A stretch of DNA of 56,646 nucleotides, filler included, from Sphacelaria rigidula (lineage: Eukaryota): the NCBI GenBank assembly GCA_964200075.2. It is 7 parts of 7 records of this genome, joined end to end, with 100 filler letters (N's around TTAATTAATTAA, not from the genome) between each part and the next. Parts side by side here need not be neighbours in the genome. Positions count along the whole stretch, not along the records: positions 16,216 to 24,222 come from CAXNAA020012669.1; 6 more parts are not named here. One strand, given 5' to 3'. Numbering within the stretch: position 1 is the first letter of the stretch; each line of letters opens with the position of its first letter. This document shows, piece after piece, positions 1-56,646 of the stretch. The position numbers and the translations under genes are program-made. Below the pieces are notes generated by a model that saw nothing but the letters and a program-made list of their open reading frames with translations, had not been told where the DNA came from and searched no databases.

Positions 1-531
1 GACTAAGGCAAGCAAAGAATGAGTACGCCCCTCCCGCCCGCACCCACCAGTTGCGCACCCCAGGAAAACAGCACAGCAGGTAACGGAGAATTACCATCCA
101 GGATGGATGCAAGCTACAATTATTTTCTGCCTCTCCTTGTCTCGAGCCACGTATGTCACCATTTGATCCCTCAAATGGATGCGAAACAGCAGTGCCACTC
201 GAAGAAGATACTGCAAAAGTTACTCCATCTGCGGTGCAAAACAATGCCATTTTTTCCTTCACCTGATTGTCCGTTCCCGGCACTGCCGCCGACTCTCCAT
301 CTCCCTCGCCCAGGCCAAAGTGCCCCCAGTTCAGCGAGCTCCCGGGGCCACCTACGCAACAGCTCCCGTCTTCCACATCTTTCTCGCCTTCATTATCATC
401 GCCGCTCCCCTGTTCGACAATCACCGCTGTAGGAATTGATTGCTCGTTGCTTTCTGTCGGAGAGCACGTCGCCGATCCGCTGCTGTACCCCTCGCGCTTT
501 TTGTTATTCTGCCTCGACACCGCAGGAGATT

Positions 532-3500
532 TCAACCAAGCCACACCTCCGGTTGTGATTTTGTCTTCGAAACCGTCCGCATCTTGGCCTTCATCCTGCT
601 GCTTAGGGGAACATGGGATATAGCAGTGAAGAGAGAGTGGACAACGGGCGGAGGAACGTTCAGATGATACGTCAAAAGTTCGATAGGCTGATCATACCAT
701 TGCTGATCCAGCCAAGACCGCTCGAGGTGCCTTTGCATCTGATACACAGAAACTGTCAATCGTGAGCAGCTCGGACGAGGTAAACAGGGCGACGACCACA
801 ATAACGACAGCATCATTATCATCATCATCAACAACAACAACAACGGGGACGTAACAGTATCTTCATTCGTCAAAACTTTTCATCTCCTCGCACAATGCCG
901 TTCATATCAGTGAGCTCGAACCTTCATGTACCGATGACACCAACTGACAACCTGCAATGCATTCCTATAGGCACATGTTCCCAAGACCCTGAAAAGTAGG
1001 GATATTATATCACACTTAGTATTCTTGACAAATATGCTGCCGCGCTTTGGTGGTACAAAACCATGAAGTCGGAATAATACGGGTTCCACTCCCTGCATAT
1101 ACTTTTTCGTTCTTTCTAAAAACAATCCGGTTTCCGTCGTTGAAAAGCAAGAGAGTTTATCCGACGGGAGTCCATGCGCTGCAAAAGTGCTGATCCAATG
1201 GGCGATATACCAAATCGGAAGGCGCATGCTGGGTAAGAGATGACTCCACCCCCAGAGACCACGACCTCGTCTCGAGGAAGGGAAAGGGGTCGAATTGTGC
1301 CCCCCGCTCCCGCCCCCCCCCAAAAAATGACGAATATATATATATACATATATATTATATGAACTTTCCAGTGTCAGTTTTGGCATCAGTACATGGAGGT
1401 TCGGAACGATTACCCCGATTCCACCTCCTGTATGTACGAGAAATGTAGAAGTATACAAGTGAAGCAATGTTTTTGTCAACACTCGAAAAAATGTAGATAA
1501 GAAGGCGTCCAATGCGCGATGATATGCAGAAACAAATACACACAAACCACATACAAGTGCACACACGCAGAGAGCAACAAGACAAAATAGTGCCGAGCGG
1601 GGAAGAACATCGAATGAAAAGATGATCGCTTTTGGGGTATCGGGTACCGTGCAATGTTGGATGTTTCACGCGTAGAGTAGACAATGTTGAGCCAACGACC
1701 CAGCCAGCCGAGCCACCCTTTACTCACCCGCTGGAAGCGTGGCGAGTAGGTACCTTCGCTGATGTGGATGCCCTGTCCAACCCTTTGCTCACGGGCATGA
1801 CACTCGCGAATCAGAGGGGAAGAGCGCCAGGAAGAGCTGGCACACGTCAACACCGAAAACCCCAAGAAGCGGCGGGTGTATGCATATGAGGGGAGGGGGG
1901 GGGCGTGCACATATGAGGGGAGGAGGGTAACAATAAGCAGGAAGCTGACTGTCACAAAAAAAAAAAAACATGTACGATGAAGGATGGAGTACGTTCGCAT
2001 CACACGAATATATATATACAGATATATAGAGCATGCGCCAATTAATTTCTTGAGTCCATAGACTCGTCCCGAGAAAGAGGGCTGAAAGTGCGTTGACAAA
2101 AATGTCCATAGTGCACCACAAATCACGTCCCTACGTCAAGCAATGATGTAGCGTGCTGCTCGCCAGCCCAGGGCGTACGGAACGGTATTTCTCATTTTTT
2201 GTTGTAAACGGTTGTTCTCCACAACGCTTGTGGAAATTGTCCCATTTCACGGTCATTCTCCACATCGCACCCTCCTTCATCAGACCCTTTGCTATTCCAG
2301 CGAGGAGCTTCCAGGTATAAACTTCATCGCCGGCAAGCAGCAGTGGAAATACTTTTTGCTCCTTTCTCGTGACATAGTACCCCAAGTTCGAAATCGGCAC
2401 GGCCTAATTTGGGATTTTCCTCGCGTATGCTCTTCAATAGAACTTGAATTTGCGAGCGTCGATACTTTTAGATAAAATAGACAGATCGTCTTCCCCCCCC
2501 CCCCCAGTGCTCAAGTTAGTGCTGGTCGACGTGATCGGGTGATACGAGGAGGTACCCCGTTTATCAGGAGGGTGTTATTGACCGTGAAACACAGTTATTC
2601 TGCTCTGGTGCAGTAAGTAGGTAGAGTAATAATTAATAAAAAGCATTTTCGTTTTTTCACAGATACGATCGGAACAGGCTCGATCGACCCTAAATACTAA
2701 AGAGTCAGAATCTGGGCTGAAATGCGGCAGGACCCCCGATGACCGGTCAGCCCGTGAGTCACTCAATATGCAGTACAGATGATTTTTTTTTTCTTGGCAT
2801 GCGGAACGGATACTAGTATCTCCAGGTCCCCAATGTGATGAGCGGTGGCAAGCAAAATAACCTAAGAAAATCGCCAATTACAAAGAAATCACCAAATTTC
2901 CCACTTTGAACTTTTGGGGGTACTGTACATTTTCTAGTCTTGGTGCGTGTGAGCTCCCATCATCTCCGCGCCGTGCCGTCAGGACAAACTTTGTACGAAA
3001 ATGATACAGTGTCGAAGCTACAGTATTATATCAGGTCCTTCACGACTTCTTCGACCTGCTCGATACTGGCGAGTGAAATCTTGTAGGCGGAGGGATGCTA
3101 CGGTAGGGGTGCACAAATATTTTCTGAGGTTTGAATTTTTAGGAGCCCTTCATCTCATCCAAAACACGACTTTTGAAATATGTGAGAGTACACTAGGATT
3201 ACTAGTCCAACGGGCTAGGGATGTCCCAAACGAATTTGCAAACGGGGGTGCCCTGCCCCATGTTCATGTGCATCTAGAATCTTTAGGAGCCCCTGGACCA
3301 GACATTACATCGCGCAAAGAGTGCACCCCTACCGTAGCATTGCTCGGCGGTGATCGACGTCGGATTCGAAGTCACGACTCCCCTGACCCCGAGGTGACCG
3401 GTCCTCAACGGACCGAATCTCGGAAGAGTTTTTAGTCCCTCGGAGACATATGTCCTGATTGTCCTCTTCGGCAACTATTCTCCTCACGGTGAGCGATCGG

Positions 3501-5795
3501 AACATGCCATCCTGAACGCATGCCCCAATTACAGGTTAAGTTCTACGTATGATAGTGGTGGAAATGAACCAGTATCTGAATGCTGCCCCCGTCTGTTGCT
3601 CCCCCACCTCCGAAACCGATGAAGATCCGACCACGAATCCTCAATGACCAATCTCTATTAACACTGACAAAACGTTTTTTTTACTGTTTTCATCGGGACC
3701 GGTTGTTCGTGTTCTTCTCCGTTCCGTCCCTTTTTTCCCGTTTAATTTTCCTTGTTTTGATGTTTTGTTGAACCTCTCTCGTTTTTGTTCACTTCACTCC
3801 ATTAGCTTTTTTTGTTGCATTTTTTTTCTCTCCGTCGTCTTCTCCCTTTTTCTCGAGTTAGTTTCTTTCAGCGAGGGTTTTCTATTCTGTTCTATCTTGG
3901 GTAGAGCACTCCCATCTTGTAACCAACCACCACTGGATCCCCCAGGGATCGATTACCGTGCGACAAATGATGAATAAATAAAACAAAAGAAAAGAAAAAC
4001 AATAAAACAAAATAACATAAAAACCAATTGATTCGAAGCTCATCTTCACATACTCTGTAGAGCTCCAAGTATATCCTCGGGCAAGCTGCAGCACCCAAGA
4101 ATACGAAACGGAAACACTAACGACATCATCACCATCACCCACAAACGCAACGACAAGACCCCGTCTTCGTGCACCTGCTCGAGGACAGCGCGCCGCTTGT
4201 TCGCCCGACGGCATCCGCCGCCGCAAGCATGTTCATGTCATGTACGGCAATTTGGAGAAGGTCCACGGGGCCCAGATCAGCCTCCGCAACTCGAGCGGCC
4301 TCTCGACCTCTTCGCGACGGCCTCGCCGGCGTCCTGTTGAATCCGACGCCGAAAGGATGGATATGTTGCATCATTGCGCTGGGGGCCCGGGTGACATCAG
4401 GAAGCACCAGTCAGCCTGCAGCATGTATTGTCGTCTACTCTGAGTCGCCATGTAGGCGACACGATAAAAACAACCCTGCCCGCCCCCCACCCGCCCCTGC
4501 GAACGGTGATCCGTCTCGAAAGGGATGCGTGATCAATGGTCAAACGACTAAGGCAAGGAACAGATTAGTATACCCCCCCCTCCCCCACCTACCCGTCCCT
4601 GTGTTAACTACGACAGAGTGAAGTTTTCCCACCCAATAAACCCGAACCATGGGGCACATCCTCGACTAAGTGGCGAAACGGAAGAAGTGCTGTTATCATG
4701 ATGTTGGTAAGTCCGGCATATCGGGAAATACCTCTGACAACTTCTACTTGCAAGCACCCACCCCGTCAAAATGACAGTGTCTTTTCGATACTACAGAGAG
4801 ACTTTTCCCTTTTGTCATGTTCCAATTGCATGTGTGTGCTGCTGCTGCTGCTGTTGTAATCCCGCTGTATCAAACCCTGCGCTGTATCATCGGCAGTGCA
4901 TTTTAGCAATGACATTAATCGTTGATACATTTGCACGACCATCACCCTCGCTCCGCCCTCTGCCGGATGCGTAGCCAACCTGGGGCGACAACTAGGGCAC
5001 CCGGAATATGAGTACTTCCCTGCCAATTTCCCCCTCCCCCCCCCCTTTTTTTCTATTCCGTCCTCACCGCTCCTCTTCGTCATCTAGCTGCGCCTCCAGC
5101 TTGGCGATCTTTTTGCGAAGTCGTGGCTTGTACGCCTGAAACACGTTGCAACATCACGTTCGCGTTTTCAACAAGTCGGGCAATTGGCGGTACGAGTAAG
5201 ACGTGATGTGGGCTGGCTAAGATGCAACACAAGTAGGAACATACCACCACGCGGAAGAGGCACGGTGCAACAATCAACCATAGAAACCAGAGGGCAACGC
5301 CAATTCATGAAAAATACATTACCGGGCCAACTTGTAACGTACGATTCGATTGTATCGAGCGCGTCTCACCTCAATGCAACTCGTACGGTATGTCAAACGC
5401 TATACTCGCAGACGTAGTACACATACACATCCCTCCCTCAACATGGTGAAAGGGCTACAATAATAGCGTGTGTGCGACTGCTACATGCCTACCCACATGG
5501 TCCCAGATTCGTCAGTGTTGCGCGTCATTTTCCGCCCCTGTCCAGGTCATTGTCATATTTCTCGGCGGAGTCGGGTGGAGATACCTGAACACATGTCCAA
5601 CACTCGTGAGTCTTGCACGTCATTATCCAACCCTGCCTGATTCATTATCGTACTTCTCGCTGGAGTCGAGTAGTCGAGTGCGGGGAGCCTTCCAGATATC
5701 GTTCAGTCCCATTAGCGTCACCAGCCTTACCCTCGAGTTCGACTCCTCCAACTCAATCCGAGTCCACGAGACGTGTCACACGTTCTATGAAACCT
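532..5795 (-). pseudogene. Possible decayed multi-exon gene of unknown product
   Basis: Several minus-strand segments have good AG/GT borders: ~5068-5135 (AYKPRLRKKIAKLEAQLDDEEER), ~4175-4415, ~2135-2365, ~1726-1803 and ~532-739. I cannot chain them in frame without stops and recognise no domain. Confidence 0.25.
4510..4590 (+). repeat. Interspersed repeat CCGTCTCGAAAGGGATGCGT...GACTAAGGCAAG...poly-C, possibly a retroelement end
   Basis: Related copies at 1-35, 6488-6508 and inverted at ~40365-40433. Two of the copies sit at contig ends. Confidence 0.6.
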
Positions 5796-7084
5796 CTACA
5801 GGGTAAAAAAAGCCACTTTCCACGCGTCGAAATTTTTGCGGGTACGGGTGTACCCCCCCCCCCCCCCCCCCCCCCCCGTTGTCCACAGATTCCGCCTATG
5901 TTTGCCATCATTCCCAACCGTCGAGTCATATCTTCCGTACCTCGGGAAGAGTTACCATCGCAGTTTCATAATTGCGCAGCGCGGCTGCTAGGCGCCCCTC
6001 GCTGGCCGCCTCCTTTCCCTCCGTGATCAATACTCTGTTTAGTGTGTCGACGAAAACATGTTGTGGATTTAGCGTCAACTTTTGTATGAAGGCACGGAGA
6101 ACCATCTAGAGGGTCATGTGCTCACTGGAATAAGATTTGACCGTAAGGCATACGAAGTAGTTTGTTCACCTATTCGAACTTGGGAAGGCTGGAGACTCTG
6201 CCGTGTATGCAGTGCACACTTATGAATTCCACGTAGTTACAACCCGGGGCAGATTATCACCACCATATCGGCCTCCCGCTTGCCACGGACTGCGCGGTAC
6301 CGCATGCTCTGGGGCTGCATGATTTGCCTGTTTGCTCGATTGTTTGCTTTCTGTCGTGTTTTCTCCTGCTACTTTTTGTTGTGTATGTTTTCTGTTCTTG
6401 TTTCCTTTTTGTGTATTGTTTTTTTCGTGACATGGTTACTTTCTTTCCCCGTCCCTCTTTTCTCTTCCACCTCTCCCGTTCCCTGCTCCGTCTCGAAAGG
6501 GATGCGTACATGTAGTAGTTATTTTAACTACTACTTCGTCTGGTAACTCCATGGTTGCGTTACAGGTATGCCCCGTTGCTCCTTTCTTTTGTTCCATCCA
6601 AGTTTTTTTGTGCGGGAGGTGTATTTCTATTGGTGTGGCGAATGTGCCGCCTGAAGCTCACCGCTGCATGTGAGATGCTCCCCACCAGAGGAGTTGTGTA
6701 TTCTACGCGTGGTTTCCCGGTGATCTTCAATCTCCCGACCACGGGTCTGAATACAAGAGCTGATCTGATAAATCAAAATAAAATCAAGACGTGGAACACA
6801 CATGACATGTGGCGCTGAACCGATCTCCGTAGATCATAGATGTGCAAGACCAAGGACAGCAGAGGCGAATGTTTATGTTACATACTGCTGGGAATACGGC
6901 GACGAACCGCTCGTTTTTTTAGCTCTCCGAGAAGCTGCGAGACTTCATCTGGAGACACTCTGTGTGTATCATGACCTTGAAGGCAGTTTTGTTGTAAGAA
7001 ACAGTACGGTACGATGAAATTGTAGCAAGTTTGTGAATGCTACAGTCGGTATTCGTGGCCGGAATACGACCGTGCTACAGCTTG

Positions 7085-7232
7085 CTTTTTGTTCGCATCA
7101 CTGTGAACCCTTTGCCTTCCTCGGGGCGAGTCCGTGGTCTCGAAGGACCAGCCCATTTCTCCCCAGGCGCACGCCTTATATATTGATTTCGCGGTTTGGA
7201 TCAGTCCTCCCGTGCCGCGTCTGCACGACCGC
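7085..7232 (-). mobile_element. 5'-truncated SINE/LINE-tail fragment
   Basis: Its reverse complement aligns with the 3' half of the SINE at 49693-50000 (GAGACCACGGACTC...CGAGGAAGG...GGTTCA). Another tail copy lies at ~43356-43432. Confidence 0.65.
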
Positions 7233-8008
7233 CTCTTCACGCGATGAATGAGAATAGAGCTATAGTTTGTCCTGGTGCGGCTCTGAAATCCGATGGGTTT
7301 CCAAATATTTGGTTTGAAACAGCGTCGACCATTCCATGCATATCTGTACAGCGCTCGCAGTTCAAAGTTCGTGCAGCATGTTCGCAGCGTGCGCAGGGCC
7401 CATTTATGGCTCAAATCGGCGCCTGACGAAGGTCTATTCGCCTAGTGGAGCACTACATGTGCCTCCCTTGCTTGCCTGGAGGTTCTCGATCTGCCTCAGG
7501 GTTCGTGTTAGGCCTATGAAGCGCTACTTGTACGGTTTGACAAAAAATAGTTGTGCTCATTCATCGGAATTCGGAGTGGAACTGGGATGAACATGCGCTC
7601 GCTAAAGTTGCCGGCAGGCCGAAACAGACATTAATAGGACCTTTTAGGCAACAATCTTCTCGTTCTCATAAGAAGTGGTCGTTACCGTCGTCTGAGATAT
7701 GCAATGCATGCATGCTGTGCTTTCCGGCGATCTTTGAAACTTCTGGTCGAGGTCTTCGAGTTGCTTCTAACTTGAAAAAAACGACGCAGAATCGGTCATC
7801 ATAGAAGGTGTGGGTGGGTTTTTATTTCCCCCCATATGGGGATGATCGTACTACGTAGTGTTTACATTTTGAGACACCCATGAGGCAGCGTAGAAGCCGT
7901 GGCTGTCTCTGGAAGTGGCGATACCAGAAAATGAAGCAACTCATTGTAGGCTGTCATCCGAATGCAAGATCATCAGTAGGCTTCGGCCTGAAACATCTTG
8001 GCAGGATG

Positions 8009-8108
8009 NNNNNNNNNNNNNNNNNNNNNNNNNNNNNNNNNNNNNNNNNNNNTTAATTAATTAANNNNNNNNNNNNNNNNNNNNNNNNNNNNNNNNNNNN
8101 NNNNNNNN
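8009..8108. other. Artificial contig spacer (N-run, TTAATTAATTAA, N-run); the same spacer recurs at 16116-16215, 24223-24322, 32329-32428, 40435-40534 and 48541-48640
   Basis: Six 100-bp spacers with the same six-frame-stop linker. The intervening contigs are 8008, 8007, 8007, 8006, 8006, 8006 and 8006 bp, i.e. length-sorted concatenation. Confidence 0.97.
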
Positions 8109-8403
8109 TGTTGTTGTTGGTTTGTCTTTTTGTGTGGTGTTGGGGGGGGGTGGGGGGGGGGGGGGGGGGGGGGGGGGGTGTTGCATTCAAAAGGGGGTTC
8201 ACGGATGTGTTACACATCTTTCACATTCGCCATGGACCGTACGCAAGGGCTCAAGCAACTCCCCCCCGAATCGTGGCATCACTGGCTTGTCTGAACGAAA
8301 AGATCAAGCACATGGCACACCGTACATGACAAATGTACATGAAAATATGCATGGCACTTCATTTTCTGCTCCGTCATCGCAGAGTGTAGCTTCATCTCTT
8401 CAC

Positions 8404-11400
8404 CTGTCGAAATACCATGGCCCCACCATTGCCAACAAACTGTTTCACTTCCTTCACTCCCGGGATGCTTCCCGGTCCCCCGAGACCTAGCTCTTCTCGC
8501 TTCGACCACATCAAGCCTACATATACTAAAGCGCCCACCTGCAACATGGACGATACGATGCGCACAAACAACCGAAAGCACATCATGACGTCAAAAAAGC
8601 ATGCGGAGCCCAAAATCTACACGACACATGGCGATGGTGACACGCTCGGCCGAGTACAGTATGACCCAAAACTTTGCCATAACGGTGGGGGCGAAAAAGA
8701 AAAAGATGGAAGGATCGCCATCATGAAGCAGCGGGAGCAAAACAGGGAAAGGGAGACAAGCGGGGGGCAGGAGAAGAGAACACACCAGCAATTTCGTCCG
8801 TACAAAACAGGGGTCACGACCTCCAAAGAATGGCACCACAGAGCACTCGAGATCCGTTGCGTGGAAGAAGAGATCACCAGTGCTGTCATCAATCTCGGCG
8901 CACTTGCTTCGCCGACGCCACTTTATACTCCATGAACGGCAGTGGCGTCTATCGGACAGGCAACCCACCACACTGACATCTGATGTTTTCCCAAAAAAGG
9001 TCTATAGATTCTACCCCACAGCACAGTCAGCAACAAGATACACACTTCGCCGTTGCGGGAACCTGTTAGATTGCCTGAGCTGAGGTTGGAGAGACCATAC
9101 ATCTCGCACGTGGGAGACTGAGGCATCCTTGATGAGAGGGTTCCTGCTGGGACCCTTAACTTGTATACACAAAATGATTTACATTCCCGAACGATCCCGT
9201 TCACTGCGCCGAAAGATTTCGACGAGATACTTCCAATAGCCGAACTTACGGCGTCGGCGGTACGGCTACAGCTCCTCTCGAAAAGATGTTCACCCAGAAA
9301 GTTACACGCGGGGCAATGTGTTGTGCTGCCGTACATACGATAACTCGAGCGCAAGAACTCGCATAAACCCTGTGGCAGTTGTTCCCTACGGCACATATGG
9401 TGCTCAACAGCCCAAAGCTCACCCATTGGGCTGCTGCCGTGGCGATTGCCGCTCCCGCCACGTTTAGCCCGCACGTGAACATGAGAAATGGATCTAGCAC
9501 CACGTTCACAAGCCCCACCACGGCAGCGTTCAAAAGACATGCCTTAGCTTCTCCCAAGCCCCTGCGTCATTGCATGACATGGAAGCCCAGGATACGGAGG
9601 CATGAAGCGGGATAAGGGAGCGATCATACGAACGCCATACATGCTGGGCTGAAATGTATCGAATGCGGCAGTTTGAAACAAATATGCCGCGGCACTACGC
9701 TCCACAGAGGTAATGTTGAGCTCCAATAGATTGTCTCCTCTGAATCAATTTCTAGGCTCACCTCCCACAGAAAGGGGCGGGAAAATATGAGTGGCGATGC
9801 CTTTCGATCAATCAGATCAGAGTCGTTCATGTACAAAAATGCGGCGACATTTCACCGATCAGATGAGAGCAACGAGTGGCGTATGAGTGGAAAAATAGCT
9901 TTGATCGGCCCACATATTGCGCCGCTGCGAGATAGACAGCCGCGACCATCTATCGCCGAGGATACAGCAGCTCGGTGCTAGCTCAGTTTCATTGCCTCAA
10001 CCTGCACACACCCGCCTTATGTGTCTTCCCCGATCGCAGCAGCCGACTACAACTCAAGTACAAAAGGAGACGCAACGGCCAGCTGCACAGCCATCACGTA
10101 ATTGTTTCAACTTTGCATAGACAGCACTTCGATCACACTCCAATTCTGTGCAGACCGAAATACGGCATACAGCAGTACAACTGATCGGGCAATTTGCAGC
10201 GCACACCACACGATGTTCGTCGTAGAGTGTTCAAATGCACAACAGCACAGCGACAACTACAACGTAGAAATGATGGTTGTGGGAAGTGCCTTGTTCGTTT
10301 GACGCGAGATGAAACAGCCAAGATACCATGAACTTTTCAACAGTGTGTAGGCAGCACTGCGTGCCGACTAACATCACTCTTTAGTCCGCTTCTTCTCGTC
10401 TGAAAACAGACTCTCTGAAAACTTCCCTGTTTGATATTCTTATCGCGGATTTTTGGCGGAATACGGACTTTGTCGGATTTGGCCTCCTCTGAAAGATTTG
10501 CTATGTTTCCCACGAGGATTCTAGCGCACTTTCCCGATTTTTCGTACGCCAACTTTTACTTTTGGCCGGCTTTCCGATTTTTTTAGTCGCCCCGAAAATC
10601 GTCCAGTTGTCCGGAAAAGACGTACTTTTCCCCGACTACTCAAAGATTTTGGGACGACTACAGTGTTATTAAAAAAACAGGAATCTGGCTAAAAGTAAAA
10701 CTAGGCGTACGAAAGTCGGGAAAATGCGCTAGAATCCTCGTGGAAAACATAGCAAATTTTTCAGAGGAGGCCCAATCTACCAAGGTTCTTGTTCCGCCAA
10801 ATATCCGCGATGAATGCTCAAAAAGGGCAGTTCTCGGAGAGTCCGTTTTCAGACTATGAGAAATGCCCTTACACAGCAGACCACATTGACAAGAAAACAA
10901 CTCAGGCAGTCCCAGCGGATACCAAACCGTCGTCGCAAAGGTCTACACACACCACAGCGCAGTGACAGCTACAGGACATGAGAGAGGACGTGAGTGTATT
11001 TTGTGCTGCAGTACAGTTAAACAGGACATATTCCATGTGACACTTTTTCCATTGACTTCAGACGACGGGTTCTCCATTTTGCCGAGTGCCGATTTTCAAA
11101 CGCCCGGCCCTAATCGCGCTACGCGCGAAAATCTTTGGACTCACGTTGAGTTACCGCTCTCTGTGGGAGGTGAGTCGAAATTTCGAGAACCCTTAACGCT
11201 ACACGTCACACATCCGTTACACGTCACGTCACGTCACGGCACAACGGTGTGACGTGACGTGACGTATTATTTTTCAAGACGTCACAAATGTGATGTCACG
11301 TATTATTTTTCCAGGGCGTCACAAATATGACGTGACGTGCCGTGTTATTATTGAGACGTCGCATAAACGTATTTTGAAACGTTTTTTTTGGCGTGTAACG

Positions 11401-14400
11401 TATTTTATATATTACATGTTTGTGAGGTCTAAATGAACGTCACAAACGCCACACGCTCAACCCTTTTGGAACTCACAACGGAAAATTGATCATTTGCAAT
11501 TGATGGTTTTTGAGCAAGATATGGTTGATGGTTCACAGCTTAGACGCAACAATATTCGTCCAACGCGTATTTTTCAGACCCGTACGAGTGACAAGTGGAA
11601 CAAGAGAAGGTTTCCTTTTTTCTTGCTGCGACCCGTCGGCGTTTTTTTCTACACGTACACTCATGAGCTCCTTCCCCAGCCACAGTGCGCGGCAGGCCTC
11701 TGTGAAGCATGCTCCCCGCCTGACCTGCACGCCCTGCTCGCTGCAGTTTATTCTTTTTGCCGTGTCATAGCAACAAGGGCAACGCCGATGGCACTTTCGC
11801 TGAATTTATGAACTGAAGGTGTAGTAAAATCCCAGGCAGTCACTTTTCCGTGCCGCCGGGGGGGGTGCGACACTGCCCTGTACAGTACTGGGTGTGTTTA
11901 CAGCAGTTTGGGGTAATCTCGACTGCAGACTCACGTCATGCACAACATCGTGCTCATGCACGTTCCGACAGCACCATCCCGCCGTTTCAAAAATGGGTAA
12001 AGGCGACGCAGACGCCATGTCCCCTGCAGTTATGCACCGTCACTGTGGTGTAGAGTCTGCCAAGTGCCGTCGCCCCAGGGGTGATACCTTACTGCTTCGT
12101 GTCACGTCTGTATTGTATTTTGAAAATTATCTCTGTAAAACGCGGGGTATGCACAGAACTGCGCTTTGCGAAATCCGTGCCGACAATATCATACTTCGGG
12201 CTGACTATTACACAACGGCGTAGCGAAAGGCACAGAAGCCCCACCACATCTATACCGCGGGTTGATCGTTCCCGACCGTTGCACAGGCATACTTCATGCT
12301 GCATGAGATTCATGACGCCGGCTACCGCTATCATCCCGTGCCGTCTACTCTCGTGGCCGACTTTTCACGACATGCCCATACTATCTTGCACGGAGTGTAG
12401 CCGCAAGTCAATAATGTAACCTACTGAATTTACTGACTGTAGTGTTTTTCATCTGGCCTGATTACGGTAGGCGGTGTCCGTTGGCTCCCTCCCGTGTACA
12501 TGTATATCGCCTGTTCGGACGCCTGCGATTACGCTCGCCATGTACCGCCCGCACAACCCACTGTGTAGGAGTACCTGAATAGATCTGCATACACGCGGTG
12601 AGCAATCAATTACAAGCGATACAGAATCGCATTGCAATGTTTTGACGTCCTGCGAAATTCCAACCGAATACCAGGTATCACCAACGTATGATTTGCATAT
12701 AATTGCGTTTGGATGTAACGTCATGAAAAGCCTGCGCGCATCTTGGTATCTCACTACCTTCTTGTCGTGTATCAAAAATGTTTCATGGGGTTTTTTTGGA
12801 TTTGCAACGTGAGAGTCAGGGACCCATGAACGATCCAGTTGCTGAAAAGCATCGTTACAGCGTCAGAATAGCCATCAGAACGCGCCTTATGCTCGAACAT
12901 GGCAGCCATCATGAACGTCCCGTACCAAGTTACGCTACATAAAACGTTACAACGTCGTACGTAGCGTTCATTTGCCCTCAACACGGTCAAAGTGTGATGT
13001 TTTTTTGACGTCACGTCCAAATGTAACGTTATTTTTACGTCACACGTCACATACAAACTTTTCACAATACGCCATCGGTACGTGACGTGAGGTATAATTT
13101 TTTAAGATATCACAAGTGTGACGTGACGTGACGTTTTAAAATGTGACGTGATGTGACGTGTAACGTGTAACGTTGAGTGACCTGGGATTTTCTATGGTTT
13201 ATTGGGCAGAAGAAAACAGAGAACTACATGAAGCTTCGTATGGACTAAAAACTAGCAAGAATTTTCGACGAGAACGACAGGTATCACTTACAGCAAGACC
13301 ATAGCTGCGCGAGCAAGCTTCAAAAATATATGGAAAGTCATACACAGCACGACGCACACCAGCGTCGAATCTCATTGACGGGCGTCAAACAACACCAGAC
13401 AACAGCGTCTCACAAGATATACAAGTCCCTCAGATATTGGATAATCAATTAAATGATGTCGTAATAATGTGTACCTGAATGCTCCGCATGCGACGAGCAT
13501 GAACATGTTGGCCGGAAACGCGGTAGAGCGCCACCTTAGATATGGCACAGCCAAGCCCATCACCTCCGGCGGAGCCCCCATGAGAGAAAGAAGACCCGCG
13601 GAATGAGCATAAAACACACCAGCCATCACTATTCCCAGCGCCACCGACAAACCCGACGCCAGCGTTAGAATCCTTCCTGTCGCCTCTCGGTTGTTGACGG
13701 CTCTGGACAGTGAATCGTGAGACAACATTTCCCGATTACAATACGAGTACAAGCATTTCAAGAAACAGACATACTAACTAAACGGTGTTGGTCACGTCAT
13801 GGAATCAGGATTGCGCAGAGGCAGACGGCGTCGAACGGTAACATCTACCAATGTTGAAATCAGGGGTGCATCACCGTAGAAACAGCCTGTAAGATAGCAG
13901 ATGTGGTTGTTTGGGTGACCGCCGTCATATACTTAGCGATGGCGGTATGCTTCGCAAATGAAGGTGTGTGTATGCGGCGACAGCCGTACCATGCTACCAT
14001 ACGAGTGCAGCTTCACGTACACGGTGCTTACTAAACATACGAGAACAGGTGCCATGGACGTCACAATGCGACGTACCGACAACACGTAACTTAGAGCGTA
14101 ATCTGCATCTTGACATACCGAACGTATCACACCCATTTCATTGATGCCATGCAAACGACAGCTGGACAATGCTCACCGTTGCTCCGAGACCAATACAGAG
14201 GTGGACACCATGAACGCGCAACTGCGGGTACGGAAGAGAGTCATCACAGAAACGCGGGGGCAGAAAAAATGTCGAATATTAGAAGGATGATCAACTATAG
14301 ATGGGTCGGGAACCATCGCCACGCATCTGGATTCGACACACGTGGAATATGTAAAATATGTTAACAAGGGAGAGCCAGTGCAGCCTTCGCCACAAAGTGT

Positions 14401-14737
14401 GTGCACACGTGTGCTGCGTGGCTGCGGTACTCGACACATCAACACGTTGATATGGACGGCCGGGGGTAGAGCATCAGTGTACCTGGCTGTAACGAAAACG
14501 AAGTTGAACGCAGCCGCGCACGGTCCAATGGCAGCGAGGCTAAGTGCGCCAAGACGCCCCACGAACCCTGTGTCGACCAGAGACAAGCACGGGTCGATCA
14601 ATACCGCGCCGAGCGTCGGGAGTGCCAAATCCAGAATCTCGCGGTCGAACGTATTTACTTTGCTAGCGCCACTGGCCGCCGAGTAGATTTTCTGCAGTGC
14701 CCGTGCCCTTCGTCGGAGCTGGAGGGGCTCTTGTGGT
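8404..14737 (-). CDS. MATE/DinF-family (DTX-like) efflux transporter, partial spliced gene (N-terminal half)
   Basis: Phase-compatible GT-AG exons at 14737-14483, 14221-14177, 13702-13475, 9561-9423 and 8538-8404. They give FDREILDLALPTLGAVLIDPCLSLVDTGFVGRLGALSLAAIGP...YLRWRSTAFPANMFMLVACGAFRGLGEAK...NVVLDPFLMFTCGLNVAGAAIATAAAQW, which are classic DinF/MATE motifs. A further upstream exon is possible near 15808-15967. The 3' exons are off the contig. Confidence 0.93.
10393..10862. mobile_element. Foldback/MITE-like element with ~190-bp imperfect inverted arms, in a MATE intron
   Basis: ~10393-10585 is the reverse complement of ~10671-10862 (e.g. CCACGAGGATTCTAGCGCA / TGCGCTAGAATCCTCGTGG). 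Confidence 0.8.
11186..13184. mobile_element. Non-autonomous TIR DNA transposon (~2 kb) with GTCAC/GTGAC subterminal repeats, in a MATE intron
   Basis: The left end CTTAACGCTACACGTCACAC mirrors the right end GTGTAACGTGTAACGTTGAG. Dense GTCAC/GTGAC arrays occupy ~11195-11450 and ~12930-13175. No transposase ORF recognised. Confidence 0.65.
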
Positions 14738-16215
14738 CTGCTGCGGTCAGGTTGACAGGCGCGTCCATAGCAATCGAGAACATATCAACGTGGGGTGGCG
14801 AGGAATGATAGCATGGATACAGACATAAGCACAAGCGATAGAAATTGCTTACAAGAGTGAAGACTACATACTGTACTCACATCGTTAACCCCTAGACAGC
14901 AACCCCCCCCGCAGGTGGACAGAGTTAGACTAAGCCACATCTGGGGTTCAGAACAATCATTTTCTCGCTACACAAAACGCCTTTCTTCGTAATCATGTGG
15001 ATCCTGGGTATCCATGTAGAAAACAGCTCCGGAGAACCCCTGACCGGTATTCGTCGTGCAGTCAAGAGCATACAGAGTCAGTATGTGCGCGGTATGTCTC
15101 CGCTAGATACAACGGCAAGAAAGAGTCAGCGTGCCCTCGCTTTCCACAGAACGCAATTGACTGCATGGTGCTGATGCCTCTGCTTCTAGTGTTCAACAAC
15201 ACTCCGGACAGTGAAGCTATGCTGGCAGCACATGAGGCGTCAGGCAGGCGGCACAAACCTCGAGCAGAGTACAAAACAAAGTCATTAATACCCATGTAAT
15301 CCATGGTTGAAGTGCAATGACAGCGAAATAGTCCCCCTGCAGTCCACCTCTAGGGGAACTACGTGCTCATTTTGACGACCGTGATTGGTCAGAATAGTTA
15401 TCCCGCACCTCTCCGGCCTCGTTCCTGGCTTAGAATCTTCGGCGGGAAACTTCCGAACACACATGGTTGACTCGGTGAGTTTTTCGGCTGCTCTTCGGAC
15501 AGACGCCCCCCTCCCTCAAAAACCACCCCCCCCCGGCTACTGGAAACCCCCGGATGTCTCCGGACTGCCAGCCCGTAAAGCTGTTCCGAGGTGACGCTCG
15601 CTGTCTTAAATTCAACTACAATTGTGACGGTAGAAAAACAATTCGTGTGTTCTGTGGTGCCAGCTGCCAGTTACGAGGTTACGTGCTGTATGCGTTGCCA
15701 GTTGCCAGTTGCCAGTTGGCGTTCGAAGCCCCCAAATCCCACGCAAGGTCCACGCTAGCAATCCTGCAGTAAGCAGTGCCTCGTGCGCAATGCGCTAAAT
15801 ACTGTACCGCATTTCGAGTTCTCCGTTCCCCGTCCTCCAATGAAGGCCATGGCCGGTCTTGTCGGTACGGCGTGGGGAGGGTGTTTTCGGCGGGTGTAGG
15901 GCCGGAATCACTTTCAAGGAGTAATTCCTTCTCACGACCATCCTTGGCCAAGGCCGTGGTGCGATACTAGAGTTGGGTCAGCGCGGTGCTCATCAGGCAC
16001 ACCCACCCCTGCTGTAATACAGCAGTGTGTGTGTTGTCCCATCTATACTGGACGCCAGTCTACCCCTTTCGGGATATGTGGGCGGATCAGCCGGGGTCAC
16101 ACAGGAGGAAGGTCANNNNNNNNNNNNNNNNNNNNNNNNNNNNNNNNNNNNNNNNNNNNTTAATTAATTAANNNNNNNNNNNNNNNNNNNNNNNNNNNNN
16201 NNNNNNNNNNNNNNN

Positions 16216-16342
16216 CGTTTTAAAGTCCGCATCAATCTTCCCGATTGATTCGAGGTCCCAAGGCCTCAAGCCAGAGAGCACAGGTGCGGTAATCATTAGA
16301 GTTCAGTACACTACCTTGCGTAGGTACCTCTCTTTTTCACAC
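16216..16342 (+). repeat. 127-bp perfect direct repeat, copy 1 (putative Penelope pseudo-LTR / element 3' end)
   Basis: Identical to 22036-22162. It begins with RFKVRINLPD*, reminiscent of a GIY-YIG C-terminal tail. The true left edge is unknown because it coincides with the contig start. Confidence 0.9.
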
Positions 16343-17058
16343 GTACATCTTATGATAGTATCCTCGTGCTATATACCAGGATGACCGTCGCAAGCCCGGT
16401 CTCGGCCATCAACATATTCGTGTGATGATCCCCGCATTGACAATCCGTCCATCATATGACGTCAACGAATATCGGGTAACAGATACCTGTTCTCCAATCA
16501 ACGTGAGGTTGGGAAGATGAAAAAAAACGGGGGCACATGTACATCGTTCTCATGATGACAGCGACGTGCTACGGAGAGGCCCCTCGACTGCAGGTCTGAC
16601 GGGGCTGCATTAATACGAAAATGAGTGCGAAAAACCGTCGTTGTACTGCTACGCACCCTCGCCGGGGGAAGGAGCTGCAGTGTGACTGGCCCGGGTGAGA
16701 GAAGTGCGGAGCATCGAGCGTGGCGATCGAGCGGAAGAGTCAACGAGAGCCTTGCAAGTGCAATGTATATCAACCTAATATGAAGTAAGGTAGACGTCGG
16801 GGTGTTCATACCTTGATCGAAGACGCAATGTTTGGGCCTAGTACAAAGTCCTTGACATGTGGCACCATGCATTGCTTTGCACTTGATGTTGAACACCAGG
16901 ACAACCCACCTTCTTGCTTCGAAGGTAGAGGTACATGGCGTCTCTATGGGGCATGTGCTGTCCGAAACTTGCGGCGAAGTGATCGAGAAACGCCACGACG
17001 TGCTCCTGTCGGCTGCGTACCTGTGAGCTATCAGCCCTGCATGTCAAACACGTTGTAG

Positions 17059-18608
17059 GAGAAACGCCGATGGATCGACGTGGTGGTAGGTTGGACAGTG
17101 CGGAGGAACGTCGAATCAGAATCGTCACGGCACTCGGTCGATCGAAACTCGGTATAACGTGGGCTGCGCCGCTGTCATGCACTCATGGTCTGTCTGTACG
17201 GGCTTGAAGAGAGGGTGCTGTTGGCACGGCGATGTCGACGTGCGGGATAGGTGCCTGTGCGATAGGTTGTGGGGGATTCAAATTTAAATCCCATGCGTTC
17301 AAATGATGCAAGCGCTACACGGTGACGTTTGCTACACTGCGCTGGCGCTCGGGATACATTAGTGACACCGCGACCCCATTGCTTCGCCGTGAACTTGTGC
17401 TGACTGCAGAAGCTGTGCACTTTTGTGAGGAGCCGCACGCCGCCATGATGGATCGGTGTATGCGCTGCGACCCAACTGAACCCATGAAAGCATGCCGGCC
17501 ACATGAACATCGACCAGCACTGGAAACAATGTATCCATTTTCAAACATTACCCCTGTTCCGGTCAACAACGACAGGTGAGCACCGCAGAACGACGGCGGA
17601 GTACAGTGCTTAAAACAAAAACAAGAAAAATCTTTTCGGTTGACCTTTCCCTGTGCCCCCGCCGGCAGGTACGCCCAGATACACCGAAAGGTGTACACCG
17701 GCGTGCAGGCGTCCAGAATAGATGGGACGATAAGCACCCGTGCACACACCCATACATACACGCACGACCCCGCGTGGTCGGTGTAACAATTACAGTGCAC
17801 AACGAGCACGGGCGACGGGTACAGCCTGAGTAGTTGGTCTCGATCCCGCAGAACATTGTAAGTCATGGCACGAGATACCTGTTGAGGACTACCGAAGATC
17901 GTGGGTTCCTCTTCGCGGACTCGATGGTGTTGTGCGACACTCGGAACGCGAGTGCGAAAAACGAGTTACAAACCAGCTAGTTCGCCGCTAGCATGGATCC
18001 CCGATTTTTTCTGAGCTTCACAAGTAGCACCGGTCGACTCACCCAATCCAGCCGCGCGCGACATGACCTCGGTTTTGCAAACTCCGATTGCTCTGCGCGC
18101 AGTACGACGATATCACGGGCACCGCAAACTAAACCCTCAACACACTTCAGTGTCTTGCAGCACTGAAGTGACATCTGCATCATGTCTGTTACGTCGGTAG
18201 TACCCGGCCGTGTCGTGCTCTTCGAATCGTTCTGAAGGGATCGGCTTCCCGAGTCTTGGGCTATACTGCCCCGATGTACGAAGGAGCCGTGGAGAGGTGG
18301 GGTGCTTGGGCTCATTTTCTGGAGGGGGCATGGGCTCAGACCTGCGGGAGAGGGGACATCATCACCTCCAGGTGAGGGTTTCCCTGGCCGCTGACGTTCA
18401 CGTTGGGCGAACACCACCCGACTTGCCACGTACGCGCTCATGTTGCAGTGCTGCGAGGTGGACTTGTCCGCTGCGGGCGGACAGTGTGTCGTTTGAAAAC
18501 TGCTGCTCACGCCCGACTTGTCTGCCCGTCGGCGCCCGGAAGGCGTCCAGCGTATCTTCTCGGATGAAAGTTCACAACGGTCGGATGAGCTTCCTAAATC
18601 TCCGTTGA
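17059..18608 (+). pseudogene. Decayed spliced SAM-dependent methyltransferase with beta-class N6A/N4C DNA-MTase-like motif order
   Basis: Exon-like 17059-17575 reads IRIVT....KLGITW...RA*REGAV...GFKFKSHAFK*CK...SNITPVP, resembling the RxLKxGG and GF...W-x-K motifs. Exons ~18237-18371 and 18449 onward, joined over a 77-nt phase-0 GT-AG intron, read LGLYCP...CLGSFSGGGMGSDLRERGHHHLQ|CCEVD: FxGxG plus an acidic motif II at canonical spacing. There are three TGA stops and no intact (D/N/S)PP(Y/F). Confidence 0.5.
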
Positions 18609-19117
18609 ATATCCGTGCACGATGCATAGTACCCCTTCATTCAAATGAGCGGTTGTAGTAATCGCAAACAGTGGCATTGCGCGGGGTTTCTGATCTGAAA
18701 ATTTTATTCCGTTTTCGTGTTCCGTTTGTACTCCTCGCACATCGCTCCATGCCCGCACCGGGACCCCACGTGTATGCACGGGTGATTAGTCCGCAAAAAC
18801 GAACGTTGCGAAGCCGCGTTCCAAGAGGAGGAGACGTGGTCGGTGGGATAACCAAAAATACTCGTCGTCACACATGAAATACGCGTGTCCACATGCCACA
18901 ATCAGTTTTCCCGCAGTGAGATGCCACTGACATATCGCGCATGTCGGCGCGGTAAATAACGGGTGACCCGCGCTACGAAACGGAACACAAATGGCGATAC
19001 CATATCTTCCCAAATTACCGCGCCTGCAATCCCACCTCCTTGCATACACACCGCCCTCCACTTCCATAGAGCAACACAAACCGCCATCGGTTATTCGCAT
19101 CCGGTGCCGACGGTGGA

Positions 19118-22035
19118 ATGTCTGGGGCCGTGGCTGATGTGCGGGGGGGTGCTGGGCCCGAAAAGCGGGGTCACAACAGCCAGGGAACCCTCGCGAACAG
19201 TCTAACCCGGAACTTCATCGCTTGCTTCGACGTGCCTCTTAGCCAAATAAGGCTGACGGAGTTCACGCGCCCGCTGAACGATAGAGGTATAGATTTGATG
19301 GTGAAGTCCATCACGGACAAGGGATGGCTCCCGCACGCCGAGCCTGCGCTAGTCGTGGACAGGGAAGGGCTGCCGCACGGCGAGTTCACCGAGGACTGCA
19401 TTCCGACAGCCGTCTACAAAGTACTTGACGGAAACCATCGACTCGCAGCGGCCAAGAAGATCATGAGCGCAGAGACGAGACTACGCTGCCGTGTGCACTA
19501 CGCGTTCGATGCTGCTGCCATGAGGGTCTTGGGCGATTGTACGTTTGCCGCGTGCCTACGTTCCCGCTTGTGTTCCCGCTTGTTGTGAATCGACGAACGG
19601 TTTGTGGCGTGCGTGCAGCATTTAACAGTCGGCGGTATTCACCATCGATCTCAACATGTGACACAGATACCCCACATGCGCTCGCCGCCCCGCAGCAAGT
19701 ACCAGTTTTGGTAGCAATGTCTCAAGTTTCATGTGCTCCAGTGGCGCGGTGTGCTGTCTACTTATGTGCCATCTTTTGTTTTGAACCACATGCCCCGCAT
19801 TTTGAAGGTCGAGGAGGACAACTCTGCGGCTGTAATCGTCCTGGTTGTTACACACACGAAACGGCCTCCCCGAGAAGAAGTAGGAGAGCAATATTTCCTG
19901 GCGAGATTCGTTTGTTTCACGTTCGAAATTTGGCGCAGTCCATGTGGTCATGAAAAGGGTTCGAGCACGTACATGTTTGCTGATCCCCCGCACGATATTG
20001 AGGCACCCCATTGAGCACCGCAGGGATATGTATCGCATGCCCGCACAGCATAGATCTGCGCAGGTGTCAATCATGTCACTACTTCCTTTTCGGACATGAA
20101 TCTGGCTTTAGACCGGCTTCCACCGCCATACCAGTAGTTTACGTTTGCTGGTCCCTTTTTCCCCGCGCCCCCTGCTTGCACATCTTGTTTATGCTGTAAC
20201 AATCGTGCGGCGTTCAGCAGCACTCAATGATGCCACCGAGACCATAACCGCGCGATCAACGTACGACACTTTGTACCTTCACGCCGAGAACATAAAGGGC
20301 ATTAAGGAGAGGACGAAGAAGTCAGAGGTCACCGCGCAGGAGATGGCCGAAGCATACAGGACGGTGCGTATGTACGTCAGGAATGCTTCAATGCGTATAT
20401 CCCCTGCTGCCTTGAATGCAGCGGTTTTTCCCCTTTGCTTCACTTTTTTTTTCGATCGAAAACAACTGTATTATCTGATAGGTCCACCGCATTTATGTTC
20501 CTCGAAGGCTTCAACTCAAAATCTTGATTAGAGCCGCGCGGAAAAATACGCAACGAGTGAAAAACATAGAAATCGATCGAAAACGTGCAATCGACAGGCA
20601 CGAAGCCGCACTTCACTCTTAACTTACAGACCACCACGCCAAATATCACCCGTTCACAAGACTATGCAAACTCCATCCAACTCATTCTCAGCTACCAACG
20701 CAACCCTGCAGCATGGAGCAAGAGTTGAGCACAGGGATAGATACACGAAAGTAGTTGGGTGGTGCATTGTATTTTTTTGGTGGCGAGAACTTGCGCATCT
20801 TCTCTCATGGTAGTCATGAGGGACGGAGCTGCGCGCCGGTATTATGGGCAGCCGAGTTGAGTGCACGCTCATGGACAATGCAGGCAGGACAAAGCTGCAC
20901 GTTGCTGAGGTTATTTTGGAATCGCTTTGTAAGCAGAGAGAACTGATAGTCTTGGGCGATCTACACTGCACATTGTCCGCTTCCCCTTTATTTTCTCCTG
21001 CGCGAAGCACGCACACACGCACTCACGACACCCTACTTGCAAGCAGTGCAAACAGTACGGACCATGTACCGTGTCACGATTTTTATCGTCTTCTTTCGAT
21101 CGAAAGCTTGAAGATTCATTCGGACCCAACTGCATCAAAACAACTTTTCACTTGATTCGATTCCACCGCTCGTCTTTTCGATGGAAGAAAAACGTGATAA
21201 GACACGCCCTGGGCACATGGATTGCCGGTGGGGAAAGTGCGGTGAAGAACGAAAATCTTGTTCTGACAGGTCGCAATTAAAAACCATCGTCGATTATTTT
21301 CAAGATGGGTAAAACCATGACCTATCAGGTACGGACCTTTGTCTTCCACCGCACGTTTTCGATCGAAAACGCAGGTGCGAACACAAGCCCCGAGAGTGAA
21401 AATCGGCCGAGTAGTGTATGAATTGTTCCACTTCCGACATGCCCCTCCACGAGGCCCAATACGCGTTCCGCAGTAGCTTAGCCCTGAGGCCCTTGACATC
21501 CCTGACTTGGTTATCGATGTGTACCTTCAAGTGCACGCCAGTGATTGAGGCAAAAAAAAAAAAAACAGAATGAACACTTAGCTGTTTTAAAGCGAATTGT
21601 CGCAGCCATTCTCAGTCGGCGCTCTACTCTCAATAATATGACAACGTTGTCATGAGGTGTGCTCAGTGTTGACTGTGCCGTCTGCCATGCCCGGAATTCA
21701 CCCCGCTTGAAATGAGACGGGCGCGCAACCGCCGCAGTCCGGTGATCCCACGACGCCGCAGTCATGGTCGGGAGGTTCTCATGGCTCACACACACATTCT
21801 CCTGCCCGCGTGCTGTCTTCAAATCCTTCTTCCCGCGGACGTGCGAACCCCGCAGGCAGGAATCAATCCACCCAGCGTTCAGACGCTCCGGATCTGGAAG
21901 AAGGCAGTGTGTGGTATGTCTCAGGAAGGGTTTGAGGCAGTCCGCGACGTTTTCCAAAGCGCGGACGACCCTATTAACGCGAAGCATGTGTCGCTAAATT
22001 GTTTCACACGCAAGAACTTCTCCGCCATGAAGGGT
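19118..22035 (+). CDS. Intron-containing ParB-like protein (ParB/Srx N-terminal domain plus HTH), cut at its 3' end by the Penelope-like insertion
   Basis: Exon 19118-19538 gives VPLSQIRLTEFTRPLNDRGIDLMVKSITDKGWL...YKVLDGNHRLAAAKK. It splices in phase 1 to 20221-20363 (SLNDATE...VTAQEMAEAYRT), then in phase 0 to 21856-22035 (AGINPPSVQTLRIWKKAVCGMSQEGFEAV), reconstituting a ParB-type HTH across the intron. Extra exons within 20364-21855 are not excluded. Confidence 0.8.
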
Positions 22036-22162
22036 CGTTTTAAAGTCCGCATCAATCTTCCCGATTGATTCGAGGTCCCAAGGCCTCAAGCCAGAGAGCA
22101 CAGGTGCGGTAATCATTAGAGTTCAGTACACTACCTTGCGTAGGTACCTCTCTTTTTCACAC
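22036..22162 (+). repeat. 127-bp perfect direct repeat, copy 2 (putative 5' pseudo-LTR)
   Basis: Identical to 16216-16342; the offset is 5820 bp. Confidence 0.9.
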
Positions 22163-22510
22163 ATAGCTAACCTTCACCCTACCCACCTCGTGCCAGACCC
22201 AGCCGTAATTGCCCGTTTGACTAAGACGGGGCACCTGTATTTCATTATACATAAGGTGGCTGTGGTCCTGCACTGCTTTTATAATAGCTATAAAAGCACT
22301 ACCGTCCACTCTCGGAAACCTCAAGTGTTCGGTAGACCATTACTCACCAAAACGTGTGTAATGGTAGAGTTTACGCTTCATTGCGCTCAAACTCGATTCT
22401 GTACAGAAAAAGTCAACCTTCACCGGTTACACACCTGTACACCTTTCTCATAGTCCTCAACCCGGAACCATTCTGTGCCAAATTTCCGCACGTTGTACAG
22501 ACTGCAGAAG

Positions 22511-23770
22511 ATGGATACCACCCACCGAAAACCGGGTCTCGCGTACAACAGGCTTACAAGTCTTTTCGTGGCGGAGAAGAAAAACATCCGCAAGTCGTTC
22601 GAACGCCTGCTACTGCTCAACCATTCGCTGGAGGAACAGAAAAAGTCGCTCCAGGCGCTTCACCACGCGGGGACTTTTCCCAAAAGTCTCACGATTCAGC
22701 CCGCTACAAGTCGAGTGCGAGCAGAGTTACCCTATATAGATGGAGGTAGAGCTTACGAACAAATGCTTGCCGATGTAGATGCAGCCAACAAGAAATTCAG
22801 GGAAACCTCAATTGGTGACCTTGGAAGAGAGGCCGCACTAGTGAGAAAGGACATTTCCAAGTTGCTGTCAGCCGAAGAGTTACAACGTCGTGTAGATACA
22901 GCTGTTGGCATATTCGGCTTGAAATGCCCTATTGTGTATAGACAATGGCGACAACAGTACCTGGGAATAGATAGTTCGACTGCATCTCCCCCCGAACCCC
23001 CTACAGATTCACCGCAATCTAATGGAGGCGGCGGAGCTGCTATGAACTTAGAAGAGGATGCAAGTTCTAGTGCTAATTCTAGTGTAGACTCAGGTTCACT
23101 TAATTTGAACCTCCCACATACCGATGGGTTTGAGAACATACCCCTTGCGCAACCCGCTGCTCAACCCGTTGCGCAACCCGTTGCTCAACCCCCTGCACAG
23201 CCCGCCGCTCCGGCGGAGCTTGCACCCTCTGCAGTCTCTCCAAAAATAGCGGAAATCCAAAACACATTGAAAGATGTCAAACTCTTGAAAGAAGAGGATC
23301 TGCACATTCGAACGGAGAAAACTGCTGCCGCTAAAGCTGACAAACGAGCCAAAGCGGCATTAGCTGCTACGGATAGCGAGTTGTCCTTGGAGTCTCTGCA
23401 TGCTTCCATAGTAACCCTATCGAAAAGCATAGGCAACTTGAAAAGAGGCAGAAACACAACCACCCCGGGAAACAACTCCCAGAACGTTGGAAAACACCAA
23501 AAACGCCCTGGTAAACCTCCCAAGGGCAAAGCCCCTTTCCAAAAGGGACACAACGTTCGCGCATCCATTTCCAGTAATAATAAGCAGCAGAGTAAAGGTA
23601 AAGGTAAACCGAAGCCCAAGCAGACAGCAGATAAAAGACCCCCCCCGCAGGGTAGAAATACTGCTAGACGTAACTCTTCTGTCGCACAGGAGAAACAGGC
23701 CAACGTTTCTAAGCGTACTGCCGAATCAGGTAGCGCAGCCCCCCGGAAGAAAGTCCGTGAGGATTTTTAG
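22511..23770 (+). CDS. PLE ORF1 (419 aa from the first ATG): helical/coiled-coil N-terminus, AQP-repeat linker, Lys/Arg-rich C-terminus
   Basis: The longest intact, intronless ORF in the window. It contains AQPAAQPVAQPVAQPPAQPAAP repeats and a very basic tail (KGKGKPKPKQ...PRKKVREDF). Confidence 0.8.
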   Translation: MDTTHRKPGLAYNRLTSLFVAEKKNIRKSFERLLLLNHSLEEQKKSLQALHHAGTFPKSLTIQPATSRVRAELPYIDGGRAYEQMLADVDAANKKFRETSIGDLGREAALVRKDISKLLSAEELQRRVDTAVGIFGLKCPIVYRQWRQQYLGIDSSTASPPEPPTDSPQSNGGGGAAMNLEEDASSSANSSVDSGSLNLNLPHTDGFENIPLAQPAAQPVAQPVAQPPAQPAAPAELAPSAVSPKIAEIQNTLKDVKLLKEEDLHIRTEKTAAAKADKRAKAALAATDSELSLESLHASIVTLSKSIGNLKRGRNTTTPGNNSQNVGKHQKRPGKPPKGKAPFQKGHNVRASISSNNKQQSKGKGKPKPKQTADKRPPPQGRNTARRNSSVAQEKQANVSKRTAESGSAAPRKKVREDF

Positions 23771-23843
23771 ATCCCCTGGTAGAGGTAACGAGTATCTATC
23801 GGCGTGGGCTCTCTTCCATACTCGTTGGAGGACCGAGAGATAG
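23761..23843 (+). promoter_or_regulatory. Putative programmed -1 ribosomal frameshift signal (slippery G_GAT_TTT, TAG, downstream stem/pseudoknot)
   Basis: The heptamer 23761-23767 is in X_XXY_YYZ phase. A 9-bp stem forms between AACGAGTAT (23787-23795) and ATACTCGTT (23818-23826). Loop CTATC and TCTC are complementary to downstream GAGAGATAG (23835-23843). Confidence 0.75.
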
Positions 23844-24222
23844 GAACATAGGGTACAAGCGTACACTTAAGGCGAAGAAGTGGAAGCAGGATAAAAGCAC
23901 GAGATTGACTGTGAAACGTAAGGCGCGACGCCGTAGGCTTAGGAACAAAATATTCCGTGAGCTGAACACGGAAATTAACAACCTGCCATTGACACATGTC
24001 ATCATTCGTCAGATTCGTTCCCTCCTCCCTGTACTCTTGAAAGAGAACGTCAAGGTCACCAACACCCATGTGATTGGAAACGTACCGACATTGCCACCTG
24101 CAGTGGTCTCGCTTCTTAGCAAAGGCTTAGCATGTGCTATACCATCGACCCGTCCGTCCAAATGTTTGGACACTGCAGTACAGCAATTTTTTCACCGATT
24201 AAAAGTGAAATACAAATACGGT
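23761..24222 (+). CDS. PLE ORF2, N-terminal part (RT polyprotein); no ATG, -1 frame relative to ORF1
   Basis: Open from 23761 (directly after TGA 23758-23760) to the contig end: GFLDPLVEVT...KRKARRRRLRNK...LLSKGL...FFHRLKVKYKYG. Confidence 0.78.
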
Positions 24223-25763
24223 NNNNNNNNNNNNNNNNNNNNNNNNNNNNNNNNNNNNNNNNNNNNTTAATTAATTAANNNNNNNNNNNNNNNNNNNNNN
24301 NNNNNNNNNNNNNNNNNNNNNNACATTGCCAAAATAAATAAGAAAAAAACTAAGAAGAGCGACGCCACGAAAACCGGTGAGAAGTAGCTCCCCCGAGTTC
24401 AACGGGGAGAGAAAAGAAAGAAAGAAAAACAAACGAACAAACGACAAACGCCAGATCTGTCGGAAGTGTATACCGAAAGAAAAGGAAGAGAGAAGATAAT
24501 AAACGACAAGAACCAGGAAAAGACAGGTGACACAAGAAGAGTAGTATGGCCACCATGTTAGGGGTTCAGCTCAGAAACAAAAAGAAACAAAAACAACCCC
24601 AGACACCCTCATAATATGTTAAAAAATGAGCGTTATTTATCTATAGCAGGCTCGGTCGAGCAGCTGTTGCTGATTTCAACGACGATTTGCCTTGGAATTT
24701 CGTGCAAGAAGTGGCCCAAAATACCCCCTTCCCCCCTGTCGTAGGATGACTCACGTCTGTGAGACCCCTTGCCGCGAGAGCTGCATTCCCCGGCATCTGT
24801 TCGATGACATCGATTCATATATTTTAATTCAATGCGTTTTTAATTCGATGTTAAGGCTACCCAGTGGGCATGAGGCCCGACCCGTAGAACATCACAAACG
24901 AGATCGGGGTGGCGCTGCACAATAGTTGCAAGCTCAGGCACCGCTCTAGGACCCAGCGGTTGGTGAAGCTACTATTATACATATCAGGTGAGATCACATC
25001 ATACATGCTTTGCAAAACCGACAGAGCTGTGCTGTGCTCCACAATCTTCTCCAGCCTTTTCGCACCTGTGTTGGCTGTGTTTATATGCTTTTCTCAACCT
25101 GTGTGCAAGCGCCGCAGGAAGGCAGTACAGTATCAAACTACCTCACCGGGCTCGTGTATCGTAAAATAAGGATGGCAGGCAGAGCATCCGTACGATGAGC
25201 CAGCATCAGCACTCACTTATCCGGCCATTCGCAGGAACTACCGCACAGTACAGACGGCATTTTACAGTACATCCTACTTAACTGGAGATGATCCTCGGTG
25301 CTCAAAACAACCCCGTACATGTAGCCTCAGCAGGGCCGTACATGGTGCACGCTGTCGCTCTAGGTTAAGGTTGCCTACGACTATGACCTGCTGACTATGC
25401 TGTGGATACCGTTCCTACGCTATCGTTGAGGTGGGCTTGAAGCTACTCGTCTAGTGTCACGCGAAGAGCGTGGACGATATTACCGTAAAATACTGCTCTG
25501 AAAATACCATGACGACCAGCAGCAGCCTTTTTTCGGCATCGCGGAATGTCACGTTGTTTACCGCCCCTATCAAAAACAATACAGGGTGCGGTCAGCAGAC
25601 TCGACAAAGCTTGAAATCACGTCATGTTGGCTTCCCAAGTATGGGGAATGTCGATTGCTCACCCTTCCAAGAACTCCAGCTCAATCACACTTTGCAGCCC
25701 ACTGACTGACGATCAATATTTCTCAACCGCAGTCAAAACAGCTTCTGATACCAGTGTTGAAAA

Positions 25764-26111
25764 CTGCCTTCTGGCCCTTTTACGCCTTTTTACGCCCGAA
25801 AGAGGGCGAGTAGGATACTGGCGACTTGGAACCACTTGCTCTAGTCGGTGAGACCGTTTCGAGGCACTTTTGTGTCATCCAGTGACCACAGTTTTTGTTT
25901 TGGCCAAACTTGTATTTCCGAAAACAAACGGTGAAGTCATGAAAACAGGGACACGTTACTGAGGATGCAAGTTTGACCAAAACAAAGCTATGGCCACCGG
26001 AAAACACAAAGGTGCCCTGGAATGGTCTCACCGACTAGAGTAAGTCATTCCAAGTTGCCAACATCCGCTTAGCCCTCTTGCGGGCAAAAAAACAACGGAG
26101 AAGAGAGGCAG
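25764..26111. mobile_element. Palindromic MITE-like element with ~130-150-bp imperfect inverted arms
   Basis: ~25794-25920 mirrors ~25963-26085 (CTCTAGTCGGTGAGACC / GGTCTCACCGACTAGAG). A copy of the right arm lies at ~41165-41310. Confidence 0.75.
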
Positions 26112-26960
26112 CTAGACCACTTTGTATGGCAGCCGTGAAAACGGATCTGAACGCAGATCAGGGGACCTCAGATCCGGAAACGCATTGTATGGACCCCAAT
26201 TTGGCACAAATGGGGGAAGCTCAGATTCCTTTGTCACGATTTGAGAACGCTTTTACACGAATCTGAGCCCAGATCCGTGGAATATCGAGGTCCCCCGAAT
26301 CTGGAGCGACTGACGTACGTATGTTGACCAAACACTGGTGGGGCAACAGGCGTTTGGTATTTTTGCAACATCAGCAGCAGACAGTCTCGTGACGGCACAG
26401 ACAGTGCCTGCGAGCGCCGGCTGCTGGAGCAGCTCCGCACGGGGTTTGACAAGCGGGTGAGAAGTTTTGACGCCGTAACCTGCGGTGATGGCAAAATTTC
26501 ACGCTGAACTCTGCTGCTGTATGCATCATAACGAACGGTACTGTACTATCCTACACTACTATCGGGGTTGTTACATGGTGATGAATGACACTGCACTCGT
26601 GAACTCTTGTCGCACGCTGTGCACTGTTCTCGCAATACCAACTGTACCATCATGTATTACCACACGCCATTATCGTGTACTGTTGTGATTGTGTAGTGTA
26701 CTGCACTGCATCATACCTTGGGGTACCGCCGTACGACGCTGCTCTTGAGGGATGATTCCCTGCCTGCCTTTTCTTCGGCTTCACTGTGATACCACACCCA
26801 CCCAGAAAATGACCGTTCTTGTACAGAAAAAGTTCAACAAATCTGTGAAGCCATACAAGGGTACACACGAATCTGAGTTTCACGAATCTAGGTCCCCCCG
26901 ATTTGGCACAGATTCGGGTCCCGCCAGATTCGGGATTGCCTGCCATATAAAGTGGTCTTA
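26112..26960. mobile_element. Non-autonomous TIR element (~850 bp); diverged inverted copy at ~28590-29330
   Basis: TIRs AGACCACTTTGTATGGCAG / CTGCCATATAAAGTGGTCT. The interior aligns in reverse with 28590-29330. Confidence 0.7.
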
Positions 26961-26989
26961 CAGCGGGGTTTTTTGTCGACACATGAAAA

Positions 26990-28217
26990 GGGGGCTTAGG
27001 CTACTTCTTATGTATAAAACAAACTCTTGTCAGAAAACGCGTTTTCTGATAAATGACCAAAAACCCACTTCTTGTGAGATCAGAGAACGCGTTTTCTGAT
27101 GAAATATTATCTGGTATCATTTTCCGATAGCCCAAAGTTATCAGGAAGTTGAACAGAAAATCGTAATGTTCTGATATTGGGCTATTGAAAAATGTTATTG
27201 GAAGGCTTTTAAACACACCTTACAGGCCACGACAGCACCTGTGATGGCTTGGCTGCCATCGCTACTGCTGTCGCTGGTGCTCGCGGGCATTCAGCATGTT
27301 GCACCATTGTCTTTCACTCGCCAGTAGCGTGGTGGCCTTCTACTCCATGAGAGTAGTAGAAGGCAGGATATATGACGAGTGCTGTGCAGACAGGACAGTC
27401 TATATGTAGTCCGTACAATGTTGTAGCTCAGTTTAGGTCTGTGCACGCAGCGTGTTGCGAACAGCTGTCGCAATGCTTTACAGACTGCCCACGCGCCCAA
27501 GCCTTGTAGAGATAGGACCGGACTGGCGGTACACACAAGGCTAGAATATAGGTAGTGCTGCTACTGTAGTACATTCAATGCAAACAGCACAGCGCTGTCT
27601 GTACTGTCGTCCGTGCTGCCCGTACAATCGAGATCTACAACAGCAGCGAATTTGAAGCCTGTGCATGCAGCGTGTTGCGAACAGACGTCGCTTTGCAGTA
27701 CAGACTGCCTCCGCACCCAAGCCTTGTAGATACAGGACCGTGCTGACAGTGCACACAAGACTAGGAATAGTGCTATTGTAGTACCACAGCCAATGCATAC
27801 AATGCAGCACTGTCGTATGCCCTGTTGTCCGTGCTGTGCTTCCAGTCAAGTACTACGAGTACCGTGCAGTGAAGAAGCACAACCGTCACTTCTACAGTCA
27901 GGTTGCACAGTAAGGGGGTGTTCTTATCGATTGTCTCGGGTCACGCAGCCCACCATGTATTGCTCAGGCAATACGTCACCGTGGTACAGACAGTCAGCAG
28001 GGACCGTACACCACGACAGGACAGCAGAGTGCTGCGTCTCTCTCGCGCGCCCCAGAATTTTAAAAATTATGCCTGCACACGTCATAGAAAACGATGAACA
28101 CTGCGTTTTCAATGTTGATAGTGCGTCGATCACGTAAGAAGGGCTACTTCGAAAAATTATGTGAAACCTCGCTCTGTTGAAAAACGGCTTTTCTGATAAA
28201 GTATTTTTTTATACATA
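26990..28217. mobile_element. Non-autonomous TIR element (GGGGCTTAGGCTACTTCTTATG family), right end truncated
   Basis: Colinear with the copy at 48800-50325 plus 55697-55825. It has internal ~200-bp imperfect duplications. Another terminus of this family lies at ~41335-41363. Confidence 0.7.
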
Positions 28218-31079
28218 CAAATATGATGATTTCAGCCTGTCTGTAGGCGATTTTCTCCCGTGGATTGAGCTTTCGGCCCCCAGTCCGTTGGGCAAAGTTT
28301 CTCGACCAGTTGTGAGAAAACCAGATCGATTCTCCGATTCTCTGCACGTTGACATTTGGTGTGGCACCTTTCTGTTCAACTCGAGAGAGACTCCCGAACA
28401 TGTGTGCGCGAGGGACATACTCTTTATTTGGTACACGCATATTCAAGAGTGTCTCCATCTGAGCAGCAAAGTAACAAAGTCAAAGGTGACGTGCAGAGAG
28501 CCAGAATGATGTGCTGATTTCTCACAGCTAGCTAAGTAGCATTGCGCAACAGACTGGGGGCGGAAAAATCAGTCGACGGAAGAATGGGTACAAATCCCCA
28601 ATCTGCGGAGACCCCAATCTGTGCAAAATCGGGGTGACGCATCTTCGAAAGTCGGATTCGCATGAGGCCGAAAATATGATTTTACGGATTTGTTGAAAAT
28701 GGTTGTGTACACGGAGAATCCTTCTTTACAGGGGCAGGGTATCGCTTCCCAGTGAAGCCCAAGAACAGGCAAGCGATGTTTCATCCTTCAAGTACAGGTT
28801 TGCACCGTGGTACCCCACGGATATTACAGTGCACTACAGTCCATCATCACAGTAAATGACAATGCCGTGCTGTAATACACGATGGTATAGTGAGTACTGT
28901 AGAATGGTGTGCGAAAAGGGTACAGTACTAGTGCAGTTCCGTATATCACCCTGTAACTTCGTCAGCAACAGTGGGATAATGCAGCACCGTTCGCTGTGGT
29001 GATGCGCACACCGTGCAGCGCGGTATATTACCATCGCCGCAGGGCACGGCGTCAACATTTCTCATCTGCTTGTCGAATTTCGTGTGCACCGCCGTTGCTA
29101 CGGAGCGGCCCCTGCAGCTGGCGCAGGTAGGCACAGTCTGTGCTGTCGGGAGACTGTCTGCTTCTGCGCTTTCAAAATGTTTGAATGCCTCTTGTCCTAC
29201 TATCGTGCGTCACCGTATGTACGTCACCTTCCTGCACATTTGGAGGACCTCAACTTTGCCCCCCAATCTGTAGCGCATACTGGGAAAATCCCGATCTCAG
29301 CTCCCCCGATCTTCACAGATCGAGATTTGTGTCGCCATCAAAGCTAGACTTATCCCCGCCCGGGTCAACCCAGTTTCCTTCCACCCGGGGGTGAAATCAC
29401 GCTATCCGTGTTCCAGGCACGATGGGGGTTGTGGTCTACCGTATTCGCCAGTAACACAGACATTCAAACGCCATGGCGATGCCCCCGAACACGCAGGGGG
29501 CATCTTGAGGACTTATTTGGCACATTCTATTTCCATGTGACCCCATCCCCCTCCCGTCTCCTTTCCCGGGGGTGAGCTCAACACATGTCCCAAAAAAGGG
29601 GGGTGTCATCGGACGTTTGAGCCATTTGCGGCCGGGAAACAATGAATCTGAACACGTAACCGCAACCAATAGGAAGCGAGAAATTTACCCCAGCAAGTGA
29701 TACATGTCGTTTTTTCGTCACGGGGTATTACGGACACCACGGGGAAAACCTTGTTCCATTCCCTCGCTGAACATGCTCAAGGGTCAGCATGCACCGTCAC
29801 GGCACGTTACGTACGAATGGTAATGCCCCTGAACACTCAGCAGGCATTGTCAGACCGTATCCACCCCATCTCGCCACTTTACAACCCCTGCCCCTCCTCG
29901 CCGGGGATAAAATCAACTTATCCCCTAACCGTACGATCTCAGCGGGGAAGGGGGTGTTACCCGACGTGTGAGCTATTTGCGGCCGGACAAGATGAGTCTA
30001 AGCACGTGACCGGTCCCAATAGAAAAACCACAATTTACCCTAACTCATGATTCTTCTTGTTCTAATCAACGGGGTTACAGACACCACGGGGGAGGTATTG
30101 TCCCATCCCCTCCCCACTCACGTGCTGGGATCATGATGTACCCTAGGGACCTATTGATCACGAATGCCGATGCCCCTGAACACGCGAGTGGTCACTCAAA
30201 TGTATGCATCTTACTCGCTGATTCGAGACAACCCTCCTCCCTCTTACCGACGATGAGATGAGCAGACCAGCTGGTCTACGCTTAACACCCACTGTTGTGT
30301 CATTTGCAAAAACACGGAATGTTCCAAATTGAGGATGGTTTTTTTCTTTTGAGGATGAACCTTGAGAACCTTCATAGGTATCAAACTATTTTTGAAGTAG
30401 AGATGCGAATGACTATTACGCCATGATTTGTGGCATCGCTGAGGTTCGAAAGCATTCATCCGCAAGTCCTAAAATCTTGTGGCGATACCAAACAATTTCG
30501 ATCTCGTTTTTTTTTCAAATAATCGTCAGTACCCCCTGTTGACCCGGGGTTTTACACTCATCGAATGAGTTTGTTTGCCGAGATGAGCGAGGCTACACAT
30601 GACGGCGGGATAGTGTATTTGTATTTTGTTCGAGACATTTTCGTACTGAGAAAAAACACTTGTGAGTTTGCACGTTTTGAGCTCACTTAATCGCACAAAA
30701 GCGCAAACCTTCACGCCGTTGTCAGAAGTTCTAAACTTTTTCACACACGTACTATAGCTAATCACGATACGTTCGACGGACGACGGATTTTGATTATGAT
30801 TTTCGTGTTTTTCGTGGGCCCTACGTGGTCTTTCCTGGGACTCCCGTAGAACCGGCAGAAATAGTCGGAACGTGGAAACGATCTCCACCATCGACAGTTT
30901 GTAACGATTCATGCAGCGTAGCACATTCGTGGAACATTTTAAGGTGTAACTCCTAGAGATTGCTTGAAGCCCCGCAGAAGAAATATCTGCAGAATGATGA
31001 CCGTGAACCAGGCTGCAACTTTTCCCCAAACACCTTCACCCGGCAGCTGTTACTTGAACGTGTTCACAGGCACCGTAGG

Positions 31080-31470
31080 TAATGTAGGTACCCGGTAGCG
31101 GTATTTGGGACATATCATACCCTACCGATACCGACCCAATCCGGTATTTTCAAATGTCATACTTACGATACCTGCGATCCCAGGGTATTTCGAGATTTAA
31201 ATGCCTACCGTACCCGCCCAATCGGGTATTTCGAAATCCCATACCTACGATACCACGGTATTTCGAGATTATTAAACCTACTGCACCCGCCCAATCCGGT
31301 ATTTTGAAATCTCATACCCACGATACTTACGATACCAGGGTATTTGAAGATTCCAATACCTACCGTACCCGCCCAATTCCGGTATTTCGAAATGTCATAC
31401 CTACGATATCTACGCATACCACGGTATGAGATACCCCGGTAAATACCGGGGGTACCTCCGGTATTTACCG
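31080..31470. repeat. Imperfect tandem array (~75-80-bp unit built from GGTATTT/ATACC motifs), probably MITE subterminal repeats
   Basis: CCCAAT(C/T)CGGTATTT...CATACCTACGATACC...GGTATTTCGAGAT recurs about four times. Confidence 0.7.
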
Positions 31471-33368
31471 AACGCGATACACTCACTCCCCACGATGCAA
31501 CAGGTGGTGCCAACCAAGGCTATGGCATGGTTTCGGGGGATCCCTACCGCGGCAGAGGGGCGGGAGGGGGAGGCAGTATGTCCGGTGTCGGCACTGCCAA
31601 ACCCGCGTGGTTGACCGAGAAAAAAAACGAAGAGATGAAAACAGAAAAAAAACGAGGGGTCGCAGGAGGCATACAACATTCACAACATTGTGCCAAGATA
31701 CCAATCAAGTAACCTAAGAGATTACTCTACTGTAAATACTGCGAAATTGCCGGGTGCTCTGAATGAAAAATACAACTACACATGGAGGGGCGAACCCTAC
31801 TCTTGCGTACTACTGCACCTGCTCTCACGTACTACTGAAATACGTTGGTGCCACGAATGACGGCCCGACCTCCTCGGAATGAAAATCGAATCATTTAATT
31901 TCAACTTGGCACATACTACTGCACTATTTTCGGAGCGCTTTGGTCTCTGCACCCGCGTCAAAAACCACGAAAATCACCACGCGGTACCCATGATCGATTT
32001 CTGAATTTGGTGTCTAACCCTGTCAGCTGATTGCAACAAATCCAGTTGTGATCAGGGCGAAGAGATTAAAAAAAATGAAAAATCATGCAAATGTCCGACA
32101 GCAGCAAGGAAGAAGAGTCCCACGTACTGCACGTAAAGAACGCAAAACAACTTGGCCAAATAACATGCTACTCGCATCGCTCCAATAGCATATGGGCGCA
32201 GTGATGTCGCGTCAGCGGCCATTCGCGCTAGCTCTCGTTCTCTTCCTCGGTCCGGGGTGCATTGTGTTCGGGCGGGGGGCGACTTCCAACCTGGGGCACA
32301 CAAAAACTTCGACTGCTCAACTTGCACCNNNNNNNNNNNNNNNNNNNNNNNNNNNNNNNNNNNNNNNNNNNNTTAATTAATTAANNNNNNNNNNNNNNNN
32401 NNNNNNNNNNNNNNNNNNNNNNNNNNNNGGGGACACCGTCACGAGGCTCCCTGGGTCTTTCGTGCGTATCATTAGTGGAAATTAGACGACGCCGACACCC
32501 GACATCACCGAAACATCACGGTTTCGGGTAAAATTCGACCGCGGTAGTAACCGTTTCAGAAATATGATTTTCTCGTTAGATTCCCGTATGGCGACGGTTA
32601 CTACGATTTGAAGCATGTAGAGATTGGGTGAAAATTGGGCTTGGTATTCGTAATGTAGATCTCGGAACAGTTAGAAGGGCGCTGATTGGCTGAGACACAT
32701 TCGTCCATAGCGCCACCGCCACGGCCTCAAACAAAAATCCGGCTATGTCACCCTCTTCGTCTCTTCATTGCAGTCAGTATGATACCATATATGCGACTAC
32801 TGGGTGCGTATTGCGGAAGGCATTTGCTGATGACACAATTTTGGGTGATCACCGTGAACCAGCCTGTATCATTGGCCTCGTCCATCGATCAGCAGGAATC
32901 TAAAAGTTAATGTATCAGGTATTCTTCTCAGATCCCTTCATTAATAGTGACGATGTTTTCAAACGGTGTTATTCCCGGAAAGGCACAGACGGTTTGGTTT
33001 TGACGGGATTTCGAAAATAGAGAGCCAAGCCGTGTTTTGAAAAGGCAATTCGGTTGGGTAACACCACGGCGGTGTGCTCAGTAAGCGTCTCTGGGGCGTT
33101 TTTTGTCACGGTGGGGGAGCAGCTAGGGGCGGTGTCTAGTCATGTTTCTGCCAGACACTACTGCCAGGTATTGTACCCTCATATTCCACCGCATGTACCA
33201 GTGCATGCCCCGCATGGCATGTGTCGGATAGCAAATTTTGGGGAATTCCCGGGGAAAAGTCCGGCTAAATTGCCAAAACCCAATGCGTGACGTCGTCGAT
33301 GTCCAAAATTCCCCCCGCTTTAAGCGGCGCTGGATGACATCAGCCGTTGATCAAGGAAGAGTGACCGA

Positions 33369-34110
33369 TCACAGTGGCTGAGGCCTTTCCGCAAATCTTT
33401 CGGAATGCTTCGTACTCACGAGGAGTCGAGTTAAATATGTATTTACAATCCATCTGGTGATCGTCCGCATCTCGACGAGCTCCTTCCATGGCCATACATC
33501 ACACCCTCTTCTGTACCCAAAATGATACCCTAAATGCTTCCCTTGAAGGAAAAAGTCGTTGCAGTAATCAAGCCATCCACTCTTGAAACACAAAAATACA
33601 ACATCTTCACGATCGGGACTGCTCACAAACCACTCTCCTCCTCAACTGCAAACAAGTTCTTTACTCGGCAAACAGAGCACAAAACCGCATGATTCGCGCA
33701 AGATTCCGTTACCGGCGGCTTTATTTACAGTGGCACTTGTCTTTGACAACGACACGCTCAAGTACATCAAATCACCAACAAGTAATGCTGCGCATGTCGA
33801 CATAAACCGAGCTTCCCCGATTACTCCGCTCATTATAGCATCGTCAGTCTTTCTTCAACTCCTCCATCATGCCCTCTGCACTACGGCGCCGGCTCGTAGT
33901 TGTTGCCCAAACCCTCTTCTCTACTACTGACTGACCGCAACCGTTTTGACATTCACCACATGGAACGGCATCACAGGCATTCATACACCATGGTCATCGT
34001 GACGCCCCGTACGTGCCGTGTCAGATGTAAGGACGATAATTTCCCGGCCCGGTTCGAACATACAGGACGACGAATTTCCGAATTGGATTTTATCCGGCGG
34101 AAGTAGATGT
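33369..34110 (-). pseudogene. Possible decayed DDE (Tc1/IS630-like) transposase remnant
   Basis: Two same-frame ORF pieces separated by a stop read GVIGEARF...KAAGNGILRESCGFV...FFLQGKHLGY. This loosely resembles the HDExxF / KGxGxSIMVSDF / GKxxDGYW motifs. Confidence 0.3.
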
Positions 34111-36962
34111 TGGCATCGAGGCAAATAACGACGGTCGCGTAGGTTTTGTGGTTCGCCATGCCAGGGAAAGAGGAAGCCATGAACGAACGGAGAACACGAG
34201 AGAGGGACACGAACGACACGAGGGACACGAGGGACAGGATGTGGAATAACTAGTGAGACACGCCATGTTTCGTAATGGGTTGCCGTATCAAGCACTTCCA
34301 CTAGCATGCTATCGACTGAGGTCAACAAACCCACCGATAAACAATACAATGTGTACTGGCTGATCGAGAATAACGCCTTCGATCGAAGAAAAGTATCATG
34401 GAACATGACACACAAGGTCAACAGAGGCAAGCACGTGGGCAACGAAAACACGCATCTCGTGGTTATCGAGAGCTTCTCCGAAAAGGACGCGACGTAGGCC
34501 GCCCTCGGCTCAGAACCAGAATGGACGCACCATTGGTCGCTGCAGAAATCATCATGCATCAGCAGTTGAGCAGTGCACTCGAGCACTAAGGTCGTACGTG
34601 TAGAAATCATGATGAGTGTCGGGTATTTCTTGAGCGTAGAAACAAAACGAACGAAAAACGCGCATGAGTTTTATTTGTTTCCAAAACATCTCCATAGGCA
34701 CCATGTCCAGCGAATTAATCACCACGAGACCTGTGCCTACGAATATCGACTCGAGACAACCACCCACATCGCCGAACAATGATGGTCGCGCAAATACTCA
34801 TGCGTCTGAAACTCTGACACAGACGAAACGGTCGAATTGGAACACGTGAACATTACTCGAGCACAAACAACGATATGGCAATAACCGTAGAGTTATATTA
34901 GTCTTCGTCCAACTTCGCGGACAGCCACCGCAAGCAACGTGCAAGACCAGGCGAACAGCTCCCTTAGTGCAGAATTCACACAGCATGCCAGCATGAACAT
35001 GTTGGACACGTTAACCTCTGTCATCATCACGGCACCGGTGAACGGCCTCAGACAGACAAGGCTGCCGACCGAAAATTCCGCCATCATGCAAGATAAAGAT
35101 ACGACTGGGAAGATCACAGACTATATACTTTTGACCGATAACACGCTTAGGAAGGGCCCCCGTGCTGTATTTAATACACGGTACGGTGCACGAGCAAGCC
35201 AACCATTGCACCGCGGTCGTAACGCGCACGCACAGACGCACATGAAAACTGCAAACAGGTAACACGCGCATACAGACCGTAAATAAATACCACGATCCAG
35301 ACATTATTTCACGATACAAGCAACAAACAGCGCTCTACGGTCTTCCCAACCCCTCCCTTCACCCTCCATGCCACTCGCCAAAAACACCACGGCGCTTCGT
35401 CCCGGCTTTGTAGGGATGCGAGGTCAATGGCCTCATGCCTACGGCACGCATGATCGTTAGTAGGGTCCCGCCATCGGCTCCGCGCCCCCTGGCCTCCCCG
35501 AGACCCGGCCGCCCCCCCCGGCGCCCCCTCCCCGCNNNNNNNNNNCTCCTCTGCGTTCCGTCCCGGCTTGGTAGGGGGGCGGGCCACATGGCCTCGCTCC
35601 TCCGGCACTCCTCATGTTGGAGCCCCCCCCCGCCCCCCCCCCCGCCATTTTCACACGTTCGACACCTCCTCCTCGGGGTGAGTCTGGAGGTCTCGCAAGT
35701 CTCAAGCATTCACCCCTTGTTCCTCGCCCGGTCCATGTCTAACGAGTTTTTATCGAACAAGCGGGCCAGCACTTATGCAGCCTGTCGGCCGTCACATGGA
35801 CTCTTTCATTTTCCATACATCCATTTTCACGCTCTCCACGAGGGGCATCAGATTATGTGCTGATAAATTGCGTATGTAGATACTCTCAACCGTCAAGTCC
35901 GCCACACAATCGGTTACGGTAGAAAAACACGCTGACCACCGAGACACAACGGAGAGGGAGATACCAAAGTGGCACCCAGTGTTCTGGTTGGCTAAAAGAG
36001 AGCTGTACGCACTCCACCAGTCAGATTGGCGTTCCAACTTCGCTCTCTCCCTCTACCCCCTCGCAACTGTACTATTGATGACAATATTTGCGGCAGCCTT
36101 GCTGTGCTACGAACGGATTAAAATTTACCATCAACCAATCATGAAGGATTGGTTTATTGGATAACTCGACAACGAATTGTAACAAGGCGCATAGAGATTC
36201 TATGGATGCGCTACGGTAGAGTCACACTTCTGAATACTGGATATACAGCGGTCGTCCGCAGACCGAGCTCAATTTGACGATACAGTCGCTTGCAAGACCA
36301 CGCGCAACCGTACAATCACAGCAATATACTATCGCGTATCTACCCCCAATATAACGCAGTAACGATAGCGCATGTGGTGCCTACGCCCTGTCGGGCACTG
36401 GATGCTACAATACATAGTTTTTGTCCTCTCTTCATCGAGGTTGTCCTAGGTAGTGGACGCCATGCACAAGCTCTCTCGAACGTTGATATGTCTTGCAAAA
36501 AAATCACACGAAAAAAATCTCCCCGGCTATTTGGAATGATGAAAACATAGTACCCGTCATTTTCTGATTCATCGTGGGGCGGAGACACACTGAAGAACAT
36601 CGCAAGTTCATCATACACTTGGATCTGAAAGATGTTTTAATCCAAGATACGCAAACAACTTCGAACTACTGCAAGGAGAGGCATCCACGCCCTACACGCA
36701 GAGGCGGACGACACGGACATAAAGCACAAGGGCACAAACGTAGATGCGCTGGGTAGAAAAAAAACTGACAAGAAAAACAGTGAGATCGAAATCGTGGAAG
36801 AGCGTATGCGACCCCACAGTAGGATCAACATAGATGAAAGGGGGGAGGGTATCCATGTGGAAGTCATTCTACCCGAAGAGATTGCGGTTACACAACACAT
36901 CCACACAAGATACCGCGCGTGAATGAAGATCAGTATGCCTCGTACGGGTGCCTTCAAGACGT

Positions 36963-39900
36963 TCAAGACGAAGTAAAGGCTGACGTCTCGTCAGTGAGCG
37001 TGACGACTCCATCACCTTGGTACATGGGCCACTCGAATAGGAACCACGCCTTCACGAACTGCGGCAGGGGCTTGAACAGGGCTGCGAGTGGCGCAGAAGG
37101 GCACAGAGGGTGGACGAAGAGGACCAGTCAAGCAGTGTGGCATCAACGTGAGGAGGGTTGAGCGCCAAGAAGCGAAGCGGAAGGAAGTGAAATAAATATA
37201 TCAGAAGACCGATCGGGCACCGAATCCCTCCGATGCACCCTGCAGGTAAATGCAAAAAAACTCAACAGCAGCTGCTTTCATCAGTCAAAACAATTACACA
37301 AAGAAGGGGTCGCGAAGCAGTGCTCAGAATACTGGGTATGCTATCCTTCGGGGACGGTGCTTCCAAAGAGACAGGGGCAGCTGAGCTATGGCAGTCAAAG
37401 CCACCGCTGGTAAAACTATTCCGGAAAGAGGTCTAGCACCCAGGAGGTTATTTCAGTACACAGATATAGGTTATTTCAGTACACAGATATAGTCACTATT
37501 TCCACGGACAACGCTAATGCCAACAGTCATTACCGAAGTTTGATCTGCGGATGCCCTTGAGTTAATATCACGCTCAGGCTGTCAAAAGGTTGACAATAAA
37601 ATGCGCGTTGTCTATACGGCCTTGGCTACTACAATCTACAGTACGACTGCACCTGCAGGTGCTTTCACGACAGCAACCAGCAACCATGCGTTTCAATAAA
37701 AGAGGAAAATAAAAGGCGTGAGCTACTACAGGGTTGTTGATGACTGGATGATGATCGTGTTGGCGTTGATTACCGCCAACACAAACGTCGGGGAAATATG
37801 CTGTCATCGACACCAACGAGATAACTTCGCTTCCGCGGTTGGCTACTTTCATCTTTGCATACAGGAGCATACCTCATCCATCCCACATCAGGCAAGGGTA
37901 CAGCCAATGTGTTTCTTCTACCCCTACTCCCCAAATCCATCTTTCTTCCGGGACGTGCCGTCGTCATTTTGCTCGAGTTACGTTTCAGCTGATTGTTTCC
38001 GTACTGTACACTCCGCTTGGATACGATCATGTATCGGGTGACCACGGATGAGCCAACGAACGCTGGGTGGCCAATCGATCACACACCAGAAGGCATTCGG
38101 AGCATGACGCTCTCCCAAGCTTTACCTGGCGGCATGGGAATAAGGATGCTGGTTCTCTCCTTGTAGTCCCAGTAAGACTCGCTGCCTCCGTACTTTTTGT
38201 CCCAGCTAGACTCCACAGTGGGAATTCCGCTCGCGAACAGCAAAATTGCCTGGAGTACCCAGACGGAGCCCAACAAACGGGGGGGGGAATAACGCATGTT
38301 TTCCCATCATATTCGACAGTGCAATGTTACGTCAAATGGCGAAGTGACGGTTTCTCCCTATCTTCCGATCTTCGCAAGACATGATGATACCCAGACAGAG
38401 TCATACAATATCAATCTTTTGTACAATCTTACCGTCAAAAACAGGGGTCCACATATGGTGGCATATGCCCAGCTCCCCTCCCCAGCGTCGTCTGCCGCTT
38501 GGAAAACCGCGGAGCATGCAGTGAAAATGCCCCACCATTGCAACAGATCACCGAAATAATTCGGGTGGCGCGTGTAGTACCACAGTCCCGTCTCGCACAC
38601 GCCTCGGCCTCCGCTGGACTGTAAAAAATTCAAAGTTAGTTCGACAGAAGTGAAGGCAAGAGACGTGACCCTTCGCCGGTACGCTCGTTGTTGGGAAGGG
38701 ACTTTTCATTTCTTTGCGCTACGGTTTGATCGAAATTGGAGGATGATTCATGACGATCTGTACAAGGACCGATTGGTATCTCTGTCTTCTTGTTCATGTC
38801 CGTGTATGTGTGTGTCGGGGGGGGGGAGGTTACTGTTGGTTCACGCAAAGACTTGCGGACTGTGGCCAATTTCTTGCATTGCAAGAGCGCAACGATACAG
38901 TACGTCAGCACATGACCACTAGCAGCATAAAATATCTCCTTGCAAAAATATCCATGTTTTGTCAGTTTTTCTTCTTTCCCTTGGTGAGACTCGACATCTC
39001 GTCTTCCTCAGGAACAAAATCCTTTTGAACAACCCTTCTCTGTTCTTTGGTTCACACGAACATGCGACTTCCAAGACGTTGCTTGAAACGGTAACGAGTG
39101 CCTGAAATGGTCTTGGTTGTTACATCCATCGTCTTGGAAGGTATGTTTATAGGTCGACGACCAATTACACTGCGAAAATGTACCAACACGAAGTGCGTCA
39201 TTCTGCATCACATCACAACTACACGTATCCCGTTGTTTCAGGCAACAACTTCACTAGACCCGCCAACGATACCGTGAAATTCCCCTCACAACACCTGCCG
39301 CAAAAAGCTCGAGACAAACTTCGTTCTTTTCCCCGCTATGCCGCCGAGAATGAGGGAGTGATTGGATTGCCTCACAGACTTGCCTTGTAGAAATCTTTTT
39401 GGAGGTCCCCCACGAACTCAAAGAAAAATCCCACGGAGAACATGATCAGACCCGCGATGTCTCGCGCCGACCAACCCGGGTTGACTCGGGTAGAATTCAA
39501 AAACGTCAGCGGAAGGCTTACGCTCCACACCCAGATCATCTGCCCATGGATCGTGCCGCCGTCGCATGTATAAGGGAGGGGGAGGGGGAGGGGGAGGGGG
39601 GGCTGACACAAGCGCACGACAAAAAAGAGTCAATATCGAGTGCAGCAGTTTGAGATGGACGTTTCTTCCGGTCTGGTACTGTACGGTGAGGGGTATGAAA
39701 TGGCATGAATGATCCGGTAGTTCAGGGGTATCTAGAGGCAATTTTGACCTGCGTCGGTGGGTGTGGCCCTGATCGCGTTCAAAGTGGTCGGCCTACAGGA
39801 TCGAACGAGTCGGACCCTGAACTACATGACATGATGACACCACAAAAAAACAAGGACATGCGGCAAGATATGAGAATAAGTTCATGATACGGCCCGTGAT

Positions 39901-40146
39901 TCATGCGCATGCGTGTCATGAGTTCGTTTCGTCTCTTTTGGTGTGGAACATGCATGCATGCAGGAAGCCTACCGTACTCTACAGCACTTGGAACTACGCA
40001 CAGCACTGGCTGGCGGGGGCTTTGGTACTGGTAGTCTGACGCGCGCACCTGGAATATCCAGAACGCGAGGAACTTGAAGAAGTTCTCGCGTGTCTCGTCG
40101 AACCGATCGTCCTTGCCCATCTTGATCACGCGGTACAGCAGCCATC
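36963..40146 (-). CDS. DUF1295 / steroid 5-alpha-reductase-like membrane protein, 3' partial spliced gene
   Basis: Exons 40146-40049, 39539-39384, 38618-38433, 38249-38126 and 37081-36963 chain in frame. They give [21 protein letters not shown]...WVWSVSLP...[22 protein letters not shown]...SGIPTVE...[13 protein letters not shown]...LFEWPMY...*. Confidence 0.95.
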
Positions 40147-42617
40147 CTGGGGCACAGGACACAGCAATCACCATGAAAAACAGCATGATGATGAGAAAAA
40201 AAATTGAAACAACGATCGTTGGCACCGTATCGAGAAGCCGTTTGGGGTACACGAGCGCCATGGCACCCTTCTCCACGGACGGTTCTCGTGTTCACCAGTA
40301 TTTTCGGGTTTACTACCTCGAGAAGCAGTCTCGCGCTCGACAGGTTAAATCCGGACTGGTTGAGGGGGGGGCGTACTCATTTGTTGCTTGCCTTAGTCAT
40401 TTGACCATTGACCACGCATCCCTTTCGAGACGGANNNNNNNNNNNNNNNNNNNNNNNNNNNNNNNNNNNNNNNNNNNNTTAATTAATTAANNNNNNNNNN
40501 NNNNNNNNNNNNNNNNNNNNNNNNNNNNNNNNNNCCCCTGAGGCTACGAGTAAAAAGTGCGTCGTTTGTGCCCATGTGATTCATGATTTGTGATCAAAAT
40601 GATTATCCTGGTCTGCAAAAACTTCTGTGCAAACCGGATACACGTCACGTCAATCGCTGTCTGTGTCAAGTTGTGCTCAAAATACTATTTCTTTGTGCAT
40701 ATGTTGCTGTGCTGACCTCAAAAAAACACCACAACCACACCATCACCCGTTGATTCGCCATGTTTTGGGCGTGTGCTCTGGTGCCTGCGCTGGCAGCGAG
40801 GTGGTTGGTGTGGTGTGTGTTGTCGGGAGGACGGTTACACGTTACACGTCACGCCTGTTGGCCAATAGCATCTCCTATTTAAAGTCCAAACCGAGCGAAA
40901 CGTTATCATCGGACTTTGGACTGACTTCGGACTTCGGACTTCGGGAGAATTACGAAGTCCAAGTTGTGACCCGAATTTGGTCTTCGCAAACACCATCACT
41001 ACTGTACTCTCTGTGCTTGCAGAGTACAGCCTGTACTCGGACAGGGCAGGTGAACAGCACCCACATAGTTCACAGTAACACTGCTACACGCATAGAGAAC
41101 ATCCTCAGCGGGCAGGGTATACTTGTAACCTTGTACTACTGCATGTCCGAGTACAGGCTGTACTACCCCAATTTTTGGCCAAGAGCGAAACTGTCACCTA
41201 CGGAAAACGCAAAGGTGCTCTGGAACGGTCTCAGCGAGTAGAGCAAGTCATTCCAAGGTGTCAACATCCACTGAGCCCTCTATTCGGGGCAAGAACGACG
41301 GAGAGGGGTAAAAAAAGTACTTTTCAACAAGTTATATTTTTCGATACATAAGAAGTAGCCTAACAACGGAAAAGGAAAAAAGAAGAATGGAAGCGCGATG
41401 CAAAGCAGAGCAATCGTTCTTACATAGGTACATTGTTTTCACTCATGACCACGGCACCAAGCGGTGGCAAGCATTCATCGTATGTCTGGTGCTTTGCCCA
41501 CCAGGTGCACGACGCTTGCTCTCGTTTGCCGCCGCATCGTTGCATCCAACAGCGAATATGCGCGACTTCAACACGACCTGCACGGGTCTGTACTCTCCCC
41601 CGATCTATTGCCATACAATTGTGAAGGGACCTGTGTGCGCCAAAGTGCCGTGACCCTCCGCGCGGCATTCAACGCCCGTGGTTGTGCCCGTTTTAGAAAC
41701 AAAGCGTGGGTAGTTTCCCCACACTACACTGAAGCAAGCCGGATTCACGCTAAAAGCATATATCGGATAGGATGTAGGGTCAGCCATATTGATAAACTGA
41801 CTGTCGCACATGAAGTCATCCCCTAGGAACCCGGCCGTAGACCCAAGACAAGGACATACCCGAGGCAAACAGCACGGAAATGCTCGCTGAAGAAAAGTAA
41901 GGGCGCAGAGAAAGCAAAAGAGGGGACCGGAGGAGTAGCAAAATAAGATTAAATGAAAATAATTACGACACGAACCTAGAAAAAGCCAGCCCCTGGGGCA
42001 TGATTTCACGTGGAGAAGGCCTGCGCGAAAAAAAGACGCACATGCATCCATCCCCAAAACGAAAATATGTCGTTGCAGCAGATCACGGCTCAGCTATTCC
42101 GGACCAAATTATCCGTGCATGACCTCTCACCCGTGAGCGCTGTGGTAACAAGGCGCCAAACTGCCATAATACTATATTGCACTTGAAAAAGAAACAGCGA
42201 GAGATAAATAAAAACGGGAAGAAGAGAAATACTGTAGCGAACAAGCCTAAGGATAAAGTAGAGCACGGGGCATATGCAAGAGCACAAGCACTGAACACTG
42301 CAAGGCCGCAGGCCGGGGAAAAGTCGACAACCGATAGGAGAAGACAGAGGTAGACCAGTCCCGTGCTGAACCCGCTTCCCCTACACATCCCTAGTATAGT
42401 CGAGTAAAAACATACATACATTTCGAAAATGCGTTCCTAGTAGCATTCCAAAATCTGCACCTATGCTCTCCTTAATACTTGCACAGACACAAGCACGGAT
42501 TCTCGAGAAGAGAGGAAAAAAAAAAGTGGAAAGTCCTTGACTTTGCAGGAGTGCAAGTCAACTCTCCCAAGCATTGGTATTCCGCCCCGTCACTCCGTGC
42601 ACCTCTAGTCGCACGCG

Positions 42618-42802
42618 TCATTTTTGAGCCAGCGCGGGTGAGAAGTGCTCAAGGAAATCGTCCATTGTGTGGAAAGACCATTTTCCGCCCGAGTGTCCCC
42701 TCAGTACGTGCGTGTGGTACCTGCAGCGGGTTTTGGCGTCCAAGACAAGAGGGCGACAAAGACAACGAGCATACACTTGGTTTCGATAGGAGCTACAGCT
42801 GC

Positions 42803-42852
<50 letters not shown>

Positions 42853-45800
42853 GTGCGTGTGTTGTCATCTCATCTATTCTGGACGCTAGTCTACACCTTT
42901 CGGTATACGTGGGCACAGCGAGGACACAGTCGCTCTCCACTGTTGGGCAAGGTGTGAGAAAAAACCCAGATCGTGTAACTTCACCGAGATTCGAACTCAC
43001 GACCGAACCGTCAGGAGGTTTCGAGGCCACCAACTGAGCCACCGGGGCGGTCGGCATGTACACTTCAAATACGACCGCCCAAGGTTTGGAATTCTGGCGA
43101 ATGTAGACAATACTGTAATTACAACGCTCAGCACGGCTCTGCGTATACCAACTTGCCATGTGCTTCTTCAAGGCCCCGAACGTACTGCTCCGTAGGCCTA
43201 GAACAAGCGAAAGCCAGTTCACGGGTTCACGACTTAGCTCCGAAGATTCGGGAGTAAACCACGGTGCGTCGGAGTTCCATGTGATGTAACTCCGCAAACA
43301 GCGGTCGGATCCAACTTTATTTATTTGTCGCACTTTGAATTTATATTTTATATATTTATTTGTCGCACTTTGAATCCTCCCCGTCCTCGGGACGAGTCCG
43401 TGGTCTCAAGGGATTAACCCATCTCTCCCCGGTACAAGGGTACAAGTGAAACCAGATAGGGCGGAAGGATACCGTTCGGATCTCTTCATATCTCATCTGA
43501 GTAACAGGTGGAGTTTATATGACGAGAGTCGACGCAATGGGGCAGTGCCGATAGTCATGATCCAATCCGTGACACCAGAAATGTAACGCATGTACGGTGC
43601 CGGGGGAGGCATGTGCTAATCCCTTGAAAAACACGAACACGTCCCAAAGAAGGGGGGAGATCAAAAAGTATGCCGAGAAAGTAAAAGAAAAAAAGCGCCA
43701 TATTTCAAATGTAATGCGCAGGGGGGTGGGTAAACGGATTCACCGCATCACGTCAACGCAGGTGGATTTATCAGGAGTTCGACGGCCTCGCCGTAGCGAA
43801 AACATTGTATCGTCCCAAAATGCAAACGATGGTCCATGCACGCCCTTTCAATTCACCTGAATAACGACGATCGGTGTCCAATGCTCACGAACGCGTCCAC
43901 GCCAGACGTCTGTACCCACTGGTACAGTTTGGCCTCGTTCGCCTCGTCGAGAGCAGAGGTAGCTTCATCCAGGAACACCACTGTGGGGGTGTTCGTCAGC
44001 AGACGAGAAAACGCCAGCCGCTGTGGAAATACGGATACGAGCATAAAGACGAGCGATACAACAACAATATTAGTCGAAGAGTGCAAACTTGTCGGTGGTG
44101 CTAGCGCCGCGGGACTCGAGAGGGCCCAATATTTCGCCTGCTGAACGTCGTCTCAAGCATACGTGACTGAAACAAAGAACCTGTGTACCGCAGGAGCCCA
44201 GTGTAAGATTGATCGGTACTACAAAATTCACGCGAGAGTGAATCGAACCTGCTGCTCTCCCAGGCTGAGCTCGTCCTGCCAGTCTCTCGTTTGCTTCAGG
44301 CCTCCGTACCGCTTCGACAGGTATCCGAGTTGAACATTTTCAAGAATGCTCTCCAGCGCCGAGTCAGTTGCCAGGGACCAATCCTCAGACGTGGGGTACA
44401 GCATTTGAGCTTTCAACGATCCCAAGGGAAGGTAGGGTTTCTAAGTGTGATAACGGCGGGAAAATCGGATACAGGGGAAGGAGAGGGGGGGAGTCGAAAA
44501 AAACAGGGAATATTTGAAGACAAAGGCAGGCGTGCACGCAAAACCTGCAACCGGAACTTACGCAGCGGTCTGGCGCTCTCGAGGAACTTGATCGCCGGAT
44601 ACATATTTTGCACAGCACAACATAAAGAAGAGACGTGAACACGATGTTTTCATCATGGGAAAGGGTCACACTGGTATCTTCATGCGCCAAATTAACGAGT
44701 GTAACGTCAACATTTGCGAGGGACGAACAGCAACTATTCTTTGTTGGGCAATGCACATGCCAGCCAAAGCACGTGTGCCATGAAGACGAGACGGCGTATC
44801 TCCTCGATCTTCTCTACCATATACCGACAATAGGACATCCGGCGAACGGGCATGGTCATATTCACCTGCGGTATGAACATGTTCTTCTCGTCGGGTTGCC
44901 GGCGTACGGTGCCGCTGCCGCATGTCCACAGTCCAGCTAATGCCCTTGGGAAGCGCACAGAAAATGAAAGACGAAGACGAGAATCAATCGATCAACCAAA
45001 TCATCGAAGACGAGACGAAAAAAGCAACGCGAGAGCAAGACAAAATAACACGAAAGATGGACTAGGCGTGGGAAACAGCGCGTGCGACGACAAAAATATT
45101 GGAACACGAACTTCCACGACAGACCACGAAATCATCAGCACGCGAGAGCAGGCTATATGAGACGCATCTTCGGAGAATGCTGGTCTTCTCCTTGTGTGAA
45201 TATGTTGCGATGAAACGGCACCTGTGACTTACCGTAGCAGCGACGATTTCCCGCAACCAGACGGGCCAAAGATGAGCACCGACTGCCCTTGCTTCACGCT
45301 GAACGATAGCCGTCGGCAAATGACGTCCTTACCGTCTGGCGTGAAGAGAGTCATGTTCTCACTGTGGAAAATGACGCGACAACGAGGGTTGAGGGTATCA
45401 AGGGCAATATAATTCCAAGTGCGACTGAGCGTTGCCCACACGTTGCTCGCGTTCATGATGTTTTCTTTGTTTGACCTCGTGGTATTTTGAATCACTGTTG
45501 CCCTGACAAAAAAAAAAACGCACGGATTTGTCAGTTGACACATGGGCTACTATTGTGCATGAGGCGGAGTTGCATGGCGGTCACAACTGGGTCTTTCAGG
45601 AAATGCTCAAGAGTCGCGATCAGCCCCGTCAACTCTGTGGAACATGACGGTGGCATATGTCATAGCATAATCCTAGGACCGAAGCTCAAAAGAGTTTGGC
45701 GGCGCGTGCACGGCGCCAAGTTGATACGGGGTTTTAGTGGGCGCGACCCCCACATTGCCTTGAGCAGAACCTCCGAATGCTCGAGACCTCTGCCCCACAT

Positions 45801-48356
45801 GAGTGACTGTATGTCGTGAGACGGTCTAGTCGGGCCTCCGTGTAATCGGCACACGAACTCGCTTGCGGGGTAAGTGTTGGGCTAGGTTTTCTCCTTCCGT
45901 CATGGACAAATAAAAAAGCATAGCATCACCCTCATAAAACAACAGGATCTTCAACACTTACACGATGGGCACACTTACATTTCCAAAACAGCGGGAGAGT
46001 CGCCGTCTGCATCCCCGATTCGTCCCACTTTGGTCACTATCCCTTTGGTAGATGCTCGAAAACCTTCCGCAAACTTGGTAGATTTTGAAGGTTGCTCGGA
46101 GCCTGCAGGAGCCTCACCCAAGCCGTGTGATCCACCGTAATCCTCCTCCGCACTGTCATCTATGGCAAACTTCTCCACATCATCGCTCTCATCATCCGTT
46201 GGCACCGCCACGTAGTCAGAATCAACATCATCGACGGTGCTGGTCTTGGGCTTCGCCTGTGTTCGGATGTCGCAGTAACGGGAGGGCATGACCTTATGTG
46301 TACGTGGTGGAAACGCTTCGATTTCCTTCATGACATCCCGGTGGATATTTACCGGGAGACCGGTGTTGCGTAAGCGTTATTGTTCGATGCGCATGCCATT
46401 GTCTGCAGGCAAGACATTGGCCATGCAGGGCAAATACTGGAGCCTTGAAAAAAAGCGAGAGCACGAATCGGGTAGCCGTGCTGGGTAAACATCACCCCAA
46501 CACCTTTCAGCGAAGACACAACGAACAACGCCACTCAGTTGTATGTGTCGCAAGGATATCGGACTGTCAAGTTAGCCTAAAAGCGAACGCGTCGAATGCA
46601 GTATGCACACATGGCGTGCTGTGGGTGGTCGCTGATCACCTCGGTAGCGATCGCCTCCATGGTCATAAGCAGGAAGTGCAGCCGGTCCACCTCGGACGCT
46701 AGACTGGCCAGGGTCCTGAGCTGCGTCACCACCACGCTCAAGGCATTCTGGATGACACGAAACGCCATCGCGGTCTGTCGATTGAAACCACAGCACACGC
46801 GATGCGTCGGTGCAAGGTATAGTCAGTAGTGTTCACCACTTGTTCGATAAGAACCTTCCCAGAAATGTATTACTTGCTTTGAGTGTAAACACCGATATCC
46901 GGATCTTTAATGGGGCTGACAGCCCCAACTACCCCAAACGTGCGCAGAATGCGTTTTCGTCAAAATCGGCGCAGATTTGAGGTCTACCAACGCCACACTC
47001 TGCCTAGGGAACGCTTCGCACCCCCCTCGCCCGAGGGCTCTTGGTATGCCTTGGGCTGGGGTTAGGATTAGAGTTAGAGTGTGTTCGAAATAATATATTT
47101 CCGAGAGATTTCTTCATCGAGCAAATGGAACACCGCGGTAACGTGATCCAGTGCAGAGGTAACTCTTCACCCCGGATGGACCCTACACTTGTTAACTGTA
47201 AGCAAATTCGATACACAGATTACACGGACTGTTCAGCCGCGGTACAAGAAGCCTAGTAGGAGGTTATGCAGGGGCCATATCTTCCTAGTAGGGTTGTACA
47301 GTGGAGTTGTACAGTGGAGTTTGGAACGAGGGCAACACAAACGAGCACCTGGCTTTCATAGGATTTCGTCATAGATTTGGAGTTGGTACAAGGCAATATC
47401 TCACGCGAGGAATGAAAAACAGGAGAAGAACCGTGTACGGAACTTCTCGTGGGTGTGCATTCAGTAGACATGGAGGCCTCTCTACAGCGAATAGTTACGA
47501 GCTGGGCCAGCAGTAAATCCCGCATTTGCGTGTCACACCACAACTTATCAAGTTTATGAAATCAGCCCGACTTGAGTATATCGGTGTGACCTGTAGACCA
47601 ACGTGGTACCGCACGGAACCGCCGCTGAATGAAACAAAAAAAGTGAAAAAAAAAATGTACTGCAAAATGTATCACCTAACCGATGGAACAAAAAAAGGAA
47701 TCCGTCGGGGTTTGAACTCGTGACCTCCATAACTGAAGTCAGCTGTATCACTTGGATTAAAGGGGCGCAGCCGTGCCATACGAAAAGTTGGATGCTGCGC
47801 CGAATTTCTGGAACTTTTGGCCGAAATTGCAAAAGGATCTCCTCCACACAAGTACGCACAACTACATCAGGGATACCGCCGTATGTCTTTATTTTTACGG
47901 AGTTTTATAGCATTTTTTTAGTTTTTGCAGAAACTTCAAATCGCTCTAACTTTCTGTTGTTTTTTTTCCTTGGCACTCCCGGGAAGGTTGTGCGTAGTAA
48001 TGATACAAATGTTGGGTACAAATTTCAGCGCCCATCGCTTCGGATTACCCACCGCCCGACCCGGATACATTCGCAAATCACTGTCAGCTGGCCCAGCTCG
48101 TACACGCGGCAGATACAGCGGAGTAGCAGCCGGGTACCAAGGCAACTTAAACTCAGGCTGAGAGGGCCAGCAGAACTACAGTATCCCAGTACCAGCAAAA
48201 TATCACCTGCGATATGACACCAAACTCGATCTCTCCGGCGAAGTAGCGCTCGGCCACAACCAAGAACGGTAGCACGGCAGTGAGCCACATGAAGCAGTTC
48301 TGCACAACAGCGAGCTGCGCATCGCACCACAGCTTGAGATGGGTGTTGTCCACCAC
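42618..48356 (-). CDS. ABC transporter subfamily D (ABCD/YddA-like half transporter), 3' partial spliced gene with one apparent in-frame TAA
   Basis: Exons at 48356-48207, 46774-46609, ~46402-45979, 45361-45233, 44944-44866, 44440-44249, 44020-43857 and 42720-42618. Motifs: RYFAGEIEFGVISQ, Walker A GPSGCGKSS, PQKPYLPLGSL, signature LSLGEQQRLAF, Walker B VFLDEATSALD, SIGHRSSLFRYH. Confidence 0.95.
42805..43050 (-). mobile_element. tRNA-derived SINE with a (CA)n tail, in an ABCD intron
   Basis: The minus-strand head has an A box (TGGCTCAGTTGG) and a B box (GTTCGAATC) but no proper cloverleaf. It ends at the (TG)n tract 42805-42861. Confidence 0.75.
47540..47770 (-). mobile_element. Possible decayed tRNA-derived SINE
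   Basis: The minus strand reads GCCCCTTTAATCCAAGTG...GAGTTCAAACCCCG followed by T-runs, i.e. degenerate A/B boxes. Confidence 0.4.
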
Positions 48357-48469
48357 CTGAAAAACCAACATTACGATCCCCCGAGAAGCGAACACGATCA
48401 AAATCGAAATGGTGGTGTGTTATACTACGGCAAGACGGACGGTCTAGAACCCCCCTCCCCTCCCCTAAA

Positions 48470-48540
48470 AATCGTTTGATGCCTTAGACAATAGGGAGAA
48501 AACGATGGCTATACTAGGAGATAGATGGTGGCCAGAGACG
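48470..48540 (+). mobile_element. LINE-derived repeat fragment at the contig end
   Basis: Translates to FDALDNREKTMAILGDRWWPET. I recognise this from memory as a high-copy brown-algal LINE-derived peptide; it was not searched. Confidence 0.55.
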
Positions 48541-49692
48541 NNNNNNNNNNNNNNNNNNNNNNNNNNNNNNNNNNNNNNNNNNNNTTAATTAATTAANNNN
48601 NNNNNNNNNNNNNNNNNNNNNNNNNNNNNNNNNNNNNNNNAAACAGTTCGCAAGTCGGGTTGCCCACTTGAGCCTCAATTCAGAGTTGAACCTCAATTCG
48701 CACAATTTGCTGATGAATGATACATGTACATATTATTCAGGGCTGGTTCAGGCTTATCACCCAAAAAACACTCATCGGCAAAACCTCACGCCGTCTTGAG
48801 GAGTTAGGCTACTTCTTATGTGTTCAAAACATCTGTCAGAAAACGCGTTTTCTGACAGAATGTTTCTGATCACATTTTTTGATAGCCCAAAGTTATCAGA
48901 AAATCAGAATTTCCCGATTATCTCGGGCTATCAAAAAATGTTATCGAAAAACCTTTGAACCTCGTTTCAACACACCTTACAGCCCACGACAGCACCTGTG
49001 ATCGCGGACATTCAGCGTGTTGTATGATTGTCCTTTACTCGCCAGTAGCGTGGTGGCCCTTTACCCCATGAGAACAGCACAGGGCAGGGTCGATGACGAC
49101 TGTTGTACAGACAGGACAAATCAGAATTTCCCGATCATCTCGGGCTATCAAAAAATGTTATCGAAAAACCTTTGAACCTCGTTTCAACACACCTTACAGC
49201 CCACGACAGCACCTGTGATCGCGGACATTCAGCGTGTTGTATTATTGTCCTTTACTCGCCAGTAGCGTGGTGGCCCTTTACCCCATGAGAACAGCACAGG
49301 GCAGGATCGATGACGACTGTTGTACAGACCGGACAGTCTGTGCTGTATGTCGTCCGTACAATAATGTAGCTCAGTTCAGGTCTGTGCACGCAGCGTGTTG
49401 CGAACAGCACGCACCCAAGCCTTGTAGAGACAGGACCGGACTGACAGTACACACAACACTATAGGATTGGTGGTGCTACTAATGTAACACATCCAACGCA
49501 TACAACACGACAGTATTGTCTGTACTGTTGTCCGTGCTGCCCGTACAATCGAGTACTACAGTGCAGCGGACTTGCAGCTCAGTTCAGGTCTGTGCATACA
49601 GCGTGTTGCGAACAGACGCCACTTTGCACTACAGACTACCTGGGCACCCAAACCTTGTAGATATAGGATCGTACTGACAGTACACATCAGAC

Positions 49693-50000
49693 CGCCGCAC
49701 CCCGGTGGTATAATGGTCCGACTGTCGCCATTTGGGTGGAGAGAACGGGAGTTCGATTCCCGATGCGTTGGGGTTTTTCTTCGTCGTGTATGATTTCCAC
49801 CATGGAAAGCGTGAGAACGCGAGTAAACAAAGTAGTCGAGTGGGTTTGTGTGACGTGAGTTGACGCCGTGCGGGAGTGCTGACCCAATCCGTGAGACCAA
49901 AATGAAAGGCACGTGCCGGGGGAGAGATGGGTTGATTCCTTGAGACCACGGACTCATCCCGAGGAAGGGCAGCGGTTCAAAGTGTGAGAAGAAAAACAAA
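49693..50000 (+). mobile_element. Full-length tRNA-derived SINE (~310 bp) with ~18-bp target-site duplication
   Basis: A box TGGTATAATGG, B box GTTCGATTC, A-rich tail. Flanks are TGACAGTACACATCAGAC and TGACAGTACACACAAGAC. The paralogous empty site at ~27744-27761 has the motif once. Confidence 0.85.
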
Positions 50001-52099
50001 TGACAGTACACACAAGACTATGAACAGTGCTACCGTCATAGTACCACAGCCAATGCATATAATACAGCACTGTTGTGTGTACTGTTGTCCGTGCTGTAGT
50101 CAGGTACTACCGTGCAGTGGAAAAGCACAACCGTCACTTCTACAGTCAGTTGGTACAGCAAGGCGGTGTTCTCATTGATCGTCTTGCGTCACGCAACCCG
50201 CCCTGTATTGCTCAGGCAGTGTATCACAGTAGTACAGACAGTCAGCACGGACCGTACATCACGACAGGACAGCAGAGTGCTGCGCCTCTCTCGCGCGCCC
50301 CAGAATTGAAATTACGCCTGCACACGCGACCATTTGGCTACCTCGTAGAGGAATTTCCAAACGTCATCCTCGGTTCCGTCCGTTTTGAAATCTCCCCTAA
50401 AGGATCTTGGGTATTAGTAATCCTTTAGAGGATTTTTAATGTTGGGGTCCTATAAGGTCTGTGTCGATATTAAAACCCCCTGGATCGGTTTTGGAGGCAC
50501 AAGTGCTATGTAAACCTGGAATTTTTACAGCCTCTGCCGTTTAAAATAAATCCGAATTCCCAATTGTTGGAATCGGGCAAAAATGATTTATTTCGAACAG
50601 CAGAGGCTGTGCAAATCCAATATACACTCGCAGATGGGATTTGTACACCAGCAGCTGTTCGAAATAAGTCCTCGTTTTGTCCGCCAATACCTGAAAATGG
50701 GAAAAAATATACTTATTTGCGAGCAGATTCTGCTGTTCAAGTCCCACATACTGCACCGTATCAGTGGATGAGAATCGAGAGACGGCAGAAATTGTTGAAA
50801 ACTTATACCCTCTTGCCCCACATTTTATATATTAGTTGGGCAAGGGGATCGAAGTCTTCAACAGCCTTGGCTGGTTACAAATCCCATACACTGACTGCGA
50901 GTGTATGTCCACATGGCCGCGCTGTTCAGGCTTGGCTGGTGCGATATAACGATCACAACAAAAAGCATGATTTGGTGTTGTACTGAACTGTACAATACCG
51001 TGCAGGACAGTACCATATCGTGCTTATATACGTGCAGAGCGATACACTGTAGAGTTAGCGCGGCATATGCGCCACGTATGGCTAGACAAAGTGGATGCCT
51101 GTAACTTTGGGTGCATGGGGGTGTCATATACCGTCAGCTACTGGGTATACATCACGACGCCCGTTCTTGCAGCATGCTCACATGCTCACCGCTGCAGTCA
51201 GTTGAACGTGAAGGGGAAGCAAGCAAAGCCCGGTACAGACAGCGCAGGACTATATGTATGTTTTCTGCTTACAGTGCGACGTGAAATGGACTTGAACAGT
51301 GTGCGCAGCTTGTCTGCCTGCACAGTTCATGGGTGCGTGTATGCAGTAAACCGCCGGTCATTGCCCTCACCCTACCCCGCATATGGTTCCGGCACCGCGC
51401 GACTCCGCGACCATGGAAGAACATGCTTTCAACTTCGACCAACAAGACATACATCATACCCAACTACTGCAGTGTGTATCTAAATCCCTGCACCCAACTC
51501 GTGCTCTTTGCTGCAGTGTTAGTGTTAGTTCTAGTGCTAGTGTTGGTGCTAGAAATCTGCTGAAAAGGATGTCGGCGGAGTGAGTCTGGCAGCTGGGGAC
51601 AGCCTGACATCACGGACGAGTGACAGAGGTTCAAGCTGGTGGTGGCTGCAGAAAGGCGGCTGACCTGTGACTGATCCAGACTGGAGACTTGCTGAAGCTA
51701 CTGCAGCGGGAGTTGAGAGGCTCTTACGACTGTGTGGTGCGGCGACGAGGCAGGGGAGTGTGCAATTCGCGAAAGTTCGCTGGCCTGAGAAAGTTCGCAG
51801 GTAGCTGCTTGCAGCTACGCGTATGGCGACCAGCGTGACGCCCGTGGTTATGCGGGAAGAATTGCAACCTCCCCAATACGGGGATAGGTACTCAGTGCAT
51901 CTCGCACTTTTATCACAAAGTAGTTCAAGTACAAGAAGCGTGTGAAGCCCGCTAACGCAGGGGGTGTTGTGAGGCATCAGGTGGTGCCATGGCTCAACAA
52001 ATGCCAACTTACGTGCCGATAGTGCTTGCTCGTTTACAGTATAAGAAGATCACAATCACCCCGCCGCAATTGGTTGTGGCGATTAAAAAGCATGCTGGG

Positions 52100-55000
52100 C
52101 ATGCGGTGGGCACTTGCCACTGTTGTGGCCAGGTCGGTCATTACGCGCGCGATCGCCCAACTTCTTCCAGTGGAGAGTCTGGGCAGTCTCATGCCGCACG
52201 CCATCAGCATCGTCAGCACAAGGGCAAAAGACGAGGTAATCGTGGTGGCGGCGGCGGATCCTCCGGCGATGGAGGGTTGTAGGCGAGCCCGCAGCAGCAG
52301 CAGCAACAGCAGCAGCAAGAACAGCAGGGGCAGCGGCGTCAGCATGGGTCTCGTTATGGGTCCGGCGCCGCCGTAGGTGCTGCTGCTCCGCAACGGGCGA
52401 TGCAGGTGGGACCGGCTTATACAGTGTCGAACACTGCGCCGACGCCGGTGGTGGCGCCGGCGGCGACACCGGCAGCAGCGCCAGGCGCGACGCCTGCTGA
52501 CGCGCTGGCCGGAGGTTCGCCAAATTCTTGATCTGCTGGCTGGGAATCATACCCGCCGGCGGTGCCGTTTGTACCTGCCGAGGCGTCGTCGCCTGCGCAG
52601 CTTGCGCAGCCGTAGCATCAAGTGGGATTAGCGGCACATCGGTCGGCCAATATATTGCCAGTGGAGTTTGCGCACAACTACGTTCCTGCGGAGCTGTGTC
52701 TCCCAAATCAACGGGGGCGTGGATTCATTGCGGTTCAGGCTAAGTGGGATTCTGGCGCCCACTTGGCAGGTCCTATGAGTCTGTCGGTACACAATGAGAT
52801 GTTGGAGAGTCTTCTCCCTGGGTGTGCCGCTGCGCATTCCGTTTTCGCTCGGGGTGCTGCAGGCCGTCACCACGTCAGATCAGCATCTTTACGTCACGCA
52901 GCGTACTGTTCCGCTGCAGCTGACTTTGATGACTTCCTGGGGGCCGGCGCAGTTGCCTCCGATCTCGTTTGCGATCATGCCGGGGTCGGATGGCGTCATT
53001 CTCCTAGGGTTGCCGATGGTTCAGGATATTGGAGTCACCGCTCGGCGGTTGTGAAACTCCATGAAGACGCAGATGCCTCCGCCTAGCCCACACTTGCAGA
53101 CGCCCGTCGTTTTGGGTAGTCGTCGCGTGAGCTTATCGGTGGATATTTTTCAGGAGGCTGGAGGGCAGGTGACCGAAGAGCAGGATGCGGCGGTGGAACG
53201 CTCGGTAGACGCGGCCCGGAGATGATAATGATTCCGGCGGAAGAGGAGTCCGCTCGGAAGGTCGCGCTGGAGGATAGTGTGACGGATGCTAGGGCGACAG
53301 GCCTCAGCGTCTCAAAAGTGGAGCGCCTGCGTGGCATATTGCATTGCCACGTCAACGGATTTCGTCGTGCGCTGCGGGGTGATCCTCCTGCGCGCGTGGA
53401 GCCCATGCGTGTTCAGCTAAAACCTTGGGCGTCCGCGGCGAAGACGAAGCCGCGGCAGTACGATCCAGTGAATTCGAGCTGGTTGGCGTTGTACATGGCG
53501 GCTCTTTTGGCGCTCGGGTCTGTGTTACGGAATTTGCAGGCGGGGTGGTCCAGTCCAGGTATGGTGTTCCCGAAGAAGGTTGCATCGTGGACGGAGGGCA
53601 GGCTGCAGGCGTAGGCGGCAGCGAAGGATCGGGTGGCTCATGCGGTGACGCTGTTTCATCCTCGTGCTGATTGTCAGGTGTTCATATTTCCGGATGCAAT
53701 TGAGTGCCATTGGCGTAGTTTTGTCATGCAGGTGCCTACAGTTAAAATTCATATGCCTGTGCGCGCCGTGGCCGGGTATGGTCCGTGTGAACCTGATGAC
53801 TCGATGCCGTCCAAATCTGTCGTCCGCCAAGCGCAACGAAAAGACCTTGGGGCCGAAGATGCGGATGTGCAATCTTTCCAGTCGGACGTTGGTACTGCTA
53901 TCTTGGACAATGAAGGTATGTTTCGTACGCATGTGCGTGGCCGAAACGTGTTGTGGATTCCGAGTTCTGACAAGCAGTTGCAGGTACGTCTGATGATTTG
54001 CGCGCACATGCGCGATGCCGGACATCGTGGTGTGGCTGCGACGCTCGTGCGATTGCAAGAGCTTTGTGTCGGGCAGGGGATAGAAACTCATGTGCACGAA
54101 TTTGTCCGCCACTGTCTTCACTGTACTGACTCGAGGGCGGGCGACGTTGTTCCCCGCCCGCTCGGCGAAACGATCCATGGGACTACGCCGAATGAAGTCG
54201 TTCATTTTGACTTCTTGTACGTGGGTGAGAGTGGCCCGCTAGCTTCCCAAGGTTTGTCAGAGAATGCTGGGTTTCGATACATTTCGGAAATCATGGATGA
54301 TTTGAGCAACTTTGTGGCTCTGGAACCAGTAGCAGTGTGTACTACTGAATCGACCGCTGCATCTTTGCTGAGTTGGTGCAAAACTTTGGGGGTGCCGCGT
54401 ATGTGAGTGAGTGATACCACCACGCATTTCAAGAATGCGACGTCGGCCCGATGGCGAGAGGGTTTGCGCGTTGATCACCAGTTTGTGATAGCGCATTCTC
54501 CGAGGTCTAACGGTACGTGCAAACGCATGGTCAAGGAAGTAGTTCGTGCTCTTAGCTCTATCTTCTCGAGCAGCGTAGAGCGGTTTCCGAGTGGGTAGAC
54601 GTGGTGCCGGCGGTGCAATGGGCGCTTAGTACAGCGTATTGTCGTCGTTACGATAGTACGCCGTACCACGTGATGTTTGGTCGTGCCCCTCGGACGTATT
54701 CCTCGGTGCTGGCGTCTTCGTCGGCGGGGGAATGTGAGTGTGATGTTTTGGTCGATGTTCAAATTCAGCGTGCATTGCACGGAGTCTCGGACTTGCAAGG
54801 ACGTTTCCACGTTTAAGTGCAGGAACGCGTTGCCACTGAACGTGCGCGTAGACGTGAGGGGTCCTAGTCGGGGCTGGAATTGCCGAATTTTGAGGTAGGC
54901 AACTATGTCATTTATGCACGGGTGCGTCGTTCGGGTGTTACGCCCAAATTGATGGCGACTTGGACTGGTCCAGGGAGAGTGGTTGGTTCTCACCACCCGC

Positions 55001-55696
55001 ACGTGTTTGAGATTTAGAACATTGTTTCGGATCGTGTTCAGATCGCCCATGTAGCTCCTTTGCGTTTGTATGCAGACTCGCAGCTTAATGTTACGGCTGA
55101 CGTTAGAGACATATTCCAGCATGCTTTCAATCAGGGGCAATTTCAGATGGCTGGCATTGTCCGAGTGGCAGAAGCAGATGATCGTTCGTTGATCGTGTTG
55201 GTCGACTGGGTTGGTTTCGAAGTTGAGAAACGCACGTGGGAGTCTTTCAAGCATATTTTTGAGGCCGCTGCGGAATTTCTTACGAAGGAGTTGCGTCAAA
55301 TGCGCATGACTCGTGCCGTTGCTGCTCGCATTACGAGTGAGTTTGGTATTCAATAGTTATAATTGTGGCTTACTCATCGTTTTGGCGTTTTCTATGTTTC
55401 AAGCTTGTTGGCCGATTTTCGTCTCACGCGCTTTGGGGGTGCTGTGACGAAAATACGCCGTTACGATGAGTTGGTAGTGATGATATGGATAAGGACTGAG
55501 GGCACGGAGATTCTGGAGGGTTCTGGATAATGACCGGGGACACGGATATGGTATCTGCAGGTCTAGCTGGTGCCCTGGAAGGTCACTCCTGAACAATGAG
55601 GATGTTGTAAGGCTGACAGCTGAAACTGAGGCCAGTGAGACTGGGGAGACCCTCAACAGCAGTGATCCAACGGTGCTTCCACTGGCTAGCGTCACA
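52100..55696 (+). mobile_element. Decayed chromodomain-bearing Ty3/Gypsy LTR retrotransposon (gag knuckle, protease, deleted RT/RNase H, integrase, chromodomain, 3' LTR)
   Basis: CHCCGQVGHYARD knuckle (~52115), DSGA (~52749), RT start GDPPARVEPMRVQLKP...WSSP, integrase HHCC (AHMRDAGH...CLHC) and core (VHFDFLYV...MDDLS...SNGT), chromodomain (VDWVGFEVEKRTWE). Multiple stops and frameshifts. Confidence 0.92.
55443..55696 (+). repeat. 3' LTR (254 bp) of the Gypsy element
   Basis: Starts TGTGACG and ends CGTCACA, preceded by a G-rich PPT-like tract (GGGGGTGC). Host TIR-element sequence resumes immediately afterwards (GTTTTCAATGTTGATAG, as at ~28104). Confidence 0.8.
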
Positions 55697-56646
55697 GTTT
55701 TCAATGTTGATAGTGCATGGATCACGTAAGAAGGGCAACTTTGAAAAATTCTGTTGAAAAACGTGCTGTTGAAAATGGCTTCTCTGATAACGTGTTTCAT
55801 ACACATCAGAAGGAACCTTAGCCCCTGAAATTTTTCACGGATGTTCTTTGGGGGATTACGCAACTTTCGACTCCAGGGGAACGCAACCTCAGCGTTATAA
55901 TTAGACTCCAGGGAAAGTCCCGAACTTACGGACGGTTTTCTTGGAAAGCAATCGTTCATTATAACAAGTATAAAGCGTTCAAGAAAGGAAATTTCGACTT
56001 TGAACTGGGGAATATGTACAAACCCCTATACACTTTTCCACATGTTCCATTCCGAGCGATGTTCCCCAAATACCCCCACAGTGGTCACAAATCCTATCTG
56101 AGGGGGTGGGCGCCATCGCTGTCCGCCCCTGGATCAGACCCCAGTTGGGATCGTCAGGAGGGATATCCAAACCACAGCTGATGCGGGTTCTAAATTAAAA
56201 GAAACGGCTTGGATGTCGCAAGCGCGTTGCACTACAGTAGTAGTAGTGTTCGACAGCCTCACCGCGCAACCCGTTCTCAATACAGCCACGGCGGAGGTGG
56301 TCATTCCAGGCGTGGTAGCTGGTTCGGACTGGGTGAAGCGCCTCGCATGGGCACTACTGGCGAAACAACCCCAAGCGTAGGACTAACCCTTACCCCCGTC
56401 TTGTGTGTCTGCAGCTTTATTTTGGGGCATCCAATTTATCGACTGTACTGTAATTACGCTGTATTGTGGTGATGATGGTACATCTCAGCAGACTGCTGCT
56501 GAGTGATGATGCGTCTCAAAGATCGCAGGCGTCTATCCCTGCATTGAATCGTTTCGCTGACGGCGGTCGTCGCCGGCGCAACAAAAATGAAGTCTCTCTC
56601 AGATACTCAACAAGAGGCGCTCGAAAATTCGATGACTATTCCAAAG

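Follow-up and report, generated by a model that had tools for sequence, protein, structure and literature searches.

The contig studied here carries a brown-algal gene that encodes a ParB-like protein of bacterial type, and a young retrotransposon cuts this gene in two (Table 1). It occupies positions 16216-24222 of the window (the whole stretch of Sphacelaria rigidula DNA analyzed, 56,646 nt), which comprises seven contigs sorted by size (8008-8006 bp), with 100-base N/TTAATTAATTAA linkers between them. Three ParB-like exons lie within 19118-22035 and are separated by GT..AG introns of 679 and 1492 bp with consistent phase. An earlier note on this DNA had described + strand ParB exons in a unit bracketed by identical 127-bp repeats, and both descriptions were confirmed: the two copies of the repeat, here called X, matched exactly (127/127 bases), and exons 2 and 3 were matched by a spliced homologue.

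Table 1. Features of the contig, in window coordinates
Feature	Position	Strand	Remarks
Repeat X, copy 1	16216..16342	+	127-base identity with 22036-22162; contig base 1
Candidate ParB exon 3 remainder	16343..16419	+	25 codons from 16345, possible GT donor 16420; weak
Stretch without detectable coding homology	16420..19117		formerly "MTase-like exons"; runs into 5′ region of ParB-like gene
Decayed dispersed SINE-like repeat, CA-rich tail	17641..17765	+	also on two other contigs
ParB-like exon 1	19118..19538	+	ParB/Sulfiredoxin-fold domain, VLDGNHR box
ParB-like exon 2	20218..20363	+	homologue matches; GT/AG and phase consistent
Five parS-like palindromes, consensus TTTCGATCGAAA	20450..21368		cluster in intron 2
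Old dispersed repeat	20627..21000		nested in intron 2, splits palindrome cluster
ParB-like exon 3	21856..~22035	+	homologue matches; cut by the retroelement at 22035 or a few codons away from it
Repeat X, copy 2	22036..22162	+	5′ pseudo-LTR-like repeat; CAG/GTGCGG splice donor at 22104
Retroelement ORF1	22511..23770	+	419 aa, no family match
-1 ribosomal frameshift signal	23761..23827	+	G GAT TTT heptamer, 8-nt spacer, H-type pseudoknot
ORF2 start	23761..24222	+	K/R-rich block, then motif; contig end cuts ORF2

The ParB-like gene and the palindromes in its second intron

Exon 1 encodes the N-terminal fold of the ParB/Sulfiredoxin (Srx) superfamily with its nucleotide-binding box. It had 102 representative relatives (E ≤ 0.001) and matched the ParB-like family phrog_4715 in PHROGs (E 3.6e-4). 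The AlphaFold model (pLDDT 87.7) was matched in Foldseek by ParB 6sdk (E 2.9e-5); all 13 listed of the 13 matches at E ≤ 0.001 were ParB, Noc, PadC or Srx, and VIA aligned the model with PadC (Z 9.5, rmsd 2.5, 91 aligned). Residues G69, G105, N106, H107 and R108 were nearly invariant in an alignment of 88 family sequences. Prokaryotic sequence matches of the protein were confined to the VLDGNHR box.

The two downstream exons were conserved across the family. In tblastn, the spliced homologue P0007 matched exon 2 (43%, E 4e-9) and exon 3 (31%, E 2e-5, reaching 22023); phmmer matches of exon 2 were P0007, P0050, P0044, P0111 and P0093, and exon 3 also matched P0111 (34%, reaching 22032) and the family HMM (32.6 bits). 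A six-sequence profile, considered for the HTH question, had no relevant PDB match. The family comprises over 100 clusters at 50% identity; 11 of the 30 clusters checked had a named member, and all 11 were brown algae. In Pylaiella, three fragments that overlap and belong to one family protein carry nearby accessions, and for two of them a 229-kb contig is listed, which hints weakly at local arrays.

Within intron 2, the palindromes were perfect at 20450, 21094 and 21357 and had two mismatches at 20571 and 21176; a sixth, also with two mismatches, was found at 17136. At two mismatches or fewer, TTTCGATCGAAA, a motif picked after the fact, occurred nine times in the window and six times on the studied contig (2.62 expected), and 0 of 100 shuffles reached nine matches. 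TCGATCGA occurred five times on this contig and 0-1 times on each other contig. The old repeat that splits the cluster matched about 51199-51588 on another contig (nhmmer, E 6e-21). The intact protein may bind these palindromes as ParB binds parS. Bacterial ParB/Noc/PadC/KorB proteins, with their CTPase domain and parS, share the ParB/Srx fold and a nearby palindromic site, whereas the gene studied here is spliced and eukaryotic and is known from its sequence and a fold model. PAG3 of red-algal Plavaka/EnSpm transposons is described as having a ParB-like N-terminal domain and adjoining inverted-repeat arrays, which are proposed self-binding sites and resemble our cluster; in the same description, PAG3 differs by its 2OG-oxygenase domain, with the methyltransferase (MTase) encoded by a separate gene, PAG2 (bioRxiv 10.1101/2025.02.11.637652). 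In contrast to those arrays, the repeats found here are five spaced 12-bp palindromes inside an intron.

Repeat X and the retroelement

The second copy of X opens a retroelement, at the place where the earlier note had put a Penelope-like element (PLE). A candidate 404-nt 5′UTR intron (22104-22507) ends right before the ORF1 ATG; a similar 5′UTR intron is described for Chlamys-3_cRei and Penelope (PMC8557442). ORF1 overlaps ORF2 at the frameshift signal, the pseudoknot of which (S1 23776-23783/23795-23802; S2 23786-23794/23819-23827) had a score equalled at 4 of 600 random window positions; the simple MFE fold at the site was unremarkable (z 0.09). The contig ends 154 codons into ORF2, and the reverse transcriptase (RT) position lies beyond it. 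Where tried, ORF1 and ORF2 had no match in Pfam, PHROGs, NCBIfam, PDB or Atlas. Past its K/R-rich block, ORF2 has a motif that we take to resemble the N-terminal region of Penelope-type RTs. The retroelement itself is present, and its Penelope identity, which has no database match, is suggested by architecture and by this motif.

Features that the element has in common with described PLEs are a direct terminal repeat, a candidate 5′UTR intron across the repeat/body boundary and a K/R-rich block ahead of the RT N-terminus, and some PLE types are drawn with an ORF1 likewise set off by a frameshift and pseudoknot (PMC8557442, PMC3846280). The listed Ectocarpus PLEs are of the Chlamys type with an EN-RT ORF (Chlamys-1 is noted as lacking a pLTR), whereas our element is known from its pLTR-like repeat, ORF1 and ORF2 start alone. 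Rfam gave no match in the contig at E ≤ 1, and no canonical hammerhead core was found on either strand of 22000-22520; a hammerhead near the pLTR is absent in most Naiad/Chlamys elements. The segment 22163-22300 folded unusually well (z -4.2). The element could also be a Ngaro/PAT-like DIRS element, for which the supplement of PMC12477816 lists A-int-BAB split repeats; X would then be repeat A and the sequence from 16343 onward repeat B, and the rest of such an element would lie past the contig end. The ORF2 start looks Penelope-like by the motif mentioned.

Copy 1 of X sits at a contig boundary, and therefore no true flank exists to its left. We read it as the final 127 bases of the terminal repeat of the retroelement, and it is probably an assembler k-mer vertex. 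Because X starts at contig base 1 and 127 is a standard k-mer of assemblers, its length was probably set by the assembly, and the matching 127-base ends probably mark the place where the assembler broke the sequence. A 10-N gap, typical of SPAdes scaffolds, was present inside another contig. De Bruijn overlaps at contig ends are likewise exact standard-k repeats from base 1; unlike in a pure k-mer overlap, the 3′ divergence point of X (16342/22162) is biological, and what depends on the assembler is only the left end of X and the way in which the loop is traversed. X was absent from the remaining six contigs of the window.

The sequence between copy 1 and exon 1

The earlier note had read 16343-19100 as MTase-like exons, and this could not be sustained. 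No MTase family was found in its 34 + strand ORFs (Pfam, PHROGs), in six stop-to-X frames (Pfam) or in three stop-to-X frames (NCBIfam). A purpose-built profile of 57 phage beta-class MTases gave this stretch no more than 0.1 bit and placed it 49th among 1360 window rows, and a motif-I sub-profile gave at best 1.0 bit (control median of 13.5 bits on true motif-I pieces with half of the residues randomised). Motif IV, [DNS]PP[YFW], was absent from the three + frames, and FxGxG-like words occurred twice (0.9 expected). The sequence thus gave no sign of a ParB fusion to a beta-class N4/N6 MTase with motif IV followed by motif I.

Downstream exons were likewise not detected. In six homologues, exon 3 is followed by a conserved helical region of ~100 residues, which had no positive-scoring match anywhere in the window; in leave-one-out controls, the same profile gave 12-81 bits for five of the six homologues. 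Since both this region and a detectable MTase are missing, 16343-19100 does not represent the 3′ half of an entire ParB-MTase gene. That a complete ParB-HTH-MTase gene is nevertheless present in permuted form, its MTase too diverged or decayed for profiles, is very improbable. Such fusions exist in Ectocarpus according to PMC12477816, exon-like pieces with fair splice sites occur at 17410-17575 and ~18261-18371, and, by eye, the long C-terminal part of one Pylaiella relative looks MTase-like; however, this part had no match to the beta-class profile (its single-sequence model, at pLDDT 36, was unusable), and 2.7 kb would not hold several hundred codons together with introns as large as those of this gene.

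The part of the SINE-like repeat at 17641-17758 recurs on two other contigs, at 42833-42914 and 16036-16115, with ~73% identity; nhmmer gave E values of 3e-7 and 7e-7. The copy at 42.9 kb has a tRNA-like A/B-box head by eye, and ARAGORN found no tRNA. The 5.7-kb unit showed neither a transposase nor terminal inverted repeats that convince, and the contig, from which the outer flanks are missing, has no transposase. A 10-bp inverted repeat starting CACTG lies at 18143-18170. If the loop were a real extrachromosomal circle, an excised or amplified transposon derivative bearing parS-like sites, this repeat could be the end-to-end junction of a CACTA-type element. A circle would yield the same assembly graph, and the palindrome cluster is real, but we regard it as the least probable account: the unit has no replication or transposase gene, the window has 10 perfect inverted repeats of at least 10 bp, several of which overlap, and the 8-nt spacer of the CACTG repeat conflicts with the 2-bp TSD listed for Ectocarpus EnSpm (PMC12477816 supplement).

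The sequence immediately after copy 1 may continue exon 3. GT occurs at 22034-22035 and again at 16343-16344; if it is counted a single time, 26 codons stay open, as the earlier note had stated. The continuity of exon 3 into 16345 onward is weak. The 25 codons resembled the continuation of the family weakly (P 0.006-0.06), by statistics chosen after the fact: an anchored alignment with five homologues was equalled by 113, 38 and 19 of 3000 random segments (three gap penalties), and the 25-mer was equalled by 23 (fixed offset) and 134 (free offset) of 4000 random 25-mers and, in an HMM test with a gain of 2.4-3.1 bits, by 246 of 4000 random segments. Homologues retain a hydrophobic run ending in R at roughly equal distance, and the invariant Q of the family had no match in these codons. 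Should k = 127 have set the left end of X, the true junction could be a few bases further upstream, and the overlap in GT would then count for less.

Origin and significance of the interrupted gene

On balance, we favor a ParB accessory gene that is incomplete and belongs to a locally duplicated segment, which the contig shows in circularly permuted form. The spliced gene would be of the kind borne by brown-algal DNA transposons as accessory genes. A young Penelope-like retroelement would have entered exon 3, giving left half, X, element body, X and right part, and the interrupted segment would be present at least twice in direct orientation (duplicated in tandem, or as a unit flanked by direct repeats), and a breakpoint would fall soon after the retroelement insertion. 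A short-read de Bruijn assembler would then meet a loop through the 127-mer X and print it as X, exon 3 tail, non-coding DNA, exons 1-3, X and element. Because the unit lacks an MTase and the rest of the gene, it would be a truncated copy. The shared GT at both junctions, the open frame and the modest similarity of the next 25 codons argue moderately for the permutation and collapse that the earlier note had proposed; the MTase that it had proposed was not detected, and the helical region downstream had no match. Giant Ectocarpus DNA transposons are described with fixed nested insertions, local hopping and a ParB-MTase accessory gene (PMC12477816), and PMC3846280 describes collapsed, circularly permuted Penelope copies and 5′ junctions formed by microhomology without TSD.

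Two independent same-orientation insertions of one young Penelope-like family, 5.7 kb apart, are possible but unlikely. The contig would start one k-mer inside the upstream copy, 16343-19117 would be DNA upstream of the ParB gene, and the 3′ half of the gene would lie past the contig end. This explains the contig start 127 bases inside a repeat and, without further assumption, the missing downstream exon and MTase, and it agrees with the small HMM gain at the junction. However, it leaves the GT overlap (1 in 16), the 25 open codons and the homologue similarity (0.6-6%) all to chance, and it requires a second identical copy nearby, X being found in none of the six other contigs.

It is improbable that the 5.7-kb piece with its introns is cargo that the element carries between two pLTRs and would mobilise in trans, with a short ParB protein ending at a stop in X (22066-22068). 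PLE cargo has precedent in rotifers: for Adineta vaga, pLTR-framed intron-containing genes and host DNA captured ahead of the 3′ pLTR are described (PMC3846280). In addition, exons 1-3 have open frames and undamaged splice sites and run in the same direction as the element. No outer TSD is visible because both ends are contig ends. But X cuts an exon, so that the gene is not framed intact and insertion fits better than cargo, and the sequence past copy 1 looks like the continuation of the cut exon, which capture does not predict.

The closest described counterpart of the gene, the 1104-aa ParB-like plus N4/N6-MTase accessory protein of the Ectocarpus transposon Sola1-1_Ec32, is also brown-algal and spliced, has a ParB-like N-terminal domain and is proposed to bind its own transposon (PMC12477816). 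Compared by description, our gene differs in that no MTase, transposase or terminal inverted repeats were found with it and in that a retroelement truncates it. Among longer proteins, no relative was found, which is weak evidence.

On this reading there is nothing unusual about the locus: it combines a truncated accessory gene of transposon type, a retroelement nested in it and an overlap left by the assembler. Both ParB-MTase cargo of transposons (PMC12477816) and Penelope elements were known from Ectocarpus beforehand. The module, which the earlier note had called unusual for this lineage, would not be new to it. A more far-reaching reading, which we consider doubtful, is that brown algae harbor a very large family of ParB-type proteins, encoded by spliced genes on transposons, which clamp onto arrays of parS-like TTTCGATCGAAA sites within the very gene that encodes them; the bacterial ParB-parS system would thereby be reused in eukaryotes. 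The GATC core would be markable by MTase-bearing members of the family. The contig would then represent one copy that was multiplied, as a tandem array or a circle, once a Penelope element with two ORFs and a frameshift, from a clade outside the listed Ectocarpus PLEs, had inserted. Binding of their own DNA by algal transposon ParB proteins is a published proposal, and the palindrome cluster, as a concrete candidate site, makes it directly testable. The ORF1/-1 frameshift/pseudoknot layout of the retroelement differs from the listed Ectocarpus Penelope families and may widen the range known in brown algae.

Repeat X and the retroelement downstream

The seven contigs of the window were sorted by length (8008 to 8006 bp) and separated by 100-base linkers. 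In the contig at 16216–24222, the two copies of repeat X matched over exactly 127 bases, as the earlier note had claimed. Copy 1 began at base 1 of this contig, and the point at which the copies diverged (G at 16343 versus A at 22163) is biological. The left end of X, and hence its length, was probably set by the assembler, because copy 1 starts with the contig, 127 is among the usual k values of de Bruijn assemblers, and a 10-N scaffold gap on another contig, itself a hint at the assembler, is of the kind written by SPAdes. Exon 3 homology extends to 22023–22032, which places the true 5′ junction at 22035 or within a few codons upstream of it. Searches for telomere repeats and a hammerhead near X gave no clear result. 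A sequencing-run search, which was not counted as evidence, found part of the stretch in 11 of the 12 listed rows, none with half of its words, and listed no RNA run containing it.

Coordinates of features in the window
Feature	Position	Strand
X, copy 1	16216–16342
X, copy 2	22036–22162
Unit between the copies	16343–22035
ParB-like gene, exon 1	19118–19538	+
ParB-like gene, exon 2	20218–20363	+
ParB-like gene, exon 3	21856–~22035	+
Five palindrome copies, intron 2	20450–21368
Sixth palindrome copy	17136–17147
Start of element body	22163–22300
Splice donor / acceptor	22104 / 22507
ORF1	22511–23770
ORF2	from 23761
ORF1/ORF2 overlap signal	23761–23827
SINE-like repeat	16026–16115	−
SINE-like repeat	17641–17765
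SINE-like repeat	~42830–43050	−
Inverted repeat	18143–18170
Two-contig repeat family	27000–28200; 48800–50300
Tandem units and TGACG-rich clusters	31130–31410; 11220–11350/13078–13170
10-N scaffold gap	35536–35545

Copy 2 was followed by a retroelement, as previously noted, with a 419-aa ORF1 and, shifted to the −1 frame, ORF2; its putative identification as Penelope had no database match and is based on architecture and on a motif by which the start of ORF2 resembles the N-terminus of a Penelope-like element (PLE) RT. None of the databases searched with ORF1 and ORF2 confirmed a PLE RT, the RT region lying beyond the contig end. A motif-based collection of reference Penelope RTs yielded 16 loci, and the nine with the motif in frame were short ORFs lacking an RT motif. 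Endonuclease-deficient PLEs are known from a diatom. The element may instead be of the Ngaro type, whose A-int-BAB ends would likewise place new sequence after A.

The first 138 bases of the element body folded well relative to shuffled sequences (z −4.2) and had no Rfam or canonical hammerhead match. Where the two ORFs overlap, a G GAT TTT heptamer is separated by 8 nt from an H-type pseudoknot whose stems are 8 and 9 bp long (score equalled at 4 of 600 random positions); this junction is a predicted −1 frameshift signal of textbook form. A splice donor within X and an acceptor three bases upstream of the ORF1 start would yield a candidate 404-nt 5′UTR intron spanning the repeat boundary. PMC8557442 reports such an intron for Penelope and Chlamys-3_cRei, and according to its Figure 1 legend some types of PLE have an ORF1 together with a frameshift and a pseudoknot. 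Chlamys PLEs are present in Ectocarpus according to PMC12477816; the Ectocarpus PLEs listed lack the two-ORF frameshift layout seen here.

The ParB-like gene and its interrupted third exon

The ParB exons of the earlier note belong to a real gene: exon 1 had family matches, exons 2 and 3 were backed by spliced homologues, and the model showed a ParB fold. A search with exon 1 gave 102 matching representatives (E ≤ 0.001), of which 30 passed 1e-10, the nearest being a Sphacelaria rigidula protein with 94% identity. A named member was present in 11 of the 30 clusters looked up, and all were from brown algae (Sphacelaria, Ectocarpus, Pylaiella, Choristocarpus, Laminaria and Undaria). Most relatives were short ORFs ending at the end of exon 1, and the first intron is therefore common to the family. 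The predicted structure of the exon 1 product (pLDDT 87.7, 88-sequence alignment) resembled ParB, Noc, PadC and sulfiredoxin (Foldseek best E 2.9e-5; VIA comparison, Z 9.5, rmsd 2.5 over 91 residues), and PHROGs and Atlas agreed with ParB more weakly. Given this fold, phycobiliprotein PDB matches of the ParB profile were attributed to chance similarity in a DGN helix and set aside. No HTH was demonstrated after the ParB domain by profile search.

Among longer proteins, the exon 1 search returned 0 of 412 candidates and a 75-sequence profile 0 of 8000; a 5-sequence profile found 4 of 8000 proteins near its length, one of them new. None of 223 and none of 480 candidate stretches were confirmed in JGI metagenome scans, and viral scans gave no usable locus. 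Locus L001, on a phage-like contig of 411 kb that had no blastn match to the window, was rejected as a 20-mer match due to chance; also rejected were L138–L140, which shared only the VLDGNHR box and had no MTase in their ORFs. Unrelated to the window, L001 carries a small ParB-like ORF (9740–10129) and a short unit repeated in ORF translations (~17000–19500) that suggests a CRISPR array. The Pylaiella proteins P0064 and P0127–P0140 formed one 24-member cluster of fragments tiling a long protein (in order: ParB, a helical region, an acidic and Cys-rich part, an unassigned domain and a C-terminal part); some of the fragments overlap and have accessions close to one another, a hint that several copies lie locally.

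GT was found at both junctions with the frame open beyond, as had been pointed out. The first 25 codons after copy 1 encode a hydrophobic run ending in R, spaced as in homologues P0149 and P0107, and leave the invariant Q of the family unmatched. This similarity was equalled by 113, 38 and 19 of 3000 random open window segments at three gap penalties, by 23 of 4000 random segments without gaps when the offset was fixed and by 134 of 4000 when five offsets were allowed, and by 246 of 4000 with an HMM. In leave-one-out comparisons, the next ~100 family residues scored 12–81 bits for five of six sequences and nothing for the sixth (26 residues); no score above zero for these residues was obtained anywhere in the window. 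The space available was 2.7 kb, versus 2.2 kb for the two known introns alone. Thus, the unit can be no more than a truncated gene in permuted order, and what stands of the permuted-gene claim is that the first 25 codons, and only these from 16343 onward, may, judging from sequence, continue exon 3.

The weights given to the readings are our own judgement. We lean slightly toward one in which the element inserted into exon 3 of the ParB-like gene, the segment would be present in at least two copies in direct orientation, and the assembler would have followed the loop from one pass through X to the next before continuing into the body of the element. A pair of independent insertions, which we consider rather unlikely, best accounts for the missing exons but requires three small coincidences. 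That the 5.7-kb piece is cargo between pseudo-LTRs has a precedent in PMC3846280, yet this would not predict the cut exon and is very unlikely. A free circle had little support and is the least probable reading. Overall, the earlier observation was confirmed in part and its interpretation supported in part.

Search for a methyltransferase and other repeats

The MTase-like exons that had been proposed (METHYLTRANSFERASE) could not be detected: Pfam, PHROGs, NCBIfam and a purpose-built profile all lacked a match in 16343–19100. No MTase family was found in the 34 plus-strand ORFs of this interval with Pfam or PHROGs, or in frames with stops written as the letter X with Pfam (six frames) or NCBIfam (three). 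The profile, built from 57 beta-class MTase domains of phage loci and run without filters, scored at best 0.1 bit (49th among the 1360 rows for the window), its motif-I sub-profile 1.0 bits (rank 37 of 1819) and its motif-IV sub-profile 3.1 bits (rank 10 of 1961); [DNS]PP[YFW] was absent. True motif-I pieces scored a median of 13.5 bits with 50% of residues randomised and 5.2 with 60%, so only a very decayed MTase domain would escape. A whole permuted ParB-MTase gene had little support and is highly improbable. Pylaiella P0137, judged by eye a degenerate MTase, found no support in Pfam, PHROGs, NCBIfam, PDB or the MTase profile.

The exon-looking piece at 17641–17765 was rejected as a SINE-like repeat also present on two other contigs. 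This family has a tRNA-like A/B-box head, a conserved ~60-bp body and a (CA)n tail, and Ectocarpus 'unknown4' families likewise have a (CA)n right end. A perfect inverted repeat of 10 bp, starting CACTG and with 8 nt between its arms, may mark where two ends of a CACTA-type element meet and is near chance level. Elsewhere, a family common to two contigs had internal units of ~217–220 bp (about 80–90% identity), and 73–83-bp tandem units and TGACG-rich clusters are perhaps transposon subterminal repeats.

Palindromes in intron 2 and published systems

The parS-like palindrome TTTCGATCGAAA, which has a GATC core, occurred five times in intron 2, and three of these copies were perfect. At ≤2 mismatches, this motif, chosen after the fact, had 9 matches in the window versus 2.62 expected (0 of 100 shuffles). 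The sequence TCGATCGA occurred five times in the contig at 16216–24222 versus 0–1 times in each other contig. An old 370-bp repeat interrupts the cluster, and without it the five sites span ~550 bp. The palindromes were rejected as MITE arms (poor inverted similarity past ~16 bp); an unrecognised nested element could be their source.

In PMC12477816, Sola1-1_Ec32 encodes a 1104-aa ParB-like plus N4/N6-MTase accessory protein, and giant DNA transposons carry nested insertions, described as fixed; the underlying Ectocarpus consensus sets may already contain the ParB-like family or the PLE. ParB-HTH-MTase fusions of phage origin are reported for chlorophytes and chytrids in PMC4738411. No description of the ParB-gene/retroelement repeat arrangement was found in the literature covered, which included few subscription papers. 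Algal transposon ParB proteins are proposed, in bioRxiv 10.1101/2025.02.11.637652, to bind inverted repeats located next to the gene that encodes them. By analogy, the palindrome cluster would fit this proposal, and on a rather long-shot reading the locus would belong to a large family of brown-algal transposon genes that forms a eukaryotic, self-binding ParB-parS system.

Follow-up and report, generated by a model that had tools for sequence, protein, structure and literature searches.

The locus and its exons

The window, meaning the whole stretch of DNA that was analysed (56,646 nt from Sphacelaria rigidula), is made up of seven pieces of about 8 kb each with N/TTAATTAATTAA linkers between them, and the piece of concern here is 8007 nt long. 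It carries a three-exon gene with the following parts.

19118..19538, plus strand: exon 1; a start codon and some 25 low-complexity residues ahead of the predicted ParB/Srx-fold domain (residues ~30-140), with nearly invariant R51, G57, S64, G69, W70, P76 and D104-G-N-H-R108
19539..20220, plus strand: intron 1; 682 nt, GT..AG, phase 1, position kept family-wide
20221..20363, plus strand: exon 2; a linker that opens with conserved (S/A)LND and leads into the first helices of the middle region (…VTAQEMAEAYRT)
20364..21855, plus strand: intron 2; 1492 nt, GT..AG, phase 0, containing a palindrome cluster
21856..22035, plus strand: exon 3; putative DNA-binding helices (…PPSVQTLRIWKKAV…) and an invariant Trp

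In-frame translation of exon 1 (19118-19537) gives ...IRLTEFTRPLNDRGIDLMVKSITDKGW...YKVLDGNHRLAAAKK...MRVLGD, that of exon 2 ends ...VTAQEMAEAYRT and that of exon 3 opens AGINPPSVQTLRIWKK..., and the peptides quoted in a first-pass annotation of this DNA are present in these translations. That annotation had proposed three phase-matched GT-AG exons free of internal stops, and so they proved: the joined spans (19118-19538 + 20221-20363 + 21856-22033) provide 247 codons and 0 stops, colinear with uninterrupted brown-algal proteins. Donor 1 is T:GTACGT at 19539 (the colon marks the splice point) and acceptor 1 is CAGCAG ending at 20220, where a second in-frame AG 3 nt upstream is a possible alternative; donor 2 is ACG:GTGCGT at 20364 and acceptor 2 is CCGCAG ending at 21855. 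GC3 is 0.70 in the exons versus a GC of 0.50-0.52 in the introns. Of 13 sequencing runs listed, 12 contain part of the stretch (shares 0.05-0.37), with no RNA run among those 12. By tblastn, a 301-aa S. rigidula protein, P0010, matches all three exons in colinear order, its residues 25-137 at 19202-19537 (E 1e-26), residues 138-183 at 20220-20357 (E 4e-9) and residues 187-241 at 21859-22023 (E 2e-5), and both it and P0096 of Pylaiella have uninterrupted sequence over the two exon junctions. The gene structure is real, its match to the relatives being far beyond chance.

The family keeps intron 1: 45 of 53 homologous ORF-level proteins have (G/C/R/S)(E/K) right after the D140 column, which is read-through of a phase-1 donor N:GT(G/A)AG; in three of the 53 (P0010, P0047 and P0053) exon-2 sequence follows that column instead. 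A conserved old intron fits a long-resident host gene as well.

The end of homology and what lies beyond it

Similarity to the relatives runs to about 22033 and stops at 22035/22036, just where a repeat begins.

22036..22165: repeat, copy where homology ends; 128-130 nt, 99% identical to 16216-16345
16216..16345: repeat, second copy, at the very start of the 8-kb piece
ATG at 22511, end at 23770, plus strand: 438-codon stop-to-stop frame
23761..24222 (piece end), plus strand: overlapping frame, -1 relative to the 438-codon frame

Since the second copy starts exactly at the piece start, its left edge is not visible there. The copy at 22036-22165, which corresponds to the insertion named in the first-pass annotation, probably forms the 5' terminus of an inserted element. 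Exon 3's open frame extends into the repeat and meets a stop at 22066-22068, while relatives continue for 60 to about 770 residues past the point where the locus copy loses homology. Queries with five longer relatives (tblastn, E<=0.01) found exon 1 only, and for their C-terminal parts no match in the window. As homology ends at the repeat while the relatives run on, the locus copy, judged from its sequence, probably lacks their C-terminal part and is probably dead. In principle 22035 could also mark the end of an exon, with more exons beyond the piece.

Downstream of the repeat the layout of the two frames resembles that of a retroelement, with no Pfam match for either of them. A Pfam search of the neighbouring frames and of five relatives of the gene gave nothing but DUF6942 at E 0.028.

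Intron 2 has its own peculiarity, a cluster of palindromes.

20450..20461: TTTCGATCGAAA, exact copy 1
20570..20584: copy with core TCGATCGA (AAATCGATCGAAAAC)
21094..21105: TTTCGATCGAAA, exact copy 2
21175..21189: degenerate copy (TTTTCGATGGAAGAA)
21355..21370: perfect 16-nt palindrome GTTTTCGATCGAAAAC, which includes exact copy 3

Exact TTTCGATCGAAA is thus present three times in this intron versus 0.14 expected, and the palindromes are candidate sites for the protein. That they are copies of a larger repeat (a MITE) was considered and rejected, the flanks of six sites being unalignable beyond ~25 nt.

A multi-copy family in brown algae

Exon 1 has 102 relatives at E<=1e-3, 30 of them at E<=1e-10, and every named member is from a brown alga: Sphacelaria rigidula, Pylaiella littoralis, Ectocarpus sp. 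or Undaria pinnatifida. The closest record to the locus is from S. rigidula itself and among named relatives the nearest are nuclear records of brown algae, in keeping with the earlier proposal of a eukaryotic, intron-containing gene. One cluster at 90% identity has 45 members, and 15 among those listed span contigs of which the longest are 36 kb to 1.6 Mb; a Pylaiella cluster has seven, with six named records on contigs of six different sizes. At least four more records come from S. rigidula, and some of them are damaged: P0004 is without the GNHRLA stretch, and P0010 has Glu for R108. The species are scattered over several deep subfamilies. All told, the family is large and multi-copy, and probably transposon-linked.

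Intact relatives have a ParB/Srx N-domain, a helical middle and a helical, coiled-coil-like C-terminal region. Two from S. rigidula, P0128 (407 aa) and P0010, are without a methyltransferase part. The 1014-aa P0129 of Ectocarpus, 26-28% identical to the locus exons and of a different subfamily from the locus copy, has a 480-residue C-terminus for which Atlas leads point to N6_N4 methyltransferases (scores 0.87-0.89), with no Pfam, PDB or NCBIfam match; from these leads a methyltransferase-like nature of the long extension is weakly suggested.

No relative was present in 50,697 phage and 72,556 plasmid records (tblastn, E<=0.01), nor among 600 pattern matches in JGI metagenomes and 107 in IMG/VR, for which the pattern was built from eight sequences, the 54-sequence alignment being too diverse; with P0016 as query, another metagenome scan produced 77 pattern matches, again without a relative. 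Word-based homology search of longer proteins with exon 1 found none, with P0010 three matches and with the middle-region profile four.

A ParB/Srx fold at the N-terminus

The AlphaFold (AF2) model of exon 1 has a pLDDT of 88.5 and a pTM of 0.76. In the PDB, Foldseek gives it ten matches at E<=1e-3, each of them a ParB, Noc, PadC or sulfiredoxin, and 6sdk, ParB-CDP, leads with E 3.8e-5. VIA gives a Z of 10.2 with an rmsd of 2.5 over 88 residues and 37 chains at Z>=8; ParB-CDP, Noc, PadC, KorB and sulfiredoxin are among the structural matches. There are 41 BFVD matches at E<=1e-3, and the named ones among the matches listed are mostly ParB-like. At the profile level exon 1 matches PHROG 4715, 'ParB-like partition protein' (E 3.6e-4), and PHROG 1033 (E 0.012), the latter matched by relatives too, and hhalign of the family against 24 bacterial ParBs gives P 0.018. 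On the strength of the model, the exon 1 domain is of the ParB/Srx fold, and the ParB/Srx core perceived at first pass is borne out by AF2, Foldseek, VIA, BFVD and PHROG alike.

The standard domain libraries are all but silent. Pfam has no family for exon 1 at E<=10, ParB_N included, nothing for exon 2 and for exon 3 just noise (ComX at E 0.25). Sub-threshold Pfam matches, in 10 of 54 members, are to GmrSD_N (five), DUF6551 (two), DUF3723 (two) and DndB (one), of which GmrSD_N and DndB, at least, presumably have the same fold as ParB/Srx. NCBIfam has no ParB (TIGR-type) match, and NCBIfam and PADLOC together provide nothing relevant. A PDB search by sequence gave six matches at E 0.8-1.1, and one by family profile gave 18, with ParB in neither set; the best of the latter, phycocyanin beta at E 0.0048, was dismissed as spurious, a DGNKR coincidence.

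What is kept of the fold's signature is the phosphate-binding G-x-x-R motif that follows the central strand, with G105 invariant and R108 in at least 90% of 54 sequences. The corresponding sulfiredoxin motif, G-C-H-R, carries the catalytic Cys. In the family it reads G-N-H-R, with Asn, at the Cys position, in at least 90% of the 54 sequences, and the contention that this is not a sulfiredoxin accordingly holds. The two have the fold (Z 8.2-9.1) and the H-R of the motif in common; the family differs by its Asn for Cys, its extra helical domains and its multi-copy nature.

The nucleotide site

The roles of ParB nucleotide-contact and hydrolysis residues are taken here from PMC13229309, in the part of that article available to us. 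With hhalign, S64 and G69 pair with SI..G of ParB, and DGNHR with GERR. The GERRxRA box is absent: the family has D-G-N-H-R, keeping only the G and the last R of GERR, with Asn where ParB has its hydrolysis Glu and His where it has the first Arg. The QP of the QPR motif faces a gap and T50-R51 falls at or beside its Arg; R51 is nearly invariant and there is no conserved Gln. Both hydrolysis positions of M. xanthus ParB are changed in the family. As to the ENLQR box, a nearly invariant Asn opens exon 2 in (S/A)LND, 35 residues past R108 and without the preceding Glu, but hhalign of the family to bacterial ParB has zero confidence past residue 125 and no alignable box was found.

The N-domain probably binds a nucleotide, going by the conservation of the last GxxR Arg and of the Ser and Gly aligned with ParB cytosine contacts. 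Hydrolysis of it in the ParB manner seems unlikely, as the positions of both ParB hydrolysis residues are not kept. A CTP-dependent clamp or NTPase, as the first-pass annotation envisaged, does not fare well against DGNHR in place of GERR, the change at both hydrolysis positions and the lack of a Pfam ParB_N or NCBIfam ParB match.

The middle region

A helix-turn-helix had also been proposed, visible only on splicing. The region is helical, yet no significant fold or profile match came to its aid. In a relative, four helices are predicted at pLDDT 73-86; a model of the middle region, from 10 sequences only, has a mean pLDDT of 60.6, and its best Foldseek match is at E 0.27. The top VIA match is the DNA-binding domain of ParB (6s6h, Z 5.6), with Spo0J (1vz0) at Z 5.3, but these are within noise, tied with unrelated helical chains. 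No Pfam HTH or other family was detected in the middle region of five relatives, and an hhalign extension forced into the HTH region had no confidence. In intact relatives, DNA binding would most likely fall to this helical middle.

Comparison with known systems

ParB proteins (Spo0J, Noc, KorB and PadC) have the same N-domain fold, with Z 9.0-10.2 and an rmsd of 2.1-2.7 over 85-91 residues, the SI..G and G..R positions being conserved in the family as well, and in both, judging by intact relatives, a helical stretch and then a helical C-terminus come after the N-domain. The differences are considerable: sequence identity is 13-18%, ParB matches are wanting in Pfam and NCBIfam, the GERR and hydrolysis Gln/Glu positions are changed and HTH homology is within noise. 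Furthermore, the locus is eukaryotic and intron-containing, without ParA or parS context.

Closer to home are ParB-like proteins of algal transposons, which have already been published, so that the novelty is less than the earlier annotation supposed. In the accessible text of PMC12477816, the Ectocarpus transposon Sola1-1_Ec32 has a 1104-aa accessory gene product, ParB-like plus DNA methyltransferase, that is said to bind its own element's DNA; the algal elements described there are 15-30 kb, compared with the 8007-nt piece here, and five of its supplementary files make no mention of ParB. By that description, the protein has a brown-algal host and a ParB-like N-terminus, as the family does, and is near in size to P0129 with its methyltransferase-like Atlas leads, whereas the locus subfamily (P0010, P0128) has neither a methyltransferase part nor visible transposon context. 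Through P0129, a single relative, the link to ParB-methyltransferase proteins is weak. As far as the available portion of bioRxiv 10.1101/2025.02.11.637652 goes, PAG3 of the red-algal Plavaka giant transposons combines a ParB-like domain with a 2OG oxygenase, and inverted-repeat arrays adjoin its gene. Going by its description it is likewise an algal nuclear protein, in an intron-era setting, with its ParB-like domain at the N-terminus, and the arrays are reminiscent of the palindrome cluster in intron 2; it differs in lineage and in having the oxygenase domain, which the locus is without.

Other relatives of the theme are more distant. In chlorophytes and chytrids a ParB-type HTH is fused to Dam-like methyltransferases (PMC4738411, from the part accessible). 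These are eukaryotic ParB-derived modules too, there tied to DNA modification, but they are defined by the HTH, which at the locus is putative, the secure part here being the ParB/Srx N-domain. Phage ParB-like activators of thymine dioxygenases have a function that survives mutation of the nucleotide site, according to the available part of PMC13229309. There the ParB fold of a mobile element is repurposed for DNA base modification, which provides a precedent for the fold working without ParB-type CTP hydrolysis. The activators themselves are prokaryotic viral proteins that keep the CTP residues and have no DNA-binding domain.

What might the protein do?

On balance, and with somewhat more belief than doubt, we take the locus to be a probably dead copy of a nuclear brown-algal gene, encoding a ParB/Srx-fold protein that would bind DNA as an accessory to a mobile or repeated element. 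The most likely role would be sequence-specific: a protein resembling the ParB-like accessory proteins of algal giant transposons that would mark or tether its own element's DNA and possibly recruit DNA-modifying enzymes. DNA binding by the middle region and carriage by a transposon are what we infer. The pointers to mobile-element carriage are indirect, by analogy, from copy number and the published algal cases; within the 8-kb piece neither a transposase nor a terminal inverted repeat nor a target-site duplication can be seen.

Might this instead be a domesticated family of the brown-algal host with no mobile carrier, encoding for instance a chromatin or transcription factor, and the locus copy its pseudogene? 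The intron position kept over deep subfamilies, the occurrence in four brown-algal genera and a piece bare of transposon hallmarks are in line with this, but the many near-identical copies, which lie on different contigs, the several damaged ones within a single species and, in the accessible parts of the publications, relatives of such kind inside transposons make it a rather unlikely reading.

That the protein is a true ParB-type nucleotide-gated clamp, whose N-domains dimerise on CTP or another NTP, load at palindromes and then spread or slide, we consider unlikely. Structurally it is matched best by ParB clamps with nucleotide bound, the Ser and Gly at the cytosine contacts and the last GxxR Arg are nearly invariant, the order of N-domain, helical middle and helical C-terminus parallels that of ParB, and the 12-16-nt palindrome recurs exactly, and well beyond expectation, in intron 2. 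Set against these are GNHR for GERR, the Asn for the hydrolysis Glu, the QP of QPR in a gap, the lack of a ParB_N or TIGR-type ParB match, an alignment unsupported past residue 125 and a middle domain whose likeness to the ParB HTH does not rise above noise.

A reading with no DNA role, in which a ParB/Srx-fold enzyme works on protein or a small molecule in the manner of sulfiredoxin, serine kinase or SbnI, is improbable. Sulfiredoxin, free serine kinase and SbnI do match almost as well as ParB (Z 7.2-9.1), and the H-R of GNHR is common to GCHR of sulfiredoxin; however, the Cys of Srx is lacking, the helical extension with its invariant Trp and the methyltransferase-like long form point to nucleic acid, and the top-ranked match of the middle region, not significant, is to a ParB DNA-binding domain.

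Integrated viruses are numerous in brown algae. That the gene belongs to an endogenised giant virus (a phaeovirus or other NCLDV) and not to a transposon is nonetheless very improbable: the best BFVD match is an uncharacterised Cafeteria roenbergensis virus protein (E 9.5e-6), with other giant-virus ParB/Srx proteins among the matches, but these are no better than the phage ParB-like ones, the IMG/VR pattern scan had no relative, and a recent viral origin sits badly with spliceosomal introns that are kept from one subfamily to another. Bacterial contamination, against which the introns had been adduced from the outset, or a chance open frame, for which nothing spoke, is scarcely credible given three spliced exons colinear with algal proteins, 102 homologues, a confident fold and no phage or plasmid match.

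Implications

ParB-fold nucleotide switches are understood best in bacterial chromosome and plasmid segregation, and their use by eukaryotic mobile elements has so far been noted in passing, as ParB-like fusions to methyltransferase or oxygenase in algal transposons. The family considered here numbers at least 102 members, keeps a spliceosomal intron and was matched by none of the Pfam models in the scans. It appears to be a stand-alone form of the ParB-like module, of which no description was found among the papers listed on ParB in brown algae, algal transposons or eukaryotic transposable elements.

A bolder extension of our reading, for which we would claim only a slim chance, is that brown algae, possibly with other eukaryotes among the unnamed relatives, have ParB-type switches of their own: a nucleotide-binding, slow or non-hydrolysing clamp that would load at palindromes of its own element, such as GTTTTCGATCGAAAAC. 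The nucleotide would perhaps be CTP, since the residues aligned with the ParB cytosine contacts are conserved, and the clamp would be slow or non-hydrolysing since the hydrolysis residues are replaced. If true, a palindrome-loaded clamp would amount to a centromere-like or self-marking system for a transposon in the nucleus.

The locus copy, probably dead, is in itself of little interest. It is the family, with its nucleotide-contact positions conserved and its hydrolysis positions changed, that merits attention: should nucleotide and a defined palindrome both be bound by an intact member, that member would be a tractable eukaryotic case of reuse of the ParB fold for the recognition or marking of self-DNA.

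Exon structure of the gene

The 56,646-nt window consists of seven 8006-8008-nt pieces joined by 100-nt linkers (44 N, TTAATTAATTAA, 44 N), so that adjacent pieces are not necessarily genomic neighbours. The three ParB-like exons of the first-pass annotation and the peptides it quoted from them are present in the sequence, and with the exons joined by their coordinates the 247 codons contain, as it had claimed, 0 stops.

Features of the ParB-like gene and of the joins between pieces (carets mark splice junctions)
8009-8108, 16116-16215, 24223-24322, 32329-32428, 40435-40534, 48541-48640: linkers, each N44-TTAATTAATTAA-N44
16216-24222: piece 3, location of the gene
19118-19538: exon 1
19539: donor 1, T^GTACGT (intron 1: 682 nt, phase 1)
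20220: end of acceptor 1, CAGCAG^, with a second in-frame AG 3 nt upstream
20221-20363: exon 2
20364: donor 2, ACG^GTGCGT (intron 2: 1492 nt, phase 0)
21855: end of acceptor 2, CCGCAG^
21856-22035: exon 3

GC3 of the exons is 0.70, as against a GC content of 0.50-0.52 for the introns. Decisive support for the exon structure, which we regard as confirmed, comes from colinearity with two homologous proteins. P0010 of S. rigidula (301 aa) aligns with the window in three successive blocks that break at the proposed junctions, and P0096 of Pylaiella likewise crosses both junctions without a break.

Blocks of P0010 matched in the window
Residues 25-137: 19202-19537, E 1e-26
Residues 138-183: 20220-20357, E 4e-9
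Residues 187-241: 21859-22023, E 2e-5

Intron 1 is a character of the family. Of the 53 homologs aligned with exon 1, most are ORF-level calls from contigs without annotation. Directly behind the D140 column 33 of the 53 read [G/C/R/S]E and 12 more read [G/C/R/S]K, precisely the outcome expected if a donor in phase 1 (N^GTGAG or N^GTAAG) is read through; in P0010, P0047 and P0053 the column is followed instead by the exon-2 sequence (A/S)(L/F)N(D/E). The view of the gene as eukaryotic and intron-containing is supported by three exons that line up with proteins of algae.

Elsewhere in the window an open frame in piece 7 (53615-54406, + strand) has an integrase zinc-binding H2C2 domain (Pfam PF17921, E 5e-7) and is an LTR-retrotransposon remnant. 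Another, at 14173-14784 (- strand), matches MatE weakly and below threshold (E 0.0013; 18.9 bits, cut-off 24.9) and is possibly a MATE transporter exon. Dispersed repeats of 63-92% identity are common to pieces 4 and 7 (27277-28183 and 48901-50307), with a 217-nt tandem duplication among them at 48901-49334.

Fold of the N-domain

Pfam has no family for exon 1 at E≤10, a search of NCBIfam with the gene found nothing, and PDB sequence and profile searches gave no true match, the one to phycocyanin being spurious. The domain is a real and conserved one all the same: exhaustive phmmer comparison with 1.84 billion representatives yielded 102 proteins at E≤1e-3, 30 of them at E≤1e-10. In an alignment of 54 sequences G105 is invariant, and conservation reaches at least 90% at each of R51, G57, S64, G69, W70, P76, D104, N106, H107 and R108.

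The AlphaFold2 model of the N-domain built on this alignment, a confident one (mean pLDDT 88.5, pTM 0.76), supports a ParB/Srx fold, as had been proposed for this core. All 10 of its Foldseek matches in the PDB at E≤1e-3 are to ParB-CDP/CTP, Noc, PadC or sulfiredoxin, with 6sdk at the top (E 3.8e-5). Re-alignment to 6sdk by VIA gave Z 10.2 and an rmsd of 2.5 over 88 residues, with 37 chains at Z≥8; bacterial ParBs, Noc and PadC scored 9.8-10.1, sulfiredoxin 9.1 and KorB 9.0. Against viral structure models, 41 matches reach E≤1e-3; the best is to an uncharacterised Cafeteria roenbergensis virus protein, and most of those with names in the rows listed are ParB-like. At the sequence level, exon 1 of the window matches PHROG 4715, 'ParB-like partition protein' (E 3.6e-4), and PHROG 1033 (E 0.012), and its relatives match PHROG 1033 and other ParB-like PHROGs. 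Sub-threshold Pfam matches in 10 of the 54 relatives are to GmrSD_N, DUF6551, DUF3723 or DndB, with which leads from the Atlas agree. The proposal was to be given up if searches hit no ParB/Srx fold; the structural searches return such folds, and the assignment stands.

Nucleotide-site motifs

Does the fold bring with it the enzymology of ParB? A profile of 24 usable bacterial ParBs, from genes adjoining parS sites, was compared with the family profile by hhalign, which gave a match that is weak (P 0.018), though in register with the structural result. On this weak alignment S64 and G69 of the family (SI..G) lie opposite the SI..G of ParB, D-G-N-H-R lies opposite (a)-G-E-R-R, and the QP of ParB falls opposite a gap next to T50-R51. 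In Myxococcus xanthus ParB, S68 and G73 are described as contacting cytosine, R54, R95 and N127 as binding phosphate, and Q52 and E93 as acting in hydrolysis (PMC13229309). On the hhalign mapping, then, the family retains the Ser and Gly that contact cytosine, as well as the final Arg, Asn replaces the hydrolysis Glu, and the Gln is not conserved. A nearly invariant Asn at the start of exon 2, in (S/A)LND, stands 35 residues after R108, the R95-to-N127 spacing of M. xanthus ParB being 32 residues (PMC13229309); it may correspond to N127, in a stretch where the alignment is without confidence.

Judged by these motifs, nucleotide binding by the N-domain is plausible and ParB-style hydrolysis unlikely. 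The CTP-dependent clamp that the first-pass annotation had in mind finds no support at the motif level, and membership of the canonical ParB CTPases fails because the GERR box is not kept, DGNHR being present instead. Nor is the protein a sulfiredoxin, as had been recognised, that membership failing on the Cys.

The middle region

A helix-turn-helix had been proposed in exons 2 and 3. What stood is a conserved helical region: it is shared by the few full-length relatives and has an invariant Trp (…TLRIWKK, …MRHWRK, …CNHWRK and …LKKWIC). A model of P0125, a Pylaiella record without the N-domain, from an alignment of 10 sequences has a mean pLDDT of 60.6, with four helices in residues 30-95 at 73-86. 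What did not emerge is a fold match above noise. Foldseek with this model gave nothing better than E 0.27, and an exhaustive VIA comparison with 48,161 chains gave 13 at Z≥5 and 0 at Z≥8; the ParB-parS DNA-binding domain 6s6h is first (Z 5.6, rmsd 5.9 over 122 residues) and Spo0J 1vz0 sixth (Z 5.3), both within the noise for helical models. A ParB-type HTH is plausible, though unproven.

Copies and relatives

Named members of the family are all from brown algae, the other members coming mostly from Logan, ENA or JGI contigs.

Named family members
Sphacelaria rigidula: P0004, P0010, P0053, P0128
Pylaiella littoralis: P0096 and the P0104 cluster
Ectocarpus sp. CCAP 1310/34: P0086, P0129
Undaria pinnatifida: P0137

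Many copies exist, and near-identity among them is common. One 90% cluster has 45 members, with contigs of up to 1.6 Mb among those listed, and the 6 named records of the 7-member Pylaiella cluster are on contigs of six different sizes. A tree of 60 N-domains has several deep subfamilies, with Sphacelaria, Pylaiella and Ectocarpus each in at least two; the window's copy groups with P0010 in a poorly resolved group, P0104 and P0129 in another.

Several of the S. rigidula copies look damaged. The closest recorded protein to exon 1, P0004, is a partial 'unnamed protein product' (94% identity by phmmer, 88% by BLASTP over 71 residues) without the GNHRLA stretch that holds the core motif; either the copy is damaged or its gene model is mis-spliced. 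P0010 has Glu at the position of R108, and P0128 loses similarity over ~130 residues, which may reflect a frameshift or a model error.

The 1014-aa P0129 has the family N-domain and middle region, a low-complexity linker and then ~480 more residues. Atlas links (0.87-0.94) connect residues ~530-1014 with SAM-dependent and N6_N4 DNA methyltransferase clusters; searches of this C-terminus against Pfam, PDB and NCBIfam gave no match, and its putative methyltransferase nature is a lead only. By eye, a DPP-type motif and, as its tail, a SET-like stretch can be made out in the region.

The 3' end of the window's copy

Homology to relatives extends to ~22033 (…RKNFSAMKG). From 22036 there is a 128-130-nt repeat, a 99% identical copy of which forms the first bases of piece 3 (16216-16345), and the open frame of exon 3 closes 11 codons into the repeat region. 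Relatives extend further, by at least 60 residues in P0010, ~220 in P0123 and ~770 in P0129, and there are no further homologous exons in the remaining 2.2 kb of piece 3 or elsewhere in the window. The copy is probably truncated, which is most simply explained by insertion of an element into exon 3 that would have left it dead. It is conceivable, if less straightforward, that the end of homology is an exon boundary, with the downstream exons missing.

The repeat-led unit (22036-24222) has a TATA-like box, a 438-codon frame with a 12-nt tandem repeat at 23140-23211 encoding PAQPVAQP..., and, overlapping this frame at -1, a second one that is still open where the piece ends. Its frames have no Pfam match; its layout resembles that of a gag-pol retroelement. 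Ngaro elements are reported as abundant in Ectocarpus (PMC12477816), and one guess is that a split-direct-repeat element, Ngaro/DIRS-like, would account for the right-side divergence of the two repeat copies.

Palindromes in intron 2

The palindrome TTTCGATCGAAA has 3 exact copies in the whole window, all in intron 2 (20450, 21094 and 21357), for an expected count of 0.14 and with 0 of 100 shuffles giving at least 3. One of them sits within a perfect 16-nt palindrome, GTTTTCGATCGAAAAC (21355-21370). The core TCGATCGA also occurs at 20573 and, upstream, at 17138, with a one-mismatch copy at 21178; it is present 5 times in piece 3 against 2 in the other six pieces combined. With ~25 nt in common at most, the sites do not represent a larger repeat.

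In red-algal Plavaka transposons the accessory gene PAG3, ParB-like with a 2OG oxygenase, is described as having arrays of inverted repeats beside it (bioRxiv 10.1101/2025.02.11.637652). By analogy with what was proposed for PAG3, the intron-2 palindromes are candidate sites at which the encoded protein would bind; an unrelated feature, regulatory or repetitive, would account for them equally well.

Relation to known mobile-element proteins

PAG3 has company. The 21.5-kb Ectocarpus transposon Sola1-1_Ec32 is reported to encode a 1104-aa accessory protein, ParB-like with a DNA methyltransferase (PMC12477816), to which we liken the present family on the published description. Iyer et al. 2015 describe, from chlorophytes and chytrids, Dam-like methyltransferases joined to a ParB-type HTH (PMC4738411), and a 2026 study shows thymine dioxygenases being activated by ParB-like phage proteins, mutants of the nucleotide-site residues included (PMC13229309). 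A eukaryotic ParB-like protein linked to mobile elements was thus already known; neither the stand-alone family nor its DGNHR motif and conserved intron came up in full-text literature searches. The family is a divergent form of these mobile-element-linked ParB-like proteins, and carriage of the gene by a mobile element, as the first-pass annotation supposed, is likely on indirect grounds, namely copy number and the published algal cases. The interest belongs to the ParB-like family, not to the window's locus.
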